From contig NIVC01003073.1 of assembly GCA_002269645.1 (NCBI GenBank), positions 5,236 to 69,235 of the forward strand: a stretch of 64,000 bases of DNA, read 5' to 3'. Shown here piece by piece: positions 1 to 64,000 of the stretch (the first letter of the stretch is position 1; each line of letters begins with the position of its first letter). The notes under the pieces are model-generated. The model did not search any database. It was not told where the DNA came from and worked only from the letters and a program-made list of their open reading frames with translations. The translations under genes and the position numbers were made by a program. The stretch comes from Macrostomum lignano (lineage: Eukaryota).

Positions 1-1117
1 TCGATTTGTCGGTCGACTTCGCCGCGCCAATGTGGCGGTAGCCGTCGCGGAGGCTGTTTTACGGCTGTTCCGGTGGTCTCAATTTCATGCTGCACGATGT
101 CCGTCGTCCCGAGGCGCGCTGTACTCTCTGCGAAAACATCTGCGTATCGATTCACCAATCTTAGGAAACTCGCTTTGTCTGCCCCCGTGAGCTGCTTGGA
201 GCCGTGCTGGTTCAGTGCCGCCTCTGGGTCCCATGGATCGCAGCTGGGTCGTAAAACCGACGCTTGCTCTTCGATGCTGGCTACCAGAACCTCTTGAGCC
301 GGATCTGATGGTCGAAACCAGCCGATGACAGCTCCCTTCCGCAGCCGCAGCTCGGAGTCCGTGACATTCGCGAAGTGAACTGGTAGGGTGTTGCCCTGCT
401 GGATGAGGCAGACGCTCCTGGCTAGCATTGGTCTCTCATCGCTCTTCAGTTTTTCGTCTGGCTCGGCGACGCCGAGCACTCCGGAATTCTGTGTCGCTGT
501 TCTCCGAATCCTGGCTGAGACGGTCCGTTCGTGATTGGCCGGAATGATCAAGTTTTCGTTCAGGTACAACCGGCAGACGACTGGTTTGTGCTTGGTCTCT
601 CGGATTGGCACACGTGAACCGTTCACGCGGAAAACTCCTCCGGCGAAATCGATTTGGCACCGGTGGCGGCGTAAGAAGTCGGTGCCTAGCAACAGTTCGT
701 AGCCGACCCCTTGGACCACCGCAATTGGCGTCTGTAAAGTTTCTGATCCGAACTGTAGGGGAAGCGACGCGCATCCTAACACATTCATGGAGTTCCGTTC
801 GCTGAGATCAGGTGGGTTTCCGAAGGGCTGAGTTCAACTCGAACCGACTTGCTCAACTGCCGCCAGGTCCTCTCGTTCACCAGCGACATGACCGAGCCCG
901 AATCCAACAGACACGGCAACTCAATCTCGCCAATTTTTACCGACACGTAGATTGACACGGGATTAAAAGCTGTTGCAGGTTGATCTCTATCTCTTGAGCA
1001 GTCCGCCGGACATCCTGCTGCACGTCGCTCCGGGGCTGCATCTTCGTCTCGGGTTGGGGCCTCTACTGTCTCGGCGGAACTCCCTCGCCCCTGCGGAAGT
1101 TCCCCTTGCCGTTTCCC
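1..1117 (-). CDS. pol: pol polyprotein, partial (protease plus start of RT), in the -1 frame relative to gag; one 1-nt frameshift near 789
   Basis: Manual translation gives CLLDSGSVMSLV (protease DSG) and LISANGTP, then a frameshift, then MNVLG, LLLGTDFL, LVNRYADVF, LGTTDIVQHEIET and KQPPRRLPPHWRGEVDRQI (typical Gypsy pre-RT motifs). Each segment is open apart from the single shift. Confidence 0.9.
1056..1117 (-). promoter_or_regulatory. -1 programmed ribosomal frameshift signal: G GGA AAC slippery site plus H-type pseudoknot
   Basis: Heptamer GGGAAAC at 1117-1111 in the gag frame, then a 7-nt spacer. Stem 1 is GGAACTTCC (1103-1095) / GGGAGTTCC (1084-1076), 9 bp. Loop GGGGC (1091-1087) can pair with GCCCC (1060-1056). 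A -1 shift leads into the protease frame. Confidence 0.8.
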
Positions 1118-2043
1118 TGTTGCTGACGGGTTGGGCAGTTAGTCGCGATGTGCCCTGGCTTGTTGCAGAAGAAGCAGCGAATTCCTCCCGTTCGTCGAGG
1201 CTTCTGATGGTCGCCTTCGTCGGAGTCGGTCGGTCGAGCTGCGGCGCTGCTATGCGGTTCCGCTCTCAGCGACTCGAGCTGAACCACTTTGCCTTGAAGC
1301 TGCCTCACCAGTTTCTTCAACTCCTCGAGCTCTTTGTCCTTTTCTTGGGAGTAGGCTCCATCCTCCCGAGGCACAGATTCCGCCGCGCCGCTCACCACGA
1401 AGACTCCTCGGTAGCCGCTGCCAGTTGCTCCAGCCGATCTCGGTCCCTTCGCCGCCTTGGACGCCGCCTCGAGCTGCCTCACCGCGCGTTGTGCTGCCAC
1501 CAGACCTTCGGGCTGCTGCAGGTAGAGCTTCTCTCGCTGGAGGTCGGAGAGTCTCACCCCTTGCATGAAGCGATCCTTCGCGAGGTCGTCCTGCAGCTCG
1601 GCAGTTGCCGCCGGGTAGGCACAGCGCACCAGTTCAAGGAGAGCATCTGCGTAGGCCTCCAACGACTCGCCATCCTTCTGATCTCGGGTTTTTAGCTCGA
1701 CCTTGCTGTCCTGCTCTGTCCGGTACCGGGAGAAGCGAGCCTCCAACCGGGCGGTGAATCCCTCGTAGTCCAGCGGATCCACAGGATCGTCGGGTCCCGG
1801 CAGGTTCAGATTATCGACCGCAGCGTACGCCGTAGCGAGATCCAGCATGCTCATCAAGTGCTCGCGGCGATGCTCCTCGTCAATCTCGGCGGAGTCGCAA
1901 TAAGCGTTGAAAGAGCGCAGCCAGAGTCGAAAATTCATGCTTGACGTGTACTTCACGGGCTTCGGGAGTCTCGGTGGCTGGGCTGGTCCATCCGCTCGCA
2001 GACGCTCGGCTAGCAGCCGAATCAGTTCGTCCACATTCGCCAT
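1063..2043 (-). CDS. gag: Gag (capsid-like region plus CX2CX4HX4C zinc knuckle), 326 aa
   Basis: ATG lies 25 nt after the PBS. Contains the CFFCNKPGHIATNC knuckle and FRLWLRSFNAYC and LAKDRFMQG segments resembling retrotransposon Gag. Confidence 0.95.
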   Translation of the reverse strand: MANVDELIRLLAERLRADGPAQPPRLPKPVKYTSSMNFRLWLRSFNAYCDSAEIDEEHRREHLMSMLDLATAYAAVDNLNLPGPDDPVDPLDYEGFTARLEARFSRYRTEQDSKVELKTRDQKDGESLEAYADALLELVRCAYPAATAELQDDLAKDRFMQGVRLSDLQREKLYLQQPEGLVAAQRAVRQLEAASKAAKGPRSAGATGSGYRGVFVVSGAAESVPREDGAYSQEKDKELEELKKLVRQLQGKVVQLESLRAEPHSSAAARPTDSDEGDHQKPRRTGGIRCFFCNKPGHIATNCPTRQQQGNGKGNFRRGEGVPPRQ

Positions 2044-2067
2044 GACAGCTCACAAGCAAACTGAGCA

Positions 2068-2085
2068 GTCCCTGTTCGGGCGCCA
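2068..2085 (-). promoter_or_regulatory. Primer binding site complementary to the tRNA-Lys(UUU) 3' end
   Basis: TGGCGCCCGAACAGGGAC, 18 nt, one base after the LTR terminal CA. This is the known tRNA-Lys3 PBS sequence. Confidence 0.95.
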
Positions 2086-2253
2086 ATGTTGTATCCCCCT
2101 TCCTCGCTGGCACGGCCGGGTTGGGTGACGGGTAGCGGTGTCGGGGTTCGGGTACTGGACTGCCCAGGGCTTACGAGCTCGATCGGCGACCCCGAGGCGT
2201 ACGGACACTTCGGGGGAGGTCAAGGTTGAGAAGTCGAGAGAGAGGGGAGGGGC

Positions 2254-2557
2254 GGCTGTGGGCGGGCGGCCACTCGACAGCCTGGTGAGTCAAGGAAGAG
2301 AGAGAGGGCTGCGGGCGGTCGGCCACTCGACAGCCTGGTGAGTCAAGGAAAAGAGAGAGGGCTGTGGGCGGGCGGCCACTCGACAGCCTGGTGAGTCAAG
2401 GAAGAGAGAGAGGGCTGCGGGCGGTCGGCCACTCGACAGCCTGGTGAGTCAAGGAAAAGAGAGAGGGCTGTGGGCGGGCGGCCACTCGACAGCCTGGTGA
2501 GTCAAGGAAGAGAGAGAGGGCTGCGGGCGGTCGGCCACTCGACAGCCTGGTGAGTCA
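2254..2557 (-). repeat. Six tandem copies of a ~53-55 bp unit in the LTR U5/leader region
   Basis: CCACTCGACAGCCTGGTGAGTCA is repeated six times, with GTGAGT starting at 2285, 2338, 2391, 2444, about 2497 and about 2550. Confidence 0.9.
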
Positions 2558-2680
2558 GACTGAGGAGAGAGTGAGAGAGAGAGAGATCAGGAGAGCGACC
2601 CCGAGGAACACAGGCAATTGTCTCGACAGCTTACCGGGCCGGGTCGATTATAGCACTCATACACGGGAAGGCCGATCGAT

Positions 2681-2723
2681 TGCAATAAATTGAGTCTTCG
2701 CAGTAAGAGACCGTCTTTACGGC
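2681..2723 (-). other. Spliced-leader exon-like sequence embedded in the LTR
   Basis: (G)CCGTAAAGACGGTCTCTTACTGCGAAGACTCAATTTATTGCA matches the Macrostomum lignano SL as I recall it (ending ...ATTTATTGCATG), lacking only the final TG. Confidence 0.85.
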
Positions 2724-3421
2724 TGATCGCTGGTCACGTTCGTTTATTTATCGCGGTGGGCGCAAATGGGCGCAGGCACGGTGAGAAAAGGGGCGGGGTC
2801 TGAGCGTCGCCTTAAATAACGAGTAAAAAGGGGCAGGGGCGCAAACAAGGGGGGGGGAGAAAGGGCTTAAACAATGGAGCTGATTGACAGCTGATTGGCT
2901 GCGGCGAGGGAGGGTGGAAGCGCGCACGGCCAGGGAGAGGGAGAGAGAGCAGAGGCCCAGCCAATCAGCACGGCTAGCCAAAGGGCTAAACAGCCAAGGC
3001 GAGAGAGAGAGAGAAAGAGAGCAGAGGCTCAGCCAAAGGGCTCATAGCTCCAGACTGGCTTGAGCCGGGGGGGGGGGGGGTAACAATAATCAACTACCAA
3101 AGTCAACAACTATCAAAGTGCACTTGCACCAGGGGAGCACTGTGACACAGGTCACAACACATGTACAGTGGGAATTGGGTGATTTAGTTTTGTGTGCAGG
3201 GGACAGGAAACTCAGTCAGACCACGGACTGTATGAAAACTGATTGAGTATCTCGGGACAAAGAAGCAACAGAAAAAGACCGAGCGTCAACTATTCAATCA
3301 TCATTTCTCTCTTTTCAAGCTGCTTCAAAAATGAAAAATCGAACGTGTAAAAACATAACTTGTTTCCGCACAAGACACCCACTAGCTCCATCTAAAAATG
3401 TGTTGAAATTCATGTTTCAGG

Positions 3422-3720
3422 CGAATATCTGGAAAGCGGATTAATCTAGAGACACGATTCTTTCTGCGGGTGATACCGACTGGCACACTCTAATGATGTG
3501 TAGAGTCCCAAAAGTGAGGCTACTGATACAGCTTGGCAATTCCTGATTGATTTTCCCGGATTTGCCCATTTGAATGCATTAGAATTTTCCCGAATCGCCG
3601 CCTTCGAATATCTAGAAAGCGGATTAATCTAGAGACACGATTCTTTCTGCGGGTGATACCGACTGGCACACTCTAATGATGTGTAGAATCCCAAAGCTGA
3701 GGCTACTGATACAGCTTGGA
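3422..3720. repeat. Direct duplication of a ~115-bp segment (period 183)
   Basis: GAATATCT(G/A)GAAAGCGGATTAATCTAGAGACACG...GATACAGCTTGG occurs at about 3422 and about 3605. Confidence 0.85.
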
Positions 3721-3831
3721 AATGTATACAAGCCTTTTGACTGTCAACTGTCACGTCACCGTGTCATTATCTCCCGGTTGCGGTTTGGTGGGGGGAGGCT
3801 GTCAGTGTTCTCTCAATTGGCCGCCTTTCAA

Positions 3832-5042
3832 CCAGTGGGAACAAATATTCTATAGAATTCTATAGAACTACAAAGCGATTCCATAGAAAAATCGTGTCTT
3901 TCCGTGAACCCAACTGAACCCCGACAATTTATCCCAGGAAGTCAGGATCAGGATTGGGAACGCATCTAAACTCTAAACAATAAAGAAAAGAAAATTATAT
4001 GCTAGCTAAATTTTATCCATGTTAAGTTGCTTAAGTTTCTCACTATGGATGCTTGCAGAAGGGCTGTTGCGGTACTTAGTATATCATTTGGTTCCGCAGC
4101 TAGTCACAGGTAATTCAGCCCATTCCACGGACTCGTGCACAAACACACACAGATACGTAGCTTGTACGCAGGCAGGCAGGCACCAACTCAACAAGTGTGT
4201 ACATCTGCCCCTAATTTTTTTGAGTCAGGCATTGTCATTATTAAATAGGTTCTTTCAACGGCAAGAGACTCAGGGAGAGAGAATCAAGAAGAGATAATCT
4301 GGGAAAAATAATCATGAAAAGAGACTCAGGGAGAGAGAATCAAGAAGAGATAATCTGGGAAAAATAATCATGAAAAGAGACTCAGGGAGAGAGAATCAAG
4401 AAGAGATAATCTGGGAAAAATAATCATGAAAAGAGACTCAGGGAGAGAGAATCAAGAAGAGATAATCTGGGAAAAATAATCATGAAAAGAGACTCAGGGA
4501 GAGAGAATCAAGAAGAGATAATCTGGGAAAAATAATCATGAAAAGAGACTCAGGGAGAGAGAATCAAGAAGAGATAATCTGGGAAAAATAATCATGAAAA
4601 GAGACTCAGGGAGAGAGAATCAAGAAGAGATAATCTGGGAAAAATAATCATGAAAAGAGACTCAGGGAGAGAGAATCAAGAAGAGATAATCTGGGAAAAA
4701 TAATCATGAAAAGAGACTCAGGGAGAGAGAATCAAGAAGCTAGAATTAGAAGCAATTAGAATCCGGATATTTAAGCGTTTTTTCGTGTAGTCGACGAAAG
4801 CTTTCAAAACAAGAAATCGATTTTTTATCACGACAAGTCAGCCGCCCCGAGCGACCTTAAGGCGACCGTGAGGCGACCGAATGAAAGTGCATAAGAGCTT
4901 AGGAAAAACATCCAAAGTACCATTTTTTGCTGAAAATGCTCTCTAGATTGCAATTAAAGTACTCTAAGAACAAACTCCAAAAATATTTGGGCGATCGTTT
5001 GGGCGGCGCCGCCCGCAGTCGCCCCCAGTTTTTTCCCACTGG
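3832..5042. mobile_element. Possible non-autonomous TIR DNA element (short CCAGTGGGAA termini) containing the 56-bp satellite
   Basis: CCAGTGGGAA at 3832 and TTCCCACTGG at 5033, with AA flanks near both ends. The TIR is only 10 bp. Confidence 0.25.
4263..4738. repeat. 56-bp tandem repeat, about 8.5 near-identical copies
   Basis: Unit AAGAGACTCAGGGAGAGAGAATCAAGAAGAGATAATCTGGGAAAAATAATCATGAA. Confidence 0.95.
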
Positions 5043-6825
5043 GAATGTACATATACAATTTGAGATAGATAGGGATTAATGCAAGTACATGGGATTAATT
5101 TACATATGCTAGTACATATAGAAATATGCTATGTATATGTATATCACGTTTAGGATAGCGTTTTCATATACTACTTACTTCATTTTGAGATAGTAGTATA
5201 GTTTGCGTTTTTTGCGTCAAAACATCTGAAAACCCAGCAGTTTCTGCGCATTACGTAGTCGCGCGGTATTTATATACCCACAGAATCAGTGCAGTAAAAC
5301 AACTGGTAGACCTCTTGTCACACATATACGGTAACCAGTGAAGCATGAGTTTCCAGTGAATTAATTTCGCACGTTAGTATGATCTCAGAAGTCATTAGTA
5401 ATTAATACTAATTAGCGTAATATAAACGATGAATTCTAGGAGCCCTACCACACTTAGAACTAGGCCCCTAGTTTTCTTTTCAATTTCAGATGGGTGGGCA
5501 GCAGAGAAAGCAAAGCACGACAGTCGGGTGAACGATAGTTACCAAATTCTTGTGTATTTACATGCAGTTTATTTTGCCGTGCAAGAAATGATGCATTGCT
5601 TAATTTTTTGAGTTTATTAAAAACTTCAGTGTACGCAGGCCTAGCGGCTTAAATCGATCAATCAATTCGTCTGCAAAGTAACTTACAAGCTTACAGGTGA
5701 TCGATGTAGCTTTATTTCGTTATCGGGATCATGATTTTTAGACTAGATGTGATGTGGATAACTGCATTACATGTATATCGCGATTGCACTTGCATGCCAC
5801 TCGGTCACACCCGCTGCATAACTGCAGAGCATACCTACAGCACAGTCCTGTGATATACATGTATTACCATTCAATCTCTATGGATACTGGATAATAATGA
5901 ATCACAGAGGTCCCAATTATCATAGTAAATGCACTATCGATAAGACAATTATATGTTCTTTAACCTCCAGCTCGATTTATAAGAAAATCGAATGTAGCGT
6001 CCTACTACTCATGTACTCCATCAAGAACTCCGCGACCCATTCCGCGGCGGCGGCTTCAGCATGCTGGCAATCGACAAAACGCCGAGTACACGCCTGTCCC
6101 CGTCAGTGGGGTGCCTGCAGTGTCAGCGGCAGTACGACTGGTCTCCAGCTGGAGTCGCCGACAGCGCAACAGTTGTCCATGGATAGCTGTTACACACAAA
6201 CATTGCTAGTCAACCAGAAGCTGCCGGTATGTAGATGCTGTAACTACAAGTTTTCTCTGTCTGTCAACTGACCCGCGACATCTTACAGAAAAACAACGAT
6301 TTGCTTCGCAGTTGACATGTAGGACTAGCTAAAGACCTAACAAAAAGGAAGATAAGTTGAAAGGGTCGCGCGAATTAGCACTAGAGAGCCAGCAGAGAAA
6401 GAGCAGAGTGCTTGAATTCATGCCGATCGGCCCTCTGCATCGGCATCGCCTGTCGTGACTTAACACTTTGCTTTCGAGCTTTCGAGTGAGTGAGTGAGTG
6501 AAAGTCTTGACAACGCGGAATTCAAGGAGGGAGCGGCGCAACAGCCTTTAGGAGAGAAAATTCGTGTGAGGGAGTAGAGATGGAAATGGAAAGGGGGAGG
6601 CTGAAGACGCTGTTTGGAGCCCCGGGAAGAAAATTAAATTTCGTCTCCGGTCCGCTTTTATTAGATTCTGACCGGCTCGGTTCGGCTGCATCGCCTCGCC
6701 TCTCAGGGCTTCGGTCGTAGGTCATTTGCGCCCTCCATTTTCTAGTGTTTTATTTTTAGTGTATTCAGCAGCGCTTCCGGCTACTCTGCCATCTTCATCA
6801 GTCTCTGTCGATACCAGTGCTTTGC

Positions 6826-6990
6826 TGTCTGTCTGTCTGTCTGCTTGTTTGTCTATCTGCCTGTCTGTCCGTCTGTCTGTCTGTCTGTCTGCCTGTTTGT
6901 CTGTCTGTCTGTCTGTAGTGTCTGTCTGTTTGTCAGAGTGTCTGTCTGTCTGTCCGTCTGTCTGTCTGTCCGTCTGTCTGTCTGTCTGTG

Positions 6991-7021
<31 letters not shown>

Positions 7022-7022
7022 G

Positions 7023-7095
<73 letters not shown>

Positions 7096-7141
7096 GTGTC
7101 TGTGTCTATCTTAGTGTCTCTCTGTCCATGTCTGTCTGTCT
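6826..7141. repeat. (CTGT)n microsatellite
   Basis: Direct inspection. Confidence 0.95.
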
Positions 7142-8007
7142 TCTTCTTATCCCAGATCTGCTAGAATTCTAGCCTTTGATCGATTCACTTCTAGTATTCC
7201 AAGGCGCAACCCAAAACACACTGATGTTACATCAGCACGGGCTGTTCAACATCTATTCAAAACCCTTTTGACAATTATCGAACCAATTTCCTTTTCACCA
7301 AATGACCTCTCAGCACTCGGCTCCTCTCTTTCTGGCCTTGTCCCCACAGGCCGGCAGTCTATCATACTCGCTACTGCAAATCGAGTTTCCATCACTCTAC
7401 AGCCAGCCTGGCCCAGCCAGCCAGAATACTAAAGAAAGCAATTCAGCCGACGTTGCTTGCTTTTTTGCTGCTGTTGCCGTTGTCTGTGTTCAGTTTGTAA
7501 CCCGGCGTGACGCAATCAAACCCTGCAATTTACAGGCTTAATTGCGCGCTGTCGCTGCAGTTACGCTTTTTGCTATGCGTACTTCGGGTGCCGTCCATCT
7601 ACCTTCATCTCAGCAGCAAAATGTAAAGGGTAATTGAAAGCTTGCATGCGAGCCAGCTGAGTGTGTTTTTGTGACCTCTATACGAGTTATAGGGCTGGAA
7701 CTGGCCTGCGCAATGGACTGACTAACTTTTTTGGGTAGGTAGCTTCCCCTGTGACACGAATAGTTGCTGCTAAAGGCGTGAAGTCAGCACTGCTAAGCAC
7801 TAGTGCGCGTTCATGTTGGCGCATATGAGAGCACCACCTGCCATGCTGAACGTTAATTTATGCGCGCATATCTGCACGAACCGCTTTTTCGATTAGTTCT
7901 ACCTAGATTTCAAATACTCTCGTATATGCTAGTACTTGCAGGTCTGCTTCTCGCCAGACCAAGGTCAAACCCAATGTGCTAACAAGCTGTAGCACTGACA
8001 GTCAGTC

Positions 8008-8108
8008 ATCTCTCTTCTCCCTCTCTCTCGCTCTCGCTCTCTTCTCTCTCGCTCTCTTCCTCTCTCTTCTCCCTCTCTCTCGCTCTCGCTCTCTTCTCTC
8101 TCGCTCTC

Positions 8109-8152
<44 letters not shown>

Positions 8153-8755
8153 CTCCCTCTCTTCTCTCTCTCTCTTCTCTCTCGCTCCTTTCTCCCTCTC
8201 TCTCTCTTCTCTCTCTTCTCTCTCGCTCTCTTCTCCCTCTCCCTCTTCTCTCTCGCTCTCTTCTCCCTCTCTCTCTCTCTCTTCTCCCTCCCTCTCTTCT
8301 CTCTCTCTCTTCTCTCTCGCTCCTTTTTCCCCCTCTCTCTCTTCTCTCTCTTCTCTCTCGCTCTCTTCTCCCTCTCCCTCTTCTCTCTCGCTCTCTTCTC
8401 CCTCTCTCTCTCTCTCTTCTCCCTCCCTCTCTTCTCTCTCTCTCTTCTCTCTCGCTCCTTTCTCCCTCTCTCTCTCTTCTCTCTCGCTCCTTTCTCCCTC
8501 TCTCTCTCTTCTCTCTCTTCTCTCTCGCTCTCTTCTCTCTCTCGCTCTCTTCTCTCTCTCGCTCCTTTCTCCCTCTCTCTCTCTCTTCTCTCTCTTCTCT
8601 CTCGCTCTCTTCTCTCTCTCGCTCTCTTCTCTCTCTCGCTCCTTTCTCCCTCTCTCTCTCTTCTCTCTCTTCTCTCTCTCGCTCTCTTCTCGCTCTCGCT
8701 CTCGCTCTCTTCTCGCCCTCGCTCTCTTCTCCCTCTCGCTCTCTTCTCCCTTTCT
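8008..8755. repeat. CT-rich compound microsatellite
   Basis: Mosaic of (CT)n, CTCG and CTT units. Confidence 0.95.
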
Positions 8756-9410
8756 TCTCCCTATTTCCCTCCTCTTCCCTTTCATTCCCCCATAGCCGGC
8801 TCCTTTACCCCTTCTCTCTATCGGCATAGCAGACCCAGACAGGCCCGCAACCAAACAGAGGGACACCGCCACCCCTGGGTCCTCAAAAATTTCAATCTAG
8901 CAATCTACTAGAGCAATCGGGTCTACAGCGAGTGCCAGCAGTTTATCTCTGCTGCAGCATCCTCCATCAGACTGAAGTGGCTCCTAGCGCTTGCCCGGCT
9001 CACAGCCATAAAATATTTATCGCCCTGACCTCAGAAGCCCGCATGTGGATGAGTGCAGCAGCTCATCCTGCATGACTCAAACCAGCTGCATATTCATCCA
9101 GCCTTGTGCTTCTGGTTGGCATTAAAATTTCAATAAACTGTGCTGCCATTTCCTCATTAAATTGACTGAATGACACTTTCACATTATTAAAGGGTATTGG
9201 CCTGAGCTCTGCTCCACCCCGTGAGAGTCTCGTGGGCTTTGAAAATTTCAAATTTAAAAAATCCAACAAATAATCCGATTGACGATGTGTGGAGCTCTGC
9301 AGCCTCTGCTGGCATTTCATTTTTTGAGGAACTGCAGGGCTCATCTGGCCTGTGCGCCCTCCGTGACTTATTCTTGACTTCCCTTCTGTCTTTCCGTTCA
9401 CTCTTCTCTG

Positions 9411-10122
9411 TGTCGTGTCCTGTCCTGTCCTGTCCTGTCCTATATTTCTCTTTGTCCTGTCCTGTCCTGTCCTGTCCTGTCCTGTCCTGTCCTTTCCTGT
9501 CTTGTATTTCTCTCTGTCCTGTCCTGTCCTGTCCTGTCCTGTCCTATATTTCTCTTTGTCATGTCCTGTCCTGTCCTGTCCTGTCCTGTCCTGTCCTGTC
9601 CTTTCCTGTCTTGTATTTCTCTCTGTCCTGTCCTGTCCTGTCCTGTCCTGTCCTGTCCTATATTTCTCTTTGTCATGTCCTGTCCTGTCATATCCTGTCC
9701 TGTTCTATATTTCTCTTTGTCATGTCCTGTCCTGTCCTGTCCTGTCCTGTCCTTTCCTGTCTTGTATTTCTCTCTGTCCTGTCCTGTCCTGTCCTGTCCT
9801 GTCCTGTCCTGTCCTTTCCTGTCTTGTATTTCTCTCTGTCCTGTCCTGTCCTGTCCTGTCCTGTCCTGTCCTGTCCTGTCCTGTCCTGTCCTGTCCTGTC
9901 CTGTCCTGTCTTGTATTTCTCTCTGTCCTGTCCTGTCCTGTCCTGTCCTGTCCTGTCCTGTCCTGTCCTGTCTTGTATTTCTCTCTGTCCTGTCCTGTCC
10001 TGTCCTGTCCTGTCCTGTCCTGTCCTGTCCTGTCCTGTCCTGTCTTGTATTTCTCTCTGTCCTGTCCTGTCCTGTCCTGTCCTGTCCTGTCCTGTCCTGT
10101 CCTGTCCTGTCATATCCTGTCC
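9411..10122. repeat. (CCTGT)n pentamer array punctuated by CTTGTATTTCTCTCTGT-type spacers
   Basis: Direct inspection. Confidence 0.95.
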
Positions 10123-10599
10123 TCTCCTTTCCTCGTCCAACCATCCTCGTCTTCTACAACTCAGACAAGATACAAGCGGACAGACTAAGAAAGCTAAGAG
10201 GACTGAAGCAGTGCAGCTGCTAATCCAATTGAGCGCCGATAACTGCATGCCAGAACATTATTGGCTGCAATCAGCGGCTCTGCACTCCTGGCAACACTGA
10301 TGGCCGGCCCACTTGACCCATGCTAAACTGGCACTCCATGTCCAACTGCTTTTACCAGTGCACTTGGCAACCAAGCCGAGCTGTCAAGAGGAGGTGAAAC
10401 TTGATAGCTAGCTAAGGGACAGGCGGACTGTCTGGGGATGAGAGGAGGCTGGGCCTGGCTTCACATCTTATCTGACTAGCTATCTGCCCAGCAACCATTG
10501 GTCTTCTGTTGACTGCGTACTGGGTGGAACCTGCGTTCAATGGTGAAGTTTTAAAAAAAATTTTTGCAGATTTCCAATCAGGACACAGTCACCCCATTT

Positions 10600-10980
10600 A
10601 TATATCCCAATCTCTCCCTTGATTTATCTCAATCTCACTCTTCATCTAACCCAATCTCACCCTTCATCCAAACCCTATCTCACCGTTCATCTAAACACTA
10701 TCTCACCCTTCATCTAAACCCTATCTCACCCTTCATCTAAACCCTATCTCACCTCTCTTTTAACCCAATCTCACCCTTCATCTTTCCTAATCTCACCCTT
10801 TATCTTTCCTAATCTCATCTCCCATCTATCCCAATCTCACCCTTCATCTTTCCCATTCTCATCTCCCATCTATCCCAATCTCGCTCTCAAGCTATTCCAG
10901 ACTCACACTTTGTCTAACTCAATCTCACCCTTCATCTATTCTAGTCTCACCCTCTGCTAAATCTCTAATCTCACCATTCA
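10600..10980. repeat. Degenerate ~23-bp pyrimidine-rich minisatellite (ATCTCACCCTTCATCT core)
   Basis: Recurrent core motif. Confidence 0.75.
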
Positions 10981-11686
10981 AAAATCCCCTCCCCTCGAAG
11001 ATGCTTCTCCCAGCTGCAAGCTACAGGACAACCTCAACCTCAGTTTTTCCCTAATTTGCATTTATTCCCCAGCAGACCCTCCTGGGGAGCAGACGCGGAG
11101 CAGACGCGGGACCAGAACAGCAATTGGGAGCCGAGACGCATGAGGGGATTTTAATCCTCATGGGAGCTGCCATGCAGCCGGCAGCAACAGCAGTATCTTG
11201 ATCTTCACCCCCTTTGCCTTTCCTCCCAAACTACCGGCTAACCGCCGCCATCATATAACCGTGGCCGTTGGTTGCTAAGGCAGGGCGGCTACCGCCGCCA
11301 TCATATAGCCGTGGCCGTTGGTTGCTGAGACAGCGAGCGGCCCACAAGAAAACTCGATTAGCAAAATTCTGGGCAGCTCTTAACTGCCTGTGTGGCCTTG
11401 AATGTCGAGGAAGGGGAGACGGTTAAAAAGAACGTCGAGTACATTTCTTATCGCTTAATTCTGATGATGAACTGGGGGAGGCTGTGGGGCTTTTCATAAT
11501 TTTATGGAGGCCTGCAGCTGCATCTGAAAGCTCGCCCCAGCTTTTTCTAAGAATTCCCAGGGCGTAAATGCTGGCTGCTTAGCTGCGATTCCTTGGCGTG
11601 GCTTTTGTACTTTTCTGGCAGGGGCGGCTCTGAATGTCTGTATGTGAGATCTACTTGTATATATTCTGGTTTTTTCCCGGTTAACA

Positions 11687-12420
11687 TGGCGCCCCCGATG
11701 CTCACCAGTTGGCGCCCGCGATGCTCACCAGTTGGCGCCCCCGATGCTCACCAGTTGCTGGCGCCCCCGATGCTCACCAGTTGGCGCCCGCGATTCTCAC
11801 CAGTTGCTGGCGCCCCCGATGCTCACCAGTTGCTGGCGCCCCCGATGCTCACCAGTTGGCGCCCCCGATGCTCACCAGTTGGCGCCCGCGATGCTCACCA
11901 GTTGCTGGCGCCCCCGATGCTCACCAGTTGGCGCCCGCGATTCTCACCAGTTGCTGGCGCCCCCGATGCTCACCAGTTGGCGCCCGCGATGCTCATCAGT
12001 TGCTGGCGCCCCCGATGCTCACCAGTTGGCGCCCCTAATGCTCACCAGTTGGCGCCCCCAATGCTCACCAGTTGGCGCCCCCGATGCTCACCAGTTGGCG
12101 CCCGCGATGCTCACCAGTTGGCGCCCCCCATTGCTCACCAGTTGGCGCCCTCGATGCTCACCAGTTGGCGCCCCCCATTGCTCACCAGTTGGCGCCCCCG
12201 ATGCTCACCAGTTGGCGCCCCTAATGCTCACCAGTTGGCGCCCCCGATGCTCACCAGTTGGCGCCCCCGATGCTCACCAGTTGGCGCCCCCAATGCTCAC
12301 CAGTTGGCGCCCCCGATGCTTACCTTGGCGCCTCCCCGTAATCATCTTGGCGCCTCCCCATAATCATCTTTGCTCCTCCCCATAGTCATCTTGGCGCCCC
12401 TGATGTTTACTTTGGCGCCC
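11687..12420. repeat. 23-bp GC-rich minisatellite GGCGCCCCCGATGCTCACCAGTT (some 26-bp variants)
   Basis: Direct inspection; degenerates at the right end. Confidence 0.95.
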
Positions 12421-12789
12421 CCAGTGCTCACTGCACTTCTTCAGGCATTTTGGCTGTCAAACTGTGGTTGTTGATCATAGCAGCTGTGAATTATAGCATC
12501 TCATATATATATTTCACCTTGTAAAATGTGTGATAAGTTCATGAAAATAGGATGCTAATATACACGGATGTAGCTTGTATATTTCCAAAAATGGTTCTGC
12601 AGCTTCAATCAGTGCTATATTTTCAGTCATGACGGGGCTCAGATTGAATCCAATAAATGGATCGGTGGCCTATTTATAACTCCAACACGGCCGTGTCTGC
12701 CATCCTGCACTGATCTTCACCTCTTCACCTGTCTTTATTTGGCTCCTTTTGACGCTGGCGTTCTGTGACATTATCCCTCATTTAGGGGG

Positions 12790-13050
12790 GTGAAAAGAGG
12801 AATGAGAAGGGAGTGAGAAGGGGGTGAGAAGGAGAGTGGGAAGGGGACTGGGAAGGGGAGTGAGAAGGGGAGTGGGAAGGGGAGTGGGAAGGGGAGTGAG
12901 AAGGGGAATGAGAAGGGGAGTGGGAAGGGGAGTGAAAATGAAATGGAAGGGGAGTAAGATGGAGAATGAGACGTGGAATGAGAAAGGGAGTGAGAGGGGA
13001 GTGAAATATGGATTGAGTGGGGGGAATAAGAAGGGGAATGAGATGGGGTG
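12790..13050. repeat. Purine-rich GAAGGGGAGTG-type repeat
   Basis: Direct inspection. Confidence 0.8.
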
Positions 13051-13714
13051 GTAAATTAACGGGGTAGAGGAACGCGGGTACCAGGAGTCAAGAGGCAGGG
13101 CTACAAGACAAAGCCTTTTAAAGTCTGAACCAGCGGAGTGAAGGAGCGCCATAAAGGAAAGATTTCTAGCGGAAATCTGTGCCCAAATAAAGTCAACAAT
13201 CAATGCTTACAGAGCCACCCCAATGCAGCTCAGGCATCACAGGCGTTCAATGGTTGTGCAAACATTTCGTATTGCAAATCTGGAGAGCGCTACATGCAAG
13301 TACAGATCGTTTGCAGCACAGGCCATTTCATAAGCAGAGCGCCTGGAACTGATCCGTCCGCCAGTGTGATGGATGGCAACAATGCCGTGGGAAATTATTA
13401 ATAACAATGTATGAGAAACATGGACTCCAATTCAAATTAGCAGCACAGTGTTTTGCTCAGACTTATCTGCATCAAATCACTGGTACTGTTGACGCATTGG
13501 GGATGTGCTGTAGTCTGCTTCCCTTCAAGCAGAAGCCGTCACCTGCTCTTCATCAGATTGTGGTTGACTGGGTGCAAAACTTGGCATTGGTTTTTGCACT
13601 GCGCTTTTGGGGCGTTCTAGATCGGAAAAGCTTGGAATCAGGAATTGGATATGGTTTCTGCAGGTTTACCAGATGATCCTGGAACAATTTGAAGGTTGAA
13701 AGAACAAGATAGAG

Positions 13715-14180
13715 GATCCTGAAGGTTTCGATAAGAAGCTAGAGGGTCCTGAAGGCTTTGGTAAGAAGCTAGAGGGTCCTGAAGATTTCGATAAGAAGCT
13801 AAAGGATGCTGAAGGCTTTGAGAAGAAGTTAAAGGATGCTGAAGGCTTTGGTAAGAAGCTAGAGGATGCTGAAGGTTTTGATCAGAAGCTAGAGAATCCT
13901 GAAGGTTTTGATTAGAAGCTAGAGAATCCTGAAGGTTTTGATCAGAAGCTAGAGAATCCTGAAGGTTTTGATCAGAAGCTAGAGAATCCTGAAGGTTTTG
14001 ATTAGAAGCTAGAGAATCCTGAAGGTTTTGATTAGAAGCTAGAGAATCCTGAAGGTTTTGGTCAGAAGCTAGAGAATCCTGAAGGTTTTGATCAGAAGCT
14101 AGAGAATCCTGAAGGTTTTGATTAGAAGCTAGAGGGTCCCAAATGTTTTAGTAGCTGTTAAGAAGCTAGAGAATCCTGAA
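13715..14180. repeat. 30-bp minisatellite AGAAGCTAGAGAATCCTGAAGGTTTTGATC
   Basis: About 15 copies, more diverged at the left. Confidence 0.9.
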
Positions 14181-14703
14181 TATTCCAAAAGTCAAACTGA
14201 TAAATATTAACACGCTACCAGAAACATCACTAATGCTCATTTAGGTCTCAGTCCATCTAGAACCGATCCAACTGCTTATCTAGCGCTAGGTGGTCTTCAA
14301 ATTAAAATTGCACGCATTGAACCCTACACAAGCTCAAAAACCTCGAGCAGCATGTGAGTTAACAGGGCCAACGTCCCAGTGCAGCGTTCATTTTTTGATG
14401 GATGATTTTTTCCCGCTGAAAATCTGCTCTGAAAATTTCCTGGTAAAACACGAAAGAACTGGCAGGCCGGAGGGGGTGCTGCGAGGGAGAGATGCGGAGA
14501 GGAGAATAAGGAGAGCAGAGTCCACTCAGACAGCACGGGAGAGGCTGCAGTGAAGACAGCGACCGCTGGGTAAAACATGTGAATCAGGCTGATAGCCAAA
14601 TCTCTTTGAAACTGACTGTCAAGACTTCATTTCCTGCGACTGTCTGCTTCCAGGGGCTGCATGATCGGAATGAATGGCGACTGGCAAAGGACAGAGTGAA
14701 ACG

Positions 14704-14752
<49 letters not shown>

Positions 14753-14775
14753 GGCAAGCAGACAGACAGATATAT

Positions 14776-14860
<85 letters not shown>

Positions 14861-14861
14861 C

Positions 14862-14944
<83 letters not shown>

Positions 14945-14949
14945 CAGAC

Positions 14950-15012
<63 letters not shown>

Positions 15013-15013
15013 C

Positions 15014-15100
<87 letters not shown>

Positions 15101-15118
15101 CAGATAGATATAGTTAGA
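14704..15118. repeat. (GATA)n/(GACA)n microsatellite
   Basis: Direct inspection. Confidence 0.95.
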
Positions 15119-15648
15119 CAGGCATAGGAAATTTGAGCAGGCCGCGGATGTGGCAGAGCCGTGAGCCCCGCACATTCCTCACTGCCCGGGATGGGGGCAG
15201 AGCTGCAGTGCGCAGCCGGGCAGGGCAGGCTGAGGCTGCACCGCCCGGTTCCGGCGCCATGCGCCCCCACCCCCCCTGCCCTGCCTGATTGGCAAGCGGC
15301 CGTCCAATGGCCGAGGCAGCAGGCAGGAGAGGCTGAAATTCCTGCCTTCAGTGCGCTGTCGCCTCAGCGCCCTTCGCCTTCTCCTTCCCCCCCCCCCCAG
15401 CCCGGCGGCAGGGCATTAAAGTGTGAGCAAGCCGAGGTGCGCTGCCCCCTCAGTAGGAAACACTGCGGCAGCTTTTCGATTTCCTTCCACCCAGCCCCAC
15501 CCCCGAGAGTAAGCCGAGAGCTCACGGAACTCTTTGAGCTCGGGTACCGGCAGGCAGCTTGGCCTCCTCAACCTGAGAGCCGCTCCAACCCCCATGCTTG
15601 GGGCTCCCTGCCGGCCTTCAAAACTGTTGAGATGACCGCGGCGTCGCG

Positions 15649-17319
15649 ATGAGCATCTTCTCAAGGAAGTCGCGCGCTGCGGAGCCTCCGCCTCAGCCGC
15701 ACGGCCGGGCGGTCACGCAGCCGCTGGCCATCCGGGTCGGCCCGGCCAGCCGCCCGCAGTCCGGCCACATCGGCGGCTACTCGGCCACCATCGCGGCTGC
15801 CGAATCCTGGCGGCCCGGCTGCGACGCCGGCGGCTCCGTGGCGCTGCGCAGGCGGCCGCAGCTGGTGACCCCCTGCCCCGCGCATGGCAGCTACGGCCTC
15901 AGCCCCAGGAAGCCGCCGCCACCGGCTGGCGTGGCGCCGCGGGCCGACTTCTACGGCAGCTACTTTTACCCCGGCCAGGACGACCGGCGGAGCAGCGCCG
16001 GCTCCCAGCGGTTCGCCACGGTGGCCAACCGGCTGTCCTTCGCTTTCGAGGTCGGCTCGCTGCCGCAGCTCGTCACCAACCTGCCGGCGGACGCCGCCCA
16101 GCCGCCCGACCATCCGATCCCGACGCCGCCGCCGACGCCGCCGGTCCGGCCGGCTGCCGATCATCAGTCGCGGGCGTCGCAGCTGTCCGAGACTCCGATT
16201 AAGAACAGCTGGAGCCGGGAGCAGCAGGAGCAACAGCAGCAGCAGCAGCAGCAACAGAGCGTCCCCGGAGCCATCGGCAGCCTGACCTCAATCGTGCAGT
16301 TCATGCGCCGCACCAACAGCACCTGCAGCGCGGACTCGCAGTTCAAAGTCACCCTGCGCAAGAGCCGCAGCCGGAGCCGGCGGTCACGTGACCTGCCCAG
16401 GCTGCGCTTCCTGCCGGCGCTGTCGCGGTCGCCGAGCTCCTCCGGGCGCGGCTACGAGGTGATCGACAGCCACCCGACCGTGCTGTACCGGCCGCGCTAC
16501 TTCGCCCAGCGCCGCTCCCTTGTCGAAGGGCTGGAGAAGCTGCACCTGTTCGGCGAGCTGGACCCCGAGGACGGTCTGGATCTCCTGGACGATCCCAGCG
16601 AACGGCGCGGCAGCCGGCGGCGTCGGCAACGTCGGGACTCGTGTCCGAGCAAACTGCTGGGCGGCGACGGCGCCGACGACCTTGGCCGGAGCGCCTCCGA
16701 CCACGGCAACGCCAGCCAGCCGCGGCGCATCGGCGAGGTGCGCCAGGAGGCCAGCCTGCGGCGCCGCTGCCGCACCTTCTCGCGGCCGCGGGACGGCCCG
16801 CCGCCGAAGAGCCCCCTGCCGGTGCCGCGCCGGGACCGCAGCCAGCACGCCTTCTACTTCTTCCACGTGCGCACGTGGAACCTGGCGCAGACCGAGTCGT
16901 TTCTGTTCGACACCATCGTGACGCTGCTGGCCAGGCGGCACTCCTGCACCCTGCGGCTGCTGCCACAGGAGGAGGCGCAGGACCTGCCGGACGGACTGCG
17001 CCGCGTGGAGGTGGCCGGCCCGAGCCTGAAGGACATCAAGCGGTTTCTGTACTACCTGACCACCAGCGAGGAGACGGTGAGCCTGCAGCGCCAGATCCAG
17101 GAGCGGTACACCCTGAGCCGCGGCCTGACCGGCCACTTGGGAGGCGTCGACGTCAACGGAGGAGGAACTGGAGGAGGAGGACCTTCGCCGGCCTTCAGCG
17201 CGCGGCTGTGGCGAGCGAACTCGGTGTCGGCGACAACCGAAGCGGCTACGGATGTCCGGCTGAGGCAGGCGGCGGGGTCTGCGGGCGGATCGCGGAGTCG
17301 GGTGAACGGCTGCGACTGA
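15649..17319 (+). CDS. Uncharacterised intronless 556-aa protein, mostly low-complexity with a probable globular domain at about aa 395-490
   Basis: Long non-repetitive ORF with ATG start and strong GC3 bias like the conserved genes in this window. No family recognised. Confidence 0.75.
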   Translation: MSIFSRKSRAAEPPPQPHGRAVTQPLAIRVGPASRPQSGHIGGYSATIAAAESWRPGCDAGGSVALRRRPQLVTPCPAHGSYGLSPRKPPPPAGVAPRADFYGSYFYPGQDDRRSSAGSQRFATVANRLSFAFEVGSLPQLVTNLPADAAQPPDHPIPTPPPTPPVRPAADHQSRASQLSETPIKNSWSREQQEQQQQQQQQQSVPGAIGSLTSIVQFMRRTNSTCSADSQFKVTLRKSRSRSRRSRDLPRLRFLPALSRSPSSSGRGYEVIDSHPTVLYRPRYFAQRRSLVEGLEKLHLFGELDPEDGLDLLDDPSERRGSRRRRQRRDSCPSKLLGGDGADDLGRSASDHGNASQPRRIGEVRQEASLRRRCRTFSRPRDGPPPKSPLPVPRRDRSQHAFYFFHVRTWNLAQTESFLFDTIVTLLARRHSCTLRLLPQEEAQDLPDGLRRVEVAGPSLKDIKRFLYYLTTSEETVSLQRQIQERYTLSRGLTGHLGGVDVNGGGTGGGGPSPAFSARLWRANSVSATTEAATDVRLRQAAGSAGGSRSRVNGCD

Positions 17320-19479
17320 CCAATCAGTGAGTCTCCCGCGGCCCGCTAAGGCCCCTTCGGCTAGCAAACTGACTGAGAGTCATTCTTCTCACAGAGCTGT
17401 CAGGGTGTACAGCTCGGCCTTGGGGAGACTCAGACCGCACGGACGTGAACTGCACCACAAGCAACAGCAGGCCAATTTTGAGCACGAGCTGCAGATGAAT
17501 TGCTGATTGCATGTTAATTACTGCTGAGCTTCTGTGCTTTAAGTTTAGCTTTCAAATTGATCATTTTATGGACTAGGTAGGGTCAGTCTTTAGGGCTTCA
17601 TCAAGTCTCAGGCTTTACTTATTAAAGCAAAAGATTGGCTCAGCTTTGACCTGTTGACAGGGGATTTGAGCTGTACGAATTAGCTGGAGTGAGCACAGCA
17701 GTGGGGCCGGATTACCAAGCTGAGCAGGGAGATGCTGCCCCCGCATGCGCTGAGGGGAAGATGAGGCAAGAGGAGCAGCAGCTCACCGAAATCTCCCCCT
17801 GCCACGCGTGAGCTCCCCAGCCTCTCCCCGCCATCTCCATCGTTGCGTGTCCGGCAGTCTCAATCAGATGTACACGGATTGTCACATGCTCCCTCAGTGT
17901 GTACTCTCCGGCTGCCTGCACTTTTGCAGTCTGCGTCTCCCCCCCCCTTGTATTCTCCTTCTCGTCTCCAGTGCGTCTCGCGCCGCTGTAACCCAATCGC
18001 TAATCCGCTGGGCTCTTACCGACGACCCGGGCCTCTTCTTTGATGCTTTCCCCGAGGAAAATTGTTTACCGCTGTGCTCCCCCCTCTTGACCGGGGGATC
18101 TGCACTGAAGCTTTGCTTATAATATCGCCGCCAATGTTTCTACACAAGAAGAAGTATTTTTCCATCTTCGACTCCGATTCACAGATCTGTCAATGCAGCC
18201 CCAGTGTTTGTTTGCAATTCCTGTTTTTTGTGTTTGTTTTTCTTAAAAAAAGCAACTGTCGCATACGAGTACTGTGTTGAACGCTTCCCTGTGTACTTTG
18301 TTAAACATCAAAACTTTTTCGTGTAAGTCTTCTGGCATAGCTACTGACTATTTAGTAAACTTGTTTACGTGTTTCATCGTGCAATGTACTTATTTGTGTG
18401 CAATGTACACTTCACCGTAAGCTGCGATAAGCCTGTGATTCCTGTAAATCTGTTCGGATAGAAGCTAGCTTCAATCCATATAATAAAAATGGATTTTTCC
18501 CGGCAATAAACTGCAGAGAACCAAATGCAGTCCGTATTTAGAAATGTACTTTTCGTCAAATTGATTTCTTATTCGCCTTCGGTTCGGCTAGGAAAAAAAT
18601 TGTTCGCACTTTTCCCCACTTTGGCTTGACGCACGTGATAAAAAACTTGGGCTGCCGCAGCGCCTGCAGGCAATCAATATTTATGTGCAGCCATCAGCAA
18701 ATTCCGCTAATTGCATGCCATTCAGCCCATTTACAAGGCGGCTGAAGCCCCAAACCTGTGATATCACCGCCAGACTGAATTGAACTGGGAAAGAAGTCGC
18801 TACAATGGGAGCTGTTCCTGGAAAACTCCACCAATCAATGCGACACTGCTAATACTTGCCCCCCCCCCCACCGCCGATTCTGCGGATTGAGGTAACCTTG
18901 CATTTGATTCCTCGCATGCAGTGGATTTGTTCAGCGCATTTTCGACTTGAAGGATATTTTATTGAAAGATCGACGCAGCCTCCAGCAGCACTTTCCGGGG
19001 ACAGTCGCTAATGACTCACCCACTCCTCCGTTGAGCAAGCAGGAAGGGCCGCACATCGCCTTCTCCGAGTCCGCATCCGTTGATGATGCAATCCTTTAGT
19101 CCCCCTGCTGCAGCAGCTGCTGCTGAGCCGGCCGAAATCCGAGGTACGGAGAGGCGCGGGCGAGTTGAGTGCCACTCAAAACGAAGATGGCGCCACTTAC
19201 GCAGGCTCCGCCCCCAGACTCCAGATTCAGGTCCTGAACATCTTAAGCCTGGGAGGATGCAGGATAAAGCCTTTGCAGATCCCATTCTCCCAGTGCAGGC
19301 CTACGCTTTTTATTGAGCTCTCGATGACGAGTCTCGCTCTCTGGGATTCTGTTGTCCCCACAATGAAACCTGCTGCTGCTGCTGCTGCATACCAACCCCA
19401 CATCCTGCTTGTGCCGCTCACCGTCTGCTCTGCTCATTCTCAGTTCACCTGCCTCTCCTCTCTCCCTCTCTTCTCCATC

Positions 19480-20260
19480 TCCTGTCTCCCCTCTCTTCTA
19501 TCTTTCCTGTCTCCCCTCTCTTCTATCTTTCCTGTCTCCCCTCTCTTCTATCTTTCCTGTCTCCCCTCTCTTCTCTCCTGTCTCCCCTCTCTTCTATCTT
19601 TCCTGTCTCCCCTCTCTTCTATCTTTCCTGTCTCCCCTCTCTTCTATCTTTCCTGTCTCCCCTCTCTTCCATCTTTCCTGTCTCCCCTCTCTTCTATCTT
19701 TCCTGTCTCCCCTCTCTTCTATCTTTCCTGTCTCCCCTCTCTTCCATCTTTCCTGTCTCCCCTCTCTTCTATCTTTCCTGTCTCCCCTCTCTTCTATCTT
19801 TCCTGTCTCCCCTCTCTTCTATCTTTCCTGTCTCCACTCTCTTCTCTCCTGTCTCCCCTCTCTTCTATCTTTCCTGTCTCCCCTCTCTTCTATCTTTCCT
19901 GTCTCCCCTCTCTTCTATCTTTCCTGTCTCCCCTCTCTTCTATCTTTCCTGTCTCCCCTCTCTTCTATCTTTCCTGTCTCCCCTCTCTTCTATCTTTCCT
20001 GTCTCCCCTCTCTTCTCTCCTGTCTCCCCTCTCTTCTATCTTTCCTGTCTCCCCTCTCTTCTATCTTTCCTGTCTCCCCTCTCTTCTCTCCTGTCTCCCC
20101 TCTCTTCTATCTTTCCTGTCTCCCCTCTCTTCTATCTTTCCTGTCTCCCCTCTCTTCTATCTTTCCTGTCTCCACTCTCTTCTATCTTTCCTGTCTCCCC
20201 TCTCTTCTATCTTTCCTGTCTCCACTCTCTTCTCTCCTGTCTCCCCTCTCTTCTCCATCT
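19480..20260. repeat. 25-bp pyrimidine minisatellite TCTCCCCTCTCTTCTATCTTTCCTG
   Basis: Direct inspection. Confidence 0.95.
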
Positions 20261-20789
20261 CTCCCGCATCCCAGATCTCTTCTAATCTCTACTTTCTCAG
20301 CGCCTCTCCCAGTTCCGCCCTGAGCCTCCGCATCCCAGACACTCCTGCCTGGCTAGCACAAAAACACAAAATCCATAGCCAGCCGGATCCGCTTTGCTTT
20401 ATCATCAGTGGTGCCGAAAACTCCCAAGCGTCTTTCGGGCTATGATTTATGATCCCCTGTTGCTTTTAATACACTATAATAATGTGAGAGGTCAGTCAGG
20501 GTCAATCCAAGCCCCACCTTGCGGCACCGCACAGGCAGTGTTGATTAGCCTGGCGGGCTTGCCTTAGTAATTAATGAAGGTGCAACTCTTCAGGTGTACA
20601 ATAAGCCGATAGCACTTTCTCTCCTGCAGTTTCACCGCCTAATATCCCTTTATCCCAAGCAACAGCCTGGCAACCAATATGATTAATCAGTGATGACTTG
20701 TACCGGGCTGAAGCTGGGAAGCTACTCGTATAATAAGGTAAAAAGGCAATTGTGGAAAATACAGAAATTTAGGGTTGTACCGAAGGACA

Positions 20790-21785
20790 CCGATTGATTG
20801 AGTCCTGTCCCAGTACCGATTGTTTGAGTCCTGTCCCAGTACCGACTGATTGAGGCCTGTCCCAGTACCGACTGATTGAGGCCTGTCCCAGTACCGATTG
20901 ATTGTGGCCTGTCCCAGTACCGACTGATTGAGGCCTGTCCCAGTACCAATTGATTGAGGCCTGTCCCAGTATCGACTGATTGAGTCCTGTCCCAGTACCG
21001 ATTGATTGAGTCCTGTCCCAGTACCGATTGATTGAGGCCTGTCCCAGTACCGATTGATTGAGTCCTGTCCCAGTACCGATTGATTGAGTCCTGTCCCAGT
21101 ACCGATTGATTGAGGCCTGTCCCAGTACCGATTGATTGAGGCCTGTCCCAGTACCGATTGATTGTGGCCTGTCCCAGTACCGACTGATTGAGGCCTGTCC
21201 CAGTACCGATTGTTTGAGTCCTGTCCCAGTACCGATTGATTGAGTCCTGTCCCAGTACCGATTGTTTGAGGCCTGTCCCAGTACCGATTGTTTGAGTCCT
21301 GTCCCAGTACCGATTGATTGAGTCCTGTCCCAGTACCGATTGATTAAGTCCTGTCCCAGTACCGATTGATTGAGGCCTGTCCCAGTACCGATTGATTGAG
21401 GCCTGTCCCAGTACCGATTGATTGTGGCCTGTCCCAGTACCGACTGATTGAGGCCTGTCCCAGTACCGATTGTTTGAGTCCTGTCCCAGTACCGATTGAT
21501 TGAGTCCTGTCCCAGTACCGATTGATTGAGGCCTGTCCCAGTACCGATTGATTGAGTCCTGTCCCAGTACCGATTGATTGAGTCCTGTCCCAGTACCGAT
21601 TGATTGAGGCCTGTCCCAGTACCGATTGATTGAGGCCTGTCCCAGTACCGATTGATTGAGGCCTGTCCCAGTACCGACTGATTGAGTCCTGTCCCAGTAC
21701 CGATTGATTGAGGCCTGTCCCAGTACCGACAGGCCTGTCCCAGTACCGACAGGCCTGTCCCAGTACCGACTGATTGAGGCCTGTC
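20790..21785. repeat. 26-bp minisatellite CTGTCCCAGTACCGATTGATTGAG(G/T)C, about 38 copies
   Basis: Direct inspection. Confidence 0.95.
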
Positions 21786-22524
21786 CAAACACATGTCGAA
21801 TGCGATTGTTACCTGCATTCACAGGCCAACCTTCACAAATCCAAGCCTCCACTAACACGCATTAGCTCATTGCTCATACTCATTAGCTCATTGCTCATAG
21901 TCCAACACTCGTACGTGCAGCTCTCCTCAGTTGACCAACTCAACCAAGCCTCAAGCAGTCTTGACACTCCGGTTTTGGCACACCCGACCATGTTCAAATC
22001 TCTGGCGGCAGCAGCGCTATGGAGATTATCCCCAATCCCCTCGCCTGTCATCACCCGTCAGCGAAATCCTCCCGCCAGGGCCTCCGCCCCTGTGGCTGTG
22101 GCAGGGGTCCAGCGATGACCGGCACCCCATCTACACCAGCAGCAGCCGCAGCAGCAGATTTTGCAGCCCTTTTTATCTTTGCCGGCAAATCTCTTGGCAT
22201 TATGGCTCTGGCTAAGCCTCTCTCTCTTCTCCTAGAAGCGGCCCCCATTGAACTGATTACGTAACAATGCAAGTCGCTGCTGGGGGCTGTCTGTCACTGC
22301 CTGTCTGTCTGTCTGTCTTGCGGTTTAAAAAGCCCAAATCCCAAAAACACGCGCAACAAGTTCCAAAATATGTCTGAAAGCGCCTCTCATTATTGTAGCT
22401 GCGAGATGGCTGTGGTTCACTGGCTTGCTGTCAGTAACTGAGGTGGGCAACCGGCGCCCCCCCATGCTGACCCCTTGGCTTGCGGTAAAACTAGAATAAC
22501 GGTTTGGATTCACTGGCAATATTG

Positions 22525-23218
22525 AGATCAGAGATCGGAGATCAGAGATCGGAGATCAGAGATCGGAGATCAGAGATCGGAGATCAGAGATCGGAGATCA
22601 GAGATCGGAGATCAGAGATCGGAGATCAGAGATCGGAGATCAGAGATCGGAGATCAGAGATCGGAGATCAGAGATCGGAGATCAGAGATCGGAGATCAGA
22701 GATCGGAGATCAGAGATCGGAGATCAGAGATCGGAGATCAGAGATCGGAGATCAGAGATCGGAGATCAGAGATCGGAGATCAGAGATCGGAGATCAGAGA
22801 TCGGAGATCAGAGATCGGAGATCAGAGATCGGAGATCAGAGATCGGAGATCAGAGATCGGAGATCAGAGATCGGAGATCAGAGATCGGAGATCAGAGATC
22901 GGAGATCAGAGATCGGAGATCAGAGATCGGAGATCAGAGATCGGAGATCAGAGATCGGAGATCAGAGATCGGAGATCAGAGATCGGAGATCAGAGATCGG
23001 AGATCAGAGATCGGAGATCAGAGATCGGAGATCAGAGATCGGAGATCAGAGATCGGAGATCAGAAATCGGAGATCAGAGATCGGAGATCAGAGATCGGAG
23101 ATCAGAGATCGGAGATCAGAGATCGGAGATCAGAGATCGGAGATCAGAGATCGGAGATCAGAGATCGGAGATCAGAGATCGGAGATCAGAGATCGGAGAT
23201 CAGAGATCGGAGATCAGA
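22525..23218. repeat. 14-bp repeat GAGATCAGAGATCG (dimer of 7-mers), about 49 copies
   Basis: Direct inspection. Confidence 0.95.
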
Positions 23219-23804
23219 AAACAGAGATAGCAGGGAGTCACACCAGCTCCATATCACCCCAATCGAAGCCGGAGCAGAAAAGGTCAGTCAGGTAAAGCCA
23301 GCCGCAAATCAACAGCTGAGCAGCCCTTGAGTCCAGCAGGTTGCAATTCCAATTGATCATAGGAAGCTGCTCAATGCCTCATCAGTGTATCCAGCCTCCC
23401 GAGTCGCGTCATCATTAGCAACCCCAGCTCCCGTGCACCGTGGCCACTGAGGTCAGCGGCTATCACAGATTACGCAATCGCGTCCTGCCCCGTCTCAATT
23501 TCTTTTTTTTCTTGCCACACCACCGTCACTGGGCAGCTCAAAGCGATGGCGTGACCGGCGGCAATTACGGCGGGCTCGGGCCGGGCATCGATTGCGAGGC
23601 TGGTCGCTCCCTGGCTGCTCAGTATCGCTGCAGCATCCATGATGTTGGGTGGACTGCGGGTGATCTTGTAGCCTTGTGTCCATTCACAGATCAGCGTTTG
23701 ATTACGCTTTTTTTATTCCGCCTCAGAGACGGATACAGAGGGCGATAGACTGCGGGAGACAGCTGGGAGAATAGGAGAGCTAGGAAAAAAAGTGAAGAGA
23801 CGGT

Positions 23805-24588
23805 AGGAGAGTGAAAAGAGTGGGGAGAGTGAAAAGAGCGGGGAGAGTGAAAAGAGTGGGGAGAGTGAAAAGAGCGGGGAGAGTGAAAAGAGCGGGGAGA
23901 GTGAAAAGAGTGGGGAGAGTGAAAAGAGCGGGGAGAGTGAAAAGAGCGGGGAGAGTGAAAAGAGTGGGGAGAGTGAAAAGAGCGGGGAGAGTGAAAAGAG
24001 TGGGGAGAGTGAAAAGAGTGGGGAGAGTGAAAAAAGTGGGGACAGTGAAAAGAGTGGGGAGAGTGAAAAGAGTGGGGAGAGTGAAAAGAGAGTGAAAAGA
24101 GCGGGGAGAGTGAAAAGAGTGGGGAGAGTGAAAAGAGTGGGGAGAGTGAAAAGAGTGGGGAGAGTGAAAAGAGTGGGGAGAGTGAAAAGAGTGGGGAGAG
24201 TGAAGAGTGGGGAGAGTGAAAAGAGTGGGGACAGTGAAAAGAGTGGGGAGAGTGAAAAGAGAGTGAAAAGAGTGGGGAGAGTGAAAAGAGTGGGGAGAGT
24301 GAAAAGAGAGTGAAAAGAGTGGGGAGAGTGAAAAGAGTGGGGAGAGTGAAAAGAGTGGGGAGAGTGAAAAGAGTGGGGAGAGTGAAAAAAGTGGGGACAG
24401 TGAAAAGAGTGGGGAGAGTGAAAAGAGTGGGGAGAGTGAAAAGAGAGTGAAAAGAGCGGGGAGAGTGAAAAGAGTGGGGAGAGTGAAAAGAGTGGGGAGA
24501 GTGAAAAGAGTGGGGAGAGTGAAAAGAGTGGGGAGAGTGAAGAGTGGGGAGAGTGAAAAGAGTGGGGAGAGTGAAGAGTGGGGAGAGT
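23805..24588. repeat. 18-bp purine minisatellite GTGAAAAGAGTGGGGAGA
   Basis: Direct inspection. Confidence 0.95.
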
Positions 24589-24600
24589 AAAAGGTAACAG

Positions 24601-24690
24601 CCTGAGCGTGCGGAACTTTCTAGGAAATCGATGGACCTTCATCGCCGCAGCCGCCACAGCCTCGGCACGCAGCTGATGGCTGGCCAGAAG
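24601..24690 (+). CDS. Candidate internal coding exon (PERAELSRKSMDLHRRSRHSLGTQLMAGQK) of an unidentified gene
   Basis: AACAG| ... AAG|GTCAGT boundaries, 90 nt open frame, GC-rich island between satellites. The acceptor lacks a pyrimidine tract. Confidence 0.3.
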
Positions 24691-25134
24691 GTCAGTCGAG
24701 TTCAAAGCAGTCCGGGGGGGTGAACAGTTTCCCTAATAAATTTTACTGAGTGAACTTTTCAGCAGAAGGCCGACACGGGGGTGACCTGGGGACACGCGGC
24801 TTGCTGCTCACAACAGCAACTTCGGATAATTTCTGCCAGCTCTGAACAAGAAAAACCATTTGGAGAAGAAAGTTCAGCAGCTGAATAAAGCTGATGGCAA
24901 TCTCGCTGATCTGAAACAGATTAGAAATGCATTTCTTTCTCCAGGATCAATTGGCTCGTGAGCACCGCCTGAGCAGCCAGGCCGCCTTGGGAGGAACTTT
25001 GCCAGCTTATCTGCTTCTGCCGGGAAATCTTTGCTAAAATCCACGAAAGTAAATAATTGAGTTTGTGCGCCCCTGTTCTCTGTTCCTCATCAATCCATTC
25101 AACTGCTCAAATGTTCACTCTAGATTCAAGTCTC

Positions 25135-25660
25135 CATTCACTCATTTTAGATATCCATTCACTCATTTTAGATATCCATTCACTCATTTTAGATATCCAT
25201 TCACTCATTTTAGATATCCATTCACTCATCTTAGATATCCATTCACTCATTTTAGATATCCTTTCACTCATCTTAGATATCCATTCACTCATCTTAGATA
25301 TCCATTCACTCATACTAGATATCCATTCACTCCTTTTAGATATCCATTCACTCATTTTAGATATCCATTCACTCATTTTAGATATCCATTCACTCATTTT
25401 AGATATCAATTCACTCATTTTAGATATCCATTCACCCATTTTAGATATCCATTCACTCATTTTAGATATCCATTCACTCATTTTAGATATCAATTCACTC
25501 ATTTTAGATATCCATTCACTCATTTAAGGTCTCCATTCACTCATCTTAGATATCCATTCACTCATCTTAGATATCCTTTCACTCATCTTATATATCCTTT
25601 CACTCATTATAGATTTCCATTCACTCATTTTAGATACCCATCACTCATTTTAGATATCCA
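25135..25660. repeat. 21-bp minisatellite TAGATATCCATTCACTCATTT
   Basis: Direct inspection. Confidence 0.95.
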
Positions 25661-26177
25661 TTGACTCATTATAAATGTCCGTTCAACCAATTCACAAGTC
25701 CGCTCACCTCTCGCAGAATGGCTAAAAATAGGTAGGGCCACTGGCAGTCCCCATTCATCAGCTGCAAGTCAATCGCCAACCATAAACAGTTTTCACAATT
25801 CATTGGGCAGGAAAGGAAAATGTATGCCAAATTCTTTAAATCGGTCCAGAAGCAGAAATTCAAAAGCAAGGCTTTCCCATTAGGAGCAGGCAGCAAACCA
25901 CAGCTCTTAGTTATAAAATTGTTGACTTCATTAGCTGTACTGTGTGTTTAGCCTGCCTGCACAGGTATGCAAAAGTGCAGCCCGAGTGCCAAAACCGGTC
26001 CAGTGCAGCCTCCCAGTTGCTTAAACTGGCCATTAAATATTCACGCCTGAGTTGCTATCGACTGAGGCTGGAGCTAATCGGCTGGCACTGAGCTGCTGAG
26101 CTGGGGCGATTGGACTGTCTGAGCTTGAAGTTCATTTGTCTGCTGAGGGCCATGAGTGCCAGGTCTCCGGTGCCTGT

Positions 26178-26945
26178 CTGTCTGAGTCTGTCTGAGTCTA
26201 TCTGAGTCTATCTGAGTCTGTCTGAGTCTATCTGAGTCTGTCTGAGTCTATCTGAGTCTGTCTGAGTCTGTCTGAGTCTGTCTGAGTCTGTCTGAATCTG
26301 TCTGAGTTTGTCTGAGTCTGTCTGAGTCTGTCTGAGTCTGTCTGAGTCTATCTGAGTCTGTCTGAGTCTGTCTGAATCTGCCTGAGTCTGTCTGAGTCTA
26401 TCTGAGTCTGTCTGAGTCTATATGAGTCTGTCTGAGTCTATCTGAGTCTGTCTGAATCTGTCTGAGTCTGTCTGAGTCTATCTGAGTCTGTCTGAGTCTG
26501 TCTGAGTCTGTCTGAGTCTATCTGAGTCTGTCTGAGTCTGTCTGAGTCTGTCTAAATCTGTCTGAGTTTGTCTGAGTCTGTCTGAGTCTGTCTGAGTCTA
26601 TCTGAGTCTGTCTGAGTCTATCTGAGTCTGTCTGAGTCTATCTGAGTCTGTCTGAGTCTATCTGAGTCTGTCTGAATCTGTCTGAGTCTGTCTGAGTCTA
26701 TCTGAGTCTGTCTGAGTCTGTCTGAGTCTGTCTGAGTCTGTCTGAATCTGTCTGAGTCTGTCTGAGTCTATCTGAGTCTGTCTGAGTCTATCTGAGTCTG
26801 TCTGAGTCTATCTGAGTCTGTCTGAATCTGTCTGAGTCTGTCTGAGTCTATCTGAGTCTGTCTGAGTCTGTCTGAGTCTGTCTGAGTCTATCTGAGTCTG
26901 TCTGAGTCTGTCTGAGTCTGTCTGAGTCTGTCTGAGTCTGTCTGT
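26178..26945. repeat. 10-bp repeat TCTGAGTCT(G/A)
   Basis: Direct inspection. Confidence 0.95.
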
Positions 26946-27242
26946 ACATGCCTGACACTTATAAAGTCATGGCCACTTTACACTTTACTGCTTGCATGTG
27001 CTCAGTAGTCAGCGCAATGGCCAAAATTGCCTAAGGCGTTTCGCCAGGGTGGCCCGCAGCCCTCCTGAGTATTTATTTTTATCTGTCTGTCTGCCTGCCG
27101 GTCTGCCCCGCAGAGAAGTCCGCAGAGAAGCCGGGCGCACTTTCCCAGCTCTTTATCCCCATAGGAAGGCGCTGGTGAGCTGATCTCATTTCCCAGCTCA
27201 CTGAATTCCCTCACTTATTCATTAAACTCTGGGTCTCCTCAG

Positions 27243-27361
27243 ACCCGGCCTGGGCCCAGAGCTGTGCGAGATGAAGAAGTGCCCGGGCCCAGCCTCCCGC
27301 TGCTCCATTGAGTCTGCTAATGAGTCGGAGATGAGCGGAGACAAAATGCAGAGGCTCCGCG
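27243..27361 (+). CDS. Candidate internal coding exon (PGLGPELCEMKKCPGPASRCSIESANESEMSGDKMQRLR) of an unidentified gene
   Basis: TCTCCTCAG| acceptor, G|GTTAAT donor, one open frame. Confidence 0.35.
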
Positions 27362-27530
27362 GTTAATTAGAAAATTCCCCCGTTTGTAAATAAAAGTTTC
27401 TTTTTTGGAAATTCGTTTCGCTCTGATGGTAGGGGCGAACGCTTCGGAGTCAAATGGTGCCAGAAGATTGATTTGGGACACTGCTGCATCAGCCACATTT
27501 GATTCTGCGTCAGATTCTGGCTATATTTGT

Positions 27531-28388
27531 GTCAGATGCTGTATCGGATGCTATGCAACCTGTGTCAGATGCTATGCAACCTGTGTCAGATGCTATGCAA
27601 TCTGTGTCAGGTGCTATGCAATCTGTGTCAGATGCTATGCAATCTGTGTCAGATGCTATGCAACCTGTGTCAGATGCTATGCAATCTGTGTCAGATGCTA
27701 TGCAATCTGTGTCAGATGCTATGCAATCTGTGTCAGATGCTGTGTCAGATGCTATGCAATCTGTGTCAGATGCTATGCAATCTGTGTCAGGTGCTATGCA
27801 ATCTGTGTCAGATGCTATGCAACCTGTGTCAGATGCTATGCAATCTGTGTCAGATGCTGTGTCAGATGCTATGCAACCTGTGTCAGATGCTATGCAATCT
27901 GTGTCAGGTGCTATGCAATCTGTGTCAGATGCTATGCAATCTGTGTCAGGTGCTATGCAATCTGTGTCAGATGCTATGCAATCTGTGTCAGATGCTATGC
28001 AATCTGTGTCAGATGCTATGCAATCTGTGTCAGATGCTATGCAATCTGTGTCAGATGCTATGCAATCTGTGTCAGATGCTATGCAATCTGTGTCAGATGC
28101 TATGCAATCTGTGTCAGATGCTATGCAATCTGTGTCAGATGCTATGCAATCTGTGTCAGATGCTATGCAATCTGTGTCAGATGCTATGCAATCTGTGTCA
28201 GATGCTATGCAATCTGTGTCAGATGCTATGCAATCTGTGTCAGATGCTATGCAATCTGTGTCAGATGCTATGCAATCTGTGTCAGATGCTATGCAATCTG
28301 TGTCAGATGCTATGCAATCTGTGTCAGATGCTATGCAATCTGTGTCAGATGCTATGCAATCTGTGTCAGATGCTACGCAACCTGTGTC
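27531..28388. repeat. 21-bp minisatellite TGTCAGATGCTATGCAATCTG
   Basis: Direct inspection. Confidence 0.95.
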
Positions 28389-28909
28389 ACCCCGAAGGCA
28401 CAGAGAGTGTAAACGCCTGACTATGAGAAAGTCGGGGCCGCTGTACACCCTATGTGAGCTATGGGTGCGCCTGAACTGGAATGACTGCTAATTTGCCCTT
28501 GATTTCAGAATTTCGTCAAGTTATGAAACTTTGGATATGCAGATGAAGCAGACATGAATTTGGTCGTGACATTGCATAGCAACACTGTAGTTTCGGATTT
28601 CATCTGAGTGCAATGGCCGGTCTGTGTAATTTGCAATAATAATATTATTAATTATTATTACAAAATCTCACCGACCTACGCAATGCTTGCAGTCAGCCTG
28701 CATGCGCTCGCATACATTTGCATGTTCGCTTTGGCAGTTTTCACTGGCCTAATAAATTCTAAAGCGTTACAAATAGACGGCTTTTACAGGTCCGCCTTGC
28801 GTTTGGGGCCAGAGAATAGCGCTATTAGACACTGGCATGGCGCCCACTTCACACCTAGATATTAGCGTCATCTAAAGCTATCTAACAGACATTGGAGCCA
28901 CCTATAGTG

Positions 28910-29420
28910 TAGTCATCTAGAAGACATTGGCGCTATCTATAGCCATCTAGAAGACATTGGCGCTATCTATAGTAGTCATCTAGAAGACATTGACGCTATC
29001 TATAGTCATCTAGAAGACATTTACGCTATCTATAGTCATCTAGAAGACATTTACGCTATCTATAGTCATCTAGAAGACATTGACGCTATCTATAGTCATC
29101 TAGAAGACATTTACGCTATCTATAGCCATCTAGAAGACATTGGCGCTATCTATAGTAGTCATCTAGAAGACATTGACGCTATCTATAGTCATCTAGAAGA
29201 CATTTACGCTATCTATAGTCATCTAGACTAGAAGACATTGGGATCTATAGTCATCTAGAAGACATTGACCCTATCTATAGTTATCTAGAAGACATTGGCG
29301 CTATCTATAGTCATCTAGAAGACATTGGCGCTATCTAGTTACCAACTAGACATTGGCGCCATCTTTATTAATTTACTAGACATGGCGCTACCTAAAGTAA
29401 TCTAGAATTAGACATTGGCG
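28910..29420. repeat. Degenerate 30-33 bp minisatellite TCATCTAGAAGACATTGGCGCTATCTATAG
   Basis: Direct inspection. Confidence 0.9.
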
Positions 29421-30059
29421 CCCAGTAAACATCCAAGCACCGAGTATTCCAATACTCCATTCAACTCAAGCCGGACTAAAATTCGGTGCTGGGAAGTATT
29501 TGATTTACACTGCTGCCTCTCAAGACACTCGACTAGCTGAGGCCCTGGCTGTAACAAAAATTCAAAATTTCACTACAGCATTAAGCCTTAACAGTGAGCC
29601 AATATTTGTCCTGCAGCGCATGTTGGGCTGCATTTATTCGTGGGCACACTCGATCAAAAGAAGCCGCTGCAGAATAGAGACATGCGCGCTTGCCTCTTGT
29701 TGTCTGCAGAGATTTTCTGTTCGGATAAAATATTTGCATTCATGCCTGTTATTTATTATTCGAGTACACGCTGGGAATCCGCACAAAGGTGCTGGGCGAT
29801 CCTGTGGGCTGCATGATTCAATCTGCGAGCTGAGACATCCCGAGTGAGCAGCTCGGAATCCGATCTCCTGGGACGGCAGGGGAGGGAAAAGTGCCAGAGT
29901 AATAATTATTGCCTGCGGCGACACCGGATATCTCAGAGGGAGGGGGTCTGCCGGTGCACGCCATGGAGATTCGGCTGTGGGGGCACGGAGCAGACTGGTG
30001 TAAAGATTGGATAGATAGAGATATAGACATAAAATACAAGTATGATGAATAGGCAGAGA

Positions 30060-30720
30060 GATAGACAGAGGCAGACAAACATGTAGACAGACAGACAGAC
30101 ACAGGCAGACATGTTCAGACAGACACAGGTAGACATGTTCAGACAGACATGTACAGGCAGACAGACATGTAGACAGACAGACAGGCACAGGCAGACATGT
30201 TCAGACAGACATGTACAGGCAGACAGACACAGGTAGACATGTTCAGACAGACATATACAGGCAGACAGACACAGGTAGACATGTTCAGACAGACATGTAC
30301 AGGCAGACATGTTCAGACAGACACAGGTAGACATGTTCAGACAGACATGTACAGGCAGACATGTTCAGACAGACATTTACAGGCAGACATGTTCAGACAG
30401 ACATGTACAGGTAGACATGTTCAGACAGACATGTACAGGCAGACAGACACAGGCAGACATGTTCAGACAGACATGTACAGGCAGACATGTTCAGACAGAC
30501 ATGTACAGGCAGACAGACACAGGCAGACATGTTCAGACAGACATGTACAGGCAGACAGACACAGGCAGACATGTTCAGACAGACATGTACAGGCAGACAG
30601 ACACAGGCAGACATGTTCAGACAGACATGTACAGACAGACAGACACAGGCAGACATGTTCAGACAGACATGTACAGACAGACAGACACAGGCAGACATGT
30701 TCAGACACATACAGACACAG
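30060..30720. repeat. Composite ACAG-based repeat (AGACATGTTCAGACAGACATGTACAGGC)
   Basis: Direct inspection. Confidence 0.9.
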
Positions 30721-32395
30721 GGCAAAGCAGTCAGCAAGCGAGTTGCAATCGGCTCTCTTAGAAACCCCAGATGCGGTCCGGCAGCCCTACAGCATCAGAC
30801 AGGCAACAAAAAAGCCAGTGCAAGCAGACGGTAGCAGCAGAGCTCCCGCAAGCAGTAGCAGACGGAGTGAAGCAAATTCTTTCAACGAATTGAACTGGCG
30901 CCAAAAAATTTCCATTTGCCACCAACCGAGCATCACAAAGTGCAAATACCGTAAAGCCCCCCTCTTGCCCTGGCTCCGGTGGAAAATTGAATTACACTAA
31001 GAAACGGTTCAGTTCGGAATTTCCCAGCTACCATACAGTGAGCTTATCTCTACTTCTTGAGGGTTGGCCAACTTTTGCCCTTTGCTGCCGGCCAAATGAG
31101 AAAGAAATGGCGTGAGAATAGATGACTGATGAGAGAGGACAGCCGAGAGATGGGAAAGAGGATCGAGAGGAGAGGAGAAAGTGTTGTGTCGTGACTAGGA
31201 GCCCGTAAAAGGGCCGTTCGTCTAACTAACCTTTTCTTACTACTCTACTTTAAGTAGTGCAGTTAATAAATTATTCGTATATTGTATTGTGAAACGTATT
31301 TTTAATCACGTGACATTATGGCGGTTGAATTTATCGATCGTGTAACAATTTACTGCTAAATAACAAATATAAGCGCGGGTTGCCCTAAGTGGAGCTCGCA
31401 CTTTTTTTCCGGCAAAAAGTCTTACCTGCCACGTACTCGTGTTTCCTGTGTTAGTCTGTTGAGACACCACAGAAAGGAGAGAGAGAGAGAGAGAGGATCG
31501 AGAGGGGAGAGCCGAGAGATAGGAGAGGAGAGGAAAGGAGGGAGAATAGAGGGGTGTGAAGGAGAAAGAAGAGGAGAGAGGGGTGAGTAGGGCAAAGAGA
31601 GAAAAGGAGAGGTGAGAAGGGGAAAGAGAAGAGGTGAGGTGAGAAGAGAGAAGATGGGAGAGGAGCGATGAGAAGGGGAGAGCAGAGAGCTGAGAAAAGG
31701 CAAACCCTGAGCGGGCCGGATTGCTATTGTGAAGTTTCAAAGGAACCCGAGGGCTGGATAGAGGCTTAGCGGGCTGCGTATGCCGAACCCTGGATCAGCT
31801 GATAAGAACGGAGCGAGTACAATTTTCATTGAATATTTTGTCAACAACAATGATTAAATGAGTATGTACAAAGGAAATCAAGTCCATACGGTGTGCCAGT
31901 TTATTATTCAATGCAGCTCAGGTGACAGACAGACAGAGGCAATGCAGACTGGTTGGGAAATATAATATACGTGCTTAATAACTAATCATTTATTTGTACT
32001 TTTATACCAATAGCTTCTATTATAATAATTGAGTGCGCTAATCACACTACTGACAGTGGGCTAAGTAGTCAGTAAGAGATTTTAGTGAATTTTCCAATCA
32101 TCAATTTTACTCTCAGCTAAAAAAATTTAAGATATATTTGACAAGTAAAACAAATTAAAAATGTTTCTGGATAGCAAGCGCACCAATTTAAATTGTTGAT
32201 TAATAAAAAACTGATAAAAACAAAAACAAACGCCAGATGAAATTCTACACCGACTTAGGGTCACACAAAAAACCCACTGCAGGTGCTGACGACAGACCGG
32301 AGGCAGGTTGAGGCTGCGGGACCCCAGGCAGATCCGAGGGCCGATCAGATTTGACAGACGCGGCAACCATCGTCAATTGTCACCGCACAGGGCTG

Positions 32396-35300
32396 TCAGA
32401 AGTAAATGTCCTGCACCTGCGAGGTCTCCATCTCCATCGGGCAGTACGGGCACTTGAACCTGCGGGGCGGACTGCGGGTTGTAGCTTTAAAAATCCCACA
32501 CAACACAATTCTCAAATCCCACACAACAAAAATCCCTAGATCCCACACAACACGATTCCAAAATCCCACACAACACGATTCCAAAATCCCACACAACAAA
32601 ATCCCCAAATCCCACTCAACAAAATCCCCCCAATCCCACACAGCAAAATCCCCCAAATCCCACACAACAAAACCCCTAATCCCACACAACCAAATCTTCA
32701 AATCCCACACAACAAAAATCCTTAAATCCCACACAAGCAAATCTTCAAATCCCACACAACAAAAATCCCTAACTCTCACACAGCACAATCCCCAAATCCC
32801 ACATAGCTAAATACCCAAATCCCACACAACTAAATCCCAAAATCCCACACAACTAAGTCCCCAAATCCCACACAACAAAATCCCCAAATCCAACACAACT
32901 AAATCCCTAAATCCCACACAGCAAAATCCCCAAATCCCACACAACTAAATCCCAAAATCCCACACAACAAAAATCCCTAAATCCCACACACACAATCCCC
33001 AAATCCCACACACCACAATCCCCAAATCCCACACAACAAAAATCCCTAACTCACACAGCACAATCCCCAAATCCCACATAGCTAAATACCCAAATCCCAC
33101 ACAACTAAATCCCAAAATCCCACACAACTAAATCCCCAAATCCCACACAACAAAATCCCCAAATCCAACACAACTAAATCCCTAAATCCCACACAGCAAA
33201 ATCCCCAAATCCCACACAACTAAATCCCAAAATCCCACACAACAAAATCCCTAAATCCCACACACCGCAATCCCCAAATCCCACACAACTAAATCCCAAA
33301 ATCCCACACAACTAAATCCCCAAATCCCACACAACAAAATCCCCAAATCCAACACAACTAAATCCCTAAATCCCACACAGCAAAATCCCCAAATCCCACA
33401 CAACTAAATCCCAAAATCCCACACAACAAAATCCCTAAATCCCACACACCGCAATCCCCAAATCCCACACAACAAAAATCCCCGAATCCCACACAACTAA
33501 ATCCCCAAATCCCACACAACAAAAAAACCCTAAATCCCACACAGCAAAATACCCAAATCCCACACACCAAAATCCCTAAATCCCACACACCAAAATCCCC
33601 AAATCCCACACAGCACAATCCCCAAATCCCACACAACAAAAATCTCCAAATCCCACACACCAAAATCCCCAAATCCCCAAATCCCACACACAAAAATCCC
33701 CAAATCCCACACACCAAAATCCTCAAATCCCACACAGCACAATCCCCAAATCCCACATACCAAAATCCCTAAATCCCACACAGCACAATCCCCAAATCCC
33801 ACACAGCAAAATCTCCAAACCCCACGCACTTAGATGACGCATTCGCCAGCTTGGCAACGGCATCCCTGGAGATGGCGTGGCCGCAGACCAGCCGCACAGG
33901 CGGGTTGGCATCGGAGGTCTGGGCCCGCAGGATCGGGCAGGCGAAGACGCTGTGAAAGCGCAGCTCGTCGCCCAAGTCGATGTCGATTGGCAGCTCGCCG
34001 GTGATGGCGGCGCCGAGGTTCCGCTGGTTCATCACCGTCTGGATGTTCAGCAGAGGCGGCAGGGCGGCGCAGCCGGCGTTGATGGCCACGGAGAGTGGCA
34101 GGTCCTTGGCGAAGCCCAGCATCTTGTTGGCCTCGGACACCAGCAGCTGGGACAGCTCGTGGTACAGGCGGGACTCGAACAGGTCCTGCGGTTTGGGGAT
34201 TCGAGCTCTGGGACTGTGGTTTGGGGATTCGAACTCTGGGACTGTGGTTTGGGGATTCGAACTCTGGGACTGTGGCTTGGGGATTCGAACTCTGGGAATG
34301 TGGTTTGGGGATTCGAACTCTGGGAATGTGGCTTGGGGATTCGAACTCTGGGACTGTGGCTTGGGGATTCGAACTCTGGGACTGTGGTTTGGGGATTCGA
34401 ACTCTGGGACTGTGGTTTGGGGATTCGAACTCTGGGACTGTGGTTTGGGGATTCGAACTCTGGGACTGTGGTTTGGGGATTCGAACTCTGGGACTGTGGT
34501 TTGGGGATTCGAATTCGTATTAGGGAATCGAGCTCTTAGAATTAGGATTTAAAATCTTAGATTTTTTAAGTTTCAGGCTTATCTGCCTGGGATCCGAAAT
34601 CGTACACCTGGGATTTGAACTCTTACCCCTGGGATCCGAAATCGCATACGTGAAATTTTCAATCATAGGATTCCAACTCCTGGGACTAGATAGTTGAATC
34701 CCAGGACCAATGAATGACGGGAGCCATCAAGCCCCCCCCCTAAGCCGACCCCAGCGCCAACCTTGTACGGCGAGCTGTGCAGGCTACGCCGCACGAAGGC
34801 CAGCGAGCCCATCAGGCGACGAATGTCGGCATCGCAGGCTGGCGAGAAGGCGGCCAGCAGGCGGGCCTGCTGCAGGATGGCCTCCGGCTTGGCGTCCTCG
34901 CTGGACACGAGCTGCACCAGCTGCAGGCGCCTGATGAGGAACTCCAGGTAGCGGCCAGTCTCCTCGCTGCTGAGTGACTTCTGGTTGTCCTGCAGCCACT
35001 GCAGCGCCGGCTCCAGCTGCCGCTTGGCCAGGGCCTCCACCACGTGGTTAAGCTCGGCGTAGGCGGGCAGGTGCGACTCCTCATAAGCCAGGCCAGCCTC
35101 CCTGATCAGCTCCTGCGCCACCTCCATGGAGCCCTCCCGGATCAGGTGCTCGCAGATGGCAGTGTTGAGCACCTGGGGCGGGGATTAGTCATTCACAACT
35201 TTTTAGATAATCCGTCATGTTCAGCTCAGAGATAATCCGTCATGCTTAACTCAGAGATAATCCGCTGCTTAACTCAGAGATAATCCATCTTAACTCAGAG

Positions 35301-38299
35301 ATAATCTCTCAACTCAGCCATAATCCGTCATACTCAGCTCAGAGATAATCCATCAAACAGCTGACACCTAATCCGCCTTAGTTACCTGCAGCTTCTCAGC
35401 ATCGGACTCCAGCTGAGCTGACGAAAGCGATTCGGGCAGCTCGGTGACAAAGGACTTGTCAATTAATTTGCCCATCTTAGACAGCGGGGCGTGCAGCTCC
35501 CTGTGGCGCTTGCTGGCCTCAGAGAGTCGCTTCTTGAGCCGCTGGTGCAGCTGCTGCAGGCGCAGGCGGGTGCTGGGCTCCACGCTGCAATCACCGCCAG
35601 ACTCTGCAAGATTGCGAGTCCAAAAACATGCATTTAGAATGCACAAGGTTGGGTTGAAGTGCTATTTTGATCTGTAAGCAATTTGCACCTGCTTGCCAAC
35701 ATATTGCAACTTGTGAGCTTTTCAACTTGCCAGATATGACATGGAGTTCTCTTTAAAGGAGTGATATGCACTAACTACTAACATCCCTAAAAAATAACAA
35801 ACTATATACAGGCAAGCACCCATACACACTCACGAGTCACAAGGTTCTCATTGGCTCCAAATTTCTAATTGCATGGCTATGAATTGCATGACAACCCCAC
35901 AAGCCCACAGTTTTCTAATGCCAGACTATGATTAACATTGAGAAGATAGACTAGCATCTAACAAAGAACTTCTAGATTATAATTAGCAATTAAAGTTATT
36001 TATATTATAGTTAAAAGTTGCTGAAACTTATGGATTTTGCTTCTGCTGAATTTTAATCCCCAGAACTATTTTGCATGCATTCTTAAATCAAAATTCATAC
36101 TTGCATCATTCTTGTAGCTTTCTAATATTCAATGTCAAAAAATCTATGCAAAAAGTAAACTTAAGCTTTGAGCTCCTATATAGCAGTTACAATTGATAAG
36201 AGCCTAACATTAGGATTGACTTCTAGTTGGTCATTACCAATTTGTAACAGATTGATAAAAAAGTGATAAGCTATTGCATCTTAATCAATTCTCAATTATA
36301 GCTATTTAACTGATTAGAAAATCAGTTAGTAATATATTGGCTAACAATCCACTTGGATAACAGCCATTTTGGTAACAGCCACTTTGGTAACAAAAAATGA
36401 CCACTTTGGTAACAGCCACTTCAGTAACAAGTGAGAATAATAAATATGTATTGATTGATATGCTCCAAAAGAATGTGCGAACAAACTTTAAAGAAAGAAC
36501 AACAAAACACATTTGTACCTGCATGTGTTTACGAAGGAGAAAAGATAAATAAGGGAGTAGAGAAGAGAGAGAAATGAGAAGAGAAGGAATAGAGGAGAGA
36601 GAAGCAAGAGAAGGGAGAGAGGAGAGAATAGAGTGATGAAAGATCAGAGATGAGAGATGAAAGAGTGGAGAGGAGAAATTAGTAAGGAGAAAAAAGAGGA
36701 TAAAAATGAGAGTGCAGGGCACAGGTAGAGGTCACAAACCCAGGATTCCGGGATCCCAAAATCCTGGGATTTAGACATTTTTTGATTATGGGATCCTAGG
36801 ATTAAAAGTCGGGATTATGTTTGGATTTGGGATTTAAATATTGAAATGTGAAAAGTAGAAACTGAGTTACTGAAATAGTAAAAATTAAGATATTATGATT
36901 AATTTATGATGGTATAGTACATATGCATATGCACTGTGCTGTGCACTGTGTATTGTATAGTCAGTCAAGAAAGACAGTATGGATAAAACAAACTCCAATT
37001 GCAATCATTGGTCAGACTTAGAGGCAGCACTAGTAGGCAGACCCTGGCTCTTGGGATAGGGAGAGAAATGAAACTTGCTAAGATAGGTTGGGGTGGGGTC
37101 TGGGCTCTGGGTATATGATTGGGTTTGGTTGGCTAGATAGGCTAGAGAGGAATGAGAGCTTTGTGTATATATGTATACCATAGTGTATATACACTTTATT
37201 GACTTTAACAATCTGCTCTGCCTTTGTATGAGGTGGTAGGTGCAGGGAGACCTGGAAGGTAGATGGCTGCAAGATAAGGCTGGGCCACTGAAGGCCTCTT
37301 TCCTAGTTGTGTTTTGTTTACCCCAAGTTCTTGTTTCTCTTGTCATTTAGATCAAAGTGGAACTTAGAAGATCAATAAGTTACTTGATGCTTAATAGATA
37401 TGATTTAGGCCTAATTGTATGATGCAACTCCTATGAAGACTCTGAACTCAACTCAGAACACTAAATATATGATATGGTAGCAATATAGTGCTATTGCTAT
37501 GCAATGAAAGCTAAAGTCGCTAACATATTTATGTTAATAATAACAATTATGAGCAACGAGCAAGCTAAATGGTGTTAAAAACGTGTGAAAATGCACAAAT
37601 AGGATGCTTGTTTTGTTACCAAAATCAGAATTTATGACATAATCAAGGTAAACTAGGAGGAAATCTCTAATCCCAAAGTCAATCCTGGGATCCTAGGATT
37701 TTTTGTTTTTAAATATTGGGATCCTGGGATTAAAAAGAGGGGATTTTGCAACCCCTAGACACAGGTATTTAAAAGGCTTTATAAAGGATATGATATGGAC
37801 AATGGGATTCAAATCATAGAATTTCAGCTGATGGATTCCAAGGAATAGAATTCCAGTGATGGGAGTTCTTCCCCTTTCTTCTCTAGAGGAGTTCCACTCA
37901 TAAAAACTAAATGCTAGAAGATAAAATTAAATTAATAAATAGGGCCTAACTAATATCCTATATTCTTTATACAAGTTCATTCAAATTATTTAGTTCTGCT
38001 AGGTTTACATAAACTATCTAAGGACCAAAAATTTGGGCCTGGGCCTAGATACTTGCTATTAGAACTAAGGCAAACTAGGCCTACTATATTATTATAAAAG
38101 TAGGGGCCTATAACAATTAATTAAGATTAACTTGATTCTCAATTTACTTACCATCAATTGCAGCAGATTTTGACAGAAATGCTTGACACTCTTCAAGTAG
38201 CTGATTTAGATCAGAATCGAAGTTAGACTTGTAGCTAGAAAAATCTTTGTAAAGTTTATCAAAGTCATTATAAAGAGCATCCAGCGATTGTTGAGTCAT
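32396..38299 (-). CDS. RMND5: RMND5/GID2 E3 ubiquitin ligase subunit of the CTLH/GID complex, 5 coding exons, about 398 aa
   Basis: Exons 38299-38152, 35603-35386, 35172-34762, 34185-33830 and 32459-32396; all introns GT-AG with consistent phases (1,0,0,2). LisH-like AICEHLIREG, CTLH EPALQWL, CRA LPLSVAINAGCAALPPLL, and degenerate RING FHSVFACPILR...CGHAISRDA...FKCPYCP. Confidence 0.95.
32490..33825. repeat. ~22-bp AAATCCCACACAAC-core minisatellite filling RMND5 intron 4
   Basis: Direct inspection; runs to within a few bases of the donor. Confidence 0.95.
34190..34515. repeat. 28-bp minisatellite TGTGGTTTGGGGATTCGAACTCTGGGAC in RMND5 intron 3
   Basis: Direct inspection; abuts the exon 4 acceptor. 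Confidence 0.95.
36726..37757. mobile_element. hAT-type non-autonomous element (MITE), 1032 bp, in RMND5 intron 1
   Basis: Imperfect TIRs TAGAGGTCACAAA / TTTGCAACCCCTA, 8-bp TSD GGCACAGG / GACACAGG (7 of 8 match), and GGGATC/GGGATT subterminal repeats at both ends. Confidence 0.75.
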
Positions 38300-38871
38300 T
38301 TGTTACAACTAAACTAATAAGTCTAAAATAATAAAAATTTTAATTAGGCCTACGAATTTACGACTCAGACTTATATAGCTATCGCAGAAATGAAATGCAA
38401 GTAAATAATAGGATTATTAAAACACAAAATTTCTGATTTCTATTTCCAGTCTTTTAGTTGCTTGCCAGAGTCAGAGTGCAGCAGGATAGAATAAAACTTA
38501 ATTGACCAATTATTGAGTATGAGTTCAACTTCATAAACGTTTATTTAGTCTGTATAAACATACATAACTTACTTAGAGCAATAAGAGGAGCTTTTTGTTC
38601 ATTTTATACTAGTGGTATGCGGCGATAACATTTTTTTTAGCTTTTATCAACACAAAAAATTCGTTATAGTCATATAAATATTTTAAACTAGCAATTTTCT
38701 TCGAACACACCTTCTTCGAAGAGTGTAATGCTAATGCATTTAAGGAATCAAGTTCTTTGCTTTTAATCCCTCCGAAGTTTTTTGCTTTCATTTTCTTGTT
38801 ATCTGCCATAGAAGTCCTAGGGCCTAGTTCTGTTAAGAAAATAAATATTTAAGCTCCATTTCAATGACCCG

Positions 38872-39054
38872 CTTGCTTGCGCAACCTTGGAATCACTCGG
38901 CGTCGGCCGTTTCTATTGGCAACACTGCAACACACACATGTAAGTCGCTATTGGCTGAGAGCAGTGACGTGACTACTATTCCATCCAATAGCGACTTACA
39001 TGTGTGTGTTGCCAATAGAAACGGCCGGGTGAATCCCTGGGTTGCGCCCAAGCA
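38872..39054. mobile_element. Foldback/MITE-like long inverted repeat, about 180 bp
   Basis: The arm GGCCGTTTCTATTGGCAACAC...ACACACATGTAAGTCGCTATTGG pairs with CCAATAGCGACTTACATGTGTGTGTTGCCAATAGAAACGGCC around a ~30-nt loop. Confidence 0.7.
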
Positions 39055-40333
39055 TGTTCTGGACTGTTATAAGACTACCCGATTTAGATATTAGACTACT
39101 GAGAGATCAGAGATGTCGATGTCGAGAATCTTGTCCCCCAGCTCCAGTTCCTGGCTGGGCCCATTCTGGCAAAAGTTTTTATTTTTTGTCATTCTACTTG
39201 TGACGAATTTATTCTATTTATCTCTTACCTGATCATTCCAAGATTTTTCAAGGTCCAATATTGAATATGATTATCCATATCAACATGCAATTTTTGGCCT
39301 AGGCCCTCAGCCTAGTCATGATTTATATTATATTTTATAATATATAATATGACATAGGCCTATTATTTTACTGTGTACAGTGCATATGCAATGAATGCAT
39401 ATCATGCCATAGTCAGCAAGGTGGCATTTTTCTTTGAATTTTATAGCATAAAAATTGTATCTGCTATAAAGATTAAATAAAATGAATATTTTAGTTGACT
39501 TGATTCAAATATTGAACAGAACTGATTCAAATACCAGATATTGAATATGATTATGAATATTAGGCCCTAATAATATTGAATATAAATATTTTAGTCTTTA
39601 ATATTTTCACCTTGATACTCATTAGACATTAGTCACTTGTCAGCCAGGATAGAATTCTTAGACAAAAGTAGTTACATATTTGTGCATGCTAAAAAGGCCT
39701 ACTTGCAGGCACTTTAAAGCTATATGCCTAAGCATATTATATTTGTGCATTCTTAGGCAAAAAGCTTTTTGTTGCCAAATCATAGGCTTTGACTTTTACT
39801 TGTATACAACATGGTTATTTTTAGCTAATATAATACATATTTGTATGCCATCCCAAGAATATGCATGTGCATTTTCTTTCCCCTAAGCAAGACTTTTATC
39901 CAGGATTATTAGTAGTTGTCAAAGTAACTATTTGGTAGTTAGATTGTCAACTTTCTATTTTGATCTTATAAGTCTTATAAAATGAGATGCAACTTGTATA
40001 CTAAGTATCTACATTAATAAATCCATAGTTGGTTTTATTTTTAAGCTTTTGCTGCAAGAAAATTGATAAACTACTATCATTTGTGCCAGTCTTATATGAG
40101 GCTTATCACTTATATTATATACCTAACATAATGAACAGGAGTAGAGGGTAGCAGCTATATTTGAATGTTGCAAAAAAACTGACAATGATAATATAGCTTT
40201 ATATAGGAGTTTTTTCTGTTAATGAAGTTGAATTCTTTCATTCTTTCATGTAAAAAATAAAATGATTAAATATATAAAAAAGAAATGAATGAGAGAACAA
40301 GTATTAACTTGTTTTCATTTACTTATATTTAAT

Positions 40334-40373
40334 TACCAATGCATTTTGACCCTTGTAAGTCATTGTCAGGGCA
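40334..40373 (-). ncRNA. Decayed minimal type I hammerhead ribozyme motif (inverted pLTR)
   Basis: TGCC CTGACAA T GACT TACAAG GGTC AAAA TGCAT T GGTA; core positions G8 and G12 are mutated. Confidence 0.6.
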
Positions 40374-41304
40374 GTAATGAAATTGAAAATTACCACCAAT
40401 TTCCTGGGACACCTCCATGCGGAATGTGGTCCTAAGCTGCATGTTGAAGCTTTTTTGAACAGTTTTTTTCACTTTTTTCTTGAACTCTGTTGCAACTTTC
40501 CTAGTCATTTCTTAGTTCACCTTTATTTGTCTCTGTTTACTCTGTTTTCTCTCTCTCTGTCTTGCTTAATCTTGTTATTCTTCTCTCTCTCTCCCTTGCT
40601 GCCTTCTGATTGGCTCTCCATTCTTGCCTATCTCTTCAGTCGCGCACTTTACCCCTCTCCTTATTATCTGGAGTCTAAATTAGTCATATAAATATACTTG
40701 TTTGGGCCCTGTGCTCACTTACTAGCTTATCTTAGATTCAATTTAACTCTAATTTAAATATCTCATAGTTTAGTCTTAGTATTTTCTCTACAAACTCAAT
40801 CGAGCACAGTGTCCCAGTATGTCTGCAACTTGAAGTCCCATGTGCCTTGGCCTCTCAATGTAGGTGTTGTTTATAAATTTCACTGCTCTAGTGACTAGAG
40901 TATTTTGTACATTAGAAAAATTAAGCAACACTTGTACACTAGGGTCAAGGAGCACTGGACCAAAAGATCTGCTGTACAGGAGCACCTTCTCACATGCAAC
41001 TCATGCTGTAACAGCAAGCCAATTGATTTATTTAAGATTATCTATTTTTGCCACCATGAGCACACTTTGAACAATCTTAGAGGCTATGTACATCAAAGAT
41101 CAGAACCTAAGCCTAAACTGCCAGCTAGCTATGGGGGGGGGTGCCAGCCGCGTACTCAGCATGTTTTAGCTTGGAGTATACATTACTGCACCGTGTGTTA
41201 GAACTTGTTTCAATTGAAAACTACGTACACGAATTTATATTGTGTATTCACTATATTATAGGCACATTTATTCAACTGTTTATTAAACTTTTCAATTTCA
41301 TTAC

Positions 41305-41344
41305 TGCCCTGACGATGACCTACAAGGGTAAAAATGCATTGGCA
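41305..41344 (+). ncRNA. Decayed minimal type I hammerhead ribozyme motif (Penelope pLTR)
   Basis: TGCC CTGACGA T GACC TACAAG GGTA AAAA TGCAT T GGCA: stem I TGCC/GGCA, CUGANGA box and palindromic ATGCAT stem III; the GAAA box is mutated. Confidence 0.65.
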
Positions 41345-41787
41345 ATTAAATTAAAGTAAATAAAAACAACTTAATGTTTGTTCTCTTATTCGTTTTATTC
41401 CTATTTATTAAGTGAGTTACTCTACCAGAATAAAAAGAAAATAATGTACAATTTGTCAGGTTATGGCAGGATTTTTGGAAGTTACATTCTACTTTTTAAT
41501 GATAAATACAATGATAGACATGTTGCTATTCAAATTTTCTACTTTTCAAATGAAATACAATTATGCCTAAAATATAAGTGATTCTTTTTGTGCTAGACCA
41601 TTTATACTGAATCATTTTTTTCTAGTGGTTTTGATGCCAGGCCATATATGCCAAGGCTAATAAAAATATAGGTAAAAGATTAGATTTAATAAAAAAACAT
41701 TTATTACATTTTATTTGAACATAATTAATCTTTTGTTACTTTTTATATGCTGCTTGCATACAGAATTTGCAGTCTGCAGCTTTGGCC

Positions 41788-44700
41788 ATGCCACCAGCCT
41801 GTCTGAAAGGGACTGGATCATCTCAGGCAATGAAAAGCCTTCCCAGAGAGCAGTTCATTGTGGCCCAGTCGCACATTCACCCTCGCTGTCTTGGGCTGTT
41901 TGCCCGCAAGCCTGTGCCCCGTGGTGCAGTGCTTGGCCCACTGGAGGCTCCTCTGGTTGACCAACATTGCACAGGACAGTTTCTTGTGCCACTGCTGACA
42001 GCTCGGGGATTGCAATATTTTGATCTGACTGATGTAAATAAGTGCAACTGGCTCGTGTTCTTGCAGCCTCGGAAGGTGAGCATAACAGTGTCACACAGAT
42101 CAGCATAGCAGTGTCACACAGATCAGCATAGCAGTGTCATACAGATCAGCATAGCAGTGTCACATGGATCAGCATAGCAGTGTCACATGGATCAGCATAG
42201 CAGTGTCACACAGATCAGCATAACAGTGTCACACAGATCAGCATAGCAGTGTCACATGGATCAGCATAGCAGTGTCACATGGATCAGCATAGCAGTGTCA
42301 CATAGATCAGCATAGCAGTGTCACATGGATCAGCATAGCAGTGTCACACAGATCAGCATAGCAGTGTCACACAGATCAGCATAGCAGTGTCACACAGATC
42401 AGCATAGCAGTGTCATATGGATCAGCATAGCAGTGTCACATGGATCAGCATAGCAGTGTCACATAGATCAGCATAGCAGTGTCACATGGATCAGCATAGC
42501 AGTGTCACACAGATCAGCATAGCAGTGTCACACAGATCAGCATAGCAGTGTCACACAGATCAGCATAGCAGTGTCACAGGGATCAGCATAGCAGTGTCAC
42601 ATGGATCAGCATAGCAGTGTCACAGGGATCAGCATAGCAGTGTCACATGGATCAGCATAGCAGTGTCACATGGATCAGCATAGCAGTGTCACATGGATCA
42701 GCATAGCAGTGTCACATGGATCAGCATAGCAGTGTCACAGGGATCAGCATAGCAGTGTCACACAGATCAGCATAGCAGTGTCACATGGATCAGCATAGCA
42801 GTGTCACATGGATCAGCATAGCAGTGTCACATGGATCAGCATAGCAGTGTCACATGGATCAGCATAGCAGTGTCATATGGATCAGCATAGCAGTGTCACA
42901 TGGATCAGCATAGCAGTGTCACATGGATCAGCATAGCAGTGTCACATGGATCAGCATAGCAGTGTCATATGGATCAGCATAACAGTGTCACACAGATCAG
43001 CATAGCAGTGTCATACAGATCAGAATAACTGTGTCACACAGATCAGCATAGCAGTGTCATATGGATCAGCATAGCAGTGTCACATGGATCAGCATAGCAG
43101 TGTCACATGGATCAGCATAGCAGTGTCACATGGATCAGCATAGCAGTGTCACATGGATCAGCATAGCAGTGTCACACAGATCAGCATAGCAGTGTCACAT
43201 GGATCAGCATAGCAGTGTCACAGGGATCCGCATAACAGTGTCACATGGATCAGCATAGCAGTGTCACACAGATCAGCATAGCAGTGTCACATGGATCAGC
43301 ATAGCAGTGTCACATGGATCAGCATAGCAGTGTCACATGGATCAGCATAGCAGTGTCACATGGATCAGCATAGCAGTGTCACAGGGATCAGCATAGCGGT
43401 GTCACATGGATCAGCATAGCAGTGTCACATGGATCAGCATAGCAGTGTCACATAGATCAGCATAGCAGTGTCACACAGATCAGCATAGCAGTGTCACATG
43501 GATCAGCATAGCAGTGTCACATGGATCAGCATAGCAGTGTCACATGGATCAGCATAGCAGTGTCACAGGGATCCGCATAACAGTGTCACATGGATCAGCA
43601 TAGCAGTGTCACACAGATCAGCATAGCAGTGTCACAGGGATCCGCATAACAGTGTCACATGGATCAGCATAGCAGTGTCACACAGATCAGCATAGCAGTG
43701 TCACATGGATCAGCATAGCAGTGTCACATGGATCAGCATAGCAGTGTCACATGGATCAGCATAGCAGTGTCATATGGATCAGCATAGCAGTGTCACAGGG
43801 ATCAGCATAGCAGTGTCACATGGATCAGCATAGCAGTGTCACATGGATCAGCATAGCAGTGTCACATGGATCAGCATAGCAGTGTCATACAGATCAGAAT
43901 AGCAGTGTCATATGGATCAGCATAGCAGTGTCACACAGATCAGCATAACTGTGTCACACAGATCAGCATAGCTGTGTCACATGGATCAGCATAGCAGTGT
44001 CATATGGATCAGCATAACAGTGTCACACAGATCAGCATAGCAGTGTCATACAGATCAGAATAACTGTGTCACACAGATCAGCATAGCAGTGTCACATGGA
44101 TCAGCATAGCAGTGTCATACAGATCAGAATAACAGTGTCACACAGATCAGCATAGCAGTGTCACACAGATCAGCATAGCAGTGTCACACAGATCAGCATA
44201 GCAGTGTCACACAGATCAGCATAGCAGTGTCATACAGATCAGAATAACTGTGTCACACAGATCAGCATAGCAGTGTCACATGGATCAGCATAGCAGTGTC
44301 ATACAGATCAGAATAACAGTGTCACACAGATCAGCATAGCAGTGTCACACAGATCAGCATAGCAGTGTCATACAGATCAGAATAACTGTGTCACACAGAT
44401 CAGCATAGCAGTGTCACATGGATCAGCATAGCAGTGTCACATGGATCAGCATAGCAGTGTCACATGGATCAGCATAGCAGTGTCACACAGATCAGCATAG
44501 CAGTGTCACATGGATCAGCATAGCAGTGTCATATGGATCAGCATAGCAGTGTCATATGGATCAGCATAGCAGTGTCACACAGATCAGCATAGCAGTGTCA
44601 CACAGATCAGCATAGCAGTGTCACATGGATCAGCATAGCAGTGTCACATGGATCAGCATAGCTGTGTCACATGGATCAGCATAGCAGTGTCACACAGATC

Positions 44701-47700
44701 AGCATAGCAGTGTCACATAGATCAGCATAGCAGTGTCACATGGATCAGCATAGCAGTGTCACATGGATCAGCATAGCAGTGTCACATGGATCAGCATAGC
44801 AGTGTCACATGGATCAGCATAGCAGTGTCACACAGATCAGCATAGCAGTGTCACATGGATCAGCATAGCAGTGTCACAGGGATCAGCATAGCAGTGTCAC
44901 ATGGATCAGCATAGCAGTGTCACATGGATCAGCATAGCAGTGTCACATGGATCAGCATAGCAGTGTCACACTAAGTCGGTGGCTAAAACCGCTCAATGAG
45001 AATCACCTTAACTGCATAAGCTGTAAAATCTATCAATCAAAAGGCGCCACCCCTTCACCTGCTGCAGACCTGCAGCTCGCAGCGCAGGCACAACCTACTG
45101 GCGCATCAGCGCGGCTCCCAGCTGTACTTTCGCTGCACCCAGTCTGTGCCGGCTGGCGAGGAGCTGCGCTTCGCGTTGAACCGCTGGATGGCCCGGCTGG
45201 CGCGGAGTGGCTTCTGCCGGAGTGGAGTGGCTGGTGGATGCGTTGCCAGGGCAGAGGCTGGGCGGCAGGCATCGGTGGCTGCTCTGACAGCTGTCAGGGC
45301 GCAGAGGCTGCTGGCGATGGCTCGGAGTCGGCTGTCTGAGGTGGCTTTCGGAGAGCAGCTGGCTCGGTCTGCAGCTTGTAGCGGTGAAATGGTGAGTGAG
45401 ACGGCAGTTGATGCCTGCTCACTGTGGGGCGGTGGCTTTCACAAGTGAGGCTGTAAATGTTGATCAAGCACATTCAGAGTGAGCTTAAATTTACTCATTT
45501 CAAAAATTCTAATCATTTTATTCACACATCTATTGTCATTCACACATGGTGTGTGATTCATACAAATTCTCATTCTTAGTCGTAAAACTTTCCTTTTGTC
45601 ATTCACACATTCCAGAGCTTCACAAGAATAACATTACGCACCGCATTTCCCAATTGTTTTGAGAAGAATTTCGGTCTTGTGAAAGCGGCCCACTTATTTA
45701 CTCACTCACTCATTCACTCACTTACTTCCTCACTCACTCACTCACTCATTCTCTCTCTCACTCACTCACTCACTCACTCACTCACTCACTTACTCACTCA
45801 CTCATTCATTCACTCACTCACTCACTCATTCATTCACTCACTCACTCACTCACTCACTCACTCACTTGCTTACTCGCTCACTCATTTACTCACTCACTCA
45901 CTTACTCACTCACTCATTCACTCACTCACTCACTCACTCACTCACTTGCTTACTCGCTCACTCATTTACTCACTCACTCACTTACTCACTCACTCACTCA
46001 CTTACTCACTCACTCACTCACTCTCGCTCACTCACTCACTCACTCACTCTCGCTCACCATCAGCGCCAGAGCACTGCTGCAGCCATCGGCCGGGTGTCCA
46101 CCGCCACTCTCGACCAGCTGAAGGTCCGGCTGTGCCAGCGCCGACCCGCCGCTGTGCAGGACGCCGCGGCCGCCACCGCCTCAGATTCGGAGCCGCGGCA
46201 GCTGCAGGCAGGTGAAGGCGCCGCTCAATCCGGTCAAAGCGAGCTCGTCAGCTCCGACATCAGTGGCACCGGTAAGGGCGGCCGCGGCAGCGCCAGCATC
46301 AGCTCAATTCGTCGCCGGCTGCAGCGCCGCCGGACTCGCCTTCAGCCGGCGGAGTTCTGCAGGAGGCTGCAGGCAGCGCTGGCCTCAGCCGGCTTGGAGT
46401 TCGGCTGTCGCCGCTGCGGCCTGGTGATGCCGCATCCCGCTCTGGCCGGCTTGCACTCGCGCGGCTGCGTCAAAGTCGATGTGCAGCTGGATGACGTGGC
46501 CAGCGTCCAGGTTGATGCAGCTGCCGGCTTTGCCGACTCCCTGAGACATGGCGGCCGAGTTGACTGTCCGGTCTGCTGCGCCGTGCTCCAGGTGAGCTGC
46601 CGCTGAATCCTGCTTGATGTCTGATTAGCACCTGCATGATGGGATCTCTGATTAGGGATTAACACCTGCATGATGGGATCTCTGATTAGGGATTAACACC
46701 TGTATGATGGGATTTTCTGATTAGGGATTAACACCTGCATGATGGGATCTCTGATTAGGGATTAACACCTGCATGATGGGATCTCCGATTAGGGATTAAC
46801 ACCTGCATGATGGGATCTCTGATTAGGGATTAACACCTGTATGATGGGATTTTCTGATTAGGGATTAACACCTGCATGATGGGATCTCTGATTAGGGATT
46901 AACACCTGCATGATGGGATCTCTGATTAGGGATTAACACCTGCATGATGGGATCTCTGATTAGGGATTAACACCTGCATGATGGGATCTCTGATTAGGGA
47001 TTAACACCTGTATGATGGGATCTCTGATTAAGGGATTAACACCTGCATGATGGGAGCAGTACTCTAGGCGTAGAAAAGTATACAAAAAGCGACATTTACA
47101 TGCAAAAAGTACATTATGCGCTTTGCTACAGGGCGGCGCCCGCCAGCTGGCCCAGCACGTGGACGCGGCCCACTCGCTGCCGGAGCCGCGCATCGCCGGC
47201 CTGTCAGCCGCCTGCGACTTCGGCTGCTCAGCCTGCGGCTTGGCCTTCCCCGGACAGCCCGAGCTGCTGCGCCACGCGGCCGAGGCGCACGGCGTCCGCA
47301 TGGACCCGGCAGGGCCCGTGTTCGACTCCTGCCCGCTGTGCAGCTTTGGCGACAGGTGAGGGAGAGTTGAATCAGTCTACTGGATAAACAATGCTGCGTG
47401 AGCTTCATGTAGCCGATGTAGCCGATATGTATCGAAATTAAGTTATCTTCAGGACGTAGCCGATATGTATCGAAAGTGTAGTTTTTAAGGTAGCCGATAT
47501 GTATTGAAAGCATGCTTTTCAGGCATTTGATATGTATCAAAATTAAGTTATTTTCAAGTAGCCGATATGTATCGAAAGTAATTTATTTCAGGTAGCCGAT
47601 ATGTATCGAAAGTAATTTATTTCAGGTAGCCGATATGTATCGAAAGTATGTATTTAACCCGCAGCCCCAGTGCCGGCTGCCTCCGCAACCATCTGAAGTC

Positions 47701-49717
47701 GCACTGCCAGGGCCTCGGACAGCCGGTCTGCCAGCTCTGCGGCCACTGCAGTCGCAGCCGCCGACAGCTGGCCCGGCACTACGAGGCCGCCCACCGGGAC
47801 CCTGCGCTCGGCGACTTTCCCTGCCGCGTCTGCCACCGCCGGGCCGCCACCCTCGCCCAGGCCAAGCGGCACCAGCGCAACTGCCACAGCGGCGGCGGCA
47901 CCGACAGCTCCGGCATCAGTCAGCAGCTGAAGCCGCCCCAGCAGTTTGCCTGCGACCACTGCGGTCGGAGGTTCGCCAAGCGGTCTCGCCTGCGCGACCA
48001 TCTGGCCGCCTCCAGCGTTTGCCGCAGCGGCGTTGGCAGCTCAGCCGGCAACCTGCCGGTCAGCCAGCAGCCAGTCTGCCAGGGCTGCGGCCGCAGGTTC
48101 TCGCGCAGAGACAAACTCGCCGCTCACCTCAGGCTGGGCCGTTGCAAGGGCAGCAAAGGCGTCGGCGACCTCCCCGGACGGCCCAAGAAGCCGAGATGCG
48201 TGCCGCAGGTGCCCTCCACCGATTTTGAACGGTTTATTTACAAATGCCGCGACTGCAGTCTGGGCTTCAAGCGGCGTGGGGTGCTGGTCAATCATATGGT
48301 TTGTAGTTCAATATATGATGTTCCTGTTTGTATTGGTATTCTCTTTGAGTCTATTGCTGTACGTCTGGATCTTAGCGCCACAAACTCAGTCAGCACTTTG
48401 ACCGCAGCACATTGGCATCAAAACCTTGACGTACCCTACACCTTGACGTACCCTACACCTTGACGTACCCTACACCTTGACCCCTACACCTTGACCCCTA
48501 CACCTTGACCCCTACACCTAGACCCCTACACCTTGACCCCTACACCTTGACATCAACACCTTGACCCCTACACCTTGACCCTACACCTTGACCCCTACAC
48601 CTTGACCCCTACACCTTGACCCCTACACCTTGATCCCTACACCTTGACCCCTACACCTTGACCCCTACACCTTGACATCAACACCTTGACCCCTACACCT
48701 TGACCCCTACACCTTGACCCCTACACCTTGACCCCTACACCTTGACCCTACACCTTGACCCCTACACCTTGACCCCTACACCTTGACCCCTACACCTTGA
48801 CATCAACACCTTGACCCTTGACCTCGGCACCTTGATCACTTGATCCCTATCAGGTCCGCGTGCACCCGGAAATCCCGCTGAGCAGCTTGAGCGAGCTGAA
48901 CCTGCCGCTGCTGCAGCAGGTGCGCAGCCGGCCCAACAACCTGCCCTGCCCGCTGTGCGGCAGCCTCTTCCGCTCCGACCAGCAGCGCCAGGCGCACCTG
49001 CAGCGGGTGCACGGGGTCGCCAGCCCGCCCGACCTGCACCTGCCGCCGCCACGCAGCGTCGCCTCAATGGTTGCTGCCTCGCTGGTCCCGGACTCGAATC
49101 CCGCATCTGGCTCCTCAGCATCCTCATCCGCGCCCATCATGGTGGTCTCAACGGCGCCATCCGTGATCAGCATGGCGCACTGCTGCCCGCACTGTCCGCG
49201 CCAGTACGCCAAGAAGGAGAAGCTCACCTGGCACATGCGCCAGGCCCATCCCGCTCTGGCGCCGCCAACCCGCGCCCAAATCCGCGCCGCCATCGCCAGC
49301 GGCCTGCCGCACCCGCAGCTTCAGCAGCCGCAGCAGCAGCAGCAGCAGCAGATCTGCCAGTTCAGCGAGGACTCAGAGGATCTGCTCACCCAGGCATTGC
49401 GAGAGCTCACTGGAAACGGAGCCGGGGTTGACCTGCCAGCTGAGCAGCAGCAGCAGCAGGAGGCTCCCAATGTCCAGTTCCTGCTGGTCAACTCTGCCAG
49501 CGTGCCTGTGCTGTTCAACTCCGCCGTCACCGCCGGCGCCTCCACGGCCTCTCTGGAGGATGACGCGTCCGCCATCGTGGACGAGCTGACGGCCAGGGCA
49601 GCCGCTGGCGAGTCGGCCGGTTGCCACCAGCCCGCCACCGATGAAACCGACTGGCTCGAGGGCGCCATACGGGAGGCCGGCAGCGACCAACCTGCCACTG
49701 CCGGCCCACGGTGCTGA
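41788..49717 (+). CDS. PRDM10: PR/SET-domain zinc-finger transcription factor, PRDM10-like (PRDM10/15 family), 6 coding exons, about 953 aa
   Basis: Exons 41788-42075, 45068-45391, 46064-46591, 47132-47355, 47665-48298 and 48854-49717, GT-AG with consistent phases. PR domain GPLEAPLV...DVNKCNWLVFLQP...HNLLAHQRGSQLYF...GEELRF, about 11 fingers. YKCRDCSLGFKRRGVLVNHM..VHPEIPL..LSELNLPLL and CPHCPRQYAKKEK resemble my recollection of vertebrate PRDM10. Q-rich tail. Upstream exons are possible. Confidence 0.88.
42083..44975. repeat. 23-bp minisatellite CAGTGTCACATGGATCAGCATAG, about 125 copies, filling PRDM10 intron 1
   Basis: Starts within a few bases of the donor and ends about 90 nt before the acceptor. 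Confidence 0.97.
45700..46055. repeat. (CACT)n microsatellite in PRDM10 intron 2
   Basis: Direct inspection. Confidence 0.95.
46625..47052. repeat. 34-bp minisatellite ACACCTGCATGATGGGATCTCTGATTAGGGATTA in PRDM10 intron 3
   Basis: About 12 copies. Confidence 0.95.
48425..48845. repeat. 14-bp minisatellite CCCTACACCTTGAC in PRDM10 intron 5
   Basis: Direct inspection. Confidence 0.95.
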
Positions 49718-49799
49718 GGTGCCGGCTTCCATTTTTTAGATGCACCTCAAATCGCTTCAGGCTCCAATCTTATCTCGTCTCTTTTTGATCTACTCTCAT

Positions 49800-50725
49800 C
49801 CTTATGTAATCTACTCTTACCCCTATCTGATCTACTCTCATCCCTATCTGATCTACTCTCATCCCTATCTGATCTACTCTCACCCTATCTGATCTACTCT
49901 CATCCCTATCTGATCTACTCTCATCCCTATCTGATCTACTCTCATCCCTATCTGATCTACTCTCATCCCTATCTGATCTACTCTCATCCCTATCTGATCT
50001 ACTCTTATCCCTATCTGATCTACTCTCATCCCTATCTGATCTACTCTCACCCTATCTGATCTACTCTCATCTCTATCTGATCTACTCTCACCCTATCTGA
50101 TCTACTCTCATCTCTATCTGATTTACTCTCACCCTATCTGATCTACTCTTATATCTATCTGATCTACTCTCATCCCTATCTGATCTTCTCTCATCCCTAT
50201 CTGATCTACTCTCATCCCTATCTGATCTACTCTCATCCCTATCTGATCTACTCTCATCCCTATCTGATCTACTCTCATCCCTATCTGATCTACTCTTATC
50301 CCTATCTGATCTACTCTCATCCCTATCTGATCTACTCTCACCCTATCTGATCTACTCTCATCTCTATCTGATCTACTCTCACCCTATCTGATCTACTCTC
50401 ATCTCTATCTGATTTACTCTCACCCTATCTGATCTACTCTTATATCTATCTGATCTACTCTCATCCCTATCTGATCTTCTCTCATCCCTATCTGATCTAC
50501 TCTCATCTCTATCTGATCTACTCTCATCCCCAGCTGATCTACTCTTATCCCTATCTGATCTACTCTCATCCCTATCTGATCTACTCTCATCCCTATCTGA
50601 TCTACTCTCACCCCTATCTGATCTACTCTCATCCCTATCTGATCTACTCTCATCCCTATCTATTCTACTCTTATCCCTATCTGATCTACTCTCATCCCTA
50701 TCTGATCTACTCTCATCCTTATCTA
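49800..50725. repeat. 21-bp minisatellite TCTGATCTACTCTCATCCCTA
   Basis: Direct inspection. Confidence 0.95.
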
Positions 50726-51114
50726 ATGAAGTCCCCCATCTCAGTTTCCATACTGTATTCTAATCTGCATATAAATTCGCAGTTGTTCTTCAGTTCAAAA
50801 TCATAAATTAATCAATTGAAAATTTAACCTCTGTAGTCTCACAGATCACTAAACAGCCGGTTTTGTGCTTTCAATTATTTAATTGAGTTTTGCTGTCGTG
50901 GTTAGCAAATATTTTAGCAAATATATCTAGTTTAAATAAGAGCCTGTTATTGATTGACCCAATTTTACTGACTTAATCCAATTTCTTGCAAATTTTACCT
51001 GTGCACTCAGCCGCTACATTGAGAAATGCGTAGTTTGTGTCACTGTTGCTTTAGTTTCATTTCTGGTACCATTGATACTTAAATCTTTAACACTGTTGGA
51101 TCCGCCCTTGTATC

Positions 51115-51880
51115 ATCTAGATCCCTCCTGTACCGCTAGATCAGCCCCTGTTCCCCTAGATCCCCCCTGTTTCCCTAGATCCGCCCCTGTTCCCCTAGAT
51201 CCGCCCCTGTACCGCTAGATCCGCCCCTGTTCCCCTAGATCCGCCCCTGTACCGCTAGATCCGCCCCTATTCCCCTAGATCCGCCCCTGTACCGCTAGAT
51301 CCGCCCCTATTCCCCTAGATCCGCCCCTGTACCCCTAGATCCGCCCCTATTCCCCTAGATCCCTCCTGTACCCCTAGATCCGCCCCTATTCCCCTAGATC
51401 CGCCCCTGTACCGCTAGATCAGCCCCTGTTCCCCTAGATCAGCCCCTGTTCCCCTAGATCCGCCCCTGTTCCCCTAGATCCGCCCCTGTACCGCTAGATC
51501 AGCCCCTGTTCCCCTAGATCCGCCCCTGTTCCCCTAGATCCGCCCCTGTACCCTGAGATCCGCCATTGTATAATCGAGATCCGCCCCTGTACCCTGAAAT
51601 CCGCCATTGTATCATCGAGATCCGCCCCTGCACCCTAAAATCCGCCATTGTATCATCGAGATCCGCCCCTGTACCCTGAAATCCGCCATTGTATCATCGA
51701 GATCCGCCCCTGTACCCTGAAATCCGCCATTGTATCATCGAGATCCGCCCCTGTACCCTGAAATCCGCCATTGTATCATCGAGATCCGCCCCTGTACCCT
51801 GAAATCCGCCATTGTATCATCGAGATCCGCCCCTGTACCCTGAAATCCGCCATTGTATCATCGAGATCCGCCCCTGTACC
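51115..51880. repeat. 20-bp minisatellite switching to a 41-bp higher-order (20+21) repeat at about 51550
   Basis: ATCCGCCCCTGT(T/A)CC(C/G)CTAG monomers, followed by CCGCCCCTGTACCCTGAAATCCGCCATTGTATCATCGAGAT units. Confidence 0.9.
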
Positions 51881-52089
51881 CGTTGGTTTGAACTGAAACA
51901 CCCATAGATTTCCCATTGAATGCCTCTAGATCCGTCATTAAAAAAAAATTGATTCGCCCTGGAACACCATTTGATCCTCTCTGTGAGCACTCTAAATACT
52001 CCCCCTGATAACTGATAAACCCGGCCCTGCAAAACACCTGGACTGAGCGTGGCAGCGCCCACAACTCCATCCCGCAGCCCCGATCGGGA

Positions 52090-53622
52090 ATGTCGCAGTC
52101 GCACCGACCCACGCTATCGGAGGAGCAGCGCCTGGGAAGCTGCCACCAGGCCACGGTGCTGTGGCCTGAGGACAGCGCGAGCCCCGAGGCCTGGCTGGCT
52201 GCCCAGCCAGTCGAGGAGCTCAAGGCCCAGTTCGACAACGATGGCTACGCGGTTGTCCGCGGCGTTCTGACGCCCTCGGAGGTGGCGCTGCTCGGCGAGC
52301 TGTACGACCGGCTGCTGAACGGCAGCATCGACGCCAGCAGCCACCGGCACGACTTGGGGAACACGCAGACTGTGCAGAATGCCAAGTTCAAGGAGAACAT
52401 CTGCCAGATCATGTGGCCCAGCCTGTTCGTGCATGTGCGGCGTGGGATTTGATATATTTTAGTCTGGGGTATTTTAGTCAGATATTTTAGTTTTGGGATA
52501 TTTTAGTCTGGGGTATTTTAGTCTGGGGCAGTTTAGTCTGGGGTATTTCAGTCTGGGGTATTTCAGTTTTGGGATATTTTAGTCTGGGGTATTTTAGTCT
52601 GGGGCATTTTAGTCTGGGGTATTTCAGTCTGGGGTATTTCAGTTTTGGGATATTTTAGTCTGGGGTTTTTTAGTCTGGGGTATTTTAGTTGTGATATTTT
52701 GTCTGGGGTAATTTAGTCTGAGGTATTTGGATCTGGGATATTTTAGTCTGGGGTATTTTATTCTGAGATATTTTAGTTTTGGGATATTTTAGTCTAGGCT
52801 ATATTTTTGTTTAGGGTATTTTAGTCTAGGGCATTTTAGTCTGGGGTATGTATTTTAGCCTGGGGTATTTTAGTTTGGGATTTTAAAGATTTAGCATAAT
52901 TTAGTCTGGGCTATTTTATTCTGAGGTATTCGGGTCTTGTGTCTTCAATAGACAATCTCTGGCATACCTTTGCATCGCACAGGTTTCTCATCCATCAAGC
53001 AGATTTTATGAGCATTCACGAGTCGCATTGTAAACGCGCGCAAATTCTCTCTCTGGCGTAGGGCCTCGCGGACCCCTGCCCTGCTCGCCAGCGCCTGCGC
53101 CTGCTGGCCCGGGCGCTGCTCGGCCCCGACATGGACTTCGACTTCGACATGATGCTGGCCAAGCCGCCGCAGTCAAACACGCCCACGCCCTGGCACGCTG
53201 ACGCCGCCTACTGGCTGGACATGCCAGATAAGAGGGCCGTGTCCTGCTGGCTGGCTGTGGATGCCACCTGGCTGGACAACGGCTGCATGTGGTTCGGCCC
53301 CGGCTCTCACCGCCGGCCTCTGCTGCCGCACCGCTCCGCCGCTGCGGGCACCCACGTGCTCACCTGCGACGGCTCCGAGGCCGACGGGGTGCCGTGCGAG
53401 CTGCAGCCGGGCGACTGCACCCTGCACTCGGGCCAGACCCTGCACTACAGCCGGGGGAACACCTCCGACTGCTGGCGCCGCGGCTACGTGATGAACTTCC
53501 GGCCGCTGGCCATGGTGGAGTTTGAGCGCCAGAGAAACTATGACCACGGCCAGGCTGGGCTCGGCAAGATCTTCGGCGCCGGCCAGGCCCATGCGGCTGA
53601 CGGAGCCGACGCTGTGGCCTGA
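52090..53622 (+). CDS. PhyH-family Fe(II)/2-oxoglutarate dioxygenase (phytanoyl-CoA dioxygenase domain), 2 exons
   Basis: Exon 1 is 52090 to about 52434 (FDNDGYAVVRGVL) and exon 2 is 53062-53622. HxD in PWHADAAYW, NGCMWFGPGSH, distal His in TLHYSRGN, and RR for 2OG binding. The donor could be 52428 or 52434. Confidence 0.9.
52455..52930. repeat. 15-bp TATTTTAGTCTGGGG minisatellite in the dioxygenase intron
   Basis: Direct inspection. Confidence 0.9.
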
Positions 53623-55360
53623 GACGGGCCGGCAGATCTGAGAAGAGCGATGAGCAGTGAGTTAAGCTAGATGAATTGTCGACAGTCAACTGTCGCTGAT
53701 TGTTGTGCGTATGGGGCTACGTGTATTTTTGCTCTGGCGTTTGTACCTCAACCCCTGTTTAATATCGATACGCAACCTCAGCTTTGGACAAGTAGCCTCA
53801 TCTGTGTTCTATTGCAAGCAGTAGTGAGACTGAAGTGCTATTAAGGGAACAATGGACAATTATTTCAACAAGCAACAGCTACATATATACTCAGCAACAT
53901 TGAAAAGTCGCCACTCTATGCGCCAGTGAGCAGTTTCTCTTGGACAGTTCTGAAATATAAGATACGAACAAGAAAACTGATCGGGGTAGCTTTAATCCGT
54001 CCAACCGTACATGTAGCTGAGTTGCGTCACTCGCAAAGATTATGAGAGACTTTACCTGAACTAAAGAAATTATCTTCTGTGATGGCTGAATATACTTCAG
54101 TATATCTATCATGCAGTGCAAGTTGCTTTTTTAATAAAGATCCATAAATCCATCCATCCATTCGAATATATAGAAAGGCAGTTTACAGGGGGTTTGAGGT
54201 TGAAATTTACGGTTGCGCTCGTACACAATTATGGACACTGAATATCCCAGTTTTTTCATAAACTTTTCTTGTAAATTATTTTCGAGATTCTTCTGTTATA
54301 AATCGCACTTCGTGATCTCCTTCTATGCATCTGTTTAGTCCTTATCTCATTGATTGAGCAGCACTTTGCTGTCTCAGAAAATTGTGCCTAAATTACTATT
54401 TTTAGTAACACTAATTGCATAAAAACATACATTTTTCATTTTTAGTATATAACACTAATATATAAAAGCTAATTGGGTGTTTTGATGGCTTATGCTGCAC
54501 GCGTTGATTTTTAAATCGTATTTTGGGTACTTTTTAAATGTTTCTAAATATAAATCATCTTCTTTAAGTCAGATTATAAAAAAATATATCCATAAACTGT
54601 TCGCAGAGTTCCATAACATCATGTAGCAAGACTTTTGATTGACTTTTTTGCATGTCAGTCTTCTGTAGGGCATTAATTGGGTGGGACGGGGTGTAGCCCA
54701 GTAGTCTTGTGCCCATGGCTTACTGTTACTGTGCTGCTTAAATAAAACATTTAACCAAGTATACTGAGTAAATAACGTATGCAGTAGCGAGTCAGTCAGT
54801 GTTGAAGTTCCTTTAGTTTTTAGGCTCATATTTTTTTGTTATTATTAAGCGAAATTGTCACAACCGGCACGAAAGCTTAGTTTATGATAAATAAACAGCT
54901 TTCTGTATAGTAAATACCTACCCGAGTAGTATTGAGGGAGAAAATTATATCTGGAAATCAACAGTGCGAGTATATTCTGGTAAATGATTTTTGGGGCTGC
55001 ATAAACAGTTAACGAAATATTAACAATTATAAACTTGAACCGTAATAACAAAACGGATACATTCTTCAAAGCGAATATCGATCGTTAGAGTCAGGATCGA
55101 GGCGCACTTTAAAGCGACATAATCGCACAACCGAAGCTTATGTTAAATAAGCAGATTTATGTATAATAAACAGCTAGCAGAGTAGTATTGAGAGAAAAAG
55201 TCATGCCTGGATATCAAAAGTACGCGTTCGAGTATATTCTGCTCGGCTGCTTTGCTGCTAACTGAATAACAAATAAAACAACAAAACGGATACTGTTTCA
55301 AAGCGAATGTCTGTTTAGACTGTCGGTGCACCTGCTGAATCAATTTTTATCCCTCTATCT

Positions 55361-56018
55361 TTAGCAACGCTTCTCTAGAACATCCGCAAGCTGTTCTGCA
55401 ATATAGGCCGTTCCAATTGCTGCATACCCTCCATTCAGCACTGTGCAGCCAATGTAAACGAGTTCGCCTGTTGTCAGGGTCATTCTGACCATAGTTGTGG
55501 CATATTTTGTGGCAGGATTAAAGGCGGTGACGAGATCAACTGCTGTTGCAGCCAGCGTCATTTTGTCGTCGAAGAGATGCTTCTCTTTGCCGAATATGTG
55601 CCACAGTTTGTTTGCATTCACTGGCAACACTGCTTTGCCCAAGCACTTGCTCACTGCCCAGGCCAGTCTTCCGTACTGCCGGACCCATCTGGTCGTTTTT
55701 AAAAATAAAGTAAATAAAATAAGATCGATACCCAAACACAAACGGTCTGATCTGAAGAAACAACAGAAGCGCACTTACGCAAAAGGGTAACTGAAGGCCC
55801 CCATGCGCCTCTTTCACGAAGCAAAGTGTGAAAACAAAGAAAATGGCAGCCACCAGAGTAACGCGGCTGAAATATTGTTACATGTACATACAATAAATTA
55901 GTACTTGAAGCATTCAGTTCATTTTATATTGGATAAAAATACATGTACGATTAGCTACATAAAACTTATGAGCTTGTAACTTACATAATCGATGATTATC
56001 AGATTTTTCTCACTTCAT
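55361..56018 (-). CDS. Small secreted protein (about 150-160 aa) with a putative Ntox35/BECR-like RNase toxin domain
   Basis: Model: ATGAA (56018-56014) |GTGAGA...TTTCAG| 55866-55732 (with an optional in-frame 27-nt intron 55778-55752) |GTATCG 43-nt AT-rich intron CCAG| 55688-55361. Signal peptide MNRVTLVAAIFFVFTLCFVKEAHG. Domain NKLWHIFGKEKH...VYIGCTVLNGGYAAIGTAYI. TATAAAA about 140 nt upstream. Confidence 0.7.
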
Positions 56019-56789
56019 TGAACAGAAGCAGAGTTTTCTGAAGGGCTCTCCGCATGCCGCCCGTGTCTACATTTACATGGGCGCATACCTACCTATATGT
56101 ATTGCAAAATTTCAAGGAAGGCAATTCCGCGGAAACTCCACGGAAATTCCATTTTTATAGAAAATTCTAGAAAACTCCCTGTACACAAAAAGCGCATCAA
56201 TAATTGTGTACACTGTTTAGTGGGTATTAGTGGGTATTTTAGGATCTGTAATAACTGTACAACTTAGTACCTTCTCAATCGTACACCGCTATCTCATACT
56301 GTACGTACGAGTAGGTTGAAAGAGATTTAAATCTACATTGAACCTTTTGTTGGGGGGAGGGTTGAATATACCCTGTTCGCTGCTATAAGTAAAACTGAAC
56401 TTGCTAAGTCGAGTTGCTCGGAAGGGACTTATATTAAGTTTTAATAAAATTTTCAACTGAAAAATTGTACTCATTTGCTAGTATTATATAATTTTAAGCA
56501 GTTCTCTCTTTAGTTAAGGCATCTTCGGAACAAGAGTTGCAGAAAGAAATCGTTAAGCTCCATGTGGTGCGACGCCCATTAAATAGTTCCTCTGGGTATG
56601 ACATCACAGCATGTGTGCTTCCGCATACAGGCTGCTTAGCTGATCCCGAAGATGAGAGCGCCTATCTGGTAGAGACGGGTGAGTCCGAAATGTTAAGCTG
56701 CATGTTCTGCCGGATATGGAGAGTGGAAAATTAAAAGTACACTCAACTCGCTTCTTGCTCAGTTCTCAGGCTTCGTTTTGAGGCAGCTG

Positions 56790-58320
56790 TTAACCGTTTC
56801 CCAGGCCTCGTCTAGAAATCACAGGCTTGATTTTTCAGTGGGTTTTGGCCATTGACAGCTAGCCGTTCCATCGGTAAAGGAAGAAATATCCTTCCAATTC
56901 CTAATTGGCCTAGCCAAAGAAATGAAAAAAAACTCGTTTCTTCCCCACTTTGGCTGGGCCGGGTCTGTCTATGGTTCAATGCTTTTTTCCGCACACAGTC
57001 ACTATTGACGGATGGCATGCCACGCGTACCATGGGGCTTCAATCTCTTTCCCACTGCCACAGAGCACTGTGTCAATTTACGGCTCAAGAAATTCCCATAG
57101 ACTACTGACTGGCTTACTTAACTATTGAGTTCCAACTGTCCTAAAATTTGCGCTTGACTGATACTACAGTTTATTTTAAAACTGTCTATGGTAAAAACAG
57201 TCCAGAATCATGCAGTAAATTTTTACTGATATCACAATCTTGTCCAACTTTACTGTATAATTAATTAAACTTACGCGAGACTCAAAATCATGGCTAACAA
57301 CATTGATGATGCTGCAATTGCAATTATGGAAGGTTCTGTTTTCACCAGCGATGGCAGCGACAGCGAATATATGAGTGTCGATGGAGATTTGCTGGACGAG
57401 GAAGATGGTGAGAGTAATGGTGAAGTAGCTGAGCATGGAGTCGAGTTCGCCAACGAGAATGAATGGACAACTGCTCAAGATGGTGAAGATTCGCGTCTCA
57501 GCGATCTGCCCGAATTCCTCGCTGTGCCTGGCCTGAACCCGGACATTCAAGCACAAGCTCCTGAAGGTAAAATGGCCCAGGTGCAATTCTATCTGCAGCA
57601 CTTTCTCACCGCTGATCTGGTGTCTGCCATTCGCATCTGGACCAACGCCCGAGCTGACATGGAGCTTCAACATTTGACAGCTGAAGATCAGGACGGAGCT
57701 CTTCCCAATTTGCTATCAACTTGGAGACCGTGTACCGACAATGCGGTGAAGAAGTCACTAGTAATCATCCTGTACATGGGTCTTGTGAAGAAGCCCAAAA
57801 TGCACATGTACTGGTCCACGGGAGACTTCTACGGCGGCGAATACTTCCAGAAAGAACATTGCCTTGGAAGGGATCGGTTTGTGCAGATACTGTATTATCA
57901 TTCCTTCGACTTTACGACTGCACCACCGACAACCAACATGACTCCTTGAAAAAGATTCGACCTTTTCTTAACATTGCCCGCGATATTTGCCAAGCAAATT
58001 ACAGCCCACGTCAAGAGGTGTCTGTCGATGAAGAACTGGTCATGTACAAGGGCAGGCTCATTTTCCGGCAGTTCATGCCCAACAAGCGTGCCAGATTCGG
58101 CATCAAGGTCTACTGCTTGACGGAAGCTTCGACAGGTTTTCTGTGGAACTTTCATGTACATGCTGCTAATCAGGATAACGACAAGTTTGGAGATGGATTA
58201 AACTGCGGTAATGTATCGATGAGCGAGAAGATCGTCGTTGAATTGAGTAAAAATTTGCTGGACCTAGGGTACAAGGTCTTCTGTGACAGCTGGTTCACAT
58301 CGCTCCGTCTGGCGCATTCA
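56790..58320 (+). mobile_element. piggyBac transposon, left end plus 3'-truncated transposase
   Basis: TTAA at 56790-56793 followed by CCGTTTCC as a candidate left TIR, with the transposase downstream. No right end found. Confidence 0.75.
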
Positions 58321-58332
58321 CGCTACTCTTAG
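57290..58332 (+). pseudogene. piggyBac (PGBD4-like) transposase, frameshifted at about 57895 and truncated after the second catalytic Asp
   Basis: Acidic N-terminus, YMGLVKKP.M..YWS, RDRF.QI, KIRPF, VSVDEELVMYKGR...FMPNKRARFGIKVY, YKVFCDSWFTS. Homology is lost at about 58313. Confidence 0.92.
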
Positions 58333-59298
58333 TAAGCATCCGAGAAGATCGACGTACATTTAAACGGTGTCTAAAAACCTTAACGATCGTGCTAGCGACC
58401 GCTCGACTGCGACTATATCTACCCTCCCCCCAGAATTGAGGACCCCGGCAGACGAAGTATCCAGGCGGATTTATGAGTTCACGCGCGAACTCAAGCTCAG
58501 GCGCGGCAATTCAAATTTCCGAAACCGTCCCTCGATCTTCAGCTACCGACATAAAAACCCACCCCCACCTCAGAGTTATGGTAGCTGATGTCCTGTTATT
58601 TCCAAGCTTGCATTACTCGACACGATGATGTTCTGGCCAAGCGAATATATTGTCTACTGATAAGTAGCAAGTATAGAGAGTATGGCGCAGAAAGTTTGCA
58701 GGATATGCGAGGAAATTTTGTCATTCGCGTAGAAGCGGGAGTTCTGTTCAGCTTGACTGATGGATGTTGTCTAGCCTTGGACAGGCTCGCTGAGGCAGTC
58801 TACAGGAACAAATACCGGTCCTGGCTGTAGCATGCGGGTTGAATTCCACTTTAGTTAGCTGCAGAGACAAATATTTCATTCTATTCATGATCTATTTTAA
58901 ATAAAAGGATCAATCTATCTGCAACAGCTAAGGCTTAAGAATTCCAATCGATCATGAATAAGCAAGAGGAGATTTCCATAATTCCAACTGATCCACAATC
59001 TTTTCGAAGCAGTGATGCCTCTTTAAAAATGAAATTCGCCGAATTCCAAACAAGCATGGAGCTGAGCCTGTAGCTTCGGGTAGACCACCGTTCTAAAGTA
59101 TACAACGCTATGCATTGCTAAAAAAACTGGGTTTCTGTGACTTCGATGCAGCATTCCAGCTCTCGATCGAACGAAATTCATTTAAAATATCGATCCCTAA
59201 ATTCCAATTGCATTTCAACTATACTCGTATTAAATGCAAGCGAGAGCAGTCAAAGAGAAGTTTTAATTTAATTTTAAAAGACGAAACAGTCGTGAGTG

Positions 59299-60870
59299 AT
59301 GCAGCTCCAAACCGCACTGCACCTGACCATCTGGCTTTGCTTAGGCATCGGAGTCTCTGCAAAGATCAAAGTGAACTTTTTGAACCAGCCTGCTGACATC
59401 ATCTACAACTATTTAAGCGGTACCTTTGAGGTCACGATGATGGCAAAAATTGGCGAATATGTGCGAGGAGAGCCCCAGTCCCACCTGAAGGTGGAAAGAC
59501 TGGCTGTGAAGCTGGACAGCGGCAGGGATTTCGGGTCCCAGTGACGGCTCGGCTAAGCACAGACGGAACCGTTGCCCAGCTGGTATTCGAGTGCCGCAGT
59601 TGGCGCAAGTGCTTGCAAGTCCGGGAACAAATTAACTTGAACCCCGCCAAGGTACAGAGAGCTATCGAGTTCACTCTAACCGGCCACTCTGACACCGGAT
59701 TTTTCAACTTGCATGTTCGAGCACCGGAGTCGGCGCCGGCACAATACGCGGTCGAATTCCAGCGAAACTTCGACCGCATCATCTCGTTTGCCCAGAACTG
59801 GGACACCTACGTGAAGGGCTTTGGGAATTCGGATATCAGATTAGGAAACTACTGGATGGGTGAGTCGGTTGGGAATGCAGTTGCAGGATTGAAACGTGTT
59901 TTACGACCAAAGGTCACAGAATAGAAATTATTGAAGCATATAGCTAGCGTTTATTAGTGCTCATGTAAGTGGACTGTAGATCGTTGAGCTTAAAAAATAG
60001 AAGCAGATCTTGGGCATTAGTAAACGTGTGTGAATTGAAGCAAAGATGTTTAATTTGCAAAAGCATTGCAAATAAAATGTTTTTTATTACACCTGCCCCT
60101 GTTGGCCTGATGATGTGCAACCGACAGCTCCGTAGCAGCTATAGCGCGGCACATCTTAAGGCTGCGTACGGCTGTTCAGTCTAAGGACTGGGGGGAAGGT
60201 CGCCACACAAACCTCAATTATCCCAGCTAATGCTGGCTCCCATTTCACAGCTGGGTGAACTGAAGCAATGCAGAGCTAAGTGTCTTGCTCAAAGCAGTGG
60301 GATCGCGGGTATCGAACCCCCGCCTTCAAGTCGTAAGTGAGACGCTCTGACCACTGGGCAACAGCATTGCAAAGCGTGTCCCCAAGCTTGCATAAATCTG
60401 CAAGAGCAACAGATGCAGCTCACTCAACCGATTCCGCAGGTCTCAAGCGGCTGTCCAGTCTCACAAAGGACCGGAGCTGCAAGCTCATTTTTGAAGCAAT
60501 GAAGTTCGACGGCACAGCTCAGAGAGGAATCTTCAAGGATTTTCAGGTTCGCGGAGAGGACGAGAACTTCAAGCTGCGCGTGGGCGATGCTGAGCCGGGC
60601 AATCCGATGTACATGATGAAAAATCACGACAACGCACAGTTCAGCACCTTCGATAGAGACAACGACAAGTGGAGCGCGGACTGCTCAGGCTATCACGGGA
60701 AAACTGGCTGGTGGTACCACGATGGGTGCCATAACCACAACCCAAACGGCATCATAGCCGAAAAAGACTTCCCAAATAAAGACGCATGCTACAACTACTG
60801 CTCGAGCTGGACTAAGCAGGATAAACGGGTCTGCTGGAGGGCGACGCGTCTGTCATTTATCTGCGCCTGA
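59299..60870 (+). CDS. Secreted fibrinogen-related domain (FReD) protein, 2 exons; one apparent 1-nt frameshift at about 59534
   Basis: Signal peptide MQLQTALHLTIWLCLGIGVSA. Exon 1 is 59299-59859 and exon 2 is 60440-60870 (G|GTGAGT...CAG|GT). FReD motifs FQRNFD...NWDTYVKGFG...YWMGL, FSTFDRDND, C...GWWY..GCHNHNPNG. Confidence 0.85.
60075..60367 (-). mobile_element. tRNA-derived SINE with a Deu/Nin-like conserved central domain, antisense in the FReD intron
   Basis: A box TTGCCCAGTGG, B box GGTTCGATACC, then TTGAGCAAGACACTT...CACCCAGCTGTGAAATGGG and an A-rich tail. Confidence 0.8.
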
Positions 60871-60881
60871 AAGAGTGAAGC

Positions 60882-63715
60882 AAACTATAGCCTACTAACT
60901 GAATAATTTGTGACCAAACTATAGCCTACTAACTGAATAATTTGTGACCAACCTATAGCCTACTAACTGAATAATTTGTGACCAAACTATAGCCTACTAA
61001 CTGAATAATTTGTGACCAAACTATAGCCTACTAACTGAATAATTTGTGACCAAACTATAGCCTACTAACTGAATAATTTGTGACCAAACTATAGCCTACT
61101 AACTGAATAATTTGTGACCAAACTATAGCCTACTAACTGAATAACTTGTGACCAAACTATAGCCTACTAACTGAATAATTTGTGACCAAACTATAGCCTA
61201 CTAACTGAATAATTTGTGACCAAACTATAGCCTACTAACTGAATAATTTGTGACCAAACTATAGCCTACTAACTGAATAATTTGTGACCAAACTATAGCC
61301 TACTAACTGAATAATTTGTGACCAAACTATAGCCTACTAACTGAATAATTTGTGACCAAACTATAGCCTACTAACTGAATAATTTGTGACCAAACTATAG
61401 CCTACTAACTGAATAATTTGTGACCAAACTATAGCCTACTAACTGAATAATTTGTGACCAAACTATAGCCTACTAACTGAATAATTTGTGACCAAACTAT
61501 AGCCTACTAACTGAATAATTTGTGACCAAACTATAGCCTACTAACTGAATAATTTGTGACCAAACTATAGCCTACTAACTGAATAATTTGTGACCAAACT
61601 ATAGCCTACTAACTGAATAATTTGTGACCAAACTATAGCCTACTAACTGAATAATTTGTGACCAAACTATAGCCTACTAACTGAATAATTTGTGACCAAA
61701 CTATAGCCTACTAACTGAATAATTTGTGACCAAACTATAGCCTACTAACTGAATAATTTGTGACCAAACTATAGCCTACTAACTGAATAATTTGTGACCA
61801 AACTATAGCCTACTAACTGAATAATTTGTGACCAAACTATAGCCTACTAACTGAATAATTTGTGACCAAACTATAGCCTACTAACTGAATAATTTGTGAC
61901 CAAACTATAGCCTACTAACTGAATAATTTGTGACCAAACTATAGCCTACTAACTACTGAATAATTTGTGACCAAACTATAGCCTACTAACTGAATAATTT
62001 GTGACCAAACTATAGCCTACTAACTGAATAATTTGTGACCAAACTATAGCCTACTAACTGAATAACTTGTGACCAAACTATAGCCTACTAACTGAATAAC
62101 TTGTGACCAAACTATAGCCTACTAACTGAATAATTTGTGACCAAACTATAGCCTACTAACTGAATAATTTGTGACCAAACTATAGCCTACTAACTGAATA
62201 ATTTGTGACCAAACTATAGCCTACTAACTGAATAATTTGTGACCAAACTATAGCCTACTAACTGAATAATTTGTGACCAAACTATAGCCTACTAACTGAA
62301 TAATTTGTGACCAAACTATAGCCTACTAACTGAATAATTTGTGACCAAACTATAGCCTACTAACTGAATAATTTGTGACCAAAACTATAGCCTACTAACT
62401 GAATAATTTGTGACCAAACTATAGCCTACTAACTGAATAATTTGTGACCAAACTATAGCCTACTAACTGAATAATTTGTGACCAAACTATAGCCTACTAA
62501 CTGAATAATTTGTGACCAAACTATAGCCTACTAACTGAATAATTTGTGACCAAACTATAGCCTACTAACTGAATAATTTGTGACCAAACTATAGCCTACT
62601 AACTGAATAATTTGTGACCAAACTATAGCCTACTAACTGAATAATTTGTGACCAAACTATAGCCTACTAACTGAATAATTTGTGACCAAACTATAGCCTA
62701 CTAACTGAATAATTTGTGACCAAACTATAGCCTACTAACTGAATAATTTGTGACCAAACTATAGCCTACTAACTGAATAATTTGTGACCAAACTATAGCC
62801 TACTAACTGAATAATTTGTGACCAAACTATAGCCTACTAACTGAATAATTTGTGACCAAACTATAGCCTACTAACTGAATAATTTGTGACCAAACTATAG
62901 CCTACTAACTGAATAACTTGTGACCAAACTATAGCCTACTAACTGAATAACTTGTGACCAAACTATAGCCTACTAACTGAATAATTTGTGACCAAACTAT
63001 AGCCTACTAACTGAATAATTTGTGACCAAACTATAGCCTACTAACTGAATAATTTGTGACCAAACTATAGCCTACTAACTGAATAATTTGTGACCAAACT
63101 ATAGCCTACTAACTGAATAATTTGGACCAAACTATAGCCTACTAACTGAATAATTTGTGACCAAACTATAGCCTACTAACTGAATAACTTGTGACCAAAC
63201 TATAGCCTACTAACTGAATAATTTGTGACCAAACTATAGCCTACTAACTGAATAATTTGTGACCAAACTATAGCCTACTAACTGAATAATTTGTGACCAA
63301 ACTATAGCCTACTAACTGAATAATTTGTGACCAAACTATAGCCTACTAACTGAATAACTTGTGACCAAACTATAGCCTACTAACTGAATAATTTGTGACC
63401 AAACTATAGCCTACTAACTGAATAATTTGTGACCAAACTATAGCCTACTAACTGAATAATTTGTGACCAAACTATAGCCTACTAACTGAATAACTTGTGA
63501 CCAAACTATAGCCTACTAACTGAATAATTTGTGACCAAACTATAGCCTACTAACTGAATAATTTGTGACCAAACTATAGCCTACTAACTGAATAATTGGT
63601 GACAAAACTATAGCCTACTAACTGAATAATTTGTGACCAAACTATAACCTACTAACTGAATAACTTGTGACCAAAAAAATAGCCTACTAACTGAATAACT
63701 TGTGACCAAACTATA
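60882..63715. repeat. 34-bp satellite GAATAATTTGTGACCAAACTATAGCCTACTAACT, about 83 highly homogeneous copies
   Basis: Head-to-tail copies with no spacers. Confidence 0.97.
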
Positions 63716-64000
63716 CCATCGCTGTTGACTATTGAAAGCTCGAATAAAACCCCTGTGACTGCAGCACATAACTTTCCTCGAAATGTTCTAGTTTCTTAAA
63801 GTCGGGTCAGATAGAATACCGTACGATGGTAGCTGCATGTAGAAAAGTTAGTTTTCAATCTACGAGTAAAATTAAAAAGCTGCCTAATTAGGGAAACTAC
63901 AACATGTACGTATTGATAAGTATTGATAGAATTTCAGAAATAAATTTTAGCAATTTAACTTGCTTTATTGAATTGTCACAAGATCAGATGAATTATTGAA

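What the first reader, a model, noticed from the sequence alone, without database searches (positions are those of the whole stretch)
2681..2750. Host spliced-leader exon built into a Gypsy LTR at the predicted transcription start (R region)
Seen: on the element's sense strand the LTR reads TAAATAAA (2750-2743), then about 19 nt, then GCCGTAAAGACGGTCTCTTACTGCGAAGACTCAATTTATTGCA, then ATCG. Established (from memory): the Macrostomum SL has this sequence and, like other flatworm SLs, ends in AUG. The LTR copy lacks exactly the terminal TG, so the upstream AUG is removed. There is no donor directly after it and no Sm site, so it is not an SL RNA gene. Inference: TAAATAAA starts about 27 nt upstream of the SL start and could act as TATA box in the 5' LTR and as AAUAAA in the 3' LTR. 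Element RNA would then begin with the SL and R would consist of SL sequence. This could be mimicry of trans-spliced mRNAs (translation, export, escape from silencing), or it could keep trans-spliced element RNAs competent for first-strand transfer. I know of no description of this in a flatworm retrotransposon.
Basis: partly seen in the sequence, partly recalled or inferred. Interest (0 to 1): 0.9.

Follow-up and report, generated by a model that had tools for sequence, protein, structure and literature searches.

The report
Spliced-leader fossil inside a flatworm LTR
A copy of the Macrostomum spliced-leader exon really is embedded in the long terminal repeat of a Ty3/gypsy retrotransposon. 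It lies at the predicted poly(A) site (R/U5 border) and looks like a scar from reverse transcription of a trans-spliced element RNA, not a built-in transcription start.

Summary
Window 2723-2681 (minus strand) equals nt 1-43 of the 45-nt Macrostomum SL exon. It lies inside the 1073-nt 5' LTR (3159-2087) of a Ty3/gypsy element of M. lignano, which has a tRNA-Lys-type PBS, a CCHC gag, PR-RT-RH-INT and a J-domain ORF3. It is not an SL RNA gene, and the element did not insert into one.

The match starts exactly at SL RNA +1, which points to RNA-mediated capture. The SL follows the LTR's only AATAAA by 19 nt. It is flanked by a 5-nt direct repeat (CGATC), and the left copy is preceded by AG. Removing the insert restores a textbook poly(A) site.

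Best reading: an element RNA was trans-spliced just before its poly(A) site, and an aberrant first-strand transfer fixed the SL at the R/U5 border. A TATTTAAGG box, placed as in a related element (a weak match), puts the transcription start about 65 nt upstream of the SL.

A second genomic copy lacks a 360-nt LTR block that includes the SL. The 3' LTR of this copy is cut by the contig end 80 nt before the site. SL fragments in flatworm LTR and LINE elements were already reported in outline in 2025.

The parts
2087..3159 (-). 5' LTR (1073 nt), TGTTGTGACC...GATACAACA
   Evidence: Aligned with the 3' LTR of the same copy (L011 15677-16023) and with both LTRs of a second copy, L010 (A1 and A2). 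The 3' LTRs are preceded by the polypurine tract AGGGGGGAGGG. GC is 62% inside against 42% in the 500 nt upstream.
2810..2818 (-). TATTTAAGG, the likely TATA box. GATTGG (2966-2961), CCAATCAG (2898-2891) and CAATCAG (2886-2880) lie upstream of it.
   Evidence: Motif coordinates. The distant relative L001 has the same order and spacing: GATTGG, CCAATCAG, about 65 nt, then ATTTAAGG-N5-CTCAG. The BLAST match is weak (E 0.26).
2743..2750 (-). TAAATAAA, which contains the only AATAAA of the LTR (2748-2743).
   Evidence: A scan for 15 poly(A) hexamer variants over 3159-2087 found only this site.
2725..2731 (-). AG followed by CGATC: the proposed old trans-splice acceptor (CCAG|CGATC) and the last bases of R. 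Predicted cleavage is after C2725, 18 nt past AATAAA. A2724 may be a remnant of the poly(A) tail.
   Evidence: Read directly from the sequence. CGATC is the left copy of the 5-nt direct repeat.
2681..2723 (-). SL block: nt 1-43 of the 45-nt Macrostomum SL exon, 43/43 identical
2674..2680 (-). AT (where the SL would have TG), then the right copy of CGATC: the start of the old trans-spliced exon and of U5
   Evidence: A shared 5-mer in such flanks occurs at 1.4% of positions in the non-tandem part of the LTR.
2654..2664 (-). GTGTATGAGTG, a GU-rich element that would lie 9 nt past the cleavage site if the insert were removed
   Evidence: Read from the sequence; inference.
2629..2660 (-). Short uORF (ATG at 2660, 9 codons) ending in the 5' splice-site-like GGTAAGC (2635-2629)
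   Evidence: GGTAAGC or GGTGAGC also follows the poly(A) hexamer in the LTRs of related families L012 and L014.
2587..2946 (-). 360-nt block present in this copy but absent from both LTRs of copy L010. Its edges lie in CT-rich tracts.
   Evidence: A1. The first ~143 nt of the block are also in the 3' LTR of the window copy (A2).
2189..2610 (-). 53-nt tandem repeats in U5; the copy number differs between LTRs
2068..2085 (-). Primer binding site TGGCGCCCGAACAGGGAC (tRNA-Lys type), 1 nt after the LTR end
   Evidence: The same PBS is found in relatives L001 and L002.
1063..2043 (-). gag ORF (326 aa) with a CCHC zinc knuckle
1..1040 (-). Start of pol (protease with LLDSGS, start of RT), with one frameshift near 790. 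It continues beyond the window start.
   Evidence: The rest (RT, RNase H, integrase, J-domain ORF3) was seen in L011 and L010.

Best explanation
The window is M. lignano assembly Mlig_3_7, contig NIVC01003073.1. The SL block is a retro-captured copy of the host SL exon, carried inside the LTR of a Ty3/gypsy element at the R/U5 border.

Proposed history (inferred):
1. The ancestral LTR read ...TATTTAAGG...AATAAA-CGAACGTGACCAG-CGATC^GGCCTTCCC-GTGTATGAGTG..., with ^ marking the poly(A) site.
2. An element transcript was SL trans-spliced at CCAG|CGATC, 5 nt before the position of the poly(A) site. This replaced R with the SL.
3. Reverse transcription from the tRNA-Lys-type PBS ran to the capped 5' end of the SL.
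4. The strong-stop cDNA had no R homology. It jumped onto the 3' end of a genomic RNA (...CCAGCGATC-A(n)).
5. The resulting LTR was U3-R-A-SL-(AT)CGATC-U5, and plus-strand synthesis copied it to both ends.

Present state (inferred): transcription starts about 30 nt after TATTTAAGG, near 2790, and polyadenylation occurs at about 2725. The SL is then a passenger at about +65 to +107 of the genomic RNA, as the first part of U5. It has no demonstrated function.
For: Shown:
- SL identity 43/43.
- Similarity to a real SL RNA gene begins exactly at RNA +1, with none upstream. It ends 2 nt before the exon end, with no intron sequence. That is the signature of a cDNA copy of the exon.
- The SL lies inside the LTR, 436 nt from its start and 596 nt before the PBS.
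- The first ~143 nt of the surrounding 360-nt block are in both LTRs of this copy, so at least that part of the block passed through reverse transcription.
- There is only one AATAAA in the LTR, ending 19 nt before the SL.
- A CGATC direct repeat flanks the SL (1.4% background), and its left copy is preceded by AG.
- Removing the insert restores AATAAA, 18 nt, the cleavage site, 9 nt, then a GU-rich element (read).
- The CCAAT/ATTTAAGG promoter layout is shared with the SL-less relative L001, although that match is weak (E 0.26). Two other M. lignano families show a TATA-like box followed by a poly(A) hexamer and then a GGTRAGC donor.

Prior literature reads SL fragments in flatworm LTR and LINE elements the same way (PMC12582326).
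Against: - SL nt 44-45 read AT, not TG, so the SL/exon junction is not the exact trans-splice product. Two later changes or an assembly error must be assumed.
- Only one A lies between R and the SL, where a poly(A) remnant might be expected.
- The proposed acceptor has no polypyrimidine tract.
- The start and poly(A) sites are predicted from consensus motifs only.
- Nucleotide alignment between families is marginal (z about 2.2), so the layout argument rests on motif order.
- Only one SL-bearing LTR was seen. The 3' LTR of the same copy is cut by the contig end 80 nt before the site.
- The other copy (L010) lacks the whole 360-nt block.
Confidence: 0.5

Rival explanations
1. First reader's model. 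TAAATAAA acts as the TATA box in the 5' LTR and as AAUAAA in the 3' LTR. Transcription starts at the first base of the SL, so the element RNA begins with SL sequence and mimics trans-spliced host mRNAs. R is made of SL sequence.
For: GATAAATA is a 7/8 match to TATAWAWR and lies about 27 nt before the SL. The junction TCA|GCC resembles an initiator (read). Retroviruses with a poly(A) signal just upstream of the cap site and a very short R are known (established knowledge, from memory).
Against: With the only AATAAA at 2748-2743, cleavage within 10-30 nt leaves an R of at most about 10 nt, not the whole SL. No poly(A) hexamer lies within or after the SL. A second, equally good TATA-like box with CCAAT boxes matches relatives that lack the SL in position, and it predicts a start about 65 nt upstream. 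The CGATC repeat and the AG are left unexplained. A pol II start would give an m7G cap rather than the SL RNA's TMG cap, so mimicry would be incomplete (established knowledge).
Confidence: 0.15
2. DNA-level insertion. A cDNA of the free SL exon or of an SL-bearing RNA was inserted into an LTR at a staggered break, for example by LINE machinery or end-joining. This produced a 5-bp target-site duplication (CGATC). The position next to the AATAAA is a coincidence. The insertion may be private to this 5' LTR.
For: A 5-nt direct repeat flanks the insert. Only one SL-bearing LTR was observed. The 3' LTR site cannot be seen. The SL is absent from copy L010 and from three other gypsy loci.
Against: There is no poly(A) tail or other mark of target-primed insertion. 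The model does not explain why the insert sits exactly at the predicted cleavage site (about a 2% chance for a 20-nt target in about 1 kb), nor the AG before the left repeat. The two LTRs of this copy otherwise differ almost only in homopolymer and CT-run lengths.
Confidence: 0.2
3. Copy-choice onto a co-packaged free SL RNA. During minus-strand synthesis, reverse transcriptase switched from the element's U5 onto the SL RNA at exon nt 43, ran to its 5' end, and then transferred to R.
For: The match stops at nt 43, not at the exon end (nt 45), as expected for a switch inside the SL RNA rather than a splice junction. Small nuclear RNAs are known to be packaged and copied by retroviruses (established knowledge, from memory).
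Against: It needs two non-homologous switches. No microhomology is visible at nt 43. It does not explain the AG-CGATC arrangement.
Confidence: 0.1
4. The element inserted into or next to an SL RNA gene, as the SL-targeting non-LTR elements NeSL-1, SLACS and CZAR do. The SL would then be interrupted host flank.
For: The SL appears cut 2 nt before its end.
Against: The SL is 436 nt inside the LTR. LTR sequence on its 5' side is shared with three other LTRs that have different flanks. The bases upstream of the SL have no similarity to those upstream of a real SL RNA gene. The element is an LTR element with an integrase, not a site-specific non-LTR element.
Confidence: 0.01

Closest known systems
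SL fragments associated with LTR and LINE elements in parasitic flatworm genomes (Calvelo et al. 2025, PMC12582326)
   Same: Partial leader sequence with no other SL RNA feature, lying in or next to retrotransposons. [quoted passage not shown]
   Different: That work covers cestodes and trematodes. The loci were only counted (597) and discarded as false SL RNA candidates; their position within the elements was not analysed. Here the host is a free-living macrostomid. The SL is complete at its 5' end and is mapped to the predicted R/U5 border inside the LTR, with a flanking repeat.
Relic spliced leaders on retrogenes of dinoflagellates (Slamovits and Keeling 2008, as cited in PMC12582326; see also PMC12014239)
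   Same: DNA-encoded SL produced by reverse transcription of a trans-spliced RNA and integration.
   Different: [quoted passage not shown] Here the SL is internal to an LTR and would be propagated by the element's own replication.
SL-gene-targeting non-LTR retrotransposons (NeSL-1 of C. elegans; SLACS, CZAR and CRE of trypanosomatids). From memory.
   Same: A retrotransposon sequence physically joined to an SL exon.
   Different: Those elements insert site-specifically into functional SL RNA genes, so the SL is target DNA. Here the SL is part of the element.
Capture of cellular RNA by LTR-element reverse transcriptase through template switching (yeast Ty1 chimeric retrosequences, maize Bs1, oncogene transduction). 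From memory.
   Same: Cellular RNA sequence becomes part of a retroelement through an aberrant strand transfer.
   Different: The captured piece here is the 43-nt trans-spliced leader. It was probably acquired through normal host RNA processing of the element transcript rather than by read-through or co-packaging.

Membership tests
Ty3/gypsy (Metaviridae) LTR retrotransposon | Two direct long terminal repeats with TG...CA termini | tested here: met
   Window 5' LTR 3159-2087 (TGTTG...CAACA). The 3' LTR is in L011 (15677 to the contig end). Both LTRs of the second copy L010 are also seen.
Ty3/gypsy (Metaviridae) LTR retrotransposon | tRNA primer binding site after the 5' LTR and a polypurine tract before the 3' LTR | tested here: met
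   PBS TGGCGCCCGAACAGGGAC at 2085-2068. AGGGGGGAGGG lies directly before both 3' LTRs.
Ty3/gypsy (Metaviridae) LTR retrotransposon | gag with a CCHC knuckle; pol in the order PR-RT-RNase H-integrase | tested here: met
   zf-CCHC in gag. LLDSGS protease motif. RVT_1, RT_RNaseH, Integrase_H2C2 and rve in that order.
Ty3/gypsy (Metaviridae) LTR retrotransposon | Short target-site duplication | tested here: inconclusive
   The window copy cannot be tested because its 3' LTR runs off the contig. The sister copy L010 has a 4-bp duplication, CAAG.
SL RNA gene | SL exon immediately followed by a GT donor | tested here: not met
   The exon stops at nt 43 and is followed by ATCGATC. The real gene has ...GCATG|GTAAGA.
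SL RNA gene | Sm-like site and the three-hairpin fold | tested here: not met
   No Sm-like motif. Fold z = +1.0, against -3.6 with three hairpins for L008. No Rfam hit.
SL-tagged retrocopy (product of reverse transcription of a trans-spliced RNA) | The DNA-encoded SL begins at SL RNA +1, with no gene-flank similarity upstream | tested here: met
   Alignment A3. The 5' end agrees with the SL assembled from transcripts.
SL-tagged retrocopy (product of reverse transcription of a trans-spliced RNA) | The SL/body junction equals a trans-splice junction (full exon ...GCATG joined after an AG acceptor) | tested here: inconclusive
   An AG precedes the left copy of the duplicated CGATC, as the model requires, but SL nt 44-45 read AT instead of TG.
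SL-gene-targeting retrotransposon (NeSL/SLACS/CZAR type) | The element is inserted into an SL RNA gene, so the SL is flanking target DNA | tested here: not met
   The SL is internal to the LTR. The element is an LTR type with an integrase.
   No transcript-end data are available. Motif positions argue against it: the only AATAAA is 62 nt before the SL end, and an ATTTAAGG box that weakly matches a relative (E 0.26) lies about 90 nt upstream of the SL.
   Present in 1 LTR. Cannot be seen in its partner, which is cut by the contig end. Absent, together with a 360-nt block, from both LTRs of the only other copy found.

The most novel reading that the evidence does not exclude
The SL in the LTR is functional. 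Either transcription really starts at its first base, so the element RNA carries a genome-encoded SL at its 5' end and is handled like a trans-spliced host mRNA (translation, export, escape from silencing). Or the internal SL copy modulates trans-splicing or recognition of the element RNA. In both cases the SL-bearing LTR would be the active master form of the family.
Probability: 0.1. Interest if true: 0.8.

Novelty: new member of a known kind. Interest (0 to 1): 0.4.

Why it matters
- If the reconstruction is right, this locus is a well-resolved molecular fossil of two events that are rarely caught. One is SL trans-splicing of an LTR-retrotransposon genomic RNA. The other is a first-strand transfer without R homology that still gave a replicable LTR.
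- It also has a practical side. Genome-encoded SL copies in repeats can be mistaken for SL RNA genes, or can create false trans-splice calls in pipelines that trim the SL and map the rest. The first published M. lignano 'SL RNA' was later reassigned for a similar reason (PMC8629364).
- It does not, on present evidence, show a new strategy of host-mRNA mimicry.

Tried and rejected
- **LTR start.** I first placed it at 3085 (TGTTACCCC) from terminal-inverted-repeat similarity and the GC shift. Alignment with three other LTRs moved it to 3159.
- **More copies.**
  - The exact gag protein is not on record.
  - The gag search gave only relatives at 44% identity.
  - The SL scan and the gag scan of viral contigs found nothing.
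  - The pol searches gave only two near-identical proteins: P0004 (copy L010) and P0023 (the window's own contig).
  - No genome-wide copy count was therefore possible.
- **SL in other elements.** The SL is absent from three other M. lignano gypsy loci and from the rest of the window.
- **Element inserted into an SL RNA gene.** Rejected.
- **uAUG removal under selection.** ATG depletion of the leader is not significant.
- **Backbone homology with L012 and L014.** Nucleotide alignment is only marginal (z 2.2 and 1.5), so only motif order is used.
- **Other checks.** Rfam gave no hit. No tRNA gene in the window could be used to check the PBS.
- **Literature.** Wasik et al. 2015 is not held. No supplements are held as text for the 2025 M. 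lignano LTR catalogue.

Full report
**1.
On the minus strand the window reads TAAATAAA (2750-2743), then 19 nt. GCCGTAAAGACGGTCTCTTACTGCGAAGACTCAATTTATTGCA follows at 2723-2681, and then ATCGATCGG. The 43-mer occurs once in the window and in none of 100 shuffles.
- The published M. lignano SL is the 35-mer CGGTCTCTTACTGCGAAGACTCAATTTATTGCATG (PMC8629364).
- The SL assembled from M. cliftonense transcripts is the 45-mer that begins GCCGTAAAGA (supplement of PMC10468722).
- A scan of metagenome contigs for an SL 24-mer returned five contigs that begin with SL...GCATG followed by coding sequence; these are trans-spliced mRNAs.
- The same scan returned one contig, L008, with a genuine SL RNA gene. 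Its exon is 45 nt and is followed by GTAAGA, a U-rich Sm-like stretch and three hairpins.
- The window block therefore equals exon nt 1-43. The last two bases read AT instead of TG.

**2. What surrounds it.**
- The perfect 18-nt primer binding site TGGCGCCCGAACAGGGAC lies 596 nt downstream on the same strand (2085-2068).
- A 326-aa gag ORF with a CCHC knuckle follows (2043-1063).
- Then come a protease (LLDSGS) and the start of RT, which run off the window start.
- A pol-fragment search returned two near-identical annotated proteins, and their contigs could be fetched.
- L011 is the window's own contig: M. lignano Mlig_3_7, NIVC01003073.1. The window is positions 5236-69235, with 100% identity over 4 kb.
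- L010 is a different insertion of the same family on NIVC01000110.1. It is 99.6% identical over the first 2.45 kb of the window, has different flanks and has a 4-bp target-site duplication, CAAG.
- Together they show the rest of the element: RT, RNase H, integrase, a third ORF with a J domain, the polypurine tract AGGGGGGAGGG and the 3' LTR.
- Alignment of the four LTRs fixes the window's 5' LTR at 3159-2087, TGTTGTGACC...GATACAACA, 1073 nt.
- The SL is therefore inside the LTR, 436 nt from its start.

**3. What it is not.**
- It is not an SL RNA gene. There is no donor after the exon and no Sm-like site. The fold z-score is +1.0, against -3.6 for L008, and there is no Rfam hit.
- The element did not insert into an SL gene. 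LTR sequence continues for 436 nt on the SL's 5' side and is shared by LTRs with other flanks.
- The bases just upstream of the SL are unrelated to those upstream of the real gene.

**4. Signature of capture through RNA.**
Similarity to the SL RNA gene begins exactly at RNA +1 and contains exon sequence only. This is what a cDNA that ran to the 5' end of an SL-bearing RNA looks like.

**5. Where in the LTR it sits.**
- Among the 15 poly(A) hexamer variants scanned, only the AATAAA at 2748-2743 (and the overlapping GATAAA at 2752-2747) is present in the 1073-nt LTR. Cleavage is therefore expected about 10-30 nt later, at or just before the first base of the SL.
- The junction reads AATAAA, CGAACGTGACCAG, CGATC, A, [SL 1-43], AT, CGATC, GGCCTTCCC, GTGTATGAGTG.
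- The pentamer CGATC flanks the SL as a direct repeat. A shared 5-mer in such flanks occurs at 1.4% of positions in the non-tandem part of this LTR (a post hoc observation).
- The left CGATC copy is preceded by AG.
- Deleting A + SL + AT + one CGATC leaves a textbook poly(A) site: AATAAA, 18 nt, the cleavage position, 9 nt, then a GU-rich element.
- TATTTAAGG lies about 90 nt upstream of the SL (2818-2810). CCAATCAG, CAATCAG and GATTGG lie further upstream.
- A distant relative without any SL (L001, 44% gag identity, same PBS) has GATTGG, CCAATCAG and ATTTAAGG-N5-CTCAG in the same order and with similar spacing. The BLAST match is weak (E 0.26).
- Two other M. lignano gypsy families have an ATTTA-type box 100-110 nt before their AGTAAA or AATAAA hexamer. 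A GGTAAGC or GGTGAGC donor-like motif follows shortly after, as in the window at 2635-2629.
- Nucleotide alignment between these families is only marginal, so this argument rests on motif order.

**6. Best explanation (steps inferred).**
1. The ancestral LTR had its start about 30 nt after TATTTAAGG, near 2790, and its poly(A) site after CGATC.
2. One element transcript was SL trans-spliced at CCAG|CGATC, 5 nt before the poly(A) position, and so lost R.
3. Minus-strand strong-stop cDNA made on this RNA ended in the complement of the SL's 5' end and had no R to guide the first jump.
4. It jumped onto the 3' end of a genomic RNA (...CCAGCGATC-A(n)).
5. The product was U3-R-A-SL-CGATC-U5. Because both LTRs are copied from this one junction, it went to both ends.

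This accounts for five things:
- the exact 5' boundary of the SL;
- its position at the poly(A) site;
- the CGATC duplication, since those five bases lie between the acceptor and the cleavage site and so were present on both RNA ends;
- the AG;
- the single extra A.

In the present element the SL would be the first part of U5, at about +65 to +107 of the RNA. R (about 64 nt) would be intact, so the element could still replicate. I see no evidence of a present function.

Misfits:
- AT where the SL has TG.
- Only one A between R and the SL.
- No pyrimidine tract before the proposed acceptor.

Confidence is about 0.5 for this specific path and about 0.85 for capture of the SL exon through RNA in general.

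**7.
- TAAATAAA is also a fair TATA match, and it lies 27 nt before the SL. A start at 2723/2724 therefore cannot be excluded from sequence alone.
- However, R cannot be the SL. With the only AATAAA 62 nt before the SL's end, R would be at most about 10 nt. The idea that an SL-made R rescues trans-spliced RNAs for strand transfer then fails.
- The model leaves the ATTTAAGG/CCAAT layout shared with relatives, the CGATC repeat and the AG unexplained.
- The loss of the SL's AUG is real. Another uAUG lies 20 nt downstream (2660), however, and ATG depletion of the 680-nt leader is not significant (1 observed against about 3 expected).

**8. Is it conserved?**
- Only partly testable. The 3' LTR of the window copy carries the first ~143 nt of the 360-nt block that contains the SL. 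The contig ends 80 nt before the SL site.
- The two LTRs otherwise differ almost only in homopolymer and CT-run lengths.
- The second copy, L010, lacks the block 2946-2587 in both LTRs. The junction lies between two CT-rich tracts.
- The missing block holds the promoter motifs that weakly match L001 and the only poly(A) signal. I therefore read L010 as a deletion derivative, for example from a premature strand transfer between the CT tracts. This polarity is inferred.
- A private DNA-level insertion of an SL cDNA into this 5' LTR, with CGATC as a target-site duplication, remains possible (confidence about 0.2).
- No further copies could be retrieved.
- The SL is absent from three other M. lignano gypsy loci.

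**9. Comparison with what is known.**
- Calvelo et al. 2025 (PMC12582326) discarded 597 candidate 'SL RNA loci' in cestode and trematode genomes. These loci lay in or near LTR and LINE elements and carried only partial leader sequence. [quoted passage not shown]
- The same logic is established for dinoflagellate retrogenes, which that paper cites.
- The 2025 catalogue of 137 M. lignano LTR-retrotransposon families does not mention the SL (PMC12801592).
- The phenomenon is therefore known in outline. The new points here are the host and the resolution: a full 5' end, the placement at the R/U5 border and the flanking repeat.

**10. Verdict.**
This is a new member of a known kind, with interest 0.4. 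The functional mimicry reading keeps a probability of about 0.1. Existing M. lignano 5'-end and 3'-end sequencing data could settle it directly.

Noticed in passing
L010 14031-14948 (same family, outside the window); L001 5865-6659: This gypsy lineage carries a third ORF after integrase with a J domain (DnaJ, HPD motif; Pfam E 1e-12). A 44%-gag-identity relative in a JGI metagenome contig has one too. I know of no description of a J-domain gene in an LTR retrotransposon (from memory).
   Followed up: partly
L010 8106-8701 and ~15554-16042, compared with window 2946-2587: A second insertion of the family (with target-site duplication CAAG) has both LTRs missing the 360-nt block that holds the CCAAT and TATA motifs, the AATAAA and the SL. 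The junction lies between two CT-rich tracts. It looks like the product of a premature strand transfer and would lack its own promoter.
   Followed up: partly
window 2629-2635; L012 7211-7217; L014 ~8427: A consensus 5' splice-site motif (GGTAAGC or GGTGAGC) lies shortly after the poly(A) hexamer, inside U5 and upstream of the PBS, in three M. lignano gypsy families. It may be the major donor for a subgenomic ORF3 mRNA. In the window it overlaps the stop codon of a 9-codon uORF.
   Followed up: no
window 2189-2610: The number of 53-nt tandem repeats in U5 differs between the LTRs of the family: more in the window's 5' LTR than in L010's 5' LTR, and fewest in L010's 3' LTR.
   Followed up: partly
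window ~790 (minus strand); L010 and L011 pol: There is one frameshift in the protease of the window copy and several in the pol of both copies. The two LTRs of the window copy differ almost only in homopolymer and CT-run lengths. Some of this may be residual long-read assembly error. That also bears on the AT-for-TG reading at 2680-2679.
   Followed up: no
window 2068-2085: As far as I recall (from memory), the 18-nt PBS is identical to the classical tRNA-Lys3 primer binding site of lentiviruses. It is shared with relatives L001 and L002. L003 uses a different PBS (TGGCGCCCAATGTGGGGC).
   Followed up: partly
L008 615-725 (JGI contig Ga0302322_100095745); L004-L007 and L009 (Ga0316592): Environmental metagenome or metatranscriptome contigs contain a complete Macrostomum-type SL RNA gene and SL-capped mRNAs. 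Macrostomid DNA and RNA are therefore present in those samples.
   Followed up: partly
window 4150-4820, 6750-7160, 7990-8900, 9330-10300, 10580-10960, 11640-12360, 13600-14210, 14670-15200, 19390-20000: The first 20 kb of the window hold many long tandem-repeat arrays, with periods of 8 to 56 nt. This fits the reported 15% of simple and tandem repeats in the M. lignano genome.
   Followed up: no
L010 7305-8099 and 15921-18392: Long ORFs run up to the 5' LTR and out of the 3' LTR of the L010 copy, and 99.6%-identical repeats flank it (6265-6540 and 18525-18800). That copy is probably nested inside another repeat.
   Followed up: no
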